Shown: positions 1-64,000, counted from the first letter of the stretch. The stretch: 64,000 nucleotides of DNA from Paracoccaceae bacterium (GCA_011620265.1 WOZM01000031.1:3289-67288), one strand, 5' to 3'. Numbers and translations: made by a program. Notes: generated by a model from the sequence alone, not told the origin.

Positions 1-702
1 CTCCGCCACCAGCGAGGCCACCCAGCGCATGTTGAAGTTCTTCGCCCCCGGCCCCTCGTCGCCGGCGAGGCAGTCGTCGATATAGGCCCGAACCGCCTTC
101 GACCAGTGGCGGTAGTTCGAAGCGTTGATCGCATATTCGCTCGACGAGGCCGGCATCTTCTGCGCCCGGTCGACGAGCGTGAATTCCCGGCTCAGCGGAT
201 CGAGCACGAAGTGCAGCACGCCGTCGCCGAAGGTGACGAGAAGGGCGGTCTGCGGCCCGTAGATGAAGTAGCCCGCGCCGATCTGTTCGCGGGCCGGGCG
301 GAGGAACGAGGGCTCGGCCTCGGCCTTCGCCTCGAAAAGCGCGAAGATCGTGCCGATGGAGACGTTGACGTCGATGTTCGAGGATCCGTCGAGCGGGTCG
401 ATCGCCAGGGCGTAGGTGCCGCTCTCGTCGAGGGGAATGACATTGTCGCGCTCTTCGGAGGCGTACCAGCGGATGCCGGTGCCCTTCAGCGCCCGGACGA
501 ATTCCTCGTCGGCGATGAGGTCGAGCGCCTTCTGCCGGTCGCCATCGGCATTCTCCCCCACATGTTCGCCCAGCGCGCCGCCAAGCGGGCCGCGGGCGAT
601 GCGGATGGAAAGGTCGCGGGCAACGTCCGCCAGCGCCGTCATCGGCGCGACCAGTCCCGCCGGTATGCCGTCCGTGGCCGTGAGAGCGCTGCGATCCGTC
701 AT
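1..702 (-). CDS. cbbF: Fructose-1,6-bisphosphatase class 1 (first 234 codons; 3' end lies left of the window)
   Basis: The minus-strand frame is open from nt 1 to an ATG at 700-702, with GGAGG just upstream. The translation MTDRSALTATDGIPAGL...LAIDPLDGSSNIDVNVSIGTIF...YAINASNYRHW carries the class-1 FBPase DPLDGSSN motif. It is divergent from a CbbR-like regulator. It is absent from the ORF track because it runs off the edge. Confidence 0.85.
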   Translation of the reverse strand, partial: MTDRSALTATDGIPAGLVAPMTALADVARDLSIRIARGPLGGALGEHVGENADGDRQKALDLIADEEFVRALKGTGIRWYASEERDNVIPLDESGTYALAIDPLDGSSNIDVNVSIGTIFALFEAKAEAEPSFLRPAREQIGAGYFIYGPQTALLVTFGDGVLHFVLDPLSREFTLVDRAQKMPASSSEYAINASNYRHWSKAVRAYIDDCLAGDEGPGAKNFNMRWVASLVAE

Positions 703-760
703 CAGGGCCTCCTCTCCCCAATTTGAAACACAAGCTTGATCATCCGCATCGGTGCCTATA

Positions 761-778
761 AGAAAATTTAAACTTTCT
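761..778. promoter_or_regulatory. Candidate LysR/CbbR operator dyad (AGAAA-N8-TTTCT) in the AT-rich cbbF-cbbR intergenic region
   Basis: The sequence agaaaatttaaactttct lies between the divergent start codons at 702 and 802. LysR regulators typically bind T-N11-A type dyads in such divergent regions. This call rests on the motif alone. Confidence 0.25.
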
Positions 779-801
779 GTCTTTCGATTAGGAAAACGTG
801 A

Positions 802-1728
802 ATGAGGCGGCTTTCGGCGCTGACGTTCAAGCAGTTGCGGGCCCTCGATGCGGTGGCCAGAACCGGCTCCATCAGCCGCGCGGCCGAGGAATTGGGCCTG
901 ACCGCGCCGGCCGTGCACAGCCAGCTCAAGGCGCTCGAGGATAATTTCGGCTGCGCGCTATTGTCGCGGAAGGGGCAGACCGGGTTCGAGAGCACGGCCG
1001 AGGGCGCGGCGCTGCTGACCGCGTTCCACCGCGCGCAATCGGGGTTCGAGCTGGCGATCCACCGAATCGACGGGTTGCAGAAGGGGTTCGCCGGCACCGT
1101 CGTCCTCGGCGTCGTCTCGACCGGCAAGTACTTCGCCCCCGGCCTCGTCGCCCGGCTGCGCGCCGCCTATCCCGATATCGAGATCGTGCTCCGGATCGGC
1201 AACCGCACCTCGATCATCTCGGCCCTGCACGAAAACGCCATCGACCTTGCGATCATGGGCCGGCCGCCGCGCGATCCCCCGGTTGTCGCGGTGCCGATCG
1301 GCGAGCATCCGCATGTGCTGATCGCGCCGCCGGGGCACCGGCTGGCACAGGTGCCGCATCTGCGGCCCGAGGATGTCCTCTCCGAGACGATCATCATGCG
1401 CGAGCCGGGATCGGGCACCCGCATCCTCGCCACCCGCTACCTCGACCGGATCGGCGAGGGGCGGCCCTACGAGACGACCGAGATGGGCTCGAACGAGACG
1501 ATCAAGCAGGCGGTCATCGCCGGGCTCGGGCTCGCGATGATCTCGCAGCATACGGTGACGGAGGAACTGAAGGCCGGGCGGCTCGTCGCGCTCGACGTGC
1601 CGGGCCTGCCGATCATGCGGCACTGGTTCCTGCTTCACCGCGAGGATCACGCGCTGACCGGCGCGATGCGGACGGTGCGCGACTTCATCGACGCCGAGAA
1701 GGGCAGCTTCCTGCCCTCCGCCGTCTAA
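802..1728 (+). CDS. cbbR: LysR-family transcriptional regulator, CbbR-like
   Basis: The 308-aa ORF has an N-terminal HTH (LTFKQLRALDAVARTGSISRAAEELGLTAPAVHSQLKALE) and a LysR substrate-binding domain. It is divergent from the FBPase gene, as in cbb operons. Confidence 0.85.
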   Translation: MRRLSALTFKQLRALDAVARTGSISRAAEELGLTAPAVHSQLKALEDNFGCALLSRKGQTGFESTAEGAALLTAFHRAQSGFELAIHRIDGLQKGFAGTVVLGVVSTGKYFAPGLVARLRAAYPDIEIVLRIGNRTSIISALHENAIDLAIMGRPPRDPPVVAVPIGEHPHVLIAPPGHRLAQVPHLRPEDVLSETIIMREPGSGTRILATRYLDRIGEGRPYETTEMGSNETIKQAVIAGLGLAMISQHTVTEELKAGRLVALDVPGLPIMRHWFLLHREDHALTGAMRTVRDFIDAEKGSFLPSAV

Positions 1729-1763
1729 GGCCTTTCCGGTTTATGTTGAGATGGCAAGTATCG

Positions 1764-1790
1764 GAATTCGACCGAAAACGGTTCGAATTC
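1764..1790. terminator. Imperfect hairpin between convergent genes (GAATTCGACCG-loop-CGGTTCGAATTC)
   Basis: The sequence ggaattcgaccgaaaacggttcgaattc sits in the AT-rich gap between the cbbR stop (1728) and the stop of the minus-strand gene (1848). The stem has one bulge and there is no clear U-tract. Confidence 0.3.
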
Positions 1791-1847
1791 TGATTCAAGG
1801 CAAACCCGAAACGCTCTAGGCACCGCGGATCGGCCCGGAGCCCCGCG

Positions 1848-4043
1848 CTATTCGAGGATCGACAGCAGATTCGCGAAATCGTCGGTCCAGATACGCTTCC
1901 CGTCCGAGCGCAATTCCTCCCAGCGCGGGTCGGAGGCCAGCTCGCCCAGCGCCGCCTCGCTCCGGGCGAGCATCACCACCCGCGACGGGCTGTCGCCGGG
2001 ATCGGTGTCGGGATGGCCGGGATAGTCCTCGATCCGCGCCACGAGGCCGAGCGCCGCGGCGCTCCGCGCCAAGGGCCGCTGGATCGCGTAGTAGCGGTTC
2101 GAGATGTGGTAGACGAGCACCCCGTCCGGGGCGAGCCGGTCGAGATAGAGCCGCATCGCCTCATGCGTGGTCAGGTGCATCGGCACCGCGTCCGAGCCGT
2201 AGGCGTCGATGATCAGGATGTCGTATGTGAGCCCCTCCTGCGCGGCCAGCACCATCCGCGCGTCGCCGAGATGGGTGGGCGCGTCGCCGGCGCAGGCCGA
2301 CATGAAGGTGAAGTAATCCGGATTGCGGGCAATGTGGTCGACCACCGCGTCGATCTCGTAGAACTGCCAGGCCTGGCCTTCGCTCCGGTAGCAGGCGAGC
2401 GATCCGACGCCGAGCCCGACGATGCCGACGCTCTTCGCGGAGCGGCCGATATCGGAGGTCAGCACCCGCGCCATCGGCGCGTTCGGGTGGTAGTAGAAGA
2501 GCGGCTCGGGTCGCGCCTTGCCGTAGTCTGACTGCCGCTCGGCGCCGTGGATCGTGGTGCCGTTGGCGTAATGGCGCATCCCGTCCTCCTCCGTCACCCG
2601 GTGGGTGCCGAAGAAGCTGCGGTCGCGGAAGATGTCGCCGTCGGGGATCAGATAGGTGCCGCTCACCATCACCATCCCGGCGGCCAGGGCCGCCGCCGGC
2701 AGGGTGCGGCGGAGGACGATCGCGACGAGGGCGGCGAGCCCGAACATCGTCAGTTTCAGCGTCAGCCAGTCGGCGATGCCGAACGCCTTGACCGCGAGCA
2801 GGAGCGGCAGCACGGCAAGGAGACCCGCCACCACGCCCCGCGTCGCGAGCGCCCGCGTCAGCCGCATCTCCTTGCTGAGAACGAGGGTCGCCGCCAGAAG
2901 CGTCGTCACGCCGCCCTCGGCCAGGCTGTCGAAGACAACCGGCGCGACGATGGAGTTGAAAAGCCCGCCAAGCGCGCCGCCGACCGACATCACGAGGTAG
3001 AAAAGCGTGAGGTGCCGCCCGTCCGGCCGTGCGTCGTAAAGCCGGGTATGGGCGAACATCGCGACGGCGAAGAAGGCGAGGATCAGCCCCGCGACGCCCC
3101 AGAGGTTGACATGCGCGCCGGTCAGCCCGGCGAAGACCGCGCCGAGCCAGCCGAGCGCAGCCAGATAACCGATGCGCAGGATCGCCGGAGAGATCAGCGG
3201 ACGGCGGGTAAAGGTCAGGACGAAACTGAGCAGATAGAGCGAGAGCGGCACGACCCAGACCAGCGGGATCGCCCCGATATCGGTGCTGATCTTGGTTGTG
3301 ACCGCGAGCATCATCGAGGACGGCACGAAGGCCAGAAGCGTCCAGCGCCCGATCTGCCCGAGGCTCACCGGCGCCGCCGGGGCCTCGGCCCGGACCGAGA
3401 TCCAGCCGCCGCCGCGCGCGGCACTGAGACCGCTCGCCAGAAGGAAGGCCCCGAGCACCACGAACCCCATCGCCCAGCCCGCGCCGATCCGGGTCGCGCC
3501 GAAGAGCGGCTCGGCCACGAGCGGGAAGGCGAGAAGGGCCGTGAGCGAGCCGAGATTGCTTGCGCCGTAGAGGAAATAGGGATCGTCGGCCGACGGCCCG
3601 TCGCTGCGCGCATACCAGAACTGGATGAGCGGCGCGTTGGCCGAGAGGACCGCGAAGGGCACCCCGACGCCGAGCCCGAAGAGCGCCAGCGTCTGCCAGA
3701 CCGCCGGGGTTCCCGCCTCGTACTGCCAGCCCTCGGGGATCGCGAGCGGCAGGAAGAAGAGCGCCAGCGCCCAGAGCGTCAGATGCACCCCGATCTGCGC
3801 CGGAACCGGCAGGTAGCGGGTGATCAGGTGCGAATAGAGGTAGCCGCCGATCAGCACGCTCTGGAAGAACAGCATCGCCGTGGTCCAGACCGCCGGCGCG
3901 CCGCCGATCTGCGGCAGCACGATCTTGGCGAAGAGCGGCTGCACGAAGAAGAGAAGCGATGCGCTGAGAAAGATCGTCGCGGTGAAGATGATCGGGATCA
4001 TGATCCCCGGCCCTGTCACGGTCCTGCCCTCGGTCTGGTACAT
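1848..4043 (-). CDS. Polytopic membrane protein fused to a C-terminal spermidine-synthase-like (aminopropyl/methyltransferase fold) domain
   Basis: The 731-aa ORF has roughly 480 aa of hydrophobic helices. These are followed by VGIVGLGVGSLACY...YDILIIDAYGSDAVPMHLTTHEAMRLYLDRLAPDGVLVYHI, which is typical of SpeE-like domains. Confidence 0.8.
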   Translation of the reverse strand: MYQTEGRTVTGPGIMIPIIFTATIFLSASLLFFVQPLFAKIVLPQIGGAPAVWTTAMLFFQSVLIGGYLYSHLITRYLPVPAQIGVHLTLWALALFFLPLAIPEGWQYEAGTPAVWQTLALFGLGVGVPFAVLSANAPLIQFWYARSDGPSADDPYFLYGASNLGSLTALLAFPLVAEPLFGATRIGAGWAMGFVVLGAFLLASGLSAARGGGWISVRAEAPAAPVSLGQIGRWTLLAFVPSSMMLAVTTKISTDIGAIPLVWVVPLSLYLLSFVLTFTRRPLISPAILRIGYLAALGWLGAVFAGLTGAHVNLWGVAGLILAFFAVAMFAHTRLYDARPDGRHLTLFYLVMSVGGALGGLFNSIVAPVVFDSLAEGGVTTLLAATLVLSKEMRLTRALATRGVVAGLLAVLPLLLAVKAFGIADWLTLKLTMFGLAALVAIVLRRTLPAAALAAGMVMVSGTYLIPDGDIFRDRSFFGTHRVTEEDGMRHYANGTTIHGAERQSDYGKARPEPLFYYHPNAPMARVLTSDIGRSAKSVGIVGLGVGSLACYRSEGQAWQFYEIDAVVDHIARNPDYFTFMSACAGDAPTHLGDARMVLAAQEGLTYDILIIDAYGSDAVPMHLTTHEAMRLYLDRLAPDGVLVYHISNRYYAIQRPLARSAAALGLVARIEDYPGHPDTDPGDSPSRVVMLARSEAALGELASDPRWEELRSDGKRIWTDDFANLLSILE

Positions 4044-4118
4044 GTCTCTGCCCTGTTTCTTGTGACCGAGGCGTCCATAGCGGGAGATTTTGCTGAGAAT
4101 GAGGCAAAGACGCGCCGG

Positions 4119-5429
4119 TCATCCGGCCTGACGCCCCTCTCCGGCGCGGCTCGTGCCGCCGAACCCGGCGGCGTCGAGGATACGGGTCGCGGCGAGATCG
4201 ACGCCGGAGGCGTCGGCCATGCGTCGCGCGTTCGCCGCCAGCCGGTCGCGCATCGCCCGGTCGTCCAGCATCCCGTGCAGGGTCGCCGTCAGGCTCCCGG
4301 GCGTCCAGTCGGCACGGCCGAGGAAGCGGCCGGTCCCGGTTTCCCCGGCGCGGCGGGCATTGTCGTGGCCGTCCCAGCAATAGGGCATGATGAGCGACGG
4401 CACGCCGTGAAAGAGCGCCTCGCAAAACGAGTTGTTGCCGCCGTGATGGACGAAGAGATCGGCCTTGGCGACGACCGAGGGCTGCGGGAACCAGGCGTCG
4501 AGATGGACGTTGTCCGGCACCGCCCGATAGGCGTCGCGAAATCCGCCGACATTGACGAGAAAGCGCGCCGGGAAGGTCGCGAAGACCGCGAGCATCCGCT
4601 CGATCAGCGTCACGTCCATCGCCCCGAGGCTGCCGAAGGAGACGTAGATCAAGGGGCCGCCACCGCCCGGAAAGTCCGGCACCTCGTAGGGCGCTTCCTG
4701 CCGCACGCAGCCTTCGAGGAAGGTGAACCGCGCCGGATCGAGCGGCAGCGCGCGGTCGTGGCGGAGGATCGACGGGGCGAGGAGGAGGTTGTGGTAGGGT
4801 GAGGGTTCGAGAAAGAGCCCCTCGTCCAGCGGCGCGAGGCCCTGCTCGGCCCGGAATGCGTTGTAGCGGGCATGGGCCGGCCCGACCGCCCGTTCGTAGC
4901 GGTCGAGGAACGCGCCGCGCCCCGCCACGTCGCCGGCAGCGAGGCCGGAGAGATAGGGCGGCAGGTCCGGGTCCGGCAGTTCCGTCTCGGCGCAGGAGAT
5001 CACCCGGATCCACGGGCAGCCGGCGCGGGCGATGGCAGGGAACATCACGACGTTGTCGAGGACGACCGCATCGGGCCGCAGCCGGTTCAGAAGCGCGCGC
5101 AAGGGCGCCTCGGCCTGCACCGCGGTGTCGACGATCGCCTCCCATGTCGGGGCGACATAGGTCTCGATCTGGTCGATCGGATCGAGGTCGAAATGCGGCA
5201 GGTGACGGCGGATGAAATCCTGCCAGTAATCCTCGGGCACCGCCGCACCGGAGACGGGCAGGTGATATTCCTGAAAGCCGTAATCGGCGAAGATGCCGGT
5301 GAATCCGGCATGACAGATGAAGACCGGCCGCGCGCCACGCTCCTTCAGCGCCCGGGCGATGCCGACGCAGTTGAGCGCGGCACCGAAGCTTGCCTCGGGA
5401 AAGAAGGCGATGGTGGGCGTGTCGCTCAT
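4119..5429 (-). CDS. GT1-family (UDP-glycosyltransferase/MGT-like) glycosyltransferase, paralogue A
   Basis: An internal ATG at 5427-5429 of the 707-aa ORF gives MSDTPTIAFFPEASFGAALN. The C-terminal donor motif is WFPQPSVVAKADLFVHHGGNNSFCEALFHGVPSLIMPYCWDGHDNA. The start overlaps the stop of the upstream GntR gene by 4 nt. Confidence 0.8.
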   Translation of the reverse strand: MSDTPTIAFFPEASFGAALNCVGIARALKERGARPVFICHAGFTGIFADYGFQEYHLPVSGAAVPEDYWQDFIRRHLPHFDLDPIDQIETYVAPTWEAIVDTAVQAEAPLRALLNRLRPDAVVLDNVVMFPAIARAGCPWIRVISCAETELPDPDLPPYLSGLAAGDVAGRGAFLDRYERAVGPAHARYNAFRAEQGLAPLDEGLFLEPSPYHNLLLAPSILRHDRALPLDPARFTFLEGCVRQEAPYEVPDFPGGGGPLIYVSFGSLGAMDVTLIERMLAVFATFPARFLVNVGGFRDAYRAVPDNVHLDAWFPQPSVVAKADLFVHHGGNNSFCEALFHGVPSLIMPYCWDGHDNARRAGETGTGRFLGRADWTPGSLTATLHGMLDDRAMRDRLAANARRMADASGVDLAATRILDAAGFGGTSRAGEGRQAG

Positions 5430-6382
5430 CGTCCCGGCCGGCCGGTCATGCCGAAAAGCGGCGGCGCGCCACGGTTCGCGGCCTGCGGGCGCTGGCTGCG
5501 CGACAGCCTGAGATGAACGCTGAGAAGATCGGCGGCGACGGCGAGCTGGCCGCTTTCGAGATGGTCGAGAATGCCGAGATGCTCCTGCATCGCCTGCCGC
5601 AGCCGGACGACATTGCCCCGCGCGGTGGCGCCCGGCAGCTCGCGCAGCCGGTGATGCGCGATCAGCGCCTCGGCGACGAAGCGGTTCGCGGCTCCCTTCG
5701 CGATCAGGGTGTGAAATTCCGAGTCGAGCCGCTGGAACGCGCGCGGGTCGAGCCGGTCGTCGGGTTCGGCCAGGAACGCCACCATGTTGCGGCGAAGGGC
5801 CGCCGCGCGGTCCTCGTCCAGCCGGAAGCCCGGCGCGGTGAGCGCGGCGGGTTCCAGAAGCAGCCGGTATTCGAAGCTGTCGGCCTGCGATTCGGGGCTG
5901 TCGGGCAGGGTGGCAAAGACCCAGGACTGCCCCGGCGCGCGCGTCACCAGCCCGTCCTCGGCCAGGGTGCCAAGCGCCTTCAGCACCGTCCGGCGCTCGG
6001 CGCCGTAGCGGCGCATGACCTCGCCGACCGTGATCGTCTCGTCGAGCCGCCGTGCCGCACGGTCGCGGATGATCCGCTGGGCGAGCGCGCCCTCCTCGGC
6101 ATCGGGCAGCGGTTCGGCGAAGCTCGCTCCCGGCACGAAATCGCGCGAAAGGCGATACCCGGCATCGGCCTCGTGCACCGCAAGCCCCTGATCGGCCAGA
6201 AGTTTCAGCGCCGCCCGGACCGGCGTGCGCGAGACGTTGCACTGCGTTGCGATCAGTTGTTCGGGCAGATGCGCGCCGGGCTCCAGCCCGCGGTCCCGCG
6301 CGAGGTCGAGAATGCGCCGCGCAAGCTCCAGATGGTTCTGGCGGGGCCGGCGTGTCACCGGTTTCTCATCTCGTGGCGTCAT
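5426..6382 (-). CDS. GntR-family regulator with FadR-type C-terminal (FCD) domain
   Basis: An internal ATG at 6380-6382 gives MTPRDEKPV. The winged HTH is LPEQLIATQCNVSRTPVRAALKLLADQGL and the FCD-like helices include FHTLIAKGAANRFVAEAL. It is divergent from the Pot-type operon. Confidence 0.85.
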   Translation of the reverse strand: MTPRDEKPVTRRPRQNHLELARRILDLARDRGLEPGAHLPEQLIATQCNVSRTPVRAALKLLADQGLAVHEADAGYRLSRDFVPGASFAEPLPDAEEGALAQRIIRDRAARRLDETITVGEVMRRYGAERRTVLKALGTLAEDGLVTRAPGQSWVFATLPDSPESQADSFEYRLLLEPAALTAPGFRLDEDRAAALRRNMVAFLAEPDDRLDPRAFQRLDSEFHTLIAKGAANRFVAEALIAHHRLRELPGATARGNVVRLRQAMQEHLGILDHLESGQLAVAADLLSVHLRLSRSQRPQAANRGAPPLFGMTGRPGR

Positions 6383-6422
6383 CTTTCCGGGTCCCGGCGC
6401 CAGCGGCGGCTGCCCTCGGCGC

Positions 6423-6460
6423 AATTGACTATTGACGTATTTTTTCGCGCAATAATACTC
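6423..6460. promoter_or_regulatory. Candidate divergent promoter/GntR operator (TTGACTATTGACG ... AATAATACT)
   Basis: This is the only AT-rich stretch in the 6383-6560 intergenic region. It contains a direct TTGAC-TA-TTGAC repeat and -35/-10-like hexamers. This call rests on the motif alone. Confidence 0.3.
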
Positions 6461-6560
6461 TGTGGTCAAGGTGGCCGTCAGAATGCCGCCTGACCGTGGG
6501 CCGAAATTCGAAAATAAGACCGGCACATTCCCACTGACGTCCAGCAACAGAGGAACAGCC

Positions 6561-7610
6561 ATGCCACATTCCCTTGCCCCGTTGCGCATCGCCGCGACCC
6601 TTGCCGCCGGCCTTGCCGCCGCCGGCCCCGCCGCCGCCGAACTCGTCATCTCCAACTGGGACGGCTATATGGCGCCCGACGCCGTGGACGCCTTCGCCGC
6701 CGCGACCGGCGAGGCGGCCGAGATGGTCGTCCATGCGACGAACGAAGAGATCATGGGCAAGCTCATCGCCTCGGGCGGTCAGGGCTACGACGTGGTCTTC
6801 GTCTCCTCGCCCTTCGCCGAGGTGCTGAACAATCTCGGGCTTCTGGAGCCTGTCGACGCCGCGAAGGTGCCGAACCTCGCCAACCTCTATCCCGAGGCGG
6901 CGGCCCTGCCGCACGATCCCGGCAATACCTTCTCGGTGCCCTATGCCTGGGGCACGACCGGGCTTTGCTACCGCTCCGACCTCGTCTCGCCCGAGCCGAC
7001 CTCGTGGAACGACCTCCTGCATCCTGCCGAGGCTCAGGTGGGAAAGGTCACGCTTCTCGGCACCGACCGCTGGCTTCTGGCCGCAGGCTTCCTCGCCAGG
7101 GGCTATTCGGTGAACGAGACCGATCAGGCCAAGCTCGACGAGGTGGAGGCCGACCTGATCGAAGCGAAGAAGACCATGCTCGCCTTCGACGACACCACCT
7201 TCTATTCGAAGCTCGTCTCGGGCGAGGCGACGCTGGTTCATGCCTGGGACGGCTGGTGCAACTACGGCATCGCCGAGAATCCGGCGATCAAGTTCGTGAT
7301 CCCCTCGGAAGGCTCCGACCTCTGGGTGGACACGATGGTGGTGATGAAGGCGTCGCAGAACAAGGACGGCGCGTTCAAGTTCATCGACTACATCCTGGAT
7401 GCCAAGAACCACGCCTGGGCGGCCGAGAACATCCTCTACAAGGTGCCGAACAGGCCGGCGATGGAGAGCCTGTCGCCCGACATGGCCGCGACCTATCCCA
7501 ACATGGCGATGGCTCCGGCCGATCTCGTGGCGCTCGAACAGCTTCGCGACGTGGGCGAGGCGAGCCGCGCCTATGCCAAGGCGGTGAGTGCGATCAAGGC
7601 CGCTCAGTGA
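6561..7610 (+). CDS. PotD/PotF-family periplasmic polyamine-type substrate-binding protein
   Basis: The ATG at 6561 follows AGAGGAA. The signal peptide is MPHSLAPLRIAATLAAGLAAAGPAAA. It is followed by ELVISNWDGYMAPDAVDAF...SPFAEVL, which is typical of spermidine/putrescine binding proteins. Confidence 0.85.
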   Translation: MPHSLAPLRIAATLAAGLAAAGPAAAELVISNWDGYMAPDAVDAFAAATGEAAEMVVHATNEEIMGKLIASGGQGYDVVFVSSPFAEVLNNLGLLEPVDAAKVPNLANLYPEAAALPHDPGNTFSVPYAWGTTGLCYRSDLVSPEPTSWNDLLHPAEAQVGKVTLLGTDRWLLAAGFLARGYSVNETDQAKLDEVEADLIEAKKTMLAFDDTTFYSKLVSGEATLVHAWDGWCNYGIAENPAIKFVIPSEGSDLWVDTMVVMKASQNKDGAFKFIDYILDAKNHAWAAENILYKVPNRPAMESLSPDMAATYPNMAMAPADLVALEQLRDVGEASRAYAKAVSAIKAAQ

Positions 7611-7701
7611 TCTGATCTCGCGGGGCCGGAACACCGGCCCCGCCTTCCCATCGCAAAGACCCGGCCCAGTGCAAACCCAGACTACGAGATCGACCCTTCT
7701 C

Positions 7702-8535
7702 ATGGCTCCGGCCCTGCTGTGGCTGACGGCGCTGATGCTCGTGCCCTGCGGGCTCATCCTCGCCCTCGGCTTCTTCCGGCGCGGGCTTTACGGCGGGATC
7801 GAATACGCCTTCACGCTGGAGAACTTCGCGCTGATCGTCGATCCGCTTTATGCGGGCATCTTCCTGACCTCGGCACGGATTGCCGGAACCGCCACGCTCA
7901 TCGCCGTCATCGTCGGCTATGCCGCCGCCTATGCCATCGCTGCGGCACCCCGGCATCGCCAGCCGACGCTCCTCTTCCTCGCCGTCCTGCCGTTCTGGTC
8001 GAACTACCTGATCCGCACCTATGCCTGGATCGTGCTTCTGAACCGCGAGGGGTTGATCACCCAAGGCCTGCGGCTGATGGGATACGAGGGCGAGCCGCCC
8101 TCGATGCTCTATACCGAAGGCGCGGTGATCACGGGGCTGGTCTACAACTACCTGCCCTTCGTGGTCCTCGCCTGCTATGCGCCGCTCGCCCGGCTCAACC
8201 CCGAACTGGCCGAGGCCTCGCGCGACCTCGGCGCCTCGGCCTTCACCACGTTCCGGCGGGTGATCCTGCCGATGACCCTGCCGGGGATCGCCGCCGGTGC
8301 GGTCTTCGTCTTCGTCCTTTCCATCGGCAATTTCATCACGCCGGCGCTGCTGGGCGGAGGGCGGTTCCAGATGATGGGCAACCTCATCTACGCGCAGTTT
8401 CTGACTGCCAATGACTGGCCCTTCGGCGCGGCGATCTCGATGGTGCTGATCGCGATCATGATGGGGTTGCTGACCTTGCAGGCCATCGCCGCCGAGCGTG
8501 GCGCCGGCGAACGGCGGGAGGGCGCAAATGGCTGA
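7702..8535 (+). CDS. ABC transporter permease, PotB-like
   Basis: The ORF is 7588..8535, and the start is uncertain (GTG 7588, GTG 7669 or ATG 7702). It has six predicted TM segments and the EAA-type loop ELAEASRDLGASAFTTFRRVILP. Confidence 0.85.
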   Translation: MAPALLWLTALMLVPCGLILALGFFRRGLYGGIEYAFTLENFALIVDPLYAGIFLTSARIAGTATLIAVIVGYAAAYAIAAAPRHRQPTLLFLAVLPFWSNYLIRTYAWIVLLNREGLITQGLRLMGYEGEPPSMLYTEGAVITGLVYNYLPFVVLACYAPLARLNPELAEASRDLGASAFTTFRRVILPMTLPGIAAGAVFVFVLSIGNFITPALLGGGRFQMMGNLIYAQFLTANDWPFGAAISMVLIAIMMGLLTLQAIAAERGAGERREGANG

Positions 8536-9322
8536 CCGTTCGCCCGCCACCCGCCGCAGCCTCGCCGTCCTGCTCGCGGCAGTCTTCGCCTTCCTCTACA
8601 TCCCCATCGTGACGCTCGTCGCGCTCAGCTTCAACGACGGCGGGCTGCCCACGGCGTGGACCGGATTCTCGGTGAAATGGTACGGCACGCTTCTGGCGAA
8701 CCGCGACATTCTCTCGGCCGCGCTCAACACGCTGATCGTCGCGGTGATCTCCACCGCCATCGCGGCGGTGCTGGGCACGCTCCTCGCGCTCGGGATCGAG
8801 ACGCGGCGGCGAAGGGGCCGGGCGCTCGAGGCGCTGGTCTTCGCGCCGATGATCATCCCGGACATCGTGCTGGCCATCGCGCTTCTCAGCTTCTTCTCGC
8901 TTTTGAAATTTCCGATGGGGCTGCATACGATCATCCTCTCCCATGTCGTCTTCAACCTCGCCTTCGTCTCGGCCGTGGTGCGGGCGCGGCTGAAAAGCTT
9001 CGACTGGTCGGTGACGGAAGCCTCGGCCGATCTTGGCGCACCGGCTTTCACCACCTTCCGCCGGGTGACACTGCCCCTGATCCTGCCCGCCGTCATCGCC
9101 GGCGCGCTGCTGGCCTTCACCCTGTCCGTGGACGAGTTCATCATCGCCTTCTTCACCGCCGGGGCGGGGCGCGCATCGACCACGCTGCCGATGCAGATCT
9201 TCGCGATGATCCGCTTCGGCGTGACGCCCGAGATCAACGCGCTCGCGACGCTGGTGATGATCGTCTCGGTCACGGCGCTGACGCTCTCGCAGCGGCTGAA
9301 CAAGGGGGTGATCGCCCCGTGA
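8528..9322 (+). CDS. ABC transporter permease, PotC-like
   Basis: The ATG at 8528 overlaps the PotB-like stop codon (ATGGCTGA). The protein contains the loop VTEASADLGAPAFTTFRRVTLP. Confidence 0.85.
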   Translation: MADRSPATRRSLAVLLAAVFAFLYIPIVTLVALSFNDGGLPTAWTGFSVKWYGTLLANRDILSAALNTLIVAVISTAIAAVLGTLLALGIETRRRRGRALEALVFAPMIIPDIVLAIALLSFFSLLKFPMGLHTIILSHVVFNLAFVSAVVRARLKSFDWSVTEASADLGAPAFTTFRRVTLPLILPAVIAGALLAFTLSVDEFIIAFFTAGAGRASTTLPMQIFAMIRFGVTPEINALATLVMIVSVTALTLSQRLNKGVIAP

Positions 9323-10302
9323 CGGCGCTTCTCTCCATCGGCGGCGTGACCAAACGGTTTGGCCGCGTGACGGCGATCGACCGGCTGTCGCTCGACATAC
9401 ATGAAAACGAATTCTTCGCGCTGCTCGGCGCCTCCGGCTCCGGCAAGACGACGCTTCTGCGGATGCTCGCGGGGTTCGAGACACCCGAAGCGGGCGCGAT
9501 CCTTCTGGACGGCAAGGACATCTCCCGCATGCCGCCGAACCGGCGGCCGGTGAACCTGATGTTCCAGAGCTATGCGCTGTTCCCGCACATGAGTGTCGAG
9601 GGCAACATCGCCTACGGGCTGGAGATGGAGCGGCTTGCGAAGCCCGAGATCGCCCGGCGGGTGGGCGAGATCATGGAGGTGACCGAGCTGTCGTCGATGG
9701 CGAGGCGCAAGCCCGACCAGCTTTCCGGCGGCCAGAAGCAGCGCGTGGCGCTGGCGCGCGCGCTGGTGAAACGCCCGCACCTTCTCCTGCTCGACGAACC
9801 CCTCGGCGCGCTTGACAAGAAGCTCCGCGCCGCGATGCAGCTCGAACTGAAGCGGCTTCAGCACGAGGTCGGCATCACCTTCATCGTCGTCACCCACGAC
9901 CAGGAAGAGGCGCTGGTGATGGCCGACCGGGTGGCGATCCTGCGCGACGGCCGCCTCCTGCAATGCGGCACGCCGCACGAGGTCTATGAGCATCCCGCCA
10001 ACCGCTTCGCCGCCGATTTCATCGGGGTGATGAACTTCATCGAGGAGGATGGCCGGACGCTCGCACTCCGGCCAGAGCGCATCCGCCTCTTCCCCGAACG
10101 CGCCGACCGCACCACCGAAGGCCGCGTGACCGCACGGGCCTATCACGGGCTCGACCTGCAACTGCATGTGGAAACGCCACTTTCCCCCCGCCCGCTTCTC
10201 GTCCGCCTGACCGCCGACGCGGCCGACCGGCGCCCGGTCGCGGAAGGCGACACCGTCACGCTCGGCTGGAACGACGCCGATACCCGTATCTTCAAGGACT
10301 AG
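9319..10302 (+). CDS. ABC transporter ATPase, PotA-like
   Basis: The GTG at 9319 overlaps the PotC-like stop (GTGA). It has Walker [10 protein letters not shown], the signature [15 protein letters not shown], Walker B LLLLDEP, and a C-terminal TOBE-like tail. Confidence 0.9.
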
Positions 10303-10312
10303 GGAGACCACA

Positions 10313-11590
10313 ATGGCCCAGAAAACCTTCGCCTTCTTCCCCGAAGCCGCCTTTGGCCCGGCGTTGAATTCCGTCGGCATTGCCCAGGCCGTCGAGGCGC
10401 GCGGCCACAAGGCGGTGTTCCTGTCCGACCCCGGCTTCGTCGATGTCTACAAGGGCTACGGGTTCGAGGCGCATCCGGTGGCCTTGTCCGAACCGATGCC
10501 GCCCGAACAGATGGCGAAGTTCTGGGAGGACTTCATCAACGGCCACATCCCGAACTTCCGCAAGTCGCCCTACGACCAGATCGACAATTACGTGAAGGAT
10601 TGCTGGACCGCGATCGTCGACAGCGCAAAATGGGCCGAGAAGGACCTGCCGGGGGTGCTGGCGAAGATCAGGCCGGACGTGATCGCGGTCGACAACGTCA
10701 TCCTCTTCCCCGCGATCAAGCAATACGGCGTGCCTTGGGTTCGCGTGATCTCCTGCTCGGAAAACGAGATCGAGGATGAGGGCATCCCGCCGCATCTCTC
10801 CGGCTGCGGCGAGAAGGACCATGCCTGCCACAAGCGCTTCCGTGACCGGTTCAACGAGGTGATCCGGCCGATCCACGACGACTTCAACGCCTTCCTCGGC
10901 GCCTGCGGCGAAGACCCCTATCCGATCGGCCAGTTCTTCGAGGCGTCGCCCTATCTCAACCTGCTGCTCTACCCCGAGCCGGTGAAGTTCGACCGCGAGG
11001 TGCCGCTCGATCCCGCGCGGTTCCAGTATCTCGAAGGCTGCGTGCGGAAGGAGGAAGCCTACGATGTCCCGACCTTCACGAAGAACAATGACGGGCCGCT
11101 TCTTTATGTCTCCTTCGGCTCGCTCGGCGCCGGCGATACCGAGCTTCTGAAGCGGATCATCGCGGCGCTGGCCAAGTCGCGCTACCGGGCGCTGGCCAAT
11201 ATCGGCGACTATGCGGCCGAATACCCGGACCTGCCGGGGAACGTGCAGGTCGCCGGCTGGTTCCCGCAGCCTTCGGTGATCCCGCAGGTCGATGCGGTGA
11301 TCCATCACGGCGGCAACAACTCCTTCACCGAGTGCCTCTATTTCGGCAAGCCGGCGATCATCATGCCCTATGTCTGGGACGGCCACGACAACGCGACGCG
11401 GGTGGAGGAGACCGGCCACGGCTTCAAGATGCCGCGCTACGACTGGACCGATGCGGAGCTTCTGGCGAAGATCGAGGCCTGCCTGACCGATCCGGCGATG
11501 ACGGCGAAGCTTGCGGCGACCTCAAAGCACATGCAGGCGCAGAGCGGCCCCGCCAAGGCGGCGAAGCTGCTGGAGGGGCTGCTGACGTGA
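10313..11590 (+). CDS. GT1-family glycosyltransferase, paralogue B
   Basis: The 425-aa ORF starts 10 nt after the potA-like stop, with a GGGAGA RBS. It is colinear with paralogue A (MAQKTFAFFPEAAFGPALNSVGIA ... WFPQPSVIPQVDAVIHHGGNNSFTECLYFGKPAIIMPYVWDGHDNA). Confidence 0.8.
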   Translation: MAQKTFAFFPEAAFGPALNSVGIAQAVEARGHKAVFLSDPGFVDVYKGYGFEAHPVALSEPMPPEQMAKFWEDFINGHIPNFRKSPYDQIDNYVKDCWTAIVDSAKWAEKDLPGVLAKIRPDVIAVDNVILFPAIKQYGVPWVRVISCSENEIEDEGIPPHLSGCGEKDHACHKRFRDRFNEVIRPIHDDFNAFLGACGEDPYPIGQFFEASPYLNLLLYPEPVKFDREVPLDPARFQYLEGCVRKEEAYDVPTFTKNNDGPLLYVSFGSLGAGDTELLKRIIAALAKSRYRALANIGDYAAEYPDLPGNVQVAGWFPQPSVIPQVDAVIHHGGNNSFTECLYFGKPAIIMPYVWDGHDNATRVEETGHGFKMPRYDWTDAELLAKIEACLTDPAMTAKLAATSKHMQAQSGPAKAAKLLEGLLT

Positions 11591-11952
11591 GCTCCGCCCC
11601 GCATCTCCACGACGCCTCGACGCGCGGCGATCTGATCGACTGGGGGGCGCAGCCCGACGCGATCTCGGGCGCCTCGCAGTCTTCCGGCCGGCTCGTCCAC
11701 AAGGGGCCGGGGAACCGACCCGAGATCGGTATCTGGACCTGCACGCCGGGGCGCTGGCGGCTCTCCATCCCGCGCGACGAATTCTGCCATTTCGTCGCCG
11801 GCCGGGCCACCTATCGCGCCGATACAGGCGAGGTGATCGAGGTCGCCGCCGGCACCTCAATCCTTTTCCCCGCCGGATGGTCGGGGGAGTGCGAGGTGCA
11901 CGAAACCATGCGCAACATCTACTACCTCACCGACAGGGAGCCGACCGAATGA
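11587..11952 (+). CDS. Small single-domain cupin (cupin_3 / DUF861-like), copy 1
   Basis: The GTG at 11587 overlaps the GT stop (GTGA). The 121-aa protein reads LIDWGAQPDAISGASQSSGRLVHKGP...DEFCHFVAGRATY...FPAGWSGECEVHETMRNIYY. Confidence 0.7.
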   Translation: MSSAPHLHDASTRGDLIDWGAQPDAISGASQSSGRLVHKGPGNRPEIGIWTCTPGRWRLSIPRDEFCHFVAGRATYRADTGEVIEVAAGTSILFPAGWSGECEVHETMRNIYYLTDREPTE

Positions 11953-12293
11953 CCACGCCAGTGATGCGCAATCCGCTTGAACAGACCGACCTCGTCGATT
12001 GGGGCGTCATCCCGACGATGATCGAAGGCGAATCCCGCACCTCCGGCCGGGTGTTTCACAAGGGTCCGAACGGAGAGAGCGAATGCGGACTCTGGATCTG
12101 CACGCCGGGCAAGTGGTTCTGCCATGTGACGAAGGACGAGTTCTGCCATTTCCTTCAAGGGCGCTGCACCTATGTCCATGAGAGCGGCGAGGTGATCGAG
12201 ATCACCCCCGACACCGCCGCCTTTTTCCCGCAGGACTGGAAGGGCACCTGCACCGTCCACGAGACCATCAAGAAGGTCTACATGATCCGATGA
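11949..12293 (+). CDS. Small single-domain cupin (cupin_3 / DUF861-like), copy 2
   Basis: The ATG at 11949 overlaps the copy-1 stop (ATGA). The 114-aa protein is clearly homologous to copy 1 (LVDWGVIPTMIEGESRTSGRVFHKGP...DEFCHFLQGRCTY...FPQDWKGTCTVHETIKKVYM). Confidence 0.75.
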   Translation: MTTPVMRNPLEQTDLVDWGVIPTMIEGESRTSGRVFHKGPNGESECGLWICTPGKWFCHVTKDEFCHFLQGRCTYVHESGEVIEITPDTAAFFPQDWKGTCTVHETIKKVYMIR

Positions 12294-13798
12294 TCTTCGA
12301 CCCCTCTCGCCCCGCCTGGTTCCTGACGCCCGCCTTCCACCCGATGGCGGGCGCGTCTCGCGATGTCATCGACCCGGCGACATTGGAGTCCGTCGGCCGG
12401 ACCGCCGAGGCTGACGAGGCAGAAATGCAGGCCGCACTCGCCGCCGTGACTGCGGCGCAGGCGAAGTGGAAGCGCGTCGATGCGAAGTCGCGCGCGAAGC
12501 TCCTGCACGACCTCGCCCATGTCATCGAGACCGCCGACCACCGCGCCGCCGCGATCCTGATGAGCCGCGAGATGGGCAAGCCCTATCCCGAGGCCATTGG
12601 CGAAATCGCGAATTGCGCGCCGATCTTCCGCTACTACGCCGAAATGGCACGGGACGAGGCGGGCAAGGTCGCCGGGACGACGCAGGCCGGCTCGTTCCAG
12701 TTCGCGCGCTACGAACCCCTGGGCGTCTCGGTCCACATCATGCCGTTCAACTTTCCGGTCTTGCTGATGTGCTGGACCGTCGCCGCTTCGCTCGCCGCCG
12801 GCAATGGCTGCATCGTCAAGCCGGCGCCGGCGACGACGCTCTCGACGCTGGAATTCATGAAATGCTTCCGGGCTCTGCCCGAGGGCCTCGTCGCCTGCCT
12901 GCCGGGCGGTGCCGGGCTGGCCGAAGCGCTCATCGCCTCGCCCAAGACCCATGCCGTCGCCTTCACCGGCTCGGTCGCGGCCGGAAAGGCGGTCGGCATC
13001 GCGGCGGCGGCGGCGATGAAGCCGGCGGTGATCGAGGCCGGCGGCAGCGATCCGATGATCGTCTGCGACAGCGCCCCCCTCGACGTCGCGGCGGCGGGCG
13101 CGGTGACGGCGGCCTTCCACCTTTCGGGACAGGTCTGCACCTCGGCCGAGCGGCTTTACGTCGTCGACAGCGTCCATGACGCCTTCGTCGCCGCCTTCGC
13201 CGAACGGACGAAGGCGCTTCGCATCGGCAACGGGCTGGAGCGGTCGGAGATCGGCCCGCTTGTGTCCGAGTCCGCCCGCGACCGCGTCATGGCGCTCGTC
13301 GCCGATGCCGTCGCGAAGGGCGCGAAGGTCGTCACCGGCGGGCGGGTACCGCCCGACCGCAACCGGGGCTGGTTCTACGAGCCGACGATCCTCACCGGCT
13401 GCACCGACGACATGGACCTCCTGCGGTCCGAATGCTTCGGCCCGGTCGCCGCCGTGGTCCGCGTCCGCGATTTCGACGCGGCCGTGGCCCGCGCCAACGC
13501 CTCGCCCTTCGGCCTCGGCGCCTCGGTCTTCACCACACGGCTGGACGAAGCGATGGAGGCGGCGGAGCGGCTCGAGGCCGGGATGGTCTGGGTCAACAAC
13601 CCGCTCATCGACAACGACGCGCTGCCGTTCGGCGGCTGGAAGGCCTCCGGCCTCGGGCGGGAGCTTGGCCGGCAGGGGCTGGATGCGTTCCGGCGCACCA
13701 AGATGGTGATCGTCGACCACGCGCCGAAAGTGCAGGATTGGTGGTATCCCTACCCGGACGACTGGTTTCTCGACGCCGGCGGACGGCGCCTCGGCTGA
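12290..13798 (+). CDS. NAD(P)-dependent aldehyde dehydrogenase
   Basis: The 502-aa ORF has an ATGA overlap with cupin 2. It contains ALDH motifs FTGSVAAGKAV, VIEAGGSDPMIV (catalytic Glu) and GQVCTSAERLYV (catalytic Cys). Confidence 0.9.
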   Translation: MIFDPSRPAWFLTPAFHPMAGASRDVIDPATLESVGRTAEADEAEMQAALAAVTAAQAKWKRVDAKSRAKLLHDLAHVIETADHRAAAILMSREMGKPYPEAIGEIANCAPIFRYYAEMARDEAGKVAGTTQAGSFQFARYEPLGVSVHIMPFNFPVLLMCWTVAASLAAGNGCIVKPAPATTLSTLEFMKCFRALPEGLVACLPGGAGLAEALIASPKTHAVAFTGSVAAGKAVGIAAAAAMKPAVIEAGGSDPMIVCDSAPLDVAAAGAVTAAFHLSGQVCTSAERLYVVDSVHDAFVAAFAERTKALRIGNGLERSEIGPLVSESARDRVMALVADAVAKGAKVVTGGRVPPDRNRGWFYEPTILTGCTDDMDLLRSECFGPVAAVVRVRDFDAAVARANASPFGLGASVFTTRLDEAMEAAERLEAGMVWVNNPLIDNDALPFGGWKASGLGRELGRQGLDAFRRTKMVIVDHAPKVQDWWYPYPDDWFLDAGGRRLG

Positions 13799-13822
13799 GC
13801 CCCGCAGAAGGAGAACGACGCG

Positions 13823-15043
13823 ATGCAGAGCTTTCGCAATTCCGATCCCGCCCCGCCGATCATGGTCGGATCGCCACCGCCGCCCGAATGGCGGGTGCCG
13901 CGGATCGACTGGGACCGCCCGCCCTGGAACCGCTGGACCTTCCAGCGGGTGAGCCAGATGATGCCGACCGCCCCGATCCGGCGCGGCGCGTCGGTCGCGG
14001 CCCTGCCCGCCGCCGAGGGGCGGCTGGACGACCTGACCTATGCCGACCGCGACGGCACTGCCACGAGTTTCGGCCGGATGCTCGACGCGACCTATACCGA
14101 TGCGATTCTGGTCGCCATCGACGGCCGCATCGTCCACGAGAGCTACCACAACGGCATGGGGCCGCGGTCGCTGCACCTCCTGCAGTCGGTGTCGAAGTCG
14201 ATCACCGCAACGGCCGCCGCAGGCCTCTTCGAGGACGGCACCATCGACCCGGCCGCGCCGATTTCCCACTACCTGCCCGAACTTGCCCGCACCGCCTGGG
14301 CCGGGGCGACGGTGCAGCATGTGCTCGACATGACCTCCGGCACCCGCTTCGACGAAACCTATGCGGCGCGCGACAGCGATGTCGGCAAGATGGACTATGC
14401 GTCGGGCTGGAAGCCGGCGCCCGAAGGGGTCGACGTGTCGGACTGGCCCACCTGCATGTGGGAGCAGATCCTCGGCCTGACCGTCGCCGAGGCCGAGCAT
14501 GGCGCGCGGTTCAGCTATCGCTCGATCGAGACGGATGTCTTCGCCCATGCGGTCGAGCGCGCGACCGGCCAGCGCCTTCCGCAGATCCTCTCGGAGCGGC
14601 TCTGGCAGCCGCTCGGCTGCGAGGAGGATGCCAGCATCACCGTCGATTCCGCCGGCTACGGGCTCGCCTGCGGCGGGATCAGCGCGGCGCTTCGCGATCT
14701 CGGGCGGTTCGCGCTGGCGCTTCTCAACGACGGGATGGTCGAGGGGCGGCAGGTGATCCCGCGCGCCTGGGTCGAGGATGTGCGGCACGGGGCCCACGGT
14801 CTTTTCGACGACGCGGCGCGGGTGGAGTTCCCCAACGGCTGCTACCGCAACCAGTTCTGGATCGAGGACCGCGACCGCCCGCGCCACCTCTGCCTCGGCA
14901 TCTTCGGCCAGATGATCTACGTGGCCCCGGATGCCGGGCTTGTCGCGGTGAAGCTCTCGACCTGGCCGGATTTCACCAGCACGCCGTTCCTCTTGCAGGC
15001 GCTCGACGGTCTCCACGCGGTGGAGCGTGCCTTCCGGGGCTGA
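13823..15043 (+). CDS. Serine hydrolase of the beta-lactamase fold, 6-aminohexanoate-dimer hydrolase (NylB)-like
   Basis: The 406-aa ORF has an AAGGAGA RBS and the SxxK motif LLQSVSKSITA. By-eye colinearity with NylB covers PPWNRWTFQRVSQMMP, TYTDAILV, IDPAAPISHYLPEL, VLDMTSG and a C-terminal KLSTWPD. Confidence 0.8.
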   Translation: MQSFRNSDPAPPIMVGSPPPPEWRVPRIDWDRPPWNRWTFQRVSQMMPTAPIRRGASVAALPAAEGRLDDLTYADRDGTATSFGRMLDATYTDAILVAIDGRIVHESYHNGMGPRSLHLLQSVSKSITATAAAGLFEDGTIDPAAPISHYLPELARTAWAGATVQHVLDMTSGTRFDETYAARDSDVGKMDYASGWKPAPEGVDVSDWPTCMWEQILGLTVAEAEHGARFSYRSIETDVFAHAVERATGQRLPQILSERLWQPLGCEEDASITVDSAGYGLACGGISAALRDLGRFALALLNDGMVEGRQVIPRAWVEDVRHGAHGLFDDAARVEFPNGCYRNQFWIEDRDRPRHLCLGIFGQMIYVAPDAGLVAVKLSTWPDFTSTPFLLQALDGLHAVERAFRG

Positions 15044-15141
15044 TCGGCCACCGTCGGCCCGCGCCGGGTTGCGGCATCGGGACGCGGCCGGTTGGTGCCT
15101 GGGTCGGTGAGGGAAATCAATTTGCTGATTTGCCCGGCGCT

Positions 15142-15337
15142 GTTGCACAGATCAGGTGATGGACGGGGTTCCCCTTTCCCGGGACAGACTCATCCCACGG
15201 CTTCGGTGACGGGTATGGCGAGCGCAGTGAAGCCATTCATCACGGCAACCCGGATCCGGACCTCTGCGACCTGACGGTCAAAGTCCCGGGCCGTGAGGCG
15301 CTGCCCCAGCAGTTTCACGCAACGCATCCAATCGTCG
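15142..15337 (-). mobile_element. IS5-family relic: one terminal repeat (GTTGCACAGA) plus the last 45 codons of a transposase
   Basis: The minus-strand segment 15190-15327 translates to MRCVKLLGQRLTARDFDRQVAEVRIRVAVMNGFTALAIPVTEAVG*. This is the conserved C-terminus of IS5-group DDE transposases. The rest of the element is missing. Confidence 0.6.
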
Positions 15338-15364
15338 GGAAAACGATCCCCCGGATCGTTTTCC
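15338..15364. repeat. Perfect palindrome: 12-bp stem with 3-nt loop (GGAAAACGATCC-CCC-GGATCGTTTTCC)
   Basis: Read directly from the sequence. It sits exactly at the junction between two unrelated IS fragments. Confidence 0.85.
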
Positions 15365-15399
15365 GATCCTCCTCATATCTCGACGCGGCTCCGGCGGCG

Positions 15400-16290
15400 A
15401 CAACCGCTCCATCGTCGCCAGATCGTCCGGCCGACCGGATCGCGGCGGACACGATCTATGGTGTGGGCCGGGTTTGCGCCGCCCTTGAAGACCGCCAGAT
15501 CGAAGCCGTCATTCCGCCTCTTCGGTCCCCCCGCCGCAAGGGAGCGCAGGGCTTTCCGACCGAGCGGTTCAAGTTCGATCCCCGTCCCGATGTGGTCCGA
15601 TGCCCGGCATTGAAGCGACTGACCCCGAGGAACAGTCCGAAATCGGGTCGATGGTATCGCGCCGACCGGTACGACTGCGCGGGTTGTCCTCTCAAGGCGC
15701 AATGCCTGCCCCGGGGCGCGCATCCCGCCGGGTGCATATCGTGACAAACCACGCGGCCATCCCGCGCGCCCGGCGCAAACGCGCGACGTGGGGCAAGGAC
15801 GACCACGAGATCTACACCCGGCATCGCTGGCAGGTCGAAGGCACGAATGGCACCGCCAGGACACTCCACGGGCTTGCCGGAGCCACCCGAAGGGGGTTCG
15901 CAAACATGAAGATCCAGGCCCTCCTGACCGCCATCGCCATGATCCACCGCCATTCCCCGGGATCGACCCGGCGGCGGACGCTCGGGGCAGACAAGGGGTT
16001 CGACGCGGCCGAGTTCGTCGCCGACCTGCGCCGGGCATGTGTGACGCCCCATGTCGCGCAGAGGTCACGATATTCAGCGATCGGCGGGTGCGCTCCCGTT
16101 TCATCCTGTCCATGGCCGCCAACAACCTCGCCCGGTTGCCACGGTTGCCGGCCGCATGACGATGAAAAACCTCGTGGGGCACACACGCCTGCCGGACCCA
16201 AAAGCGCGAGGCCGGGCAGCGAAGCCTGCAACGAAGGAAAACCGTTCCAGCCCGGTGACTGTTTCAGCCGCCTGTTAGAGCGTTCTAGCC
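15400..16290 (+). mobile_element. Mosaic of degraded transposase fragments (IS1182-like, then IS5-like); no intact ORF
   Basis: Shifting frames give three recognisable pieces. The first is ADTIYGVGRVCAALEDRQIEAVIPPL...RFKFDPRPDVVRCPALKRL...YDCAGCPLKAQCLP...YTRHRWQVEGTNGTARTLHGL. The second is TLGADKGFDAAEFVADLRRACVTPHVAQ. The third is a tail, FILSMAANNLARLPRL. Stops and frameshifts occur between the pieces. Confidence 0.6.
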
Positions 16291-16293
16291 GCC

Positions 16294-17157
16294 TCAGATC
16301 GCCGCCTTGCGGCTCTCCTCGAGGTAGATCTCCCGCAGCCGCGTCGCGACCGGTCCCGGCTTGCCGGAGCCGAGCACCGCCCCGTCGATCTCCACCACCG
16401 GCATCACGAAGGCCGAGGCGGAGGTGACGAAGGCCTCGTCGGCGCCCTTCGCCTCCTCGATGGTGAAGGGCCGCTCCTCGACCTCCATCTGCGCCTCGCG
16501 GGCGAAGCGCAGGACCGCCGCGCGGGTGATGCCGTGCAGGATGTCGCTCGACAGCTGCCGGGTGATGATCCGGCGGCCCTTGACGATATAGGCGTTGTTC
16601 GAGGTGCCCTCGGTCACCGCGCCCTCCTCGGTGAACCAGGCATCGTCGCAGCCGGCCTTCTTCGCCATCATCTTGCCCATCGACGGGTAGAGAAGCTGCA
16701 CCGTCTTGATGTCGCGCCGGCCCCAGCGGATATCGGGGATGGAGATTACCTTGATCCCCACCTTCGCCGCCGGATTGTCGGCAAGCCCCGGCTTCGACTG
16801 GGTGAAGAGCACGATCCCCGACGGCACCTTCTCGGGGTCCGGGAAGACGAAATCCCGGTCGCCGGGATTGCCGCGTGTGACCTGGAGATAGACCATCCCG
16901 TCCACGACCCCGTTGCGGGCCACCAGTTCCCGGTGGATCGCCAGCAGCTCGTCCGTCGAGACAGGCGCCGCCATGTCGAGTTCCGACAGCGACCGCGCGA
17001 GCCGCGCCGCATGGCCGTCGAAATCGATGAGCTTGCCGCCAAGGACGCTCGTCACCTCGTACACCGCGTCCGCCATCAGGAAACCCCGGTCGAAGACCGA
17101 GATCTTCGCGTCTTCCTCGGCCAGATACTCTCCGTTGACGTAGACGATGCGGCTCAT
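16294..17157 (-). CDS. Class IV (D-amino-acid / branched-chain type) pyridoxal-phosphate aminotransferase
   Basis: An internal ATG at 17155-17157 gives MSRIVYVNGEYLAEEDAKISVFDRGFLMADAVYEV. The 287-aa protein has the class IV fold signature, including RRDIKTVQLL (PLP lysine region) and EGTSNNAYIV. Confidence 0.85.
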   Translation of the reverse strand: MSRIVYVNGEYLAEEDAKISVFDRGFLMADAVYEVTSVLGGKLIDFDGHAARLARSLSELDMAAPVSTDELLAIHRELVARNGVVDGMVYLQVTRGNPGDRDFVFPDPEKVPSGIVLFTQSKPGLADNPAAKVGIKVISIPDIRWGRRDIKTVQLLYPSMGKMMAKKAGCDDAWFTEEGAVTEGTSNNAYIVKGRRIITRQLSSDILHGITRAAVLRFAREAQMEVEERPFTIEEAKGADEAFVTSASAFVMPVVEIDGAVLGSGKPGPVATRLREIYLEESRKAAI

Positions 17158-17649
17158 GGCGGCCTCCCTCGATTGGCTTGCGATCTCATCGGCCGTCATT
17201 CGGCGCGCGTCAAGCCCTCGGAACCCGCAATATCGGGGCCGGCAATCGAACCGGGGGGCGCGCGTATTACGTCGAAACGCCTGGCAATTTCTGAATGGCA
17301 TCACGTAATTCACGCACATTACAGATGCGCCACTGCACAGAACTGCGATTATCCCGGCTTATTCACCGAAAGAAAGAGGGCAAGGAGCAGTTTGGCGCAA
17401 TAGTCGTGAGACGGGATCAGAGGAACCAGCCTGCAACAAGGTGCCTCCGAGCACGCGGCTTTGATCCGGACCCGACCTTCGAACACCATACGGGCTCGCG
17501 GCATGTGTGACGCCGCATGAGAGGCCGGATACATGTCAGCACCCGATGACGCGCCAAAATCAGATCTGAAGATTCCACTTGCGCAAGGGGCGGCTATACA
17601 CGTTGCAGAACTGCTGCCCGAGGCATGACAGCCCCTTTCCCCATTGATG

Positions 17650-18131
17650 TCAGGCCACGCGGACGATCTCGGCGGTGCCGAGGACGTTGAAGCGGTTCAT
17701 GAGTGCGATGCGGAGCTCAACGCGATTTCGGCGGTCTGGCGGTCGGGGTCTCTTGCGGCGATGCGTTCACCGAAGGCCTTGAGGTCGAGCAGGTTGAGCG
17801 CCACAGGTTCGAGCGAACCTGCGAGGGCATCTTGGCCTCAATCCAGCTCCGGGGACACGTGGTATCCGGTCCAGCGCTTCCAGAACGCCCTGCCGTAGTG
17901 CCGGGTGGCGCGCAGTGTTTCGTTTCTGGCGATAGCCGCCGGGCAGTCCTCTTTCCAGGGCCGACCGTTCTTGCGGATCGGAATGATCGCGGTCGCCTCG
18001 CGCTCGATGATCGCGATGTGACAGCGGCGGGTGTCATAGGCACCATCCGCCGTGACCGTGCCGATCTCTTCGTCCTCCCCAGCGGTCTGTCTGAGCGGCA
18101 GCTTGAACAGGACCTTGATGGTCAGGCATGT
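17650..18131 (-). pseudogene. IS5-family transposase, C-terminal part (internal deletion plus frameshifts)
   Basis: The minus-strand translation is TCLTIKVLFKLPLRQTAG/EDEEIGTVTADGAYDTRRCHIAIIEREATAIIPIRKNGRPW...GRAFWKRWTGYH. A premature stop follows, and the shifted tail reads LKAFGERIAARDPDRQTAEI...LMNRFNVLGTAEIVRVA*. Confidence 0.65.
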
Positions 18132-18396
18132 GTGGACGCCCCCGTTGGCGCAAGTGGTTTTTGGTCCATTTTGGGCAAGTGACCGGCTGCTTTCATGTGT
18201 CAGGCCTTTGATTGCGACGTTCGAGAAGCCGCTGGCCGGTATGGTGATACGCAGATGGGGGCCATATCAAAACTACGAGATCAAAGCTCTCTGCCTGAGG
18301 CTGGTTGAGCCCATCCCGATCCTGTCGATCTTTTGCCCATACGAGATCATCGTGCCGCTTGCGTCACCGACGCTCCAGTCAGTGGTGACAACTGCT
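18132..18396 (-). ncRNA. Candidate IS1111-type bridge/seek RNA locus (non-coding 3' end of the IS110-family element)
   Basis: The assignment is by position only. A non-coding stretch of about 265 nt lies between the transposase stop (18397) and the element end. It is AT-richer than its surroundings. No covariance-model search could be run. Confidence 0.3.
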
Positions 18397-19426
18397 TCAG
18401 CAGACCACCCCCGCCGGATCTCTGTAGTCTTCCCTGCGCATGATGATCGCCCAGATGATCCGCGCAAACTTGTTGGCCAGTGCGATGGCGACCAGCATCC
18501 GTGGCTTGTGTGACAGCATCCGAGCCAGCCAGGATCCCGCGCGGCCCCCATCCCGCCCCTTCCAGTGGATCGCGGACATGGCTCCGATGATCGGCAGTCG
18601 CCTGATATCGCGTTGCCCCATCTTCGATGTTCGACCGAGACGTTGCTTGCCGCCACTCGAATGCTGCCGTGGAACGAGACCGAGCCACGCCGCGAAGTCA
18701 CGTCCGCGCCTGAAGACCTCCATGGAGGGGGCGAATGCTTCTATTGCCATGGCAGTCACGGAACCCACCCCCGGAATGGTGCGCAGCCGCTGAACCAGTT
18801 CGCTTTCCCGTGCCTGTTCTTCGATGCGGCGCTCCAAATCCAAAAGGCACTCCGCAACGCGGGGCCAGTTGATCCAAGTAGACCGACCCGATCTCCCGCA
18901 CCAGGTCCGGCAGCCCGTTCGCCTGATTGTCAAGAGCACGAGCAAAGGGCTCGAGGGTTCGTCGACCGCCGGAGACGATCACCCCATGTTCCGCAAGGTG
19001 TGCCCGCAACGCATTGACCAACTGTGTGCGCTGCATGACGAGCAGCTCTCTCGTGCGGAACAGCATGGCCCGGGCCTGTTGCTCCGACGTCTTGACCGGC
19101 ACGGTGCGCATTGACGGGCGCGAGGCAGCCTCGACGATCGCTTCAGCGTCATTTGCATCGTTCTTTTGTCGCTTCACAAACGGCTTCACATAAACTGGCG
19201 GTATCAGCCGAATGACATGGCCTTGATCGGCCAGAGCCCGAGCCCAATGGTTGGCCGTTGCGCAGGCTTCCATCGCCACGACGCAGGGCTCCAGCTTCGA
19301 CATGAAATGCAGAAACTGCGTGCGAGCCAGCTTTTTGCGGAACAAAGTCTGATCATCACCTCCCGAACCATGAACCTGAAACACGTTCTTGGCCAGATCC
19401 ACGCCGACTATGCTAACTTTATCCAT
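18397..19426 (-). pseudogene. IS110-family (DEDD) transposase with a single frameshift
   Basis: ORF 18698..19426 gives the N-terminal DEDD domain (MDKVSIVGVDLAKNVFQVH...KNDANDAEAI...LVREIGSVYLDQL). ORF 18397..18945 gives the C-terminal domain in another frame (ECLLDLERRIEEQ...IPGVGSVTAMAIEA...FAAWLGLVPRQHSSGGK). The switch lies near 18865-18885, at a GCCCC run. Confidence 0.75.
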
Positions 19427-19511
19427 GGACGTTCCCTCCTCGTGGCGATTTTGACATCACCACCTTGGCACATTGCGGTGCCGTCGGGTGGGGGTGTCCA
19501 CCCCATCAGAA

Positions 19512-19682
19512 CTGGATCGCCGCATCCGAGAAGACGGGCGGGCGCCCGAGGCGACCTTCATGCGGCGCCAGCCAGGTCATGTCCTTGTCCAGCCAGATCA
19601 GCAGCGACCCGCGCTTGCGGAGCGCAGCGTTGTAGTCGGACCAGTTCGTCGTGCGGCAGCGGGCGGGTGGGGGCTTGCTCAT
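19512..19682 (-). pseudogene. IS5-family transposase, N-terminal 57 codons
   Basis: The minus-strand ATG at 19680-19682 gives MSKPPPARCRTTNWSDYNAALRKRGSLLIWLDKDMTWLAPHEGRLGRPPVFSDAAIQ. The frame then runs into the IS110 insertion. Confidence 0.7.
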
Positions 19683-19742
19683 GCAACCCGTCTAACCGCC
19701 GGGTTTCGCGTTGTGAATCCCTCGCCATCAGAGTTCTGCAAC

Positions 19743-20030
19743 AATGCCGCCCGGCGTGACAAAGCCGCCGACGGCGGTCTCGGCCTCGACCTTGATCGCC
19801 ATCGCGCGGGTGTTCTCGCCAAGGCTCTGGACGATCGTCACCTTCTCGCCGAAGGCGGAGACCTTGGAGGCGAGGATCAACTCGCCCTGCGCCATCTCGC
19901 GCGTGGCGCGGCGCGGCGGCATGCCGGGGGCGGGGACGAGCATTTCGAGCTCGGTGATGGCGCCCGGCGGCAGGGCCGTGCGCGGCCAGGACATGACTTG
20001 CAGCATCTGCGGCTGGATCGCCTGACCGAA
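19743..20030 (-). pseudogene. Flp/Tad pilus assembly protein CpaB (RcpC) fragment, truncated at both ends
   Basis: The minus-strand translation is IGFGQAIQPQMLQVMSWPRTALPPGAITELE...RRATREMAQGELILASKVS...LGENTRAMAIKVEAETAVGGFVTPGGIV. By eye this aligns with the SAF and beta-clip region of CpaB. The reading frame runs straight into the IS5 terminal repeat (…IVAEL*). The N-terminal TM region is absent. Confidence 0.45.
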
Positions 20031-20034
20031 CCCG

Positions 20035-20709
20035 ATGAAGCGATCCGAGATCAACGCCATCCTCGGCGAGGCGGATGCCTTCATCCGCTCCTTCGGCTAC
20101 ATGTTGCCGCCCTTCGCCTACTGGCCGCCCGACCGGATGCGCGCGGCCATCGCCGGGGGCAGCGACCATGCCGCGCGCGGGCTCGGCTGGGACATCACCG
20201 ATTACGGGCAGGGCCGGTTCGACGCGCTTGGCCTCTTTCTCTTCACCGTGCGCAACGGCGACGCGGCCGACCTCGCGCGCGGGCGGGGGATGCTTTACGC
20301 CGAGAAGATCATGATCTCGCGGAAGGATCAGCTGAGCCCGATGCACCGGCACAACATCAAGGCCGAGGACATCATCAACCGGGGCGGCGGGACGCTGGTG
20401 CTGGAGCTGTTCTCACCCGACGCGGCGGGCGGGATCGACCCCGATGCCGATGTCGCGGTGCCGGTCGACGGCGCGCTCCGGCGCCTTCCCGCCGGCGGGC
20501 TTCTGAAACTTGCACCGGGGGAATCGGTGACGCTGATGCCGGGCATCTGGCACGCCTTCCGGGCCGAGGGAGCCGACGTGCTGATCGGCGAGGTCTCCAC
20601 CGTCAACGACGACCGCACCGACAATGTCTTCCGCGACAGGATCGGCCGCTTTCCGAAGGTGGAGGAGGATGTGGCCCCCCTCCACCTTCTCGTCTCCGAC
20701 TATTCCTGA
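20035..20709 (+). CDS. D-lyxose/D-mannose ketol-isomerase-like cupin
   Basis: The 224-aa ORF reads MKRSEINAILGEADAFIRSFGYMLPPFAYWPP...AEKIMISRKDQLSPMHRH...GIWHAF...EVSTVNDDRTDN, which matches the YdaE-type lyxose isomerase family pattern. Confidence 0.7.
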   Translation: MKRSEINAILGEADAFIRSFGYMLPPFAYWPPDRMRAAIAGGSDHAARGLGWDITDYGQGRFDALGLFLFTVRNGDAADLARGRGMLYAEKIMISRKDQLSPMHRHNIKAEDIINRGGGTLVLELFSPDAAGGIDPDADVAVPVDGALRRLPAGGLLKLAPGESVTLMPGIWHAFRAEGADVLIGEVSTVNDDRTDNVFRDRIGRFPKVEEDVAPLHLLVSDYS

Positions 20710-23700
20710 GGCTCCGGCTTGACCCGGAAGACCGCGAGGTAAAGCGCCGGCACGAACACGAGCGTGATGATCGTCCCCGCGATGATGCCCCCCATCATCG
20801 CATAGGCCATCGGCCCCCAGAAGATCTGCCGCGAGATCGGGATGAGCGCGAGGCTGGCCGCCGCCGCGGTCAGAAGGATCGGCCGGGCGCGGGCGTCCGA
20901 GGCCTCGAACACCGCGTCCCAGGCCGGGCGGCCCTTTTCGCGCAGCACCTCGATCTCGTCGACGAGGATGATCGAGTTGCGGATCAGGATGCCGATCAGC
21001 GCCAGAACCCCGAGGATCGCGACGAAGCCGAGGGGGGCGCCCGACGGCACCAGAGCCGCGACGACGCCGATGAGGCCGAGGGGCGCCGCGCAGAGGACGA
21101 CGAAGCCGAGGCGGAAGCCCTGGGTCTGGACCATGATCAGCGTCAGCATGATCAGGATCATCAGCGGCACGACGGCGGCGATGGGCGCCTGGCTCTTGGC
21201 GCTTTCCGCGACCGCGCCGCCGACCTCGACATGGGTGCCGGCGGGAAGCGCGGCATTGAACTCCGCGATCCGGTCCGCGAGCGCCGCGACGATCGTCGCC
21301 GGTTGGTCCTTGGTCGTGATCGCGCCTTTGACGGTGATCGTCGGCATCCGGTTGCGCTGATGGATCACCGGCTGCTCGGTCCCGTATTCGAACGTGGCAA
21401 GCGACCGCAGCGGGATCGTCACGCCGCTTGCCGTCGAGAGTTGCAGACCGGCCAGAGCCTCGACCGAGCGGCGCGACGACTCGTCACCCCGCGCCACTAT
21501 GTCCACGAGATAGGCCGCGTCGCGAAGCTCGGTGACGGTCGTCCCGTCGTAGATCGCGTTCAGCGCCGAAGCGATGTCGCGCGGGGTGACGCCGAGCTGG
21601 CGGGCCTTGTCCTGCTGGATATTCACCCGCACGACCCGGGCCGGTTCGTTCCAGTCCATGACGATATTCGTCAGCCGCTCATCGGTCGCCAGCAGCGCCG
21701 CGAGGTCGCGGGCGCGATCGCGCAGGAGATCGGGGTCGGGACCGGAGAGACGGTACTGGACCGGGCGGCCGACCGGCGGGCCGATGTCGAGAAGCTTGAC
21801 GTAGATGTCGATCCCCGGAAACTCGTTCGCCGCGACCTCGCGCAGCTCCGCCCGGAGCGCGTTCCGCGCCTCGAGCGAGGGGGTCTGGATGACGATCTGG
21901 CCGATGTTCGGCCCCGGCGTCGGCACGTCGTAGGCCAGAAGGAAGCGCGGCGCGCCCCGGCCGACATGGGCCGACCAGAAAAGCACGTTCTCGTTGCCGT
22001 CGAGCGTCGCCTCCATCCGCGCCATCTGGGCGGAGGTCTCGGCGATGGAGGCGTTCTGCGGCAGCGCGAAATCGAGGATCAGCTCGGGCCGGTCGGAGTT
22101 CGGGAAGAACTGTTGCTCGACGAAGCGCATGCTGAAGATCGAGACGCCGAAAGCCGCGACGGTCAGCGCGATGGTCGCCCAGCGGAACCGCATGGCAAGC
22201 CGCAAAAGCCGGTGGAAGCCACGCCGCGCCCGGCCCGGCTTCGGGTCGTGATGCTTCATCTTCGCGGGCAGGAAGGTCACGCCCAGAAGCGGCGCGAAGA
22301 GGACCGCGACGATCCACGAGACCAGAAGCGACACCGCGATCACGACGAAGAGCGAGAAGGTGAATTCGCCGGCGGCCGAGTTGTTCAGCCCGACCGGGAT
22401 GAACCCCGCCACCGTGACGAGCGTGCCGGTGAGCATCGGGAAGGCGATGGAGGTCCAGGCGTAGGAGGCCGCCTTGCCGAGGCTCTCGCCCTTCTCCAGC
22501 CGCGCGATCATCGTCTCGATGGCGATCATCGCGTCGTCGACCAGAAGCCCGAGCGCGATGATCAGCGCGCCGAGCGAGATCCGTTGCAGGGTGAAGCCCG
22601 CATAGTCCATCACCACGAAGGTGATGGCGAGCACCAGGGGGATCGTCAGCGTCACCACGAGCCCGGCCCTGAGCCCGAGCGAGATGAAGCTGACGGCGAG
22701 GACGATCAGCACCGCCTCCAGAAGCGCCGTGAGGAAATGGCTCACCGCCTCGTCGACCACATGCGGCTGGTCGGCGACCTGATGGATGTCGATGCCGATG
22801 GGCAGCGCCGCCTGCGCCTCGGCGATGACCGCGCCGAGTTCGGCTCCGAAGTCGATGATGTTGGCGCCCTGCTTCATCCCGACCGAGAGGCCCACCGCCT
22901 CCTCGCCGCGATAGCGAAAGAGGGTGGAGGGCGGATCCTCGTAGCCGCGCCGGATCGCGGCCACGTCGGCCAGCCGGAAGAAGCGGTCGCCGACACGGAG
23001 GTTGATCTCCTCGAGGCTTTCGGTGCCGGAGAACTGGCCGCCGATCCGCACCAGAACCTGTTCGGGGCCCGCGTCGATCACGCCCGAGGGCAGGATCGCG
23101 TTCTGGGCCGCGAGCGTCGCCTGCACCGCCTGCTGGTTGAGGCCGAGCGCGCCGAGTCTTTCGGTCGAGAGCTCGAGATAGATGACCTCGTCTCGGGCGC
23201 CGAAGATCTCCACCTTGCCGGCAGCGGGCAGCGCCTGCACGGTGCGGCGGACCGTTTCTGCGTAGTCGCGCACCTCGCGCGGGGTGAAGCCGTCGGAGGT
23301 GAAGGCGTAGATGTTGCCGAAGACGTCGCCGAAATTGTCGTTGAACTGGAAGCCCGCGAACTCGGCGGGGAATTCGGGCCGGATATCCGACATCATGTTG
23401 CGCACCCGCTGCCAGATCAGCGGCAGCTGGGCGGACTTCGTCGTCGGCAGGAGCTCCAGATAGACCACCGTCCGGCCGGGCGCGGTGACCGAGCGGGTAT
23501 GGTCGAGTTCGTCGAGGTCCTCGAGCTTCTTCTCGATCCGGTCGGTGACCTGCGTCAGCGTCTCGGCGGTATCGGCGCCGGGCAGGGCGGCCGAGATGAT
23601 CATCGTCTTGATCGCGAAATTGGGGTCTTCCTCGCGCCCGATGGACAGGTACGACAGGACCCCCGCGACGAGCGAGACGATCATCAGGAACCAGACGAAG

Positions 23701-23744
23701 GAGCGGTGGTTGAGCGCCCAGTCGGAGAGGTTGAAGCGGTTCAT
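20700..23744 (-). CDS. RND-family efflux transporter, inner-membrane permease (AcrB-like)
   Basis: The 1014-aa ORF has the N-terminus MNRFNLSDWALNHRSFVWFLMIVSLVAGVLSYLSIGREEDPNF. Its 12-TM, two-large-loop architecture is typical of RND pumps. Confidence 0.95.
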   Translation of the reverse strand: MNRFNLSDWALNHRSFVWFLMIVSLVAGVLSYLSIGREEDPNFAIKTMIISAALPGADTAETLTQVTDRIEKKLEDLDELDHTRSVTAPGRTVVYLELLPTTKSAQLPLIWQRVRNMMSDIRPEFPAEFAGFQFNDNFGDVFGNIYAFTSDGFTPREVRDYAETVRRTVQALPAAGKVEIFGARDEVIYLELSTERLGALGLNQQAVQATLAAQNAILPSGVIDAGPEQVLVRIGGQFSGTESLEEINLRVGDRFFRLADVAAIRRGYEDPPSTLFRYRGEEAVGLSVGMKQGANIIDFGAELGAVIAEAQAALPIGIDIHQVADQPHVVDEAVSHFLTALLEAVLIVLAVSFISLGLRAGLVVTLTIPLVLAITFVVMDYAGFTLQRISLGALIIALGLLVDDAMIAIETMIARLEKGESLGKAASYAWTSIAFPMLTGTLVTVAGFIPVGLNNSAAGEFTFSLFVVIAVSLLVSWIVAVLFAPLLGVTFLPAKMKHHDPKPGRARRGFHRLLRLAMRFRWATIALTVAAFGVSIFSMRFVEQQFFPNSDRPELILDFALPQNASIAETSAQMARMEATLDGNENVLFWSAHVGRGAPRFLLAYDVPTPGPNIGQIVIQTPSLEARNALRAELREVAANEFPGIDIYVKLLDIGPPVGRPVQYRLSGPDPDLLRDRARDLAALLATDERLTNIVMDWNEPARVVRVNIQQDKARQLGVTPRDIASALNAIYDGTTVTELRDAAYLVDIVARGDESSRRSVEALAGLQLSTASGVTIPLRSLATFEYGTEQPVIHQRNRMPTITVKGAITTKDQPATIVAALADRIAEFNAALPAGTHVEVGGAVAESAKSQAPIAAVVPLMILIMLTLIMVQTQGFRLGFVVLCAAPLGLIGVVAALVPSGAPLGFVAILGVLALIGILIRNSIILVDEIEVLREKGRPAWDAVFEASDARARPILLTAAAASLALIPISRQIFWGPMAYAMMGGIIAGTIITLVFVPALYLAVFRVKPEPQE

Positions 23745-24802
23745 GGCGTCACGCGCGGGCCGACGACCTGCCCGTCCTCAAGCGAATGGATGCCCTTGGT
23801 CACGACCTCGTCCCCTGCGGCAAGCCCGGAGGCGACGATGACGAAGCCGCCGACGGTCGGGCCGAGCTTGACCGGCCTGCGGGCGACGCTGCGGCTCCCG
23901 GGGGCGACGACCCAGACGGCGGGCGTGCTGTCGGGGTCGAGAACGGAGCCCGCCGGCAGCACCACCCCGGCGCCGGCATGAGCCCGGGGCGTCACCCGCG
24001 CCAGCGCGCCGAGGCGGAAGCCGTCGGGCGGATCGGTCAGCGTCAGGTGCAGCCGCCGCGTACGCGTGGCGCGTTCGGCCACAGGGTCGATGCGGGTCAG
24101 GATGGCGGGCGCCGTCACCGCCGCGTTCGCGGCCAGCCGTGCGGTGAAGGCGGCACCGGGCTGGAACGCCGCGACATCGGCCTCGCTGAGGTCGATGACG
24201 ATCTCGCGCTCGCCCGTCGCGGCAAGCCGCAGCACCCGCTGCCCGGCCGAAAGCGCGGCACCCGGTTCGGCCGCGACCTCGGTCACCACCCCGTCCTGCG
24301 GCGCGGTCAGCGTGGCAAGCCCGCGCAGGTCGGCGGCGCGGGCAAGCGCGGCGCGGGCCTGTTCCAGCCGCGCCTCGGCCGCGACGAGGGCCCGGCTCGC
24401 ATCCTCGAGCCGCGTCGCGCTGCCGGCGCCGCGCGCCGCGAGTTCCTGTGCCCGGTCGCGGGCATCGGTGGCCGAACGGAGCTGCGCCTCCGCGACCGCG
24501 ACGCCGGCCTCGGCCGCGCGCAGATCGGCATCCAGATCCTCGGGATCGAGCCGCGCCAGGACCTCGCCCTTCACGACCGTATCGCCGGCCGAGACCGGAC
24601 GTTCGGCGATGGTGCCGATCAGCGGAAAGCCGAGATCGGTCTCGATCCGGGCCGCGACGGTGCCGACATAGGTCACCGGCAGGCCGGTCTGCGGATTGAC
24701 GATGACCGAGACGACGGGACGCGGCGCGGCCCCCTCGGGCGCCGGCGCGTCCGCCGCCATCGCGGGGCCGGCGAGGGTAAGGAGGACGGCAAGCCACTTC
24801 AT
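23741..24802 (-). CDS. RND periplasmic adaptor (membrane fusion protein), copy 2
   Basis: The 353-aa ORF has a signal peptide MKWLAVLLTLAGPAMA and an Ala-rich coiled-coil hairpin (LDADLRAAEAGVAVAEAQL...). It overlaps the RND start by 4 nt. Confidence 0.9.
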   Translation of the reverse strand: MKWLAVLLTLAGPAMAADAPAPEGAAPRPVVSVIVNPQTGLPVTYVGTVAARIETDLGFPLIGTIAERPVSAGDTVVKGEVLARLDPEDLDADLRAAEAGVAVAEAQLRSATDARDRAQELAARGAGSATRLEDASRALVAAEARLEQARAALARAADLRGLATLTAPQDGVVTEVAAEPGAALSAGQRVLRLAATGEREIVIDLSEADVAAFQPGAAFTARLAANAAVTAPAILTRIDPVAERATRTRRLHLTLTDPPDGFRLGALARVTPRAHAGAGVVLPAGSVLDPDSTPAVWVVAPGSRSVARRPVKLGPTVGGFVIVASGLAAGDEVVTKGIHSLEDGQVVGPRVTP

Positions 24803-25857
24803 TCCGTGCCCTCCGCCGCCCGCACGATCCGGCCGGGGAAGAGAAGCTGCGCCCCCTTGCCCACGATCAGCGTGCCGTCCGCGACTCCCGAGGCGACGAC
24901 GATCCGCCCGGTCTCGTAGCGGTCGATCTCGATCGGCAGGGCCGAGACCGCCATCGTCTCGGGATCGACCCGCCAGACCGACGGCCCTTCGGTCGTGGCC
25001 GAGATCGCCGAATAGGGCAGGATCACCTGCGCCGGGCCGGTCCGCACCACGGTGCCGCGCACCGCCTCGCCGAAGGTCAGCCCCTCGGGCGGGTCGTCGA
25101 CGGCGACCTTGACCGAGACGGTTCCGGTCGGCGCGTCGACCACTGGCGAAATCTCGTCGACCCGGCCCGAAAAGGTCCGGTCGGGCGTGTCGAGGAGGTT
25201 GAGCGTCACCTCGGGCGGCGCCTCGCCGATCGAGAGCATCACCTCGGGCACGTCGAAGACCGCGTCGACGCCCGCGTCGAGCGCCAGCTCGATCACCGGC
25301 TGGGCGGCGCCGACGATCTGCCCGGCCTCGGCCATGCGCCGGGTGACGGTCGCGTCTTCCGGTGCCAGGAGCACGGTCTCCGCGACCGTCTTGGTCGCCC
25401 GGTCCAGCTCCGCCCGCGCCTGCGCCAGAACCCCCTCGGCGATGCGCAGCGCGTCCTCGGCGCTGTCGCGGGCGATGCGAGTCGTGGCGCCCCGCTCCAG
25501 CAGCGTGTCCTGCCGGTCGAGATCCTCGGCCGCTTGCCGGTAGTCGGCGGTCGCGGTCAGCATCCCGGCTTCGGCCGCGCGCAACGTCTGTTCCTGCTGG
25601 ACCGAGTCCATCCGCGCCAGCACCGAGCCTTTCTCGACCCGTGTGCCGGCATCGACGACGACCTCGATGACCCGCCCACCCATCGGGAAGGCCGCGCTCA
25701 GCGTGTCATGGGCGCGGATTTCGCCGGTCAGCGAATAGCTCAGCGACTGCGCTTCGGCATGGGCGGTCACGATCTCCACGGCCAGCGGCGCCTCGGCCAG
25801 CGTTGGCAGCGGAACGGCGATCAGTCCGGTCAGGATCAGGGTGCGGACCAGGGACAT
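24799..25857 (-). CDS. RND periplasmic adaptor (membrane fusion protein), copy 1
   Basis: The 352-aa ORF has a signal peptide and biotinyl-lipoyl plus coiled-coil regions (VEKGSVLARMDSVQQEQTLRAAEAGMLTATADYRQ). It overlaps the second adaptor by 4 nt. Confidence 0.9.
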   Translation of the reverse strand: MSLVRTLILTGLIAVPLPTLAEAPLAVEIVTAHAEAQSLSYSLTGEIRAHDTLSAAFPMGGRVIEVVVDAGTRVEKGSVLARMDSVQQEQTLRAAEAGMLTATADYRQAAEDLDRQDTLLERGATTRIARDSAEDALRIAEGVLAQARAELDRATKTVAETVLLAPEDATVTRRMAEAGQIVGAAQPVIELALDAGVDAVFDVPEVMLSIGEAPPEVTLNLLDTPDRTFSGRVDEISPVVDAPTGTVSVKVAVDDPPEGLTFGEAVRGTVVRTGPAQVILPYSAISATTEGPSVWRVDPETMAVSALPIEIDRYETGRIVVASGVADGTLIVGKGAQLLFPGRIVRAAEGTE

Positions 25858-26108
25858 CGGCTCACTCTCGGTTCAGGCCGGGAATCGGATCCCGGCGACA
25901 GCCTAGCAGCCTTCGCCACGAGGTCGAGGTGCCGCGCCGGTTTTCGCGCCAGACTGACGCGACGGCAAACACCGCGCCGGCCGGCGCGCATTCTCCTGTT
26001 GACAGGCCCTGCCGGGCGCACGTCTGTTGGCGCTGTTGAAGACGGCGCCGCCGGTCCGGCCGGCGGCGGGTGCGGCACCCGGCCGCGACAGATCAGGGAG
26101 ACGACGTG

Positions 26109-26933
26109 ATGACATTCGGCAAGATCGGAATCCCGGCGATGCTCGCGCTGGCCTTCGCGGCCGGCACCGCCTCGGCCGACGAAAGCTGCGCCGCGGGCAA
26201 GACGCTGAAGGACGGCGTGTTGACCATCGCCACCGGCAATCCGGCCTATTTCCCCTGGGTGATCGACAACGACCCGGCCGCCGGCAAGGGCTTCGAGGCC
26301 GCGGTGGCCTACGAGATCGCCGCGCGGATGGGCTTCGACGCCGAACATGTGGAATGGACCTCGACCACCTTCGACCAGGCGATCCAGCCGGGACCGAAGG
26401 AGTTCGACTTCAACATCCAGCAATACTCGATCACCGCCGAGCGCGACCAGACCATCGACTTCTCCGCGCCCTACTATTCGGCGGCACAGGCCGTCCTCGT
26501 CCGCCAGCCCACGGTCGATGGCGGCGCCACGCCGACCCTCGCCTCGCTGAAAGGCTTGAAATGGGGGCTCGCCGCCGGCACCACCGCGCCGGCGCTGATC
26601 CAGGAACTGGTCGGGCCGGAGAGCGACCCGCTCCTCTACGACGAGACCGCCGACACCGCCGAGGCGCTGAAGGCCGGCCAGATCGACGCGACGATGATGG
26701 ACCTGCCGACCGCGCTTTTCACCGCCGCCGTGCTTCTGGACGATGGCGTCGTGCTCGGCCAGTTCCCGAAAGGGGCCGAGGCTGCCGACTCCTTCGGCCT
26801 CGTCTTCGAGGAGGGCAATCCCTTGCGCGACTGCGCCAACGCGGCGATCGCGGCGATGACCGGGGACGGCAAGCTGGCCGCGATCGAGGCGGAATGGCTG
26901 CAACAGGCGACGGGCGTCCCGGTCATCGAGTGA
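26109..26933 (+). CDS. Polar amino-acid ABC transporter substrate-binding protein (family 3)
   Basis: The ATG at 26109 follows GGGAGA. A signal peptide (MTFGKIGIPAMLALAFAAGTASA) is followed by LTIATGNPAYFPW...FDFNIQQYSITAERDQTIDFSAPYY. Confidence 0.85.
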   Translation: MTFGKIGIPAMLALAFAAGTASADESCAAGKTLKDGVLTIATGNPAYFPWVIDNDPAAGKGFEAAVAYEIAARMGFDAEHVEWTSTTFDQAIQPGPKEFDFNIQQYSITAERDQTIDFSAPYYSAAQAVLVRQPTVDGGATPTLASLKGLKWGLAAGTTAPALIQELVGPESDPLLYDETADTAEALKAGQIDATMMDLPTALFTAAVLLDDGVVLGQFPKGAEAADSFGLVFEEGNPLRDCANAAIAAMTGDGKLAAIEAEWLQQATGVPVIE

Positions 26934-26943
26934 CCGTCCGGCA

Positions 26944-27807
26944 ATGACCCCGGAGAGGACGGAGACGACGGCCACCGGCCGCAGGGCCGCGCGCGGTCCG
27001 ACCCGCCGCGAGGCGCGCGAGGCGCATCTGCGCCGGCGCAGCATGGTCATCGCCGCCCTTAGCACGGCGGCGGTGATCGCACTCATCGTCATCCTCGTGC
27101 CGATGGCGCCGGGATGGGAGAGGGTGCAGAAATCCTTCTTCAACCTCGACGTCTTCACCAGGACCTTTCCGGGCCTCCTGAAAGCCTTCCTCCTCGACGT
27201 GATGATCTTCGCCTGGTGCGCGCCGATGATCGCCATCCTTGGCCTTGTCATCGCCCTTGCCCGCGACGCCCGCTCGCCGGCGCTCTTCCCGCTCCGGCTT
27301 TTCGGCTCGATCTACAACGACGTCTTCCGCGGCGTGCCGGTGATCCTGGTGATCTACCTCGTGGGCTTCGGCATCCCCGGCCTCGGCCTGCCGCGACCCT
27401 GGAACAGCCCCTATATCTGGGGCACTGTCGCCGTGGTCCTGACCTATTCCGCCTATGTGGCCGAGGTCTATCGCACCGGCATCGAATCCATACATGAAAG
27501 CCAGCGCGCGGCGGCGACCTCGCTTGGCCTCTCGCACTGGGACACGATGCGTTACGTGATCCTGCCGCAGGCGATCCGCCGGGTGATCCCGGCCAACATG
27601 AACCTGCTCATCGCGCTTCAGAAGGACGTGGCGCTCCTGTCGTTCATCGGCCCGGTGGAGATCCTGCGCCAGGCCGGCGTCTACAAGTCGGTCCACGCGA
27701 ATTTCACGCCCTATCTCGGCGCGGCGCTGATCTTCCTCGCCGTGACGGTGCCCGCCACCCGCGCGGTCGACCGGATGATCGCCCGGCAGAACCGGGCGCG
27801 CAGTTGA
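26944..27807 (+). CDS. Amino-acid ABC transporter permease (His/Glu/Gln/Arg/opine family)
   Basis: The 287-aa ORF contains the motif [46 protein letters not shown]. The start could instead be the internal ATG at 27043. Confidence 0.85.
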
Positions 27808-28538
27808 TGGCGGTGAAGCTGCAGATGATCGACGTCTGGAAGAGCTTCGGCGCGAACGAGGTGCTGCGCGGCATCGACCTTGAGGTGGAGGAGGGGCAGA
27901 TGGTCTGCCTCATCGGCGCGTCCGGCTCCGGCAAGTCGACGCTCCTGCGCTGCATGAACCTGCTGGAGCCCGTCGATGACGGCGTGATCCTTCTCGACGG
28001 CGCCGACATCACCGACCCCGAGCTTGACCCCCAGCCGATCCGCCAGCGCATCGGGCTGGTGTTCCAGAGCTTCAACCTCTTTCCGCACATGACCGCGCTC
28101 GACAATGTCCTGCTCGCCCCGCGCCGCATCCACCGCAAAGCCCGTGCGGCGCTCCTGCCGGGGGTCGAGGCGCTCTTCGACCGCTTCGGCCTCGCCGACC
28201 GGATGTCGCACTACCCCGACCAGCTTTCCGGTGGTCAGCAGCAGCGGGTGGCGATCATCCGGGCGCTCGCCATGAAACCCGAGGTGATGCTCTTCGACGA
28301 GGTGACATCGGCGCTCGACCCCGAACTGGTGGGCGAGGTTCTCGACGTCCTGCGCGCGCTCAAGGCCGAGGGCATGACCATGGTGCTGGCCACGCACGAG
28401 ATGGCCTTCGCCCGCGAGGCCGCCGACAAGGTCTGTTTCCTCGATGCCGGGCGTATCGTCGAGGAAGGTCCGCCCGCCGAGATTTTCAGCGCCCCGCGCG
28501 AGGCGCGCACCCGCGCCTTCCTCGCCCGCGTGCTCTGA
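27804..28538 (+). CDS. Amino-acid ABC transporter ATPase
   Basis: The 244-aa ORF has Walker [10 protein letters not shown], the signature [15 protein letters not shown] and Walker [12 protein letters not shown]. It has a 4-nt overlap with the permease. Confidence 0.9.
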
Positions 28539-28604
28539 CTGCCGCCGGGCTTGCCCCGGCACAACCGGAATGCGAAAACCGGCGGGACCGGAGGCGGAGG
28601 GACC

Positions 28605-29432
28605 ATGTTCAGAACCAGAATGGACACGGCGGCGGCGTTCATCCGTGAACGCACCGACATCCGCCCCGAAATCGCGCTGGTCCTCGGCTCCGGCCTTGGC
28701 CCGCTCGCCGATCAGGTCGAGGGCATCGCGATCCCCTATTCGGAGATCCCGGACTTCCCGGTCTCGACCGCGCCGGGCCACGAGGGGCGGCTGATCCTCG
28801 GCCGGCTTTTCGGACGCGACTGCGTGGTGATGCAGGGGCGGGTGCATCTTTACGAAGGCTATTCGCCGCAGGACGTCGCCTTTCCGGTCGCGGTCATGGC
28901 CGCGCTCGGGGCGAAGACCATCGTCCTGACCAACGCGGCGGGGGGCATGAACCCCGACTACGCCGTCGGCGATCTCGTGGTGATCGAGGATCACCTCTCG
29001 CTCGCCGTGGCCTCGGGGCTCGACCCGCTCCTGGGGCCGAACGACCCCAAGCTCGGGCCGCGCTTCGTCTCGATGAACCGCGCCTACGATCCCGACCTCG
29101 TGGCGCTGGCCGAACGGATCGGCGGGCTGAGGCGCGGCACCTACGCCCATGTGGCCGGCCCGAGTTTCGAACCGCCCGCGCTCATCCGGCTTCTGCGATC
29201 GGCGGGCTGCGACCTCGTCGGCATGTCCACCGTGCCCGAGGTGATCATGGCCCGCCACATGGGCCTTCGCGTCCTCGCGCTCTCGGCCGTGACCAACATC
29301 GCGGTGGCGAGCGTCGCCGACACCCATGTGACGAACGAGGACGAGGTTTGGAAGGCGGCGAAAGCCTTGCAACCGAAGCTCCTCGCCCTGATGCAAGCGC
29401 TGATCCCGGCGCTTCCCGAGGTGACGGAATGA
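28605..29432 (+). CDS. Purine nucleoside phosphorylase (trimeric PunA/PNP-I type)
   Basis: The ATG at 28605 follows GGAGGCGGAGGG. The protein reads IALVLGSGLG...PGHEGRLILG...LTNAAGG...GTYAHVAGPSFEPPALIRLLRSAGCDLVGMSTVPEVIMARHMG. Confidence 0.8.
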   Translation: MFRTRMDTAAAFIRERTDIRPEIALVLGSGLGPLADQVEGIAIPYSEIPDFPVSTAPGHEGRLILGRLFGRDCVVMQGRVHLYEGYSPQDVAFPVAVMAALGAKTIVLTNAAGGMNPDYAVGDLVVIEDHLSLAVASGLDPLLGPNDPKLGPRFVSMNRAYDPDLVALAERIGGLRRGTYAHVAGPSFEPPALIRLLRSAGCDLVGMSTVPEVIMARHMGLRVLALSAVTNIAVASVADTHVTNEDEVWKAAKALQPKLLALMQALIPALPEVTE

Positions 29433-30760
29433 CCGCATTCCCGGCCCGCGCCGACACGCTCATCACCGATGCCCGCATCCTGACGATGGATGACGGCTTC
29501 ACCGAGATCGCCGGAGGCGCGCTGGCGATCGCGGGCGGCAAGATCGCGGCGCTCGGCCCGGCATCGGCTGCCGCCGGAACCGAGGCCGCCGAGGTTGTGG
29601 ACGCGAGGGGCGGGCTCCTCCTCCCCGGCTTCGTCAACACCCATTGCCATGCCGCGATGGTGCTCTTCCGGGGACTGGCCGACGACCGGCCGCTCGACGG
29701 GTTCCTGAAGGCGGTCTGGGCCGCCGAGGCCGCGCATGTCACGCCCGGCACGGTGCGAGCCGGGGCCGTGCTCGGGCTGGCGGAGATGGCGCTTGGCGGC
29801 GTGACGCATGTCGTCGACATGTATTTCCACCCCGACGCGACGATCGCGGCGGCGCGGAAGGTCGGCGTCGGTCTCACCTCCGGCCCAGTCTTCATCGGCT
29901 TCGACGGGATCGACCACCTGCCCTGGCCCGACCGTCTGCGCTTCGCCGAGGAATTCGTCGCCCGCCATCGTGGCACCGACGGGGTCGAACTGATGCTGAT
30001 GCCGCATTCGGCCTACACGCTCGACGAAGCGAAGCTGCGCGAGGTCGCGGCGATGTCCGACCGCCTCGGCCTGCCGGTCCATGTCCACGCGGCGGAGGCG
30101 CCGTCCGAGATGCGGCTGGTGGCGGAGCAGCACGGCACAACGCCGATGCGGATCCTCGACGCCTGCGGCATCCTCAAGCCCGGCGCGCTCCTCGCCCATG
30201 CCGTCCATCTCGACGACGCCGAGATCGCGCTTCTGGCCGAACGCGGCGCCGCCGTGGCGCATTGTCCGCTCTCGAACGCCAAGCTTGCCTCCGGCATGGC
30301 GCGGCTGAAGGCTTTGCGCGCCGCCGGGGTGACGCTGTCGCTCGGCACCGACGGCGCGTCGAGCGGCAATGACCTCGACATGTTCAAGACCATGCGGCAA
30401 GCCGCCTATCTCGCCATCCTCGGCTCCGGCGAGCCCGACGTGCTGCCGGCCCGCGACATCGTCGCGATGGCGACGCGCGGCGGGGCGGCGGCGGCGGGGC
30501 TCGGCGCCCGGAAGGGCGTTCTGGCGCCCGGCAGGGACGCCGACCTGATGCTGATCGACCTTTCGGCCCCGCATCTCATCCCGGCCTACGACCCCTATTC
30601 GACGCTCGTCTACGCCGCCGGGCGCGAGGATGTGCGCGAGGTCTTCGCGCGAGGACGGCGCATCGTCGCCGGCGGGCGGCTGACCGCCGGAATCGGCGAC
30701 GAGATCGCCGAGGTCCGCGCCGTCGCCGCCCGAATCGCGCCCGGTCCGGCGCGAAACTAG
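29429..30760 (+). CDS. Amidohydrolase-superfamily nucleoside/nucleobase deaminase (MTA/SAH deaminase MtaD-like)
   Basis: The ATG at 29429 overlaps the PNP stop (ATGA). It has the metal motif PGFVNTHCHAAM, plus HVHAAE and LGTDGASSGNDLDMF. Confidence 0.75.
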   Translation: MTAFPARADTLITDARILTMDDGFTEIAGGALAIAGGKIAALGPASAAAGTEAAEVVDARGGLLLPGFVNTHCHAAMVLFRGLADDRPLDGFLKAVWAAEAAHVTPGTVRAGAVLGLAEMALGGVTHVVDMYFHPDATIAAARKVGVGLTSGPVFIGFDGIDHLPWPDRLRFAEEFVARHRGTDGVELMLMPHSAYTLDEAKLREVAAMSDRLGLPVHVHAAEAPSEMRLVAEQHGTTPMRILDACGILKPGALLAHAVHLDDAEIALLAERGAAVAHCPLSNAKLASGMARLKALRAAGVTLSLGTDGASSGNDLDMFKTMRQAAYLAILGSGEPDVLPARDIVAMATRGGAAAAGLGARKGVLAPGRDADLMLIDLSAPHLIPAYDPYSTLVYAAGREDVREVFARGRRIVAGGRLTAGIGDEIAEVRAVAARIAPGPARN

Positions 30761-30975
30761 GCGCCGGGGCGGGGGGCGGTCCCGGCCGGCGCCGGCCATT
30801 CCCCGCCAACGGGAACAATTCCCGGCTCCGGCGTTTGAATGTTGCCGGGTTCACGGTTAATATATGAATCTGTGGTGGTCGGACGCGCTTCATCTGCCGA
30901 AGCGGGTCCGTGGGTAATTTTGGGCTGGCCTTGGGTCAAATGACCCTCTTCGCTGCCGTCAAGAGGGTGGGGCTG

Positions 30976-32526
30976 ATGGAACGAACGGCGACGGACGTCG
31001 CTTCGCCGCCCATTTCGGGCGGTGACTTGCCAAGCTTCAACGAGCTTCTGGCGAAAGGGTCGTTCCAGGCCCGGCTGGCGCGGGCGCGGGCGGAGCGCGA
31101 AAAGGCGCTGGCGCGGTCCGGCGACGCGGCAGATGACGAATTCATCCTCAATACCGGCCGCAAGCCGTGGGAGAAGGGGCCGGGTGCGGTGCCGAAGCGC
31201 GACCGCCTGACCGATGCGCTCGGCCATTCCGTCGCGGTCGAGGATCGGGTCGCGCGACCGCTGCGCCCGCCGGTCATGCCGCCGCCGGTCACGCCGAGAC
31301 CTGAGCCGAAACCCGTCCTCGCCCCAACGGCGGTCGCTGCCGAGCTGCCGCCGGCCCGGTTTCAGCCGCTCGCGCCGGCGGAAAGCCTGGTCGTGGTTCC
31401 GGCGAAGCCGACGCGCAAGCGGCTTCAGGTCGCCGCCGGTTTCGGCGCCGGCCTGATCCTCGGTGCCGCTGCCGCCATCGTCGGGCTGGTTTTGCGCGAT
31501 GCCGGCCCGGCCGGCGTCGCCCCCACCCCCGCCCCGGTCGTCTCGGTCCCCGTATCGGTCGCACAGGCGCCCAGCGTCGCGACGGCGGCGACCGACCTTG
31601 CGGCGCTCTCCGCGGCGGTGGAGGCGTTGCCGGCGCTCGGCCCGTCCGCGCCGCGCCCGCTGCCGGTCCTTCTCGCGCGTCCCGCGCCGCCCGAGGCCGC
31701 GGATGCGGCGCCAAGAGGGATCCGCAGCGGCCCGTTCCTTGCCGGCGCCGGGCCCCTCGCCCTCGAGGCCCCGGCAGCGGCGCTCCAGCCGCCGCCGGCG
31801 CGGCCCACCCATCTCGAACTCGTCGTCGGTCGGCGCCCCGCCGTTGCCCCGGCCGCGCCCCCGGCACCGGCCGACGCGCTGCCCTCCGGTACCGCCGCGC
31901 CGCCGCCGCGTCCGCGCGTCGGGGCCGGCACCGAGGGTCTCGCGGCGCTTGCCCCGGTCGATGCCGCGATCACAGCCGCTGCCGCCCTGACCGGCTGGGC
32001 CGCGCCTCTGCCGGGCCGGCTGACCGCACCGCGCATCTTGGCCGGCGACACGCCGCTTGCGGCGCAGCCGCTGCCCACCGCCTATTCCGCGCCAGAGGTG
32101 CCGGTGGAGCGCCCGCCCGCCGTGTCGCTCATCCCCGGCCCCGTCATCCTCCACGCCCCCGCAAGCGTCGCCGACGCCGAACTGGCCGAGGCCGTCTCGC
32201 GCCTCGGCGCGGCAGGCGTGCCCCTTGGTGAGCCGAGCCGGGTGGACTTCACCGTCTCGGAAAGCAACGTGCGCTACTTCCACGCCACCGATGCCGAGGC
32301 CGCCGCAGCGGTTGCCGAAGCGATTGGCGCCCGCCTTCGCGACTTCACCAGCTTCGCACCGGCCCCGCCGGCGGGCACGATCGAGGTCTGGCTCGCCGGG
32401 AAGGGTGCAAGCGGGTCCACGACGGCGCGCACATCGACGCAGCGGACCCGCAATACGCAGGACCCGCGGCTTCTGAACCTGAGAAACCGGATCCTTCAGC
32501 AGCTCCGCAACGGGGACCACCTCTAG
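30976..32526 (+). CDS. Hypothetical Ala/Pro-rich membrane-anchored protein with a LytR_C-like C-terminal domain
   Basis: The ORF is 30910..32526, and the ATG at 30976 has the better RBS (GAGGGTGGGG). It has one TM helix (VAAGFGAGLILGAAAAIVGLVL), a long A/P-rich spacer, and the C-terminus VILHAPASVADAELAEAVSRLGAAGVPLGEPSRVDFTVSESNVRYFHATDAEAAAAVAEAIG. Confidence 0.5.
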   Translation: MERTATDVASPPISGGDLPSFNELLAKGSFQARLARARAEREKALARSGDAADDEFILNTGRKPWEKGPGAVPKRDRLTDALGHSVAVEDRVARPLRPPVMPPPVTPRPEPKPVLAPTAVAAELPPARFQPLAPAESLVVVPAKPTRKRLQVAAGFGAGLILGAAAAIVGLVLRDAGPAGVAPTPAPVVSVPVSVAQAPSVATAATDLAALSAAVEALPALGPSAPRPLPVLLARPAPPEAADAAPRGIRSGPFLAGAGPLALEAPAAALQPPPARPTHLELVVGRRPAVAPAAPPAPADALPSGTAAPPPRPRVGAGTEGLAALAPVDAAITAAAALTGWAAPLPGRLTAPRILAGDTPLAAQPLPTAYSAPEVPVERPPAVSLIPGPVILHAPASVADAELAEAVSRLGAAGVPLGEPSRVDFTVSESNVRYFHATDAEAAAAVAEAIGARLRDFTSFAPAPPAGTIEVWLAGKGASGSTTARTSTQRTRNTQDPRLLNLRNRILQQLRNGDHL

Positions 32527-32574
32527 GACCGTTGGCCGCCACGGCCGGGGTCGAAGCGAAACGATGGGGGCGAC

Positions 32575-32898
32575 ATGCCTGAGCCAAGACTTCTCGCGGT
32601 CATCACCGCGCTTCTGATGATCGCCGGCGTGCCGGCGCGCGCGGATTACGACATCGCGCAGTTGCAGCAGATCGAACAGCTCATCCTGCAAAAGGACTGC
32701 GCCGCCCTCTGGCAGTATCTGACCGCCAACCCGTCGATCATGTCCGGCAGCGACGCGCTCGCGCGCGAGCTTCGGACCTTCGTCGCGGCGACCGAACGCG
32801 GTCAGCTCGACTGCTTCGCCGCGCGGCCTGCGCCGACGGCGGTGGTGCCGCCGACCGCAGTCGTGAGCTTCGCGGCCACCAATTCGGAATTTTACTGA
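32575..32898 (+). CDS. Small secreted hypothetical protein
   Basis: The 107-aa ORF has the signal peptide MPEPRLLAVITALLMIAGVPARA. It has two Cys residues (QKDCAAL, QLDCFAA) and no recognisable family. Confidence 0.5.
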   Translation: MPEPRLLAVITALLMIAGVPARADYDIAQLQQIEQLILQKDCAALWQYLTANPSIMSGSDALARELRTFVAATERGQLDCFAARPAPTAVVPPTAVVSFAATNSEFY

Positions 32899-32926
32899 TC
32901 GTGCCGCCCCGGCCCCGAGAAGAAGG

Positions 32927-33979
32927 ATGACCGTGTCGGGCCGCATTGCCTATGTCCTCGACCCGCGCTTTCCCGGCGGCACGTCCTCGGCCGTGGCCGA
33001 GGAGCTGCGCGCCATAGCCCCGCTCTGCCGGCCCGCCGTCCATGCCGTAAGCTCGCGGATGTTCGCGGGCCGGGATCCCGCACCGCCGCTCGCCGCCGCG
33101 TTCGAGGCGCTGGGGATCGACCCGGTCTGGGACGCCGGGACGATCAGCGCCGACACCGTGATCCTTCACAACCCGTCCTTCCTGAAGTTCCAGCCGGACT
33201 TCGGGGCCCGCATCCTCTGCCGCCACCTGATCGTCGTCACCCACGAGAACTTCCTCCGCCCCGGCGGGCAAGAGGCGTTCGACACCGCCGGCTGCCTCGG
33301 GCAGATCGACCGCGCCACGCTGGCCTTGCGAAAATCGCTGGCCCCGATCTCGGCCCATAACCGGGCGACGGTCGCGGCCTGGGGCGACCGCTTCGGCCTG
33401 CCGCCCGGCTGGGACGTGCTGGCGGAGGACTGGTTCAACATCTGCGATCTGCCGATGACCCCGCCGACGGTGGCCCCGCGCGACCGGCGCGGCCGGCACT
33501 CCCGTCCTGGCTTCGAGAAGTTCCCGCCCCCCGACACCCTCGACCTCTGCTTTCCGCGCCACGCCGAGGCCAATGTCATCCTCGGGGCCGACCTGATGAT
33601 CGCCCAAGGCGCGCCGGCGCACTGGCAGGTCTACCCGTTCCGGGGCCTTGATCTGGCCCGGTATTTCGGAATGATCGACTTCATGGTCTATTTCACCGCG
33701 CCCACCTGGCAGGAAAGCTTCGGCCGCGTGCTCGCCGAGGCCATCGCCGCCGGAAAGGTGGCGATCTCGGACCCGGCGACGGCGGCGGGGTTCGGTGGCG
33801 GCGTCATCGGCGCGCGGCCCGGGGAGGTGGACGGCATCATCCGCGCCTTCGTGGAGGATCCCGCCCGCTACACGGGCCATGTCCGCGCGGCGCAGGCGGC
33901 CCTTGCCGGGTTCTCGGCCGCCGCGTTCCGGGCGCGGTTCACAGGCCTCGTCGGAGCCCGGATCGGAGCTGCGGCATGA
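32927..33979 (+). CDS. GT-B fold glycosyltransferase (GT4-like C-terminal domain)
   Basis: The 350-aa ORF has the C-terminal E-x7-E-type motif QESFGRVLAEAIAAGKVAISDP. The N-terminal half is divergent. Confidence 0.6.
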   Translation: MTVSGRIAYVLDPRFPGGTSSAVAEELRAIAPLCRPAVHAVSSRMFAGRDPAPPLAAAFEALGIDPVWDAGTISADTVILHNPSFLKFQPDFGARILCRHLIVVTHENFLRPGGQEAFDTAGCLGQIDRATLALRKSLAPISAHNRATVAAWGDRFGLPPGWDVLAEDWFNICDLPMTPPTVAPRDRRGRHSRPGFEKFPPPDTLDLCFPRHAEANVILGADLMIAQGAPAHWQVYPFRGLDLARYFGMIDFMVYFTAPTWQESFGRVLAEAIAAGKVAISDPATAAGFGGGVIGARPGEVDGIIRAFVEDPARYTGHVRAAQAALAGFSAAAFRARFTGLVGARIGAAA

Positions 33980-36042
33980 TCCTGATCGAGGCCGGCGAAC
34001 GGACCGACAAGGCCTTCGATGCCAAGCTCCTCGTCGCGACCCAGCTTGCCGCGCGCGGGCACCGCGTCGTGCTCGACGACCGGACCCGCCCCGAGAAGCT
34101 GGAGCGCTACCAGAAATACGAGGCGGCGTCCTTCCTCGCCGATCTCGGCACCGTGACGCTCACCCGCGTGATCCTGATCGGCGCCGAGAGCGTCGGGCAG
34201 GAGACGATGATGGGGCTGCGGGGAATGCGGCTCGGCGCGGAGGTCGCGGTCTCGGTCGTCGGCCGCTTCGCCGACCGGCAATCGGCCATCGCGGCGCGGG
34301 CGAAGGTGGCCTATGCGATCGGGCGCGAGCCCGACCTCGTCGATCTCGCCACGCTGCAGGGGCCGCCGCTCGTCGCCAGCGCCATCTCGCCGCTCGCCGC
34401 CGCGCCGACGCCGGCACCGCCCGACCGGCTGCCGCACCTGTTCGTCGTCCTGCCGCAGGAGGCGCTCGAGGATCCGCAGACCCTGCCGATCCTTTCGGCC
34501 GTGGACAACCTGCCCGACTACCGGCTGAACGTGATCCTGCCCGGCAAGGGCAAGGAACAGGTCAAGGCCTCGCGCCATGCCGGGCTCACGGTCTTCGGCT
34601 ATTCCGAGCTTTCGCCCGCCGCCTTCGCCCGGCTCGCCGACATCGCCGCCTTCTTCGGCGACGGCGTTCCCGGCGAGCGGATGGCGGCCTTCGCGCTCGA
34701 TCTCATGCGGTCGGGGCGGGTGGCCATCGACTGCACCTCCGGCGGCGGCTTCCTGACCGGCGGCGCGCCGGTGCTGCGCGGCCCGGAGGAGATCGCGGCG
34801 CTGGCGAACTACGTCCAGCACACCGTGCTGGTGAACCGGGGCGAGATCGGGCGGCAGGCGCGGAAAAGTCCCTGGCTGACGACCCATGCGGTCGAGGCGC
34901 TCGAAAGCGCGCTCGGCCTCGTTGCGGCGGCCGGGGTCGCGCCCGCGCCCGCCCCCGCGCCGGGACGGGTGGTCTTCGTCCCGACCAACGGCATCGGCCT
35001 TGGCCACGCGCGGCGCTGCACCCTCATTGCCGAGGCGATGGGCGACGGGGCCGATCCCGCCTTCGCCGCCTTCCCGAGTTGCGTGCCGCTCGTCCGCGAC
35101 CGGGGTTTCGACTGCCTGCCCCTGGTGCAGAAAAGCCCCGACCACCCCGAGGACCATGCCAACGACCTCGTGAACTACCTGCGGCTCCGCCGGGTGCTGC
35201 GCGCCGGCGACCGGCTGGTTTTCGACGGCGGCTTCGTCTTCGATTCGATCCACCGAACGATCCTTGAACACGGGCTCGACGCGACCTGGATCCGGCGCGG
35301 GCTCTGGCAGGCCGGGCAGGCGCTCGCGACCGCGCTCGACCGGGAACGCGCCTTCGCCCGGGTGATCGTGCCGGGGGAGGCCTTCGCCGAGCTGAACACC
35401 GACCGGAGCAGCGGCGCGCATGTGCGCAGCGTCGGCCCCATCGTCCAGCGCCTGCGGCAACCGGATGCCGCGTCCCGCGCGGCCCGCCGGGTGGCCCTCG
35501 GCGAGACGCTCGGGCGCGAGGTCGGCGAACTGGTCGTGACCATGCTCGGCGGCGGCGTCGCCGCCGACCGGACGGCGCAGATGCAGGCGCTCGCGGCGAT
35601 GCTCGACGCGCGGCCCGGTTGCCTCCACCTCATCGTCGTCTGGCCCGGCGCGGTGGCCCCGGCGGGCCTCGGCAGTTGGAAGAACACCAGGGTGGTCCAG
35701 ACCCAGAACGCGCTGGCCCTCTGCCAACTCGCCGATCTCGTCATCTCCGCGACCGGCTACAATTCCTTCCACGAGCTTCTCTACCATGCGGTGCCGACGA
35801 TCTTCGTGCCGCAGATGGCGACCTTCATGGACGATCAGGAACGCCGCGCCCGCGCCGCCTCGGACCGGGGTCTGGCCGAGACGGTGCTGGCGCATGAACT
35901 GCTGCTTCTGGAGCGCGAGGTGCGGGCCTTTCTTGACGCGGGCAAGGCCGACCGGCTGCGCTCCGCGCTGGCGGTGGTGGATCTGCCCGCGCCCGGCAAC
36001 GACGACGCGGCCGCCGTCATCCTCGGGAAGGAGCAGCGATGA
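33976..36042 (+). CDS. Large two-module protein with a C-terminal MurG/PseG-like (GT28-type) glycosyltransferase half
   Basis: The 688-aa ORF has an ATGA overlap with the upstream GT. The C-terminal half reads VVFVPTNGIGLGHARRCTLIAEAM ... LVISATGYNSFHELLYHAVPTIFVP. The N-terminal roughly 330 aa look Rossmann-like but are unassigned. Confidence 0.6.
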   Translation: MILIEAGERTDKAFDAKLLVATQLAARGHRVVLDDRTRPEKLERYQKYEAASFLADLGTVTLTRVILIGAESVGQETMMGLRGMRLGAEVAVSVVGRFADRQSAIAARAKVAYAIGREPDLVDLATLQGPPLVASAISPLAAAPTPAPPDRLPHLFVVLPQEALEDPQTLPILSAVDNLPDYRLNVILPGKGKEQVKASRHAGLTVFGYSELSPAAFARLADIAAFFGDGVPGERMAAFALDLMRSGRVAIDCTSGGGFLTGGAPVLRGPEEIAALANYVQHTVLVNRGEIGRQARKSPWLTTHAVEALESALGLVAAAGVAPAPAPAPGRVVFVPTNGIGLGHARRCTLIAEAMGDGADPAFAAFPSCVPLVRDRGFDCLPLVQKSPDHPEDHANDLVNYLRLRRVLRAGDRLVFDGGFVFDSIHRTILEHGLDATWIRRGLWQAGQALATALDRERAFARVIVPGEAFAELNTDRSSGAHVRSVGPIVQRLRQPDAASRAARRVALGETLGREVGELVVTMLGGGVAADRTAQMQALAAMLDARPGCLHLIVVWPGAVAPAGLGSWKNTRVVQTQNALALCQLADLVISATGYNSFHELLYHAVPTIFVPQMATFMDDQERRARAASDRGLAETVLAHELLLLEREVRAFLDAGKADRLRSALAVVDLPAPGNDDAAAVILGKEQR

Positions 36043-36473
36043 CCCCCGACCACTGGCTTTCCGTCCTGGCCCGGATCACGCCCGAAGGCCCGGTGGACCT
36101 CGACGCGGGCGAAGCGCCGCCCGCGCGCCGTGGCACCGGGCTCGGTGGCTGGTCGTCCGAGGCGCCGCCGCCCTCGCCCCGGCTTTGGGAACGCGCGGAT
36201 ACCGGCGCCTCCTATCTCGGCATCCGGGTCGACGCGCCGCTCGCCGATCCGGCACACGTCGCGCTGCGCCTCGCCGCCGCGGCGCTTGAACGCGGGGTGA
36301 CGCCGGTCATCCTCACCTCGCTCGGGCAGAGCGGTTTCGAGCGCTTCGGCTTCCGCGTCGAACGCTTCGTGCCGGGCGAGGGGGCCGACCGCGCCGCGTG
36401 GGAGGCGGAGATGACCGCCTTCTGGTCGCTCGCGCTCATCATCGACGCGGCCGATGTCGCGGCGCTTGGCTGA
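36039..36473 (+). CDS. Hypothetical protein
   Basis: The 144-aa ORF has an ATGA overlap with the upstream gene. No motif was recognised. The coding call rests on overlap coupling and codon usage. Confidence 0.45.
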   Translation: MTPDHWLSVLARITPEGPVDLDAGEAPPARRGTGLGGWSSEAPPPSPRLWERADTGASYLGIRVDAPLADPAHVALRLAAAALERGVTPVILTSLGQSGFERFGFRVERFVPGEGADRAAWEAEMTAFWSLALIIDAADVAALG

Positions 36474-36561
36474 CGGATGTGGAACTCATCGGACCAAAGG
36501 CCGTATCGCCCCGCGCCGATGGCCCATAGAAGACAGGACGGGGCAGCCGGTCGGGCACGAG

Positions 36562-37959
36562 ATGACGCCAACCTTCAGATCCTGGAACGATCTTTCCCTC
36601 GCGGCGCAGTTTGCTTTCGCGGGCGGCGTCATCATGATCCTGTCGATGATCCTCATCGGCCGCGTCGTCGCCGCCCGGATCGAGGACGGGGTGGTGCGCA
36701 ACACCGCGCTCGCCACCTCGCAATACATGGACAGCATCGTGTCGCCGCTGAGCCAGGACATGGCCGAAGGCGACATGCTGCCCCCCGGCGCCCGCCGCGC
36801 CCTCGACGAGATATTCACCAATACCCCGCTCGGCGAAAGGGTAGTGTCGTTCAAGCTCTGGAAACCAAGCGGGCTCGTCGTCCATTCGATCGACCCCACC
36901 ATCGTCGGTCAGAAGTTCGAGATCAGCGAGAACCTCGCCGCCGCCATCGCCGGCGAGGTCCGCGCCGATTTCAAGGATCTGAGCGACGAGGAGGACCAGG
37001 GCGAGAACGCGCTCGGCCTGCCGCTCCTGGAGATCTATTCGCCGGTGCGCGAGGTCTGGTCGGGCAAGGTGATCGGCGTCGCGGAGTTCTACGAGGTCGC
37101 GACCCAGCTTGAACGCGACCTCGCCGGGGCCAAGCGCAACAGCTGGATCGCGGTGGCGCTGACGTTCCTCTCGATCGGCGGGATCCTCTATCTCATCGTG
37201 TTGCGCGGCAGCCGGATCATCGACCGCCAGCGCGACGCGCTGACCCGCCAGCTCACCGAACTCGTCAATCTCTCGGCGCACAACACCGCCCTCCGGCAGC
37301 GGGTGCAGCAGGCCGCCGCCCGGTCTTCGGCGATGAACGATCAGGCGCTGAGGCGGATCGGCGCCGATCTTCACGACGGCCCGGCCCAGCTTCTCGGCTT
37401 CGCGGCGCTCCGGCTCGACACCCTGCGCGGACAGGTTCGCGACACCGCCGAACTCGACGGGGTCGAGCGCGCGGTCAAGGATGCGATCCGCGAGGTGCGC
37501 TCGATCTCCAAGGGCCTGTCGCTGCCCGATATCGACAGCCGCAGCGCCGGGCAGATCGTGCGCGGCGTGGCCGAGACCCATGCGGCACGGACCGGCGCGC
37601 CGGTCGATGTCGCCTGCGATCTGCCTGCCGACCTCGCCCTGTCGCAGGCGGTGAAGATCTGCCTCTACCGCTTCGTGCAGGAGGGGTTGAACAACGCCTG
37701 GCGCTATGCCGGCGGGGTGGGGCAGGAGGTCCGGCTCGGCTTCGCGGACGGGACGCTCTGCCTTGCCGTGCGCGACCGGGGGCCGGGCATGGTGACGGGG
37801 CCGGACGGGTTGCCCGAGGGCGGCGGCGACTTCTCCGGCATCGGCCTCCGGGGGTTGCGCGACCGGGTCGAAAGCCTCGGCGGCACCCTCACGGCGGGCA
37901 ATCGCCCGGACGGGAAGGGGGCCGAGATACGGATGGAACTGGACATGAGGTCAACATGA
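36562..37959 (+). CDS. Sensor histidine kinase, NarX/DesK-type (HisKA_3)
   Basis: The start is the ATG at 36562. Two TM helices flank a periplasmic domain of about 150 aa. The H-box is RRIGADLHDGPAQLL, and the ATPase domain reads LYRFVQEGLNNAWRYAG...GIGLRGLRDRVESLGG. Confidence 0.85.
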   Translation: MTPTFRSWNDLSLAAQFAFAGGVIMILSMILIGRVVAARIEDGVVRNTALATSQYMDSIVSPLSQDMAEGDMLPPGARRALDEIFTNTPLGERVVSFKLWKPSGLVVHSIDPTIVGQKFEISENLAAAIAGEVRADFKDLSDEEDQGENALGLPLLEIYSPVREVWSGKVIGVAEFYEVATQLERDLAGAKRNSWIAVALTFLSIGGILYLIVLRGSRIIDRQRDALTRQLTELVNLSAHNTALRQRVQQAAARSSAMNDQALRRIGADLHDGPAQLLGFAALRLDTLRGQVRDTAELDGVERAVKDAIREVRSISKGLSLPDIDSRSAGQIVRGVAETHAARTGAPVDVACDLPADLALSQAVKICLYRFVQEGLNNAWRYAGGVGQEVRLGFADGTLCLAVRDRGPGMVTGPDGLPEGGGDFSGIGLRGLRDRVESLGGTLTAGNRPDGKGAEIRMELDMRST

Positions 37960-38606
37960 TGGGCGAAATCCGCGTGGTCATCGCCGACGATCATCCGCTC
38001 TACCGCGAAGGGGTGGCGCGCAGCCTCTCCGACGATGCGGCGATCACGGTCGTGGGGCAGGGGCAGGACGCCGATTCGGCGGTCGAACTGACCGAACGGC
38101 TGCGGCCTGACATCGTGCTCCTCGACCTCTCGATGCCCGCCGGCGGCGGCATCGGCGCGCTTCGCCGGATCATGGCGATGGAGGCGCCGCCGCGGGTCGC
38201 GATGCTGACCGTGTCGGAGGAAGACGACGACGTGATGCAGGCGCTGAAGGCCGGGGCGGTCGGCTACGTCCTGAAGGGCGTCGGCTCGCGCGAGCTTGTC
38301 TCTATCGTCAAGGAGGTGGCGCGGGGGCAGTCCTATGTCTCGCCCGCACTCGCCGCCCGCATTCTCAACGCGATGCGCGAGGGCGGCGGGGTCCGGCGCG
38401 GGGCCAATCCCATCGACGATCTCTCCAAGCGCGAGGAGGACATCCTCAAGCTCGTCGCCGAAGGCAAGAGCAACAAGGAGGTGGGACGCGCGCTCGACCT
38501 GCAGGAAAAGACCGTCAAGCACTACATGACGGCGATCCTGCAAAAGCTGCATGTGCGCAACCGCGTGGAGGCGGCGGTGCTGGCGCGCGATCACTGGAAG
38601 AAGTAG
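37956..38606 (+). CDS. Response regulator, NarL/FixJ family (LuxR-type HTH)
   Basis: The 216-aa ORF has a receiver domain (VVIADDHPLYREG...DIVLLDLSMP) and an HTH (LSKREEDILKLVAEGKSNKEVGRALDLQEKTVKHYMTAILQKL). It overlaps the kinase stop. Confidence 0.9.
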   Translation: MMGEIRVVIADDHPLYREGVARSLSDDAAITVVGQGQDADSAVELTERLRPDIVLLDLSMPAGGGIGALRRIMAMEAPPRVAMLTVSEEDDDVMQALKAGAVGYVLKGVGSRELVSIVKEVARGQSYVSPALAARILNAMREGGGVRRGANPIDDLSKREEDILKLVAEGKSNKEVGRALDLQEKTVKHYMTAILQKLHVRNRVEAAVLARDHWKK

Positions 38607-38649
38607 GTCAGGCGCCGTCGGGATCGCCGATTGCCGGAAGCGGCCGGTC

Positions 38650-39318
38650 TCAGTCGAGGTTCAGCATCGTCCGGATGCGGCGGATATCCTCGGACGTGAC
38701 CGGGCGACGGGCGACGGTGCGGCCTCTCGGGTCCTTCAGCACGTAGGAACCGCGCGACACGATCTCGCGCCAGCCGCGAAAATCGGTGATGTCGATGGCG
38801 CCTTGCGCCTCGTCCACCTGGGCGACGTTCTGAACCTCGCGCCGGCCGTCCCGCCGGCCGGACGTGGAACCGAGCGCCCGCAGCCGGTTCAGGTCCGACC
38901 GCCGGGCTGCCCGGCTTTCGACGACGCGCCCGCGCCGGTCGAGTGACTCGAAGCGGCTGCCGCGGATGCGTTCGGTATGGCCGTCGGAAAACTGGACATG
39001 GATTCCGTCGCCACCGAAGAGCGTACCGCCGCCCGAGCCCGATCGGCTTGATCCGGTGCCGGAGCTTCCCGATCCCGAACTGCCGCCAGAGCTGGAGCCC
39101 GATCCCGAACTGCCCGATCCCGAACTGCCCGACCCGGAATTTCCGGAGCCGCTGCTGTCATCATCATCGCCGTCACCGTCATCGCCGTCATCATCATCAT
39201 CGGACGATCCGCTCTTGGCATAGGCCGCGCCGCCCTCGTGATCGAAGAGCGGCTGGACCAACGGAATCGCACCCCAGATCAGGGCGACGATAAGGGTGAA
39301 GGCGACGACCTGCCGCAC
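38650..39318 (-). CDS. Secreted/anchored protein: N-terminal TM, [AL]AKSG motif, extreme Asp/Ser/Gly tract, two copies of a ~45-aa basic module
   Basis: The 222-aa ORF starts at a GTG with an AGGAG RBS. The tract is SGSSDDDDDGDDGDGDDDDSSGSGNSGSGSSGSGSSGSGSSSGGSSGSGSSGTGS. The two modules are GIHVQFSDGHTERIRGSRFESLDRRGRVVESRAARRSDLNRL and AIDITDFRGWREIVSRGSYVLKDPRGRTVARRPVTSEDIRRI. Confidence 0.6.
   Translation of the reverse strand: MRQVVAFTLIVALIWGAIPLVQPLFDHEGGAAYAKSGSSDDDDDGDDGDGDDDDSSGSGNSGSGSSGSGSSGSGSSSGGSSGSGSSGTGSSRSGSGGGTLFGGDGIHVQFSDGHTERIRGSRFESLDRRGRVVESRAARRSDLNRLRALGSTSGRRDGRREVQNVAQVDEAQGAIDITDFRGWREIVSRGSYVLKDPRGRTVARRPVTSEDIRRIRTMLNLD
39025..39213 (-). repeat. Low-complexity coding repeats (includes CCCGATCCCGAACTGCC three times)
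   Basis: Near-identical 17-nt units start at 39068, 39098 and 39113. ATC/GTC triplet runs span 39160-39200. This region encodes the D/S/G tract. Confidence 0.8.
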
Positions 39319-39342
39319 GAAGGGCTCCTGTCCGGGTCTGAA

Positions 39343-39362
39343 CCGGCGGATCCTTCCGCCGG
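39343..39362 (-). terminator. Possible hairpin terminator (CCGGCGGA-TCCT-TCCGCCGG)
   Basis: A perfect 8-bp stem lies in the gap between the two acidic-protein genes. There is no obvious U-tract. Confidence 0.3.
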
Positions 39363-39427
39363 CCGAAATCCGGGGTCCGCCAACGTGCGCGGCCCCCGGA
39401 TCCTCTTGTCTTCCGCGTCCGGTCGCC

Positions 39428-39967
39428 TCAGTTGAGGCCCATGATCCGGTCGATGTCGGCCTGCGTCGCCGGGCGTTCCTCGACCGTGCGACCGGCCGAA
39501 TTCTTGCGCTCGTAGCGGCCGGCCTCGATCTCTTCCTTGGTGCCGTCGGAATAGCGCACTTCGACGCCGGACGACGAAACCTCGATCTTCGAAACGCTCA
39601 CGCCATCGCCGGAACCGTCCGCCGCGCCGCCCGAGCTGGACGAGGATCCGTCGCTGCTGCTGCTGCTGTCGTCGTCGCTGTCGTCGTCGCTGCTGTCGTC
39701 GTCATCGTCGCCGCTGTCATCGTCATCGTCGCCGCTGCTGCCTCGCCCGCTGTTGTCGTCATCGTCGTCGTCCCGGCCGCTGCCGCCCGAGCCGCCATTG
39801 TCGTCGCCGCCGTCGTCATCGCCGCTCTTGGCGAGAGCCTGGGAGGCTTTCACCGTGACGATTCCGTCGGCGCTTCCGAGCTCGATCTTGAACGGCATCG
39901 CCGTGATGAAGGCCGCCGTGCCGAGGATGATCGCGATCCGGCCGGGCTTGAAAATCAGGTCTTCCAT
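39428..39967 (-). CDS. Paralogue of the acidic-tract protein (one basic module)
   Basis: The ATG at 39965-39967 (MEDLIFKPGRIAIILGTAAFITAM) lies 7 nt after AAGGAGA. The ORF track starts 21 nt further upstream. The protein has the motif LAKSG, then DDDGGDDNGGSGGSGRDDDDDDNSGRGSSGDDDDDSGDDDDDSSDDDSDDDSSSSSDGSSSSS, then the module GVEVRYSDGTKEEIEAGRYERKNSAGRTVEERPATQADIDRI. Confidence 0.6.
   Translation of the reverse strand: MEDLIFKPGRIAIILGTAAFITAMPFKIELGSADGIVTVKASQALAKSGDDDGGDDNGGSGGSGRDDDDDDNSGRGSSGDDDDDSGDDDDDSSDDDSDDDSSSSSDGSSSSSGGAADGSGDGVSVSKIEVSSSGVEVRYSDGTKEEIEAGRYERKNSAGRTVEERPATQADIDRIMGLN
39602..39826 (-). repeat. Triplet (GTC/ATC/GCT)n low-complexity coding repeat
   Basis: Long runs of gtcgtcgtc/atcgtcatc/gctgctgct are visible at 39650-39780. 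They encode the poly-Asp/Ser tract. Confidence 0.8.
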
Positions 39968-40189
39968 TTCATTTCTCCTTGCGTTCACCGCCGAGTTGCC
40001 CGGCGCTGAACCCGTCCTCGCACGTCGCCTGGGCTGCGTTAATCCCGCAGGGTCTTCTGCCGGCGCGGGCCGGACTTATTCGGGACGATCATCGGCCTGT
40101 CGGCTGAACGAGTCATCGGACCAAGGTCTGAAAAGACGCGCCGCGCGGGTGCGTGACAGGCGGAGGCCGAGGCGCGCCGGCGGCCCGGA

Positions 40190-41236
40190 TCAGTCGGGCT
40201 GGAAGCCGCCGATCAACTGGCGCAGGCCGAACATCCCGCCCAGGACGATCGCCGCCAGCGTCACCGGCGCCGAGAAGGCGAGCGTCGCCATCGCCGTCAC
40301 CCACTGTCCGACCGAACAGCCGAGCGCCAGCGTGCCGCCGATCCCCATCAGCGCGGCGCCCGAGACCTGCCGGCCAAGCTCGCGCGGATCCTCGCAGGCC
40401 TCCCAGCGGAAGAGTCCGCGGATCGTCGATCCGGCGAAAGCGCCGAGAAGGACGCCCGAGACGATGCCGACCGAGAAGGTCACGCCACCCGCGGTCGAGG
40501 TCATGAAGAAGATGATCGTGCGGCCAAGGGGCGCGGTGAAGGACGGCCCCTCGACCCCGATCTCGCCGAAGCTCGCTTCGTGAAGCCAGCTTGTCGCGAC
40601 AAGGCACCAGACGACCGACAGCCCGGCCGCCACGCCCCATGCGACCTTGGCCTTCGCCTGGCGCAGCGGCGCGTGCGACAGGCCCCAGGCGAGGACGGCA
40701 AGCCCTATGACAAGCGCGAAGGCCAGGGGCGGCAGCCCGGTCTGCGCCGCCAGCCAGTGGGCGATGCCCTGCGGGCTGGTGGCGTCGGTCTGCGGGAAGA
40801 TCGCCGCGCGCAAGGGCGCGATCGGGCCGGAGAGGGTGACGAAGGCGAAGATGCCGATCACCACGACGACGACGAGCGACCGAAGGTCGCCGCCGCCGAA
40901 CCGCACCAGCGCGCCGAAGCCGCAATTGCCGGCCATCGCCATGCCGTAGCCGAAGACCAGCCCGCCGACGATCGAGGCCGCCGGGCTCCAGGCGATGGTG
41001 TGATAGAAGGTGGCGGTGGGGGCGGCAACGCCGAGCGCCTCGGCCACGAAAGTGCCGATGATCGCCACGCCGAGAACCACGCCCCAGAGCCTGAGCCGCC
41101 GCTGGTCGGCGCCGTAGACGGCCGATTCGAGCGCGCCGAGGGTGCAGAAATCCCCCAGCCGCGCCGAAAGCCCCAGAATGAGACCGCCCGCGAGGCCGGC
41201 AAGCGCGGCCAGAACGCCCGGTGGTATCGTGTCCAT
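40190..41236 (-). CDS. soxT: YeeE/YedE-family sulfur-compound (thiosulfate) membrane transporter, SoxT-like
   Basis: The 348-aa polytopic protein has the duplicated conserved Cys motifs GDFCTLGALE and MAGNCGFGAL / LALGCSVGQ. It occupies the position of soxT downstream of soxS-soxR. Confidence 0.8.
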   Translation of the reverse strand: MDTIPPGVLAALAGLAGGLILGLSARLGDFCTLGALESAVYGADQRRLRLWGVVLGVAIIGTFVAEALGVAAPTATFYHTIAWSPAASIVGGLVFGYGMAMAGNCGFGALVRFGGGDLRSLVVVVVIGIFAFVTLSGPIAPLRAAIFPQTDATSPQGIAHWLAAQTGLPPLAFALVIGLAVLAWGLSHAPLRQAKAKVAWGVAAGLSVVWCLVATSWLHEASFGEIGVEGPSFTAPLGRTIIFFMTSTAGGVTFSVGIVSGVLLGAFAGSTIRGLFRWEACEDPRELGRQVSGAALMGIGGTLALGCSVGQWVTAMATLAFSAPVTLAAIVLGGMFGLRQLIGGFQPD

Positions 41237-41278
41237 CCCTGTTCTCCCCTCGGGGGGGCCTCGCCCCCCGTCCCGCTC

Positions 41279-41716
41279 CTAGGCCTCCCGGCAGAAGAGC
41301 TCGTTCAACAGACCGATCATGCGCGCGGTTCGCGGGTCGCTCAAGGAATAGTAGATCACCTTCCCGTCGCGCCGCGCCTTCACCAGCCCCTCCAGCCGCA
41401 ATCGGGCGAGCTGCTGGCTGACCGCAGCCTGCCGCGAGGCGAGCAGGGTTTCAAGCTCGGTCACCGACTTTTCGCCGTCGACCAGATGGCAGAGGATCAT
41501 CAGCCGGCCCTCATGGGCAAGCGCCTTCAGGTAGCCGGCCGCCTCGTCCGCCTGACCGACGAGATCCTCTGCCGCCGCCGCCTCGGCGGCGCCGGCGGGG
41601 GGCACTCCGGCATCGCCGGAGCGCTGGCGTTTCTCAAAGGGCCAGGTCATCCGCAGCCGCCGCGCATCCGCCAAGGGCGCAGGCATCGACGATCCCGGGG
41701 GCCGGCGCGCCGGCAA
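41279..41716 (-). CDS. soxR: ArsR-family repressor SoxR
   Basis: The HTH is LKALAHEGRLMILCHLVDGEKSVTELETLLASRQAAVSQQLARLRLEGLV. The start is uncertain, and an alternative ATG at 41650 gives 123 aa. Confidence 0.8.
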   Translation of the reverse strand: MPARRPPGSSMPAPLADARRLRMTWPFEKRQRSGDAGVPPAGAAEAAAAEDLVGQADEAAGYLKALAHEGRLMILCHLVDGEKSVTELETLLASRQAAVSQQLARLRLEGLVKARRDGKVIYYSLSDPRTARMIGLLNELFCREA

Positions 41717-41752
41717 TGCCGTCCGGGGTTCCGGGCGGGTCCGTCAGGGTCT

Positions 41753-42127
41753 TCATCGTGTCTCCTGTCCCTCAAATTCGCCGGTCTCCGTCATCATCCG
41801 CGCGAGAAGGCCCCAGAAGAAGTCCTCTCCCGGATAGCCTTCGATCCGGCCGGCCTCCCGGTCATCCTGCACGAGGATGAAGGTCGGCGTGAAGACCGGA
41901 CGGGGGCCAAGCTCGATCCCCTCGGGATAGGGTCCGCGCAACTGCACCCGCTCCAGAGGCGCGGCCTGGCCTTCCGGTGTCCTGGGATAGATCGGCGCGA
42001 TCTCGGCGTCCCAGCGCGCGCAATAGGCGCAGCCCGGCTGCTCCACCATCAGGAGCCGCAACTCGGCCGCGGCCGGCGCCGCGAGCGAGGCCAGGAACAG
42101 GGCGGAAAGGGCAAGAGCGCGAAGCAT
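41753..42127 (-). CDS. soxS: Periplasmic thioredoxin-like protein SoxS
   Basis: The 124-aa ORF has a signal peptide MLRALALSALFLASLAAPAAA and the redox motif PGCAYC. It is divergent from soxV. Confidence 0.8.
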   Translation of the reverse strand: MLRALALSALFLASLAAPAAAELRLLMVEQPGCAYCARWDAEIAPIYPRTPEGQAAPLERVQLRGPYPEGIELGPRPVFTPTFILVQDDREAGRIEGYPGEDFFWGLLARMMTETGEFEGQETR

Positions 42128-42143
42128 GGTTGACGCCTCTGCA

Positions 42144-42172
42144 ATTACATATAAAAATCGTAATATGTTTTT
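42144..42172. promoter_or_regulatory. Candidate SoxR operator in the soxS-soxV intergenic region (ACATAT-N10-ATATGT)
   Basis: A strongly AT-rich dyad, aattACATATaaaaatcgtaATATGTtttt, lies between the divergent starts at 42127 and 42199. Confidence 0.4.
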
Positions 42173-42198
42173 GCGTTACGGGCAAGGCGGGGGAAACT

Positions 42199-42939
42199 GT
42201 GCTTTTTGATCCAACCATCGGCGGCGCGCTCATCGCCGGGCTCCTGTCGTTCCTCTCGCCCTGCATCCTGCCGATGGTGCCGTTCTACCTGTGCTACATG
42301 GCCGGGATCTCGATGGCCGAACTGAGGTCGGACCAGACCATCGCACCGGGGGCGCAGAGGCGGCTGGTTCTCTCCGCTTTCGCCTTCGCGCTCGGCGTCA
42401 CCTCGATCTTCATGCTTCTCGGCATGGGGGCGACGGCGCTCGGCCAGGTCTTCCGGCAATGGCTTGAGCCGCTGTCGTGGGTCGCCGCCGCGATCCTCTT
42501 CGTCTTCGGCCTGCACTTCCTCGGCATCCTGCGCATTCCGTTCCTCTACCGCGAGGCGCGGATCGAGGCGAAGGTGGAGCCGACGACGGTGGTCGGCGCC
42601 TACATCATGGGTCTCGCCTTCGGCTTCGGCTGGACGCCCTGCGTCGGTCCGGCGCTCGCGGCGATTCTCATGGTCGCCTCCAGCCTCGACGCGATCTGGC
42701 GGGGGGCGGCCCTGCTCTTCGTCTACGGGGCGGGCATGACCGCGCCCTTCGTCCTCGCCGCCGTGTTCGCGAAACCGTTTCTTGCCTGGATGAACCGCAA
42801 CCGCAAATATCTCGGCCATGTGGAAAAGGTGATGGGGGTGATGCTCATCCTCTTCGCCGTGCTGATCGCCACCGGTTCGGTCAACGCCATCGCCGATTTC
42901 ATGATCCGCCACATGCCCTGGACGACGAAATTCATCTGA
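42199..42939 (+). CDS. soxV: CcdA/DsbD-family membrane thiol-disulfide electron transporter SoxV
   Basis: The GTG at 42199 gives VLFDPTIGGALIAGLLSFLSPCILPMVPFYL. A second conserved Cys lies in GFGWTPCVGP. The protein is 246 aa. Confidence 0.85.
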   Translation: MLFDPTIGGALIAGLLSFLSPCILPMVPFYLCYMAGISMAELRSDQTIAPGAQRRLVLSAFAFALGVTSIFMLLGMGATALGQVFRQWLEPLSWVAAAILFVFGLHFLGILRIPFLYREARIEAKVEPTTVVGAYIMGLAFGFGWTPCVGPALAAILMVASSLDAIWRGAALLFVYGAGMTAPFVLAAVFAKPFLAWMNRNRKYLGHVEKVMGVMLILFAVLIATGSVNAIADFMIRHMPWTTKFI

Positions 42940-42959
42940 TATCCCTGAGGGAGGACACC

Positions 42960-43535
42960 ATGCACCGCTTCATCGCTTCCGCCGCCGTCGCGCTTTCGCT
43001 CGCCCTTCCGGCCGCCGCGCTCGAGGTTCCGCCGCTTGGCGACGACGGGCTGCACAAGCCGGCCTGGCTCCGCGACACGTTCAAGGACATGCGCGAGGAC
43101 CTGGCCGAGGCCAATGCGGAGGGAAAGCGCCTTCTCGTCATCGTCGAGCAGCGCGGCTGCATCTACTGCACCAGGATGCACGAGGAGATCTTCCCCGAGC
43201 CCGAGATCGACGCGCTGCTTCGCGACAACTATTTCGTCGTGCAGATGAACCTCTTCGGCGATGTCGAGGTGACGGATTTCGACGGCGAATCGCTGCCGGA
43301 GAAGGACATGGCGGTGAAATGGGGCGTGGTCTTCACGCCCACCATGATCTTCCTGCCCGAAGAGGTTGCCGAGGGGCAGACCGTGTCGCAGGCTGCCGTC
43401 GTGTCGATGCCGGGCGCTTTCGGCAAACAAACCACGGCGGCGCTGCTGACCTGGGTGAAGGATCACGGCTACGAATCGGGCGAGCATTTCCAGAAATACC
43501 TCGCCGAGCGCGTGACCGGCGGCATGTCGAACTGA
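42960..43535 (+). CDS. soxW: Periplasmic thioredoxin SoxW
   Basis: The ATG at 42960 follows GAGGGAGGA. It has a signal peptide and the redox motif GCIYC. The protein is 191 aa. Confidence 0.85.
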   Translation: MHRFIASAAVALSLALPAAALEVPPLGDDGLHKPAWLRDTFKDMREDLAEANAEGKRLLVIVEQRGCIYCTRMHEEIFPEPEIDALLRDNYFVVQMNLFGDVEVTDFDGESLPEKDMAVKWGVVFTPTMIFLPEEVAEGQTVSQAAVVSMPGAFGKQTTAALLTWVKDHGYESGEHFQKYLAERVTGGMSN

Positions 43536-43573
43536 ACGCGGCCGCCGGGCGGTGTTCCGCCACCGTTGTATTC

Positions 43574-43600
43574 ACATATTCACGCAGTTGAATTTTATGT
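43574..43600. promoter_or_regulatory. Candidate second SoxR operator / soxX promoter region (ACATAT ... TTATGT)
   Basis: An AT-rich segment, ttcACATATtcacgcagttgaattTTATGTtg, lies in the soxW-soxX gap. It shares half-sites with the soxS-soxV dyad but has different spacing. Confidence 0.3.
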
Positions 43601-43659
43601 TGCATCGAGTGGCCGGCCTCCGTTACCTTCGGATTCGGGAGAGAACAGGGAGGACTTCA

Positions 43660-44124
43660 ATGAAGCGCCATATATTGCTGGGCCTGCTGCTGTCCGCGGT
43701 CACGGCCACGGCCGAAACGGCTCCGGCCGCCGTGACCTTCGAGGAAGGCGCGGTCGCGCAGTCCCTGACGGGCGTCGCCGGCGATCCCGCCGAGGGGGCG
43801 AAGGTGATGTCGAACCGCGCGCTCGGCAACTGCGTGGCCTGCCACACGGTCTCGGCGATGCCGGACGTCGCGTTCCAGGGCAATGTCGGGCCGTCGCTCG
43901 ACGGCGCCGCCGAGCGCTGGGAAGAAGCCCAGCTTCGCGGCATCGTCTCGGACGCCAAGATGACCTTCGACGGCTCGGTCATGCCGTCCTTCTACAAGAC
44001 CGGGCCCTATATCCGGCCCGGCGACGCCTTCACCGGCAAGGCGCCCGAAGGCGAGCTTCCGCCGATGCTGACCGCACAACAGATCGAGGATGTCGTGGCC
44101 TATCTTCTGACGCTCAAGGAATGA
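43660..44124 (+). CDS. soxX: Monoheme cytochrome c SoxX
   Basis: The ATG at 43660 follows GGGAGGA. It has a signal peptide and the heme motif CVACH. The protein is 154 aa. Confidence 0.9.
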   Translation: MKRHILLGLLLSAVTATAETAPAAVTFEEGAVAQSLTGVAGDPAEGAKVMSNRALGNCVACHTVSAMPDVAFQGNVGPSLDGAAERWEEAQLRGIVSDAKMTFDGSVMPSFYKTGPYIRPGDAFTGKAPEGELPPMLTAQQIEDVVAYLLTLKE

Positions 44125-44165
44125 GCGGCCACGGGATCCGAACCAGACAGGAAAAGGAGCGTAAG

Positions 44166-44588
44166 ATGCAACTATCGAGACGGAATGCCCTGGCGCTCGG
44201 CCTGGGCGGCGTCGCCTTCGCGGCCCTTCCGCTGCCGGCGATGGCGGCGGAAACGGTCGAGGAACTGACGGCGGCCTTCGCCGGCGGCGCCACGGTGGGC
44301 ACCGGCGGGGTCACCCTGACCGCGCCCGAGATCGCCGAGAACGGCAACACCGTGCCGATCTCCGTGGACGCGCCGGGCGCCACCGCGATCATGCTGCTGG
44401 CCTCGGGCAACCCGACGCCGGCGGTCTGCACGTTCAACTTCGGCCCCGCGGCGGGCTCGCAGATGGCCTCCACCCGCATCCGCCTCGCGAAGACGCAGGA
44501 CGTCATCGCGCTGGCGAGAATGGCGGATGGCAGCGTCGTGCAGGCCTCGTCCACGGTCAAGGTTACCATCGGCGGCTGCGGCGGCTGA
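44166..44588 (+). CDS. soxY: Sulfur carrier protein SoxY
   Basis: It has a Tat-like signal (MQLSRRNALALGLGG) and the diagnostic C-terminal swinging arm VTIGGCGG*. Confidence 0.95.
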   Translation: MQLSRRNALALGLGGVAFAALPLPAMAAETVEELTAAFAGGATVGTGGVTLTAPEIAENGNTVPISVDAPGATAIMLLASGNPTPAVCTFNFGPAAGSQMASTRIRLAKTQDVIALARMADGSVVQASSTVKVTIGGCGG

Positions 44589-44606
44589 GCTTAGGGAGCA
44601 AACACA

Positions 44607-44936
44607 ATGGCAAAAGATGTCAAACCCCGCGTCAAGGTCCCGAAATCGGCTGCCGCCGGTGAGGTGGTGACGATCAAGACGCTGATCAGTCACCCGATGG
44701 AATCGGGCCAGCGCAAGGACAAGGACGGCAACCTCATCCCGCGTTCGATCATCAACCGCTTCACCTGCGACCTGAACGGCGTGAACGTCATCGACGTGAC
44801 GCTCGATCCGGCGATCTCGACCAACCCGTACTTCGAATTCGACGCCAAGGTCGATGCCGCGGGCGAGTTCAAGTTCACCTGGTACGACGACGACGGCTCC
44901 GTCTACGAGGACACGAAACCGATCGAAGTGGCCTGA
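44607..44936 (+). CDS. soxZ: SoxZ
   Basis: The 109-aa ORF (MAKDVKPRVKVPKSAAAGEVVTIKTLISHPMESGQRKD...) lies immediately after soxY. Confidence 0.95.
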   Translation: MAKDVKPRVKVPKSAAAGEVVTIKTLISHPMESGQRKDKDGNLIPRSIINRFTCDLNGVNVIDVTLDPAISTNPYFEFDAKVDAAGEFKFTWYDDDGSVYEDTKPIEVA

Positions 44937-45000
44937 CGCAAGCGCCGAGGACAGGACCGCCGCCGGCCATGCCGGCGCGGTTTCTCAGGGAGGATAACGC

Positions 45001-45858
45001 ATGAAGATCAAGACACTCGCCGGGACCTGCGCCGCCGCGGCCCTCGCTTTCGCGGGGCTCTCCGCCTGGGCCGGACCGGTGGACGACACGCTTGTGATCA
45101 ACGAAGAGATCGAGATAGTCACCCACACGACCTCTGCCCCCGACTACATCGACGGGCTGAGCGAGCAGTATTCCGGCTGGCACTTCCGCGAAGACGACAC
45201 CCGCGACATGCAGCGTGACGACTTCGACAATCCGGGCATGCTCGGCGTCGAGGCCGCGATGGAGGACTGGAACACCGAGGACGGAGCCGAGGGCAAATCC
45301 TGCGCCTCCTGCCACGAGGCGCCGGAAAGCATGGCCGGCGTGCGGACCCAGATGCCGAAGTTCAGCGAGACGAAGGGCACGATGATGACGCTCGAGATGT
45401 ATATCAACGAGTGTCGGACAGAACGCATGGGCGCCGAAGCCTGGGGCTGGGACGACGCGGCGATGGTCAACATGACCGCGCTCATCTCCTCGGTGTCGCG
45501 CGGCATGCCGGTGAACGTGGCCGTGGACGGGCCTGCCGCCCCGTTCTGGGAACTGGGCAAGGAGATGTACTACACCCGCTATGGCCAACTCGAGCTTTCC
45601 TGCGCGAACTGTCACGAGCAGAATTACGGCAACTTCATCCGCGCCGACCACCTGAGCCAGGGCCAGGTCAACGGCTTCCCGGTCTACCGACTGAAGGACG
45701 CCAAGCTCTCGTCGATCCACAACCGCTTCAAGGGCTGCATCCGCGACACGCGGGCCGAGACCTTCAAGCCCGGCTCGCCCGAGTTCATCGCGCTCGAGAC
45801 CTATGTCGCCTCGCGCGGCAACGGGCTGTCGGTCGAGGGGCCGTCGGTTCGCAACTGA
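45001..45858 (+). CDS. soxA: Diheme cytochrome c SoxA
   Basis: It has a signal peptide and two CxxCH motifs (CASCH, CANCH). It also has the conserved KGCIRD region containing the Cys heme ligand. Confidence 0.95.
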   Translation: MKIKTLAGTCAAAALAFAGLSAWAGPVDDTLVINEEIEIVTHTTSAPDYIDGLSEQYSGWHFREDDTRDMQRDDFDNPGMLGVEAAMEDWNTEDGAEGKSCASCHEAPESMAGVRTQMPKFSETKGTMMTLEMYINECRTERMGAEAWGWDDAAMVNMTALISSVSRGMPVNVAVDGPAAPFWELGKEMYYTRYGQLELSCANCHEQNYGNFIRADHLSQGQVNGFPVYRLKDAKLSSIHNRFKGCIRDTRAETFKPGSPEFIALETYVASRGNGLSVEGPSVRN

Positions 45859-45983
45859 CCGAAGACCGGTCCGGGCGGCCGCCGCCCGGGCCCATTCGTT
45901 TGTTCATTTTTTGATCGGGGCAGGGCGGAGCGTGCAGTTGCGCGCCGGCATCGCCTTTGCCCACAGGACGAGGACAGACAGAC

Positions 45984-47675
45984 ATGATTTCCCGGCGGGA
46001 TTTCCTTCAGGCAACGGTGGCGGCATCCGCCTTGTGGGGCGCGTCCGGCGTCGGCAACTGGTCGCGGCTCGCCGCGCAGCAGGCGCTGACCCAGGACAAG
46101 CTTCTTGAGTTCGATGACTACGGCAATGTCACGCTGATCCACATCACCGACATCCACGCCCAGATGAAGCCGATCTGGTTCCGCGAGCCCGAGATCAACC
46201 TCGGCGTCGGCGCCGTGAACGGTCAGCCGCCGCATGTCACCGGCGCCGATTTCCTCAAGATGTTCAACATCGAGAGCGGCACACCCGAGGCCTATGCCCT
46301 GACCTATCCCGATTTCGAAGCCCTCGCCAGGGCCTATGGCCGGATGGGCGGGCTCGATCGCTGCGCCACCGTGATCAAGGCGATCCGCGCCGCGCGTCCC
46401 GATGCGCTGCTGCTCGACGGCGGCGATACCTGGCAGGGCTCGCTCACGGCGCAGAAGACGGCCGGTCAGGACATGGTCAACGTGATGAACGCGCTGAAGC
46501 CCGACGCGATGACCTCGCACTGGGAATTCACCCTCGGCATCGACCGCGTGACCGAGATCGTCGAGGGGCTCGACTTCCCCTTCCTCGGCGCCAACATCTT
46601 CGACGCCGAATGGAACGAGCCGGCCTATGAGCCCTACAAGATGTTCGAGGTCGGCGGCGCCAATGTCGCGGTGATCGGCCAGGCCTTCCCCTACCTCCCC
46701 ATCGCGAACCCCAAGTGGATGTTCCCGAACCTCTCCTTCGGCGTGCGCGAGGAGCGGATGGCCGAGGTGGTGCAGGAGGTCCGCGACAACGGCGCCGATC
46801 TGGTCGTCGTGCTCAGCCACAACGGCTTCGACGTGGACCGCAAGATGGCCGGCAACGTGCCCGGCATCGACGTGATCCTCACCGGCCACACCCATGACGC
46901 CCTGCCCGAGCCGGTGATGGTCGGCCAGACCCTGCTGATCGCGTCGGGCTCCAACGGCAAGTTCATCAGCCGCGTCGATCTCGACGTGCAGAACGGCCGG
47001 ATGATGGGCTTCAAGCACAAGCTGATCCCGATCTTCTCGGACGTGATCGAGCCCGATGCCGAGGTCGCCGCCCTCATCGACGCCGAGCGTGAACCGTTCA
47101 AGGCTGAACTGGAAGAAGTGCTCGGCACCACCGACAGCCTGCTTTATCGCCGCGGCAATTTCAACGGCACCTGGGACGACCTGATCTGCAACGCGCTGAT
47201 CGACGAGCATCAGGCCGACATCGCGCTCTCGCCCGGATTCCGCTGGGGACCGTCGTTGCTACCGGGCGACAACATCACCCGCGAAGATCTGCACAATGCA
47301 ACCGCGATGAGCTACCCGGCCGCGTATCGGAGCGAGATGACGGGCGAGACGCTTCACACGATCCTCGAGGACGTGGCCGACAACCTCTTCAACCCCGATC
47401 CCTATTACCAGCAGGGCGGCGACATGGTTCGCGTCGGCGGCATGGGCTACCACATCGACGTGTCGAAGCCGCAAGGCAGCCGCATCACCAACATGACGAT
47501 GCTGAAGACCGGCGAGGCGGTGGACCCGGCGAAAAGCTACGTCGTCGCCGGCTGGGCCAGCGTGAACGAGGGCACCGAAGGCCCGGCGATCTGGGACCTC
47601 GTCGAGGCCTGGATCAGGAAGCAGGGCGCGGTGACGATCGACCCGAATACCTCCGTTCAGGTGACGGGGGCGTGA
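45984..47675 (+). CDS. soxB: Thiosulfohydrolase SoxB (dimanganese 5'-nucleotidase fold)
   Basis: The ATG at 45984 gives a Tat signal, MISRRDFLQATVAASAL. The metallophosphoesterase motifs are LIHITDIHAQ, DGGDTWQG and LSHNGFDVD. Confidence 0.95.
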   Translation: MISRRDFLQATVAASALWGASGVGNWSRLAAQQALTQDKLLEFDDYGNVTLIHITDIHAQMKPIWFREPEINLGVGAVNGQPPHVTGADFLKMFNIESGTPEAYALTYPDFEALARAYGRMGGLDRCATVIKAIRAARPDALLLDGGDTWQGSLTAQKTAGQDMVNVMNALKPDAMTSHWEFTLGIDRVTEIVEGLDFPFLGANIFDAEWNEPAYEPYKMFEVGGANVAVIGQAFPYLPIANPKWMFPNLSFGVREERMAEVVQEVRDNGADLVVVLSHNGFDVDRKMAGNVPGIDVILTGHTHDALPEPVMVGQTLLIASGSNGKFISRVDLDVQNGRMMGFKHKLIPIFSDVIEPDAEVAALIDAEREPFKAELEEVLGTTDSLLYRRGNFNGTWDDLICNALIDEHQADIALSPGFRWGPSLLPGDNITREDLHNATAMSYPAAYRSEMTGETLHTILEDVADNLFNPDPYYQQGGDMVRVGGMGYHIDVSKPQGSRITNMTMLKTGEAVDPAKSYVVAGWASVNEGTEGPAIWDLVEAWIRKQGAVTIDPNTSVQVTGA

Positions 47676-47709
47676 GATGAAAGAAAACTGGACGAAACAG
47701 GAGGTTTCG

Positions 47710-48999
47710 ATGTCAGAGACCGAAGACACCGCAAAGCCGGCGGGCGGCGCCAGCCGCCGCGCCTTCCTCGGCGCGGGCCTCGCGGCCGGCGGCGCTGTTG
47801 CGACGACCGGGCTGGCCCGCGCGCAAGGCGCGGCACCCGACCCGCTCATCACCGAGGTGCAGGACTGGGCCACCGCCTTCGGCGATGCGGTGGACGCCGC
47901 GCCCTACGGGACGCCGATCCATTTCGAAAGCCATGTGGTGCGCCGCAATGTCGAATGGCTGACCGAAAGCCCGGTCTCATCGATCAACTTCACGCCGATC
48001 CATGCGCTCGAAGGCACGATCACGCCGCAGGGCTGCGCCTTCGAACGCCACCATTCCGGCGCGATCGAGCTTTCGAAGCAGGACTACCGGCTGATGATCA
48101 CCGGGCTTGTGGAACAGCCCCTCGTCTTCACATACGAGGACCTGACGCGCTTCCCGCGCACCGTCACCACCGCCTTCTGCGAATGCGCGGCCAATGGCGG
48201 CATGGAATGGGGCGGCGCCCAGCTCGAAGGTTGCCAGTTCACCCAGGGCATGATCCACAACATGGAATATACCGGGGTGATGCTGCGCGACCTCCTCAAC
48301 GAGGCCGGCGTGAAGCCCGAGGGCAAGTGGGTCTATGCCGAAGGCGCCGATGCGTCCTCGAACGGCCGCTCGATGCCGCTCGAAAAGGCGATGGACGACG
48401 TGATGGTCGCCTTCTTCGCCAATGGCGAGGCGCTGCGGAAAGAGCATGGCTATCCCGTCCGCCTGGTCGTGCCGGGCTTCGAAGGCAACATGTGGGTGAA
48501 GTGGCTGCGCCGGATCGGGGTCTACGATCAGGCGGTGGAAAGCCGCGAGGAAACCTCGAAATACACCGACCTGATGCCCGACGGGCGGGCGCGGAAATGG
48601 ACCTGGGTGATGGACGCGAAATCCGTCATCACCTCGCCCAGCCCGCAGGCGCCGATCCGGCATGGCAAGGGGCCTTTGGTCATCACCGGCCTCGCCTGGT
48701 CCGGACAGGGCAAGATCGCCCGCGTCGACGTCTCGTTCGACGGCGGCAGGAACTGGCAGGAGGCGCGGATCTCCGGCGACGTGAAGCCGAAGGCGCTGAC
48801 GCGCTTCCACCTCGACATCGACTGGGACGGGTCGGAGATGCTCCTTCAGTCCCGCGCGGTGGACGAGACCGGGTATGTCCAGCCCACCAAGGACGCGCTC
48901 CGCAAGATCCGGGGCCTGAACAACGTCTACCACAACAACGGGATCCAGACCTGGTGGGTCCGCGCCGACGGGGAGGTCGAGAATGTCGAAGTCGCTTAA
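47710..48999 (+). CDS. soxC: Sulfane dehydrogenase molybdopterin subunit SoxC
   Basis: The ATG at 47710 has an AGGAGG RBS, whereas the ORF-track start at 47677 lacks one. It has a Tat signal (ASRRAFLGAG) and a sulfite-oxidase-family Moco domain (TAFCECAANGG). Confidence 0.9.
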   Translation: MSETEDTAKPAGGASRRAFLGAGLAAGGAVATTGLARAQGAAPDPLITEVQDWATAFGDAVDAAPYGTPIHFESHVVRRNVEWLTESPVSSINFTPIHALEGTITPQGCAFERHHSGAIELSKQDYRLMITGLVEQPLVFTYEDLTRFPRTVTTAFCECAANGGMEWGGAQLEGCQFTQGMIHNMEYTGVMLRDLLNEAGVKPEGKWVYAEGADASSNGRSMPLEKAMDDVMVAFFANGEALRKEHGYPVRLVVPGFEGNMWVKWLRRIGVYDQAVESREETSKYTDLMPDGRARKWTWVMDAKSVITSPSPQAPIRHGKGPLVITGLAWSGQGKIARVDVSFDGGRNWQEARISGDVKPKALTRFHLDIDWDGSEMLLQSRAVDETGYVQPTKDALRKIRGLNNVYHNNGIQTWWVRADGEVENVEVA

Positions 49000-50089
49000 G
49001 CTCCTCGCGGGAACCGCTCTCTCGCTCTCGCTCCTCGCCGGTCCGGCGCTGGCGGAGAAGATGGGCCTCGGCCGCCCGGCTTTGCCCGAGGAGGTCGCAG
49101 CCTGGGACATCGCCGTCCTGCCCGACGGCACCGGCCTGCCGGTCGGTTCGGGCGATGTCTTCACCGGCGACGAGGTCTTCGCCGAGAAATGCGCCTCCTG
49201 CCACGGCGACTTCGCCGAGGGCATCGACAACTGGCCGGTGCTGGCCGGCGGGCAGGGCTCGCTCCGCGACCGCCGTCCGGTCAAGACCATCGGCTCCTAC
49301 TGGCCCTATCTCTCGACCGTCTTCGACTACATCCACCGTTCCATGCCCTTCGGCGCGGCGCAGACGGTGAGCGCGGACGAGGCCTATGCGATCACCGCGT
49401 TCCTGCTCTATTCGAACGGGCTCGTGGAGGACGATTTCGAGCTTTCGAACGAGAACTTCACCGAGATCACCCTGCCGAACGCCGAGGGCTTCTATCCCGA
49501 CGACCGGGCAGAGACGGAATACACGGTCTTCTCGGGCGAGCCATGCATGACCGACTGCGTGGCCTCGGTCGAGGTGACGAAGCGCGCCGTGACGCTGAAC
49601 GTCACGCCGACCGACCCCGACGGCAAGCCTGCCGGCACCCTGCCGCCCCTGGCCCCGGCCGAGGCCGGGGAACCCGCGACCGAGGTCGCGCAGGCCGAGC
49701 CCGAGGCCGCCCCGGCCGCCGAAGCCCCGGCCGCCGAAGCCCCGGCCGCCGAAATAGCCGCCGTCGATCCGGAGATGGTCGAGGCGGGCGCAAAGGTGTT
49801 CAAGAAATGCGCCGCCTGCCACAAGGTCGGCGACGACGCCAAGAACGCCATCGGCCCGATGCTCAACGGGATTGTCGGCCGGGCGGCGGGAAGCGTCGAG
49901 GGCTTCAAGTATTCCAAGCCCATGCAGGCGGCGGCCGAAGCCGGCCTGGCCTGGACGCCCGAGGCGATGGCGGAGTTCCTTGCCGATCCGAAAGGCTATA
50001 TGAAGGGCACCAAGATGTCCTTTGCCGGCCTGAAGAAGCAAGAAGAGGTCGACGCCGTGATCGCCTATCTGAGCACGTTCGGCGGATAA
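48983..50089 (+). CDS. soxD: Diheme cytochrome c SoxD
   Basis: It overlaps the soxC end. The two heme motifs, CASCH and CAACH, are separated by an Ala/Pro/Glu linker. Confidence 0.9.
   Translation: MSKSLKLLAGTALSLSLLAGPALAEKMGLGRPALPEEVAAWDIAVLPDGTGLPVGSGDVFTGDEVFAEKCASCHGDFAEGIDNWPVLAGGQGSLRDRRPVKTIGSYWPYLSTVFDYIHRSMPFGAAQTVSADEAYAITAFLLYSNGLVEDDFELSNENFTEITLPNAEGFYPDDRAETEYTVFSGEPCMTDCVASVEVTKRAVTLNVTPTDPDGKPAGTLPPLAPAEAGEPATEVAQAEPEAAPAAEAPAAEAPAAEIAAVDPEMVEAGAKVFKKCAACHKVGDDAKNAIGPMLNGIVGRAAGSVEGFKYSKPMQAAAEAGLAWTPEAMAEFLADPKGYMKGTKMSFAGLKKQEEVDAVIAYLSTFGG
49709..49753 (+). repeat. Perfect 3 x 15-nt tandem repeat (GCCCCGGCCGCCGAA) inside soxD
   Basis: Read directly from the sequence. 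It encodes the (APAAE)3 part of the inter-domain linker. Confidence 0.9.
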
Positions 50090-50809
50090 GTGGCGGGGCG
50101 GGGTTCCATAAACCTCGCCTTTCGCCTCGCGCTCGTCTCGGCGCTGGGCGCCACCGCGCTGCCTGCGGCCGAGATCGGCGACGCCGGGAACGGCGCGGTG
50201 ATATGGGGCGACTGCGCCGGCTGCCACGAGATCGGGCCGGAGGCGAAGAACGCCATCGGCCCGAAGCTCAACGGCATCTTCGGCCGCCGCGCGGCGGGCC
50301 TTCCCGATTTCGACTATTCGAAAAGCCTGACCCGGGCAGGGCGCGACGGCGTCGTCTGGACGCTCGAGACGCTCGACGCCTATATCGCCAATCCGAGGAC
50401 CTTCGCCTCGGGGACGCGGATGTCCTATCCCGGGCTCGACGATCCCGGCAAGCGCGCCGATCTTCTCGCCTTCCTGCGCGACTTCTCCGACAGGCCCCGC
50501 GACATCCCCGAAGCGGCCCCCACCGCGCGCCGCACCCTGCCGGAACTGCCACCCGACATCCTCGCCCTGCAGGGCGATCCGGAATTCGGCGAATACCTCG
50601 CCTCCGAATGCCAGGCCTGCCACCAGGCGAGCGGCGCCGACGAGGGCATCCCCTCGATCACGCTCTGGCCCGAGGAGAATTTCGTGCTCGCCATGCATGC
50701 CTACAAGCAGAAATTGCGCCCCCATCCCGTCATGCAGATGATGGCCGGGCGCCTGACCGAGGAGGAGATCGCGGCCCTCGCCGCCTATTTCGCGACACTG
50801 ACCGAATAG
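50090..50809 (+). CDS. soxE: Diheme cytochrome c SoxE
   Basis: The GTG start lies directly after the soxD stop. It has a signal-like N-terminus and the heme motifs CAGCH and CQACH. Confidence 0.8.
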   Translation: MAGRGSINLAFRLALVSALGATALPAAEIGDAGNGAVIWGDCAGCHEIGPEAKNAIGPKLNGIFGRRAAGLPDFDYSKSLTRAGRDGVVWTLETLDAYIANPRTFASGTRMSYPGLDDPGKRADLLAFLRDFSDRPRDIPEAAPTARRTLPELPPDILALQGDPEFGEYLASECQACHQASGADEGIPSITLWPEENFVLAMHAYKQKLRPHPVMQMMAGRLTEEEIAALAAYFATLTE

Positions 50810-50830
50810 AACCGATCCAGGGAGGAAGAG

Positions 50831-52096
50831 ATGACTTTGAACAGACGGGGATTTCTCGGAACCATCGCCGCCACCGGCGCGGTGCTCGCCGCTCCGGCGG
50901 TGCTCGGCCAGACGAAGCCGCGCGTTGTCGTCATCGGCGGCGGGGCGGGCGGGGCGACCTGCGCGCGCTACCTCGCCAGGGACAGCGACGGCGCCATTGA
51001 CGTGACGCTCGTCGAGCCGGCCGAGGTCTATTACACCTGCTTCTTCTCCAACCTCTATATCGGCGGCTTCCGCGAATTCGAGAGCCTCGCCCATCGCTAC
51101 GACAAGCTGACGGGCGAGCACGGCATCACCCATGCCCGCGCCATGGCCGAGGGCGTGGACCGCGACGCCGGGACCGTGACCCTCGCCGGCGGCGAGGTGC
51201 TGGCCTATGACCGCCTCGTCATCGCGCCGGGGATCGACTTCGTCGAGGGCTCCGTCCCCGGCTGGGACCTGTCCAGGGCCGAGATCATGCCGCATGCCTA
51301 CAAGGCCGGCCCCCAGACCCAGATCCTGAAATCGCAGGTCGAGGCGATGCCCGAGGGCGGCACCTTCTGCATGGTGGCGCCGCCCAATCCCTATCGCTGC
51401 CCGCCGGGGCCCTATGAGCGGATCTCGATGGTCGCCCATGTGCTGAAGGCAAGGAATCCGACCGCGAAGATCCTGCTCGTCGATCCGAAGGACAAGTACT
51501 CCAAGCAGGCGCTCTTCGAGGAGGGCTGGGAGAAGCACTATTCCGGCATGATCACCCGCATCGGCCCGGATTTCGGCGCCGCGAATGTCGAGGTGCGGCC
51601 CGACGCGATGGAGGTCGTCATCGACGGCGAGGTCGAGAAAGTCGATGTCTGCAACGTCATCCCGGCGCAGAAGGCCGGCATGATCGCCGAGGCCGCCGGC
51701 GTGACAGACGACAAGGGCTGGGCGCCGGTCAACCCGCATTCGATGGCCAGCCGCGCCGACCCCAGGGTCTTCGTGCTCGGCGACGCATCAGCGCAGGGCG
51801 ACATGCCGAAATCCGGCTTTTCGGCCAACAGCCAGGCCAAGGTCGCGGCGATGGTGATCCGGTCCGAACTGACCGGGTCGAAGGCCTTCCCGGCGAAGTA
51901 TTCCAACACCTGCTGGTCGCTCATCGACACCGATGACGGCGTCAAGGTCGGCGCCTCCTACGAGGCGACGGACGAAAAGATCGCCTCCGTCGACAGCTTC
52001 ATCAGCCAGACCGGCGAGGATGCGGACCTGCGCAAGGCGACCTACGAGGAAAGCCTCGGCTGGTATGCCGGCATCACCGCCGACATCTTCGGCTGA
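50831..52096 (+). CDS. soxF: Flavoprotein SoxF (flavocytochrome c sulfide dehydrogenase FccB-like)
   Basis: It has a Tat signal (MTLNRRGFLGTIAATGA) and the FAD fold motif VVVIGGGAGGATCARYL. The conserved CPPGPYER motif is present. Confidence 0.9.
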   Translation: MTLNRRGFLGTIAATGAVLAAPAVLGQTKPRVVVIGGGAGGATCARYLARDSDGAIDVTLVEPAEVYYTCFFSNLYIGGFREFESLAHRYDKLTGEHGITHARAMAEGVDRDAGTVTLAGGEVLAYDRLVIAPGIDFVEGSVPGWDLSRAEIMPHAYKAGPQTQILKSQVEAMPEGGTFCMVAPPNPYRCPPGPYERISMVAHVLKARNPTAKILLVDPKDKYSKQALFEEGWEKHYSGMITRIGPDFGAANVEVRPDAMEVVIDGEVEKVDVCNVIPAQKAGMIAEAAGVTDDKGWAPVNPHSMASRADPRVFVLGDASAQGDMPKSGFSANSQAKVAAMVIRSELTGSKAFPAKYSNTCWSLIDTDDGVKVGASYEATDEKIASVDSFISQTGEDADLRKATYEESLGWYAGITADIFG

Positions 52097-52160
52097 CCCC
52101 CGCGACCCCAAGGCGAGGGCCCGATGGCGGGCCTTCGCACCCAACCACGAAAGGCCCCCG

Positions 52161-53072
52161 ATGCTCACCCGCCGCACCTTCCTGACCGCCGCGACCGCGA
52201 CCCTTGTCGCGCCCCTTGCCCCGCGCCGTTCCTGGGCGATCAACACGCTGACGCTCGGCGATCTCAGGATCGACACGCTGTCGGACGGCAACCTGCTGCT
52301 GCCGGGCAGTTTCATCTTCGGCGACATCCCGGCCGACGACCTCGCGCCGATCATCGCGAAATACGGGATTTCGGCAGATCAGCTCACCCCGCCCTGCAAC
52401 GTCACGCTCCTGCGCGACGGCACCAACACCGTCCTTTTCGACGTTGGCTCGGGCCCGGATTTCCAGGCCTCGGCGGGCAAGCTTTCCGAGGCGATGGACG
52501 CGATGGGCCTGACGGCGGACGAGGTCACGCATGTCCTCTTCACCCATGCCCATCCCGATCACCTCTGGGGCCTGCTCGACGATTTCGACGAGCCGGTCTT
52601 CCCCAACGCCGAATACATGATCGGCCAGGCGGAGTTCGACTACTGGACCGATCCCGACACCGTCTCGACCATCGGCGAGGCGCGCACGACCTTCGCCGTG
52701 GGCGCCGCGCGCCGGCTCGGGGCCATCGCCGACAGCGTCCGGCTTCTTGCCGACGGGGAGGAGCCGCTGGCGGGCATCGCGGCGCGGCTGACGCCGGGCC
52801 ACACGCCGGGCCACCTCGCCTTCGAGATCGCGGGTCCGACCCCGGTCATGATCCTCGGTGACTGCATCGCCAACCATCACGTCGCCTTCGAGCGGCCGGA
52901 CTGGCCGTCGGGCTCCGATCAGGACAGGGCGCTTGGCGCCGAGACGCGCGTCGCGCTGCTCGACCGGCTCGTCGCCGAGAACTTCGTCCTCACCGGCTTT
53001 CACCTTCCCGGCGGCGGCATCGGCCGGGCCGAGAGGGCCGGGGGCGGCTACCGTTTCGTGGAAGAGGTCTGA
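52161..53072 (+). CDS. Periplasmic metallo-beta-lactamase-fold hydrolase (SoxG/SoxH-like)
   Basis: The ATG at 52161 gives a Tat signal, MLTRRTFLTAATATL. The zinc motif is THAHPDHLWG. The protein is 303 aa. Confidence 0.8.
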   Translation: MLTRRTFLTAATATLVAPLAPRRSWAINTLTLGDLRIDTLSDGNLLLPGSFIFGDIPADDLAPIIAKYGISADQLTPPCNVTLLRDGTNTVLFDVGSGPDFQASAGKLSEAMDAMGLTADEVTHVLFTHAHPDHLWGLLDDFDEPVFPNAEYMIGQAEFDYWTDPDTVSTIGEARTTFAVGAARRLGAIADSVRLLADGEEPLAGIAARLTPGHTPGHLAFEIAGPTPVMILGDCIANHHVAFERPDWPSGSDQDRALGAETRVALLDRLVAENFVLTGFHLPGGGIGRAERAGGGYRFVEEV

Positions 53073-53134
53073 CCCTGCCCGGCGCCGTCGGCGCCGCAAG
53101 CAGGTCAGGCAAACGCAACAAAGGAGTGTCTATC

Positions 53135-53572
53135 ATGTTCAGACTGGGAAGTGCCGCTTTGCTGGCGGTCGGCCTTGGCGCGGGTGCCGCGCTGGCGCAG
53201 GACGCGACGACCTATCCCTTCGACGGCAGCTTCGACGACGCGACCTTCGCGGTCGAGAATGCGATCGTCGGCAAGGGCCTCGTCATCGACTATGTCAGCC
53301 ATGTCGGCGAGATGCTGAACCGCACCGGCGCCGATGTCGGCAGCGACGTGAAGATCTTCGACGCGGCGGATGTGTTCCTCTTCTGCTCGGCGCAGCTCTC
53401 GCGGAAAGTGATGGAAGCCGACCCGATGAACATCGCGCACTGCCCCTACGGCATCTTCGTGACCGATCGCGACGGGGTCGTGGCCGTCGGCTACCGGCAC
53501 CTGCCCGAGGGCGTGATGCAGGAGGTCCAGGCGCTTCTCGACGGGATCGCCCGCGAGGCGTCGGGCCAGTAA
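53135..53572 (+). CDS. DUF302-domain periplasmic protein
   Basis: The ATG at 53135 lies 8 nt after AAGGAG, while the ORF-track GTG at 53126 sits inside the RBS. It has a signal peptide, then FDDATFAVENAIVGKGLVIDYVSHVGEML...HCPYGIFV, which is typical of DUF302. Confidence 0.75.
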   Translation: MFRLGSAALLAVGLGAGAALAQDATTYPFDGSFDDATFAVENAIVGKGLVIDYVSHVGEMLNRTGADVGSDVKIFDAADVFLFCSAQLSRKVMEADPMNIAHCPYGIFVTDRDGVVAVGYRHLPEGVMQEVQALLDGIAREASGQ

Positions 53573-53581
53573 CCGGCCTCT

Positions 53582-53613
53582 CCCGCAAGGTGGGTTTGAA
53601 CCCACCTTGCGGG
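53582..53613. terminator. Bidirectional hairpin terminator between convergent genes
   Basis: A perfect 13-15-bp stem, CCCGCAAGGTGGGTT/AACCCACCTTGCGGG, lies between the DUF302 stop (53572) and the fdsA stop (53629). Confidence 0.6.
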
Positions 53614-53628
53614 GAACGGGAGTGCCGG

Positions 53629-56409
53629 CTATTCCGCCGCGATCCCCTCCGACGCCGCTTCGACCCGCACGGCGGCGAACTTGAATTCCGGGATCTTGCC
53701 ATAGGGATCGAGGGCCGGATTGGTCAGCACGTTCGCCGCCGCCTCGACGAAGGCGAAGGGGACGAAGACCATGTCCTCCGCCACCGCCCGGTCGGCCCGC
53801 GCCATCAGCGTGATCTCGCCCCGCCGTGTCGTCAGGCGGACCCGTCCGCCGGGCTCGACGCCAAGCTTGCGCAGCGTCGCGGGGTGCAGCGAGCAGTTCG
53901 CCTCCGGCTCCACCGCGTCGAGCACCTTCGAGCGCCGGGTCATCGAGCCGGTATGCCAGTGTTCAAGCTGGCGCCCGGTCGTGAGGATCATCGGGTAGTC
54001 GGCATCCGGCACCTCGTCCGGGGCGATGATCGAGGCCGGTGTGAAGCGGGCGCGCCCGCCGGCGCGCGGGAAACCGTCGCCGAAGACGATCGCCTGGCCC
54101 GGATCCTCGGGCGAGAGCGACGGATAGGTCACCGCCCCCTCATTCTCCAGCCGGTCCCAGGTGATATTGTCGAGCGACTGCATCCCCGCCTTCATCTCGG
54201 CGAAGACCTCGCGCGGATGGGTGTAGCTCCAGCCAAGGCCGAGCCGGTTGGCCAGCGCCTGGGTGATCGCCCAGTCCTCGCGCGCCTCGCCCGGCGGGGA
54301 GACGGCGGCGCGGCCGATCTGGACCTGCCGGTTGGTGTTCGTCACCGTGCCGTTCTTCTCGTAGAAGGCGGCGGCGGGCAGGATCACGTCGGCGTAGTTC
54401 GCCGTCTCGGTCAGGAAGATGTCCTGCACGACGAGGTGGTCGAGCATCGCCAGCGCCTCGCGCGCATGGGTCAGATCGGGATCCGACATCGCCGGGTTCT
54501 CGCCGAGGATGTACATCCCCTTGATCTGGCCGGCATGGACGGCGTCGAGGATCTCCGTGACCGTCAGGCCCGTTTCCTTCGCAAAGTCGCCTGAGCCCCA
54601 GATATTGGAGAAATGGCCGCGAATGCCGTCATCGGTGACGGTCTGGTAATCCGGCAGGAACATCGGGACAAGGCCCGCATCCGAGGCACCCTGCACGTTG
54701 TTCTGACCGCGCAAGGGATGGAGCCCGGTGCCCGGCCGCCCGACATGGCCGCACATCAGCGCAAGGCTGATAAGGCAGCGCGAATTGTCGGTGCCGTGGA
54801 TATGCTGGCTGATGCCCATGCCCCAGAAGATCATCCCCGCCTTGGCGGTCGCGAATTCGCGGGCGACGGCGCGCAGCTCCTCGGCCGGAATGCCGCAGAT
54901 CGCGGCCATCTTCTCGGGCGGGAAGTTCGCCAGATGCGCGCGCTCGGCCTCCCAGTTCTCGGTCCAGGCCTCGATATACTGGCGGTCGTAAAGCCCTTCC
55001 TCGACGATCACGTGCATGATCGCGTTCAGCATCGAAACGTCGGCGCCGGGGCGGAACTTCAGCATGTGGGTGGCGAAGCGGCGAAGGCCGACGCCGCGCG
55101 GATCCATCACGATCAGCTTGCCGCCGCGCTTGGTGAACTGCTTGAAATAGGTCGCGGCGACGGGATGGTTCTCGACCGGGTTGCAGCCGATGACGATGGC
55201 GACGTCGGCATTCTCGATCTCGTTGAAGGTCGCCGTGACGGCGCCGGAACCCACGTTTTCCAGAAGCGCGGCCACCGAGGAGGCATGGCAGAGCCGGGTG
55301 CAGTGGTCGACATTGTTGTGGCCAAAGCCCTGCCGGATCAGCTTCTGAAAGAGATAGGCCTCTTCGTTGGAGCATTTGGCCGAGCCGAAGCCGGCGATGG
55401 CCGTGCCGCCATGCGCGTCGGTCAGCCTCCTGATCCCGTTCGCGGCGGCGTCCAGCGCCTCGTCCCAGCTTGCCTCGCGGAAATGGGTCTGCCAGTTCGC
55501 CGGATCGACGTTCAGCCCCTTGGCCGGCGCATCGGCGCGCCGGATCAGGGGTTTCGTCAGCCGGTGCGGGTGGTGGATGTAGTCGAAGCCGAAGCGGCCC
55601 TTGACGCAGAGCCGGCCTTCGTTCGCGGGACCGTTTACGCCCTCGACATATTTGACCCTGCCGTCCTTGACCTTGAGCGAGACCTGGCAGCCCACCCCGC
55701 AGAACGGACAGACCGAGGTCGTCTCGCTATCGAAATCGGCGCGGTCGCCGACCTCATGCGCATCGACCACCGTCGCCGGCATCAGCGCGCCGGTCGGGCA
55801 GGCCTGCACGCATTCGCCGCAGGCGACGCAGGTCGATTGCCCCATCGGGTCGGCCATGTCGAAGACCGGGAAGGCGTCATGCCCCCGGCCCGCCATGCCG
55901 ATCACGTCGTTGACCTGCACCTCGCGGCAGGCGCGGACGCAAAGCCCGCACTGGATGCAGGCATCCAGATTGACGCGCATCGCGACATGGCTGTCGTCGA
56001 GCAGCGGAATGCGGCCGCTTTCCAGCTTCGGGAAGCGGCTCTCGGATACCCCGTTCGCCTCCGCCATGTCCCAAAGATGCGAGGACTTGTCGTGCGCCTT
56101 GGCATGCGCCGGCTGGTCGGCCAGCAGAAGCTCCATCACCATCTCGCGCGACTTCCTGGCGCGCGGGGTGTCGGTCTTCACCACCATCCCCTTCGCCGGG
56201 TTGCGGCAGCAGGAGGCGGCGAGGACGCGCTCGCCCTCGACCTCGACCACGCAGGCGCGGCAATTGCCGTCGGGGCGGTAGCCTTTCTGGTCCTTGTGGC
56301 AAAGATGCGGGATCGTGGTGCCTTCGCGCCTGGCCACCTCCCAGATCGTCTCGCCGGGGGCCGCCGTGACGTCACGGCCGTCGAGGGTGAAGGTGATCGC
56401 GTCGGTCAT
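53629..56409 (-). CDS. fdsA: NAD-dependent formate dehydrogenase, catalytic (bis-MGD Mo/W) alpha subunit
   Basis: The ATG at 56407-56409 gives MTDAITFTLDGRDV. An N-terminal NuoG-like Fe-S region (HLCH...CRACVVEV, CIQCGLCVRAC, CVACGECVQACP, CPFCGVGC) is followed by the molybdopterin oxidoreductase domains. There is no in-frame TGA. Confidence 0.9.
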   Translation of the reverse strand: MTDAITFTLDGRDVTAAPGETIWEVARREGTTIPHLCHKDQKGYRPDGNCRACVVEVEGERVLAASCCRNPAKGMVVKTDTPRARKSREMVMELLLADQPAHAKAHDKSSHLWDMAEANGVSESRFPKLESGRIPLLDDSHVAMRVNLDACIQCGLCVRACREVQVNDVIGMAGRGHDAFPVFDMADPMGQSTCVACGECVQACPTGALMPATVVDAHEVGDRADFDSETTSVCPFCGVGCQVSLKVKDGRVKYVEGVNGPANEGRLCVKGRFGFDYIHHPHRLTKPLIRRADAPAKGLNVDPANWQTHFREASWDEALDAAANGIRRLTDAHGGTAIAGFGSAKCSNEEAYLFQKLIRQGFGHNNVDHCTRLCHASSVAALLENVGSGAVTATFNEIENADVAIVIGCNPVENHPVAATYFKQFTKRGGKLIVMDPRGVGLRRFATHMLKFRPGADVSMLNAIMHVIVEEGLYDRQYIEAWTENWEAERAHLANFPPEKMAAICGIPAEELRAVAREFATAKAGMIFWGMGISQHIHGTDNSRCLISLALMCGHVGRPGTGLHPLRGQNNVQGASDAGLVPMFLPDYQTVTDDGIRGHFSNIWGSGDFAKETGLTVTEILDAVHAGQIKGMYILGENPAMSDPDLTHAREALAMLDHLVVQDIFLTETANYADVILPAAAFYEKNGTVTNTNRQVQIGRAAVSPPGEAREDWAITQALANRLGLGWSYTHPREVFAEMKAGMQSLDNITWDRLENEGAVTYPSLSPEDPGQAIVFGDGFPRAGGRARFTPASIIAPDEVPDADYPMILTTGRQLEHWHTGSMTRRSKVLDAVEPEANCSLHPATLRKLGVEPGGRVRLTTRRGEITLMARADRAVAEDMVFVPFAFVEAAANVLTNPALDPYGKIPEFKFAAVRVEAASEGIAAE

Positions 56410-56410
56410 G

Positions 56411-58099
56411 TCAGACCTCATCGGGGAAATGTTTCATCGTCAGGCGGATCGGATTCGGCGCGGCCTGCCCGAGCCCGCAGATCGAGGCGTCGGCCATGAC
56501 CGAGCAGAGGTCCTCCAGAAGCCCCTGATCCCACTTCGGCGCCTGCATCAGCTTCACCGCCTTCTCGCAGCCGACCCGGCAGGGCGTGCACTGGCCGCAG
56601 CTTTCGCTCTCGAAGAAGCGCAGCATGTTGAGCGCGGCCTGCCTAGCGCTGTCCTTGTCCGACAGGACCACCACGGCGGCGGAGCCGATGAAGGTGCCGT
56701 GCGGCTGGAGCGTGTCGAAATCCAGGGGCACGTCGTTCATCGAGGCGGGCAGGAGGCCCGAGGACGGACCGCCCGGCTGGTAGGCCTTGAAGGCATGACC
56801 CTCGGCCATGCCGCCCGCGGCCACGATGACGTCGGTGATCGTCGATCCCGCAGGGAGCAGGTAGACGCCCGGCTTCGCCACCCGGCCCGAGACGGAGTAA
56901 CTCCGCAGCCCCTTCCGCCCGTTCTTCTCGACCGAACTCAGGATCTCCGGCCCCTCGCGGCAGATCCGCGCGACCCAGTGCAGCGTCTCGACGTTGTGGA
57001 CCAGCGTCGGGCGGTCGAAGATGCCGACGGCGGCGACGTAAGGTGGACGCTGGCGCGGGATGCCGCGCTTGCCCTCGATACTCTCGATCATCGCGCTTTC
57101 CTCGCCGCAGATATAGGCGCCGGCGCCCCGGCGGAGCTCGACAAAGCCCGGCGCGACGATGCCCGCCGCCTCCAAGGCCGCGATCTCGGCCCTGAGGATG
57201 TGCAGCACGGCGGGGTATTCGTCGCGCATGTAGATGAAGCAGCGCGTCGCTTCGACCGCCCAGGCAGCGATCAGCATGCCTTCGAGCATCAGATGCGGGC
57301 GGCGTTCAAGGTAGTGGCGGTCCTTGAAGGTGCCCGGCTCGCCCTCGTCGCCGTTCACCGCCAGGTAACGCGGGCCGGGGTTGGCCCGAACGAAGCCCCA
57401 TTTGCGGCCCGAGGGGAAGCCCGCACCGCCAAGCCCGCGCAGCCCGGCGTTCAGCAGGTCTTCCTGCACCTCCTGCCAGTGGCCATCGCGGCGCAGCGAG
57501 GCGAGGGTCTGATAGCCGCCATCCCGGCGGCGATAGTCGTCCAGCGTCTCGTAGGCCGGGATTTCCGGGTGCAGGTCGCCCGATGCCACCGCCTTGTCGA
57601 TCTTTTCCGGTGTCGCGTGGTCGATATGCCTGTGGCCGATCTCGACCACCGGCGCGGTGTCGCAGCGGCCCATGCAGGGCGCGCGCAGGACGCGGATCTT
57701 CTTCGGGTCCATGCCCTTTTCGAGGGCGGCGATGAGGGCTTCGGAGCCGGCGAGTTCGCACGACAGCGACTCACAGACCCGGATCGTCAGGTCTGGCGGC
57801 GGGGTCTCTCCCTCGCGGACCGGGTCGAAATGAGCGTAGAAGGTCGCGACCTCCCAGATCTCGGCCATGCCGGCGCCCAACTCCTCGGCCAGCGCGCGCA
57901 GATGCGGGGCCGAGAGGCAGCCGTAGCGGTCCTGGATCAGGTGCAGGTACTCGATCAGCAGATCGCGGCGGCGCGGCGCGTCGCCGAGAAGCGCCCTGAC
58001 CTCGGCCCAGGCCGTATCGTCGAGTTGCCGGCCCTTCGGGGTCTTGCGACCCCGGCCCTTGCCCGATTTCCAGACGCCGCCCTTGTCGTCGAGTGCCAT
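56411..58099 (-). CDS. fdsB: Formate dehydrogenase diaphorase subunit: NuoE-like (gamma) domain fused to NuoF-like (beta) domain
   Basis: The 562-aa ORF has an N-terminal 2Fe-2S thioredoxin-like part (CESLSCELAG...CMGRCDTAP). It also has an FMN/NAD part (GLRGLGGAGFPSGRKW, EGEPGTFKDR) and a 4Fe-4S motif (ESCGQCTPCR). Confidence 0.9.
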   Translation of the reverse strand: MALDDKGGVWKSGKGRGRKTPKGRQLDDTAWAEVRALLGDAPRRRDLLIEYLHLIQDRYGCLSAPHLRALAEELGAGMAEIWEVATFYAHFDPVREGETPPPDLTIRVCESLSCELAGSEALIAALEKGMDPKKIRVLRAPCMGRCDTAPVVEIGHRHIDHATPEKIDKAVASGDLHPEIPAYETLDDYRRRDGGYQTLASLRRDGHWQEVQEDLLNAGLRGLGGAGFPSGRKWGFVRANPGPRYLAVNGDEGEPGTFKDRHYLERRPHLMLEGMLIAAWAVEATRCFIYMRDEYPAVLHILRAEIAALEAAGIVAPGFVELRRGAGAYICGEESAMIESIEGKRGIPRQRPPYVAAVGIFDRPTLVHNVETLHWVARICREGPEILSSVEKNGRKGLRSYSVSGRVAKPGVYLLPAGSTITDVIVAAGGMAEGHAFKAYQPGGPSSGLLPASMNDVPLDFDTLQPHGTFIGSAAVVVLSDKDSARQAALNMLRFFESESCGQCTPCRVGCEKAVKLMQAPKWDQGLLEDLCSVMADASICGLGQAAPNPIRLTMKHFPDEV

Positions 58100-58287
58100 T
58101 GTCGCCGTCCTTCCGGTCCGTCACCTCAGAGGCCGCTTCTGACAAAGTCGGAAGCCCCGATCAATTCGGCAGTCCCGTCAGTTGATAGACGTGGCCTATC
58201 AGAAGCGGCATTATCCAGTGATGATTTCTGTCACACTCCGCGCGCGGGCGATGGACAGAATGCGGCGCTTTCTCTATCCCGGGCGCC

Positions 58288-58518
58288 ATGAACTGGGATA
58301 ACGAACTCGACGCGACCGGGCTTCTGTGCCCGCTGCCGGTGCTGAAGGCGCGCAAGCGGCTTGCCGGGATGGCGCCCGGCGCCGTGCTGCGGCTGATCGC
58401 GACCGATCCGGCGGCGGTGGTCGATGTCCCGCATTTCTGCGCCGAGGCCGGGCACGAGCTGATCGGGGCGAGCGAGGATGGCCCCGCCCGGATCTACCTG
58501 ATCCGGCGACGGCCCTAG
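58288..58518 (+). CDS. tusA: TusA/SirA-family sulfur carrier protein
   Basis: The 76-aa ORF has the conserved LDATGLLCPLPVLKARK (CPxP) motif. Confidence 0.8.
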   Translation: MNWDNELDATGLLCPLPVLKARKRLAGMAPGAVLRLIATDPAAVVDVPHFCAEAGHELIGASEDGPARIYLIRRRP

Positions 58519-59786
58519 AAACCGAAACTTGCGAAGGGCAGGTACCTGACCGGCGTTCCCGGTGTGATCCCGGCCGCCGCGTCGGGAAGCTCCACCAGCC
58601 CGGTCGCCCAGCTCAGCCCGCTGATCCGGCCCGAGCCTTCCGAGGCGAAGACCTCCGCACGCCCCTCGCTGTCGAGCCGCGCGCGCAGGTATTCCCGGCG
58701 CCCGGCCTTCTTGCGCTTGGCAAAGGCCGCCGGGACGCTGAAACCCTCCGGCTCCGTCCAGCCGCTGCCCGCCATCAGCGACAGCGCCGGCCGCGCGAAT
58801 ACCAGCGCGCAGACCAGCGCCGCAACCGGATTGCCCGGCAGGCCGAAGACCGGCACGCCCCGCCAGAGGGCGAGCGCGAGCGGCCGCCCCGGCTTCATCG
58901 CGATGCGCCAGCTCGAGAGCGTGCCGCGCGCCCGCAGAAGCGCCGAGACATGATCCTCGTCCCCCGCCGAGGCGCCGCCGGAGGTGAGGATCACATCGGC
59001 CGCCGCCGCCCCCCGGTCGAGTGTCGCTGCGATCGCCGCCGGATCGTCGCGGACATGGCCGAGATCGACCGGCAGGCAGCCCCAGCGTTCGGCCAGCGAA
59101 AGAAGCATCGGCCGGTTGGCGTCGAAGATCTGGTGCGGCGCGGCGGCGGCGCCCGGATCGTCCACGATCTCGTCGCCGGTGGACAGGACCCCGACGCGGA
59201 GCGGCCGGTGGACCTCCACCCCGGCGATCCCGAGGGCCGCGAGAAGCGCGAGGTCTGGCGGGCGGAGCCGCTGGCCGGCCGTGAGCGCCACGGCGCCCTC
59301 CGCCACATCCTCGCCGGCCCGGCGGGTATTGGCGCGCGGTTTCACCGGCCCGTCGAAGGCCACGGTGGCGCCGTCGGTGGCACAGTCTTCCTCCAGCACG
59401 ACGGTATCGACGCCCTCGGGCAGGATCGCGCCGGTGAGGATGCGGATAGCCTGGCCCCGCGGCACCGCGCCGGAGAACGGCTGCCCCGCCGCCGCCCGGC
59501 CCGAGACGAGCGGCAGGCGCTGCACCCCCGTGCCCGTTGCCGCGTGGGCGAAGCCGTAGCCGTCCACCGCCGAGTTGGCGCGGGGCGGGTTCGACCGCCG
59601 GGCCACCGCATCCGCCGCGAGGATGCGGCCGAGCGCGTCGCGGCCCGCAAGCCGCTCGGTCCCGGCGATCGGCAGAAGTGCCGCGCGGAGCCGCGCCAGC
59701 GCGTCGTCCACCGGCACCCAGGCGACGCCCTGCGGCATGGCGAAGCAATCGTCGCGAAGGCGGGGCGGGGTGAGGGGATCGGTCAT
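58515..59786 (-). CDS. moeA: Molybdopterin molybdenumtransferase MoeA
   Basis: An internal ATG at 59784-59786 gives MTDPLTPPRLRDDCFAMPQG. MoeA motifs include NSAVDGYGF, RILTGAILPEG, VLSTGDEIV, TSGGASAGDEDH and GLPGNPVAA. Confidence 0.9.
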   Translation of the reverse strand: MTDPLTPPRLRDDCFAMPQGVAWVPVDDALARLRAALLPIAGTERLAGRDALGRILAADAVARRSNPPRANSAVDGYGFAHAATGTGVQRLPLVSGRAAAGQPFSGAVPRGQAIRILTGAILPEGVDTVVLEEDCATDGATVAFDGPVKPRANTRRAGEDVAEGAVALTAGQRLRPPDLALLAALGIAGVEVHRPLRVGVLSTGDEIVDDPGAAAAPHQIFDANRPMLLSLAERWGCLPVDLGHVRDDPAAIAATLDRGAAAADVILTSGGASAGDEDHVSALLRARGTLSSWRIAMKPGRPLALALWRGVPVFGLPGNPVAALVCALVFARPALSLMAGSGWTEPEGFSVPAAFAKRKKAGRREYLRARLDSEGRAEVFASEGSGRISGLSWATGLVELPDAAAGITPGTPVRYLPFASFGF

Positions 59787-60646
59787 GCCGCCTCGCTTTC
59801 TGACTTGCCCGTGCGGAGGCCGAAGATCCAGCCTTCCTCGCGGCAGGCCGCATCCGGAACCTCCGCGAGCGCTGCCGCGAGGTCGCCCCGCGCCTGCATC
59901 GCGGCGATGCGGGCCGCGAGTGTCCGCACCTGCACCTCGTCCTTGATGTCGCCCGGTCCCGTTTCCCCGCGCACATCCTCCGCATGGAGCGTCGGCCACA
60001 CCTCGACCAGCGCAATCGGCGCGTCGAGCGGCTGGAACGGCCAGACGGCGATCTTGCCGGGGAAGCGGGCGCGAAGCCGCGACAGCGCCGCCATTCCGGT
60101 CATCACCTGCGACCCGACCGCCCCGGCGCCGCCCATCTGCCAGCAGGAGAACGCGCCCTTGGCCTGCCCTTCGCAAAGCCTGAACTCGGCCATGCCGTGA
60201 CCCTGCCGGTCGCGCCCCTTGCGCGGCAGGCCGGGAATGTCCACCGCGAGGCCATTGAACCAGAAAGGACCGATACCGGGGAAAAGCGCGTTCAGCCGGC
60301 CCGCGAGGTGGAACCGGTTGTTGCCCTTCGGCGCGTCTTCGAGATGCGCCGCGAACCAGATCCAAAGTGCCAGCGGATCGGGTGATCCGGCCACCCGCGC
60401 GGCAAAGCCGTCGGGATAGCCGAAGGGGAAGTCGAAGCCCGCGAAGACCCGGCGCCCCTCGGCAAGCTCGGCGGCGAACAGGCCGGACAGCCAGTCCTCG
60501 GCAACACCCCGGTTGCGGTGATAGACCGAGACCTCCGCCCGGCCGTCGCGGATCACCGCCGACCAGATCGCATCCTTCTTCGGCCGAGGCCCCCGGTCGT
60601 TGCCGCCCGACCAGTCGGTAATGACGATGGTATCGAACGCGCTCAC
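59783..60646 (-). CDS. Conserved hypothetical protein embedded in the Moco maturation operon
   Basis: The 287-aa ORF starts at a GTG and reads MSAFDTIVITDWSGGNDRGPRPKKDAIW...FDFPFGYP...CWQMGGAGAVGSQ. It has 4-nt overlaps at both ends (mobB upstream, moeA downstream). I could not assign a family. Confidence 0.6.
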   Translation of the reverse strand: MSAFDTIVITDWSGGNDRGPRPKKDAIWSAVIRDGRAEVSVYHRNRGVAEDWLSGLFAAELAEGRRVFAGFDFPFGYPDGFAARVAGSPDPLALWIWFAAHLEDAPKGNNRFHLAGRLNALFPGIGPFWFNGLAVDIPGLPRKGRDRQGHGMAEFRLCEGQAKGAFSCWQMGGAGAVGSQVMTGMAALSRLRARFPGKIAVWPFQPLDAPIALVEVWPTLHAEDVRGETGPGDIKDEVQVRTLAARIAAMQARGDLAAALAEVPDAACREEGWIFGLRTGKSESEAA

Positions 60647-61137
60647 AGCCCCACCTCGCCGAGGATGAAGGCGGCGATGGCCCCGGTATCGTCGAGATCG
60701 AGGACCGGCAGCCCAAGGCCGGGATGCGCGCTATCGGACGCGACCGCCCGGACGCTCGGGTTGTCGGGCGCCAGAAGCGGCCGGCCGGTCACTGCCCGGT
60801 GCGCCTCGATCTTCGGATGGCTCTCGCGCTTGTAGCCCTCTACCAGCACCAGATCGACCGGCGAGAGCTTCGCCAGAAGCTCCGCCAGCGGCGGCTCCGC
60901 CCCGCCCCTCAACTCGTGCATCAGCGCCCAGCGAACCGGCGAGGCGACGATCACCTCGCGCGCGCCGGCTTCGCGGTGGCGATAGCTGTCGCGGCCGGGA
61001 TGGTCGATCTCGGTCGCATGATGGGCGTGCTTCACGGTGGAGACGCTGAGGCCGCGCCCGGCGATCTCGGCCACCAGCCGCTCCACCAGGTGGGTCTTGC
61101 CGGAATTCTTCCAGCCGGTGACGCCGTAGACCCTCAT
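60643..61137 (-). CDS. mobB: Molybdopterin-guanine dinucleotide biosynthesis adaptor MobB
   Basis: An internal ATG at 61135-61137 gives MRVYGVTGWKNSGKTHLVERLV (P-loop). The protein also has VLVEGYKRESHPKIE and is 164 aa. Confidence 0.9.
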   Translation of the reverse strand: MRVYGVTGWKNSGKTHLVERLVAEIAGRGLSVSTVKHAHHATEIDHPGRDSYRHREAGAREVIVASPVRWALMHELRGGAEPPLAELLAKLSPVDLVLVEGYKRESHPKIEAHRAVTGRPLLAPDNPSVRAVASDSAHPGLGLPVLDLDDTGAIAAFILGEVGL

Positions 61138-61742
61138 CGGGCAAGCCTCTCGGCTTCGGCGATGTCCTCGGGTGTGTTGATGTTGAAGAAGGGATCGAAG
61201 GGGGCGGAGGGGAACTCCGCGATCCCGGCGCCGTGGCGCTCGGTCCAGAGGACGATCTTCCGCAGCCCGCCTTGCAGCGCCGCGCTGAGGTCGCCGCGCA
61301 AGCTGACCGGCCAGAGGCCGAAGGTCGGGTGCTGCCAGAGCTTGCCCTCCGCGTCCCGGCTGGCGGCGAGGGCGAGGCCCGACGGCCCGGCGGCATCGCG
61401 AAGCCGCGCCACGAGGTCGCGCGGGAAGAAGGGCGTGTCGGCGGCGACGCTGACGATGGCCCCGGCGCCGAACCCCGCGGCCCAGTCGAGCCCGGCGAGG
61501 ACGCCGGCGAGGGGGCCGGGAAAGTCGGGCAGGCTGTCGGGCAGGACCGGCAGGCCGAACTCCGCGAACCGCGACGGATCGCCGTTGGCGTTGATCGCGA
61601 GCGGCCCGCACTGGTCGGCGAGCCGGGCGATCACATGGTCGATCAGCCGCCGCCCCGCCACGCGGCGAAACCCCTTGTCGCCGCCCCCCATCCGCGTCGC
61701 GCGGCCACCGGCGAGGATGATGCCGGGAATGTCAGTGGGCAT
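61134..61742 (-). CDS. mobA: Molybdenum cofactor guanylyltransferase MobA
   Basis: The 202-aa ORF reads GIILAGGRATRMGGGDKG...GPLAGVLAGL...VSVAADTPFFP. Confidence 0.9.
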   Translation of the reverse strand: MPTDIPGIILAGGRATRMGGGDKGFRRVAGRRLIDHVIARLADQCGPLAINANGDPSRFAEFGLPVLPDSLPDFPGPLAGVLAGLDWAAGFGAGAIVSVAADTPFFPRDLVARLRDAAGPSGLALAASRDAEGKLWQHPTFGLWPVSLRGDLSAALQGGLRKIVLWTERHGAGIAEFPSAPFDPFFNINTPEDIAEAERLAR

Positions 61743-62190
61743 CGGGGTTATCCCGAAATGCGCGTTCCCGCTCGGGGTCGAGCCATTTCTGCAGCACCGT
61801 TACCGCATTCTCCTCGTAGCCGAGCACGTCGTAGAAGCCGAGAACCGGCGCGTTCGAGCGGCGGACGAGAAGCTGCAGCTTCGCGTGGCCATGCCGCCGC
61901 GCCCAGTCCTCGGCCGCCGCCATCGCCCGGCGGCCCCAGCCCTGCCCGCGCAGATCGGGATCGGAGCAGAGGAAATAGACCCAGGCGCGGTGGCCGCCAT
62001 CCTCGACCGCAACGGTCGCGGCGAGCCTGCCGTCGGCCCAGGCGACCAGAAGCGCCGATTTCGGATTGGCGCGGATCGCGGCGATATCCACCGCGGGCGG
62101 GTTCCACGGCCGGGTCATGCCGGCGCGCTCCCAAAGTGCGACAACGGCGCCGATCTCCTCGTCGCGGACCGGGCGGAAGGTCTCAGTCAT
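61732..62190 (-). CDS. GNAT-family N-acetyltransferase
   Basis: The 152-aa ORF has the acetyl-CoA motif DPDLRGQGWGRRAMAAAEDWARRHG. It overlaps fdhD by 8 nt and mobA by 11 nt. Confidence 0.8.
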   Translation of the reverse strand: MTETFRPVRDEEIGAVVALWERAGMTRPWNPPAVDIAAIRANPKSALLVAWADGRLAATVAVEDGGHRAWVYFLCSDPDLRGQGWGRRAMAAAEDWARRHGHAKLQLLVRRSNAPVLGFYDVLGYEENAVTVLQKWLDPERERAFRDNPDAH

Positions 62191-63079
62191 CCCCGGCCCC
62201 CTTCCGGCGATGCTTGCGATCCTCGTCCTCGCCCGTCAGCGCCGCGTCACGGATCAGCCGCTCCTCGCCCGCAAGGCAGACGAAGCGCTGCCCCCGCATC
62301 CGGCCGATCAGCGTCAGGCCGACCTGCCGCGCGATCTCCACCCCCCAGGCGGTGAAGCCCGAGCGCGAGGCCAGAACCGGAATGCCCATCAGCGCGGTCT
62401 TGATCACCATTTCCGAGGTCAGCCGCCCGGTCGTGTAGAGGATCTTGTCGGCTGCACTCACGCCTTCGCGGAACATGTAGCCGGCGATCTTGTCGACCGC
62501 GTTGTGGCGCCCGACATCCTCCATGTAGACGAGCGGCCGTTCGCGCTGGCAAAGCACGGTGCCGTGGATCGCCCCCGCTTCAAGGTAAAGCGATGGCGTC
62601 GTGTTGATCTCGCGCGCCAGCGCATAGAGCCAGCTTGTGCGAACCTCGGCGGCGGGGAGCGTCAGGCCCTCCAGCCCCTCCATCATGTCGCCGAAGACCG
62701 TGCCGACGGCGCATCCGCTGGTCCGGGTCTTCTTCTTCACCTTCTCCTCGTAGGAGGTCTGGCGCTCGGTCCGGACGACGACCGTCTCGATCTCCTCGTC
62801 GTAATCGACGCCCGTCACCACGTCGTCGGCGCGCAGCATCCCCTGATTGCGCAGGAAGCCCAAGGCGAGATAGTCGGGGTAATCGCCGATCGTCATCGCG
62901 GTCACGATCTCCTGCGCGTTGAGGTAGATCGTCAGCGGCCGCTCCTCGACCACCGAGATCCCGGTCGCGGCGCCGGTCTGGTCGGTGCCGGTGACGCGCC
63001 GCGTCAGCCTCGGGTCGGCGGGGTCGGGAAGGATCGGCAGGACAGGGGGCATCGGGCGGCTTTCCGTTTCGCCCGGCAT
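62183..63079 (-). CDS. fdhD: Formate dehydrogenase accessory sulfurtransferase FdhD
   Basis: An internal ATG at 63077-63079 starts the gene, with an alternative at 63052. FdhD motifs include SGCAVGTVFG (Cys loop), EDVGRHNAVDK, and TTGRLTSEMVIKTALMGIPVLASRS. Confidence 0.9.
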   Translation of the reverse strand: MPGETESRPMPPVLPILPDPADPRLTRRVTGTDQTGAATGISVVEERPLTIYLNAQEIVTAMTIGDYPDYLALGFLRNQGMLRADDVVTGVDYDEEIETVVVRTERQTSYEEKVKKKTRTSGCAVGTVFGDMMEGLEGLTLPAAEVRTSWLYALAREINTTPSLYLEAGAIHGTVLCQRERPLVYMEDVGRHNAVDKIAGYMFREGVSAADKILYTTGRLTSEMVIKTALMGIPVLASRSGFTAWGVEIARQVGLTLIGRMRGQRFVCLAGEERLIRDAALTGEDEDRKHRRKGAGDD

Positions 63080-63115
63080 CTTGTATTCCGGGCGGGGGAG
63101 TTTCAAGGGGAAGCC

Positions 63116-63622
63116 ATGCTCGGCTACGTCATCTCGGAGGAACGCGGCGCCGCGGATCGCTGCCTCGCCGAGGTCGTGCGCCGGCTCCTTGCCGAGGGCG
63201 TCGCGGTCGCGGGCGCCGTGCAGATCAATTCCGACCGCGGCCCGGCGCAGGCCTGCGACATGGACCTCCACGTGATCGGGCCGGGGCGGATCATCCGGAT
63301 CAGCCAGAATCTCGGGACACTGTCTAAGGGTTGCCGGCTCGACCCGGCGGGGCTCGAACAGGCGGTGGGGCTGGTCGAGGCGACGCTCGACGCCGCGCCG
63401 CTTCCCCGGCTCCTCATCGTCAACAAGTTCGGCAAGCAGGAGATCGACGGCCGCGGCTTCCGGCCGGTGATCGGCCGGGCGCTGGCCGAGGGGGTCGCGG
63501 TCCTGACCGCCGTCAATACCGCGAGCCTGCCCGGCTTCCGTGCCTTCGCCGGGGGCATGGAGGAGGAAGTGGCGCGCGAGACCGGGGCAATCCTCGACTG
63601 GTGCCGCCGCGCCGCCGGCTGA
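63116..63622 (+). CDS. DUF2478-like protein (small P-loop-less NTPase-like family often found near molybdate/tungstate genes)
   Basis: The ATG at 63116 gives MLGYVISEERGAADRCLAEVVRRLLAEGVAVAGAV...LLIVNKFGKQEIDGRGFR. The protein is 168 aa. The family assignment is from memory of the pattern and is not verified. Confidence 0.6.
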   Translation: MLGYVISEERGAADRCLAEVVRRLLAEGVAVAGAVQINSDRGPAQACDMDLHVIGPGRIIRISQNLGTLSKGCRLDPAGLEQAVGLVEATLDAAPLPRLLIVNKFGKQEIDGRGFRPVIGRALAEGVAVLTAVNTASLPGFRAFAGGMEEEVARETGAILDWCRRAAG

Positions 63623-63657
63623 TGCCGCCCCGGCGGTCGTGGTTCCGTCAAAGGTCT

Positions 63658-63670
63658 GGACAAATTGTCC
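63658..63670. promoter_or_regulatory. Perfect palindrome GGACAA-A-TTGTCC plus a downstream half-site, upstream of the ABC permease
   Basis: The palindrome ggacaaattgtcc is at 63658-63670, and attttgtcc follows at 63683-63691. Both lie in the 128-nt gap before the ATG at 63751. Confidence 0.35.
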
Positions 63671-63750
63671 GCGCGCATGGCCATTTTGTCCATTCCCTCG
63701 CCCGAGGCCAGCCCCTAAGGATTGGCGCAACCGAGGCGACAGAGTCAGCA

Positions 63751-64000
63751 ATGAACGATATCTTTCAAGGCCTTTCCCAGGCGATGCGCCTCGTCCTGGC
63801 GTTCGATCCCGGCCTTGTGGAGATCACGCTCCGCTCGCTCCACGTGACAGTGACGGCGACGCTCATCGCCTCGGCCATCGGCCTGCCGCTCGGCGCCTGG
63901 ATCGCGGTCAACCGCTTCCGGCTCCGCCGCTACGCGATCGCGGTTCTGAACGCGCTGATGGGCCTGCCCCCGGTCGTGGTCGGGCTTTTCGTCTACGTGA
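63751..64000 (+). CDS. tupB: ABC transporter permease, tungstate (TupB)-like; 5' part only
   Basis: The ATG at 63751 gives MNDIFQGLSQAMRLVLAFDPGLVEITLRSLHVTVTATLIASAIGLPLGAWIAVNRFRLRRYAIAVLNALMGLPPVVVGLFVY. The frame runs off the window. Confidence 0.65.
   Translation, partial: MNDIFQGLSQAMRLVLAFDPGLVEITLRSLHVTVTATLIASAIGLPLGAWIAVNRFRLRRYAIAVLNALMGLPPVVVGLFVYV

Follow-up and report, generated by a model that had tools for sequence, protein, structure and literature searches.

Between positions 4119 and 13798 of the stretch of Paracoccaceae bacterium DNA analysed here (the window, 64,000 nt) lies a conserved unit of two divergent arms, one comprising the glycosyltransferase gene GT1-A and a GntR-family regulator gene, and the other a four-gene Pot-type importer (PotDBCA), a second glycosyltransferase (GT1-B), two cupins and an aldehyde dehydrogenase (ALDH; Table 1). 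Sequence inspection, Pfam/NCBIfam searches and PDB matches recovered every gene, family and junction listed in a first-pass annotation of the same DNA. Along the importer arm, potB and potC overlap by 8 nt (ATGGCTGA, 8528-8535), potC and potA by GTGA (9319-9322), GT1-B and cupin 1 by GTGA (11587-11590), cupin 1 and cupin 2 by ATGA (11949-11952), and cupin 2 and the ALDH gene by ATGA (12290-12293); potA is separated from GT1-B by 10 nt (10303-10312), and the ALDH gene from a NylB-like hydrolase gene by 24 nt (13799-13822). In the other arm, gntR and GT1-A are translationally coupled through ATGA at 5426-5429, a junction additional to those noted before, and a 75-nt gap separates the stop of GT1-A (4119) from the start of a membrane-protein gene (4043). 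The earlier reading of a single coupled unit stands as one co-regulated divergon, given that the overlaps are real and that the gntR-potD intergenic region holds a conserved 28-bp promoter/operator block.

Table 1. Features of the locus, with positions in the window.
Feature	Position	Strand	Basis
Membrane protein with C-terminal spermidine-synthase-like domain	1848..4043	-	NF037959, 42.7 bits (cut-off 40)
GT1-A, UGT-type GT-B glycosyltransferase; FGAALN at residues 15-20, no catalytic His	4119..5429	-	Pfam EryCIII-like_C/UDPGT
gntR, GntR-family regulator with FCD effector domain	5426..6382	-	Pfam GntR and FCD; position conserved in relatives
Promoter/operator block, 28 bp, TTGACGTATTTTTTCGCGCAATAATACT, GTAT..ATAC inverted repeat	6432..6459	+	178-nt divergent intergenic region
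potD-like, PotD-family periplasmic binding protein	6561..7610	+	Pfam SBP_bac_8, NCBIfam, PDB alignment, residue map
G+C-rich hairpin, 10 bp, no T-run, directly 3′ of potD	7620..7643	+	Fold z = -2.27
potB-like permease; start uncertain (GTG 7669 or ATG 7702)	7669..8535	+	Pfam BPD_transp_1
potC-like permease	8528..9322	+	Pfam BPD_transp_1
potA, PotA-type ABC ATPase	9319..10302	+	TIGR01187, 362 bits (cut-off 355.6)
GT1-B, UGT-type glycosyltransferase; FGPALN at residues 14-19 in place of catalytic His	10313..11590	+	Pfam, alignments
Cupin 1, Cupin_3/DUF861, 121 aa	11587..11952	+	Pfam; kept in relatives
Cupin 2, Cupin_3/DUF861, 114 aa, cysteine-rich	11949..12293	+	Pfam, alignment, AF2, Foldseek
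Aldehyde dehydrogenase, third member of the triad	12290..13798	+	Pfam Aldedh, 483 bits, full length
NylB-like serine hydrolase, beta-lactamase family, SVSK at residue 122	13823..15043	+	PDB NylB, E 3e-62
Degraded insertion-sequence remnant, right-hand end of synteny	15120..16250	.	L088 homology ends; DDE_Tnp_1_6 fragment

Sigma-70-like sites within positions 1500-16500 are confined to the divergent intergenic region, with one on each strand. The 28-bp block located there is invariant in an alignment of relatives, occurs once in the window (0 expected), and is present in one copy per locus in 55 loci, each time between gntR and potD. The GntR/FCD protein is likely a repressor of both arms. The hairpin that follows potD probably acts as an intercistronic mRNA stabiliser or attenuator.

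The arrangement was compared with 80 loci from other species, 70 of which had enough left flank and 69 enough right flank. The left part is kept in the same order and on the same strand in 69/70 loci, GT1-A and gntR included, and the right part in 68/69, these loci coming from Paracoccaceae and Mesorhizobium-type Hyphomicrobiales genomes; the arrangement is therefore not due to chance. This neighbourhood analysis upheld the co-occurrence proposed in the first-pass annotation for the core of the gene set, the conserved part being smaller than envisaged and leaving out the NylB-like hydrolase and the membrane gene. In Ruegeria, Rhizobium, Shinella, Sinorhizobium and haloarchaea, copies are carried by plasmids or chromids, and the flanks are different in each genome. 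These observations bear out the accessory status suggested earlier and indicate mobility, but the insertion-sequence terminal repeat placed about 100 bp past the arm does not: no intact element or clear terminal repeat was found there. Homology with the closest relative (L088) ends at 15120, beyond which lie degraded transposase fragments, namely a DDE_Tnp_1_6 match that at 22 bits does not reach the Pfam cut-off and, at 18698-19426, an IS110-type ORF.

The importer ATPase belongs to the PotA subfamily by TIGR01187. The binding protein matches Pfam SBP_bac_8 and has PotD as its top NCBIfam match, with scores far under the PotD/PotF equivalog cut-offs (NF007048, 142.8 bits vs. 582; NF007962, 113 vs. 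636), and by these profile scores it is a member of the PotD family and not an equivalog. When aligned with E. coli PotD (PDB alignment, E 2.5e-40), it keeps 7 of the 13 ligand residues (W34, Y37, S83, W229, W255, D257, and Y293), the aromatic box and Asp257 among them, and differs at the other six (D168->T, E171->W, Y85->P, E36->G, T35->D, and Q327->L). Because Asp168 and Glu171 are missing and 6/13 ligand residues differ, the ligand may be something other than a standard polyamine, and to judge from these residues it is probably not plain spermidine. The amine taken up would probably be a polyamine or some near analogue of one.

GT1-A and GT1-B are paralogues (48% identity, BLASTP), and both score above the cut-offs for PF00201, PF06722, and PF04101, which carry the C-terminal nucleotide-sugar binding signature. 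Neither reaches the macrolide glycosyltransferase (MGT) subfamily model (TIGR01426, 104 and 107 bits vs. a cut-off of 260). GT1-B aligns over its full length with TuUGT203A2 (E 4.7e-52) and retains the HHGGNNS donor motif; the usual DQ is DG, and the sugar could consequently be other than glucose. In TuUGT202A2, the catalytic dyad consists of His25, the catalytic base, and Asp140 (PMC10731231). His25 aligns to a gap by Pro16/Ala17 of GT1-B and Asp140 to Asp127; both window enzymes keep the Asp partner and lack the His. The histidine is also missing in all 120 close homologues and in the bacterial 50%-cluster representatives. UGT1A4 and UGT2B10, two human enzymes that carry out N-glucuronidation, reportedly lack it as well (Kerdpin and colleagues, 2009).

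The two cupins share 46% identity and match Pfam PF05899 at 58 and 61 bits (cut-off 23.5); the paralogues probably form a heterodimer. Cupin 2 is conserved at 84-88% mean identity across two orders, and its AF2 model (pLDDT 96.5) adopts a single-domain cupin fold that resembles the DUF861 structure 3bcw (TM 0.85, Foldseek). Its characterised structural neighbours include EutQ and PpnP, the latter match being weak (TM ~0.6, 12-14% identity). PpnP is a cupin nucleoside phosphorylase that splits N-glycosidic bonds by phosphorolysis. The ALDH reached no equivalog, all NCBIfam matches falling under their cut-offs, and it is equidistant from the SSADH, ALDH1/2, and BADH classes; aminobutyraldehyde and betaine-aldehyde dehydrogenase equivalogs were rejected (366 bits vs. 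615 and 361 vs. 669, respectively).

GT1, Cupin_3, and ALDH are the part always kept together, a triad that the first-pass annotation had not singled out. It recurs without the transporter arrangement: in L091, ALDH and a cupin are divergent from the GT; in L092, the GT is found with a fused double cupin (Cup1 type plus Cup2 type), a glyoxalase-family gene, and ALDH; and L081 has the GT and cupin only. Plasmids of Natrialba and Natronorubrum carry a GT with 59% identity to the window's, a cupin with 60%, and an ALDH with 61%, the last figure holding for the Natrialba ALDH. In Natrialba, the triad adjoins a glutamine-synthetase-like gene, a GATase1 gene, two FAD amine-oxidase-like genes, a class-III aminotransferase, and a binding protein, while the Natronorubrum triad adjoins a near-canonical PotD that keeps 11/13 ligand residues. 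In both haloarchaea, a ROK glucokinase-like gene and a phosphohexomutase gene follow the triad, an arrangement that fits sugar release and recycling; the mutase scores best against GlmM, below the cut-off. A Chromatiales MAG encodes a 79%-identical GT flanked on one side by a PuuD-like/PuuA-like pair and on the other by a Pot-type transporter. From lineage to lineage, the binding proteins that adjoin the GT share 25-31% identity and are not orthologues. The amine theme proposed for the locus thus found support in its Pot-type importer and, elsewhere, in GT1 genes that adjoin PuuA/PuuD-like genes and Pot-type binding proteins.

It is likely that these genes form a conserved catabolic module, linked to amines, with the GT1-cupin-ALDH triad at its core. 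The near-unchanged recurrence of the cluster in many bacteria, together with the position of the enzyme core beside haloarchaeal polyamine-breakdown genes, makes it probable that the amines are processed in a way not described before; no described pathway using these parts was found in the literature searched, and the first-pass annotation had likewise named none that needs a GT1 enzyme on both arms plus two DUF861-type cupins. With confidence somewhat short of even, 4119-13798 can be pictured as a horizontally mobile GntR/FCD divergon through which an amine is imported and then processed by the triad. We put forward, with low confidence, that the chemistry could be a transient N-glycosylation akin to γ-glutamylation. 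A GT1 would transfer the sugar of a nucleotide sugar to one of the amino groups of the amine taken up, a nucleophile for which the histidine base would not be needed. Oxidation or transamination of the conjugate's free end would then fall to an enzyme whose gene lies elsewhere in the genome, since the bacterial cluster has no oxidase or aminotransferase and this step needs an unlinked gene; in haloarchaea, the FAD amine oxidases and class-III aminotransferase encoded next door could perform it. ALDH would turn the resulting aldehyde into an acid, and the cupins would cleave or rearrange the N-glycoside, freeing a sugar that would have served as a transient protecting group, like glutamate in the Puu pathway. 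GT1-A, co-translated with the regulator, may make or remove its effector. A difficulty for such a route is that N-glycosylamines formed from primary amines are unstable in water and hence awkward as intermediates. Taken further, and with low probability, bacteria and haloarchaea could have in common a third protecting-group strategy for polyamine or diamine catabolism besides acetylation and gamma-glutamylation, in which N-glycosylation by a His-less UGT would be followed by oxidation via ALDH, N-glycosidic cleavage by cupins, possibly by phosphorolysis as in PpnP, and recycling of the sugar by the ROK kinase and phosphohexomutase. If true, it would be the first biochemical function assigned to DUF861 cupins and to this GT1 clade.

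Since GT1 reactions are reversible, the enzymes could instead salvage amines that arrive already glycosylated, for example amino-glycosides or glycosylated polyamines that other organisms make; the GT1s would run in reverse with UDP to give UDP-sugar and aglycone, the cupins would isomerise or open the sugar or aglycone, and ALDH would oxidise the aldehyde. The altered pocket of the window PotD could take a bulkier ligand, the cluster has no oxidase, and the haloarchaeal ROK kinase and phosphohexomutase fit sugar catabolism equally well as recycling. However, the Chromatiales and Natrialba contexts include complete Puu-like genes for free polyamines, the Natronorubrum binding protein points to plain polyamines, and there is no known candidate natural substrate common to soil, marine, and soda-lake habitats. 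Salvage also leaves the loss of the catalytic His unexplained, and we consider it unlikely.

Detoxification by conjugation is more improbable still. Toxic amines, aminoaldehydes, or xenobiotics would be glycosylated by the GT1s and reactive aldehydes cleared by ALDH, the importer being coincidental or scavenging; ALDHs commonly detoxify aminoaldehydes. The nearest solved relatives of the GT1s, UGT203A2 and UGT202A2, are detoxifying spider-mite enzymes (PMC10731231). Yet the very high conservation of GT1-B (~85% between the two orders) points to a single defined substrate and away from promiscuity. Moreover, detoxification systems pair with exporters, whereas here the enzymes are closely coupled with a binding-protein-dependent importer and controlled by an FCD repressor that senses a metabolite, which is the signature of catabolism.

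The first-pass annotation had counted both flanking genes in the set and had inferred an amide-linked or glycosylated polyamine-like substrate. The hydrolase is a true relative of the 6-aminohexanoate-dimer hydrolase NylB, its best solved relative (full length, residues 26-384, with the S-x-x-K motif), and has a good ribosome-binding site, but it was beside the module in 0/80 loci. The lone match among these is a 43% paralogue on the opposite strand ~4 kb past ALDH, and the ALDH-hydrolase junction is kept only in L088, a near-identical metagenome contig. Its orthologues (69-73% identity) stand alone in unrelated neighbourhoods. Judged by this distribution, the hydrolase is a lineage-specific addition at the operon end, outside the conserved module, and similar to NylB without being conserved with the other genes. 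The membrane gene, missing from all 80 loci, is a chance neighbour; it reaches only the "fused MFS/spermidine synthase" subfamily (NF037959), and assignment as a polyamine aminopropyltransferase equivalog failed (PRK04457, 19 bits vs. 304). A search of the window for the 28-bp block found no second operator copy upstream of either gene. The idea that the locus handles amide-linked polyamine-like molecules or omega-amino-acid oligomers, with the amidase integral and the membrane protein in the same system, therefore rests on a gene added only in this lineage and, every other lineage having the triad without these two genes, is very improbable and largely refuted as a general pathway.

Among known systems, E. 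coli PotABCD/PotFGHI resembles the importer in its four-component architecture, its TIGR01187 ATPase, and a PotD-like binding protein with the aromatic box and Asp257; the window protein differs in lacking Asp168, Glu171, Tyr85, and Gln327 and in its scores far below equivalog cut-offs. The GT1s share the GT-B fold signature, the HHGG-N-S donor motif, and the dyad Asp with TuUGT203A2/TuUGT202A2, OleD, and MGT, but have the His replaced (FGP/FGA) and the sugar-binding DQ changed to DG, and their genomic context is catabolic rather than antibiotic or xenobiotic. Like 3bcw, 3es4, and EutQ, and with weaker similarity to EutQ and PpnP, the cupins are single-domain RmlC-like proteins; they differ in being rich in cysteine, with six Cys conserved in the Cup2 type, and in coming as two or three paralogues or a fused pair, and the nearest structures have no assigned function. 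The Puu pathway is the gamma-glutamylation route of putrescine catabolism, carried out by PuuA, PuuB, PuuC, and PuuD with PuuP/Pot importers. It has in common with the cluster a dedicated repressor that governs both amine uptake and a step carried out by an aldehyde dehydrogenase, as well as, in our proposal, the temporary protection of one amino group, and the triad physically adjoins PuuA/PuuD-like genes in the Chromatiales MAG and Natrialba. In contrast, Pfam/NCBIfam searches found no PuuA-type ligase, PuuB oxidase, or PuuD hydrolase within positions 1-17 kb of the window; the cluster lacks a glutamine-synthetase-like ligase, an FAD oxidase, and a gamma-glutamyl hydrolase, and a nucleotide-sugar glycosyltransferase and DUF861 cupins take the place of the missing Puu enzymes.

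The module's limits are set by its relatives. When one genome per species was scanned with the UGT-type glycosyltransferase GT1-B, relatives were found in 450 stretches; the best 80 loci of these, from 80 different genomes, were read and searched by tblastn with every window protein. These best 80 comprise Albidovulum, Defluviimonas and Frigidibacter at 88-92% identity, and Mesorhizobium and related Rhizobiaceae-labelled genomes at about 85%. The second glycosyltransferase (GT1-A), GntR and PotDBCA are kept in 69 of the 70 loci having enough left flank, and the two cupins (Cup1 and Cup2) and the ALDH in 68/69 having enough right flank, with the same order and strands. The co-occurring set of eight to ten genes proposed in the first-pass annotation thus stands for these genes but not for its two outer members. 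No spermidine-synthase-like gene occurs in any of the 80 loci, and its candidate membership in the system was rejected (the window's LysR gene is likewise found in 0/80). The NylB-like hydrolase has a single match there, a 43% identical paralogue on the opposite strand about 4 kb past ALDH; orthologues at 69-73% identity in other Paracoccaceae lie in unrelated contexts (between LysR genes; beside a sulfotransferase), and the ALDH-hydrolase junction is kept only in L088, an 89%-identical metagenome contig. Because the flanking membrane gene and hydrolase are missing from related loci, the conserved module is 4119-13798; the hydrolase is a recent addition in the window's lineage and the membrane gene a neighbour outside the module. 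The homology of L088 to the window ends at 15120, beyond which the window holds only degraded transposase fragments; an intact IS as the boundary of the arm was rejected. This right flank (15120-19500) has a lower GC content (about 0.61) and carries debris of mobile elements.

Prediction of the gene list from sequence alone was accurate: ORF map, junction sequences and profile searches reproduced it (see table), and every overlap and gap originally quoted is exact. The importer and enzyme genes form one co-regulated, translationally coupled unit. GT1-A and GT1-B are 48% identical, Cup1 and Cup2 46%. In profile searches no NCBIfam equivalog was reached by the GT1s, cupins, ALDH, binding protein or hydrolase, and the solved SSADH, ALDH1/2, BADH and phenylacetaldehyde dehydrogenase structures are all equally distant from the ALDH, so that no specificity can be inferred. 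No Rfam family matched anywhere in the window, and no tRNA lies at 15-21 kb.

Features of the window, in order of position
Feature	Position	Strand	Remark
731-aa membrane protein, C-terminal spermidine-synthase-like domain	1848-4043	minus	75 nt past GT1-A
GT1-A	4119-5429	minus	ATGA overlap with gntR
GntR/FCD regulator	5426-6382	minus	profile search
Invariant spacer block	6432-6459		single copy in window
PotD	6561-7610	plus	
Hairpin	7620-7643		
PotB	start 7669 or 7702, end 8535	plus	
PotC	8528-9322	plus	
PotA	9319-10302	plus	
GT1-B	10313-11590	plus	
Cupin 1	11587-11952	plus	
Cupin 2	11949-12293	plus	
ALDH	12290-13798	plus	
Beta-lactamase-family hydrolase	13823-15043	plus	
DDE_Tnp_1_6 fragment	15600-16427		
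Class-IV (D-amino-acid or branched-chain) aminotransferase	16294-17157	minus	between the two transposase remnants
IS110-type transposase ORF	18698-19426		
D-lyxose-isomerase-family gene	20035-20709		
RND efflux pump with two membrane-fusion genes	20700-25857	minus	
688-aa protein with Glyco_tran_28_C domain	33976-36042		

The 178-nt gntR-potD spacer contains the sole two sigma-70-like sites in 1500-16500, one per strand. Alignment of this spacer from 12 genomes left a single invariant block, TTGACGTAYTTTTTYNNGCAATARTACT, with a GTAT..ATAC inverted repeat inside; 0 copies are expected in the window by chance, and each of 55 loci has exactly one, always in this spacer. The arrangement fits a predicted FCD-type repressor acting on a shared divergent promoter. 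No second operator copy precedes the hydrolase or membrane gene with 3 mismatches allowed. No convincing intrinsic terminator follows GT1-A, ALDH or the hydrolase. Directly 3′ of potD is a perfect 10-bp G+C hairpin (CGGGGCCGG..CCGGCCCCG; no T-run, fold z = -2.27); such hairpins are common past binding-protein genes, and this one probably fixes how much binding protein is made per permease.

The best solved relatives of GT1-B are spider-mite UGT203A2 (E 4.7e-52, residues 7-401 aligned) and then UGT202A2, detoxification enzymes horizontally acquired from bacteria. The catalytic base of TuUGT202A2 is His25, partnered by Asp140 (PMC10731231). Asp140 aligns with GT1-B Asp127, and His25 with a gap beside Pro16/Ala17 (‘FGPALN’; ‘FGAALN’ in GT1-A). 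The catalytic His is missing in 120/120 close homologues and in all 8 bacterial 50%-identity-cluster representatives examined; in most arthropod-like representatives (28-34% identity) the position is occupied by Gly-His. The sugar-binding motif is also altered, from the usual DQ to DG in both GT1-A and GT1-B. An amine nucleophile does not need a general base, and the human N-glucuronidating enzymes UGT1A4 and UGT2B10, according to work attributed to Kerdpin et al. in 2009, reportedly have no equivalent His either. By analogy with these human enzymes, the missing His would be consistent with an amine acceptor, a lead rather than an assignment. Certain N-terminal regions have been described as absent from bacterial GT structures (PMC10731231), and the alignment of GT1-B to the spider-mite enzymes is nearly gap-free across them. 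Since the top solved matches are also spider-mite UGTs, the bacterial clade of GT1-B may be close to their donor lineage, and this closeness may bear on the origin of that transfer.

For Cup2, the confident AF2 model (pLDDT 96.5) is closest to DUF861 proteins without assigned function (3bcw, TM 0.85; also 3es4 and 3myx); the characterised neighbours EutQ and PpnP, the latter a cupin that cleaves N-glycosidic bonds by phosphorolysis, reach a TM of about 0.6 only. Residues invariant in Cup1 and Cup2 types in the cupin alignment (A1) include E45, C51, C66, C101 and E105, with H67 and H104 nearly invariant; the Cup2 type has six conserved cysteines, and C46, C58 and C73 are nearly invariant within it. 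Such richness in cysteine points to a metal or redox centre of another kind than the classic His/Glu site of cupins. Fusion of the two types in one related locus, L092 (244 aa; one half 71% identical to Cup2, the other 57% to Cup1), suggests that Cup1 and Cup2 act as a heterodimer. Beyond the two cupins that the window has, many relatives encode a further Cupin_3 protein between Cup1 and Cup2, of 133 aa and about 47% identity to either; examples are L001 (11577-11978), L003, L007, L010-L013 and many loci of Mesorhizobium.

GT1, Cupin_3 and ALDH form a co-inherited triad, linked even in lineages without other module genes. ALDH and cupin are divergent from the GT in L091 (GT 74% identical), and L092 (GT 56% identical) has the GT, the double-Cupin_3 fusion, a glyoxalase-family gene and ALDH. 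Hwanghaeella has only GT and cupin; Defluviimonas aquaemixtae has PotDBCA, GT, one cupin and ALDH without gntR/GT1-A; in Ruegeria conchae the complete divergon lies on a 787-kb plasmid, with an IS3 transposase after it. On haloarchaeal plasmids the triad is 59% (GT), 60% (cupin) and 61% (ALDH) identical to the window's. Its flanks in Natrialba magadii encode a binding protein, a glutamine-synthetase-family gene, two FAD-dependent amine-oxidase-like genes, GATase1, a class-III aminotransferase and an IclR regulator; in Natronorubrum they hold an FAD oxidoreductase, IclR, a class-III aminotransferase and a Pot-type transporter, with 11 of the 13 ligand residues of PotD retained in its binding protein. 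Directly 3′ of the triad in both genera are a ROK glucokinase-like gene and a phosphohexomutase (L094, 12289-14861; L097, 13242-15773), the latter scoring highest, below cut-off, to archaeal GlmM, a hint at release or recycling of a hexose or hexosamine. A Chromatiales MAG has a GT of 79% identity, flanked on one side by a pair of PuuD-like and PuuA-like genes (the former at 220 bits, equivalog cut-off 266) and on the other by a Pot-type transporter. By gene context, these three independent settings link the GT1 clade with the uptake and catabolism of polyamines. From one lineage to another the binding proteins share 25-31% identity and are not orthologues: what stays constant is the enzyme set, and transporters were taken on locally. 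More distant GT1 relatives (36-42% identity: proteins P0246 and P0249, and a Streptomyces plasmid) have no cupin or ALDH nearby and give no functional hint. L033 (13523-18400) and about 30 other Mesorhizobium loci have, a few kb past ALDH and on the opposite strand, a further, divergent Pot-type transporter (PotC/B/D/A, at 26-57% identity to that of the window); in L033 an SDR gene separates it from ALDH. This points to a larger island for amine use in Mesorhizobium.

Plasmids of rhizobia, roseobacters and haloarchaea carry the module or its core triad, with at least nine bacterial records of this kind and two archaeal ones. Because of these plasmid copies, the about 85% identity of GT1-B between two alphaproteobacterial orders and flanks that are different in each genome, the operon is widespread and mobile.

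Very likely, the operon is an amine-linked catabolic module built on the GT1-cupin-ALDH triad. The specific chemistry, transient N-glycosylation, is put forward only tentatively: an imported amine would be N-glycosylated from a nucleotide sugar, an oxidase or aminotransferase encoded elsewhere would turn the free end of the conjugate into an aldehyde, ALDH would oxidise this to an acid, and the cupins would free the sugar, which in haloarchaea would be recycled by the adjoining kinase and mutase. Salvage of a pre-formed glycosylated amine, with GT1 working in reverse, is unlikely, and conjugation as detoxification, the role of the spider-mite enzymes, is distinctly improbable. The amide-cleaving pathway first proposed has in its favour that the hydrolase is genuinely related to NylB (6-aminohexanoate-dimer hydrolase, E 3e-62) and has the SVSK motif, but with that gene outside the conserved module it is the least probable of these and could hold for the window's strain alone.

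Soil, rhizosphere and sea all offer polyamines as major sources of nitrogen and carbon; these are known to be broken down by way of transamination, gamma-glutamylation, acetylation and spermidine dehydrogenase. A full-text literature search, with subscription journals mostly outside it, returned no description of the gene set or of a DUF861 function in amine metabolism, and no curated NCBIfam equivalogs cover the GT1s, cupins or ALDH. If true, a route through a nucleotide-sugar glycosyltransferase would be new metabolism; confirmation would give a function to the DUF861 cupins, a structural-genomics orphan family, and to a GT1 clade without the canonical catalytic base. A catabolic operon is a known kind of system, and this enzyme combination is undescribed; the proposed route would mirror the logic of the Puu pathway.
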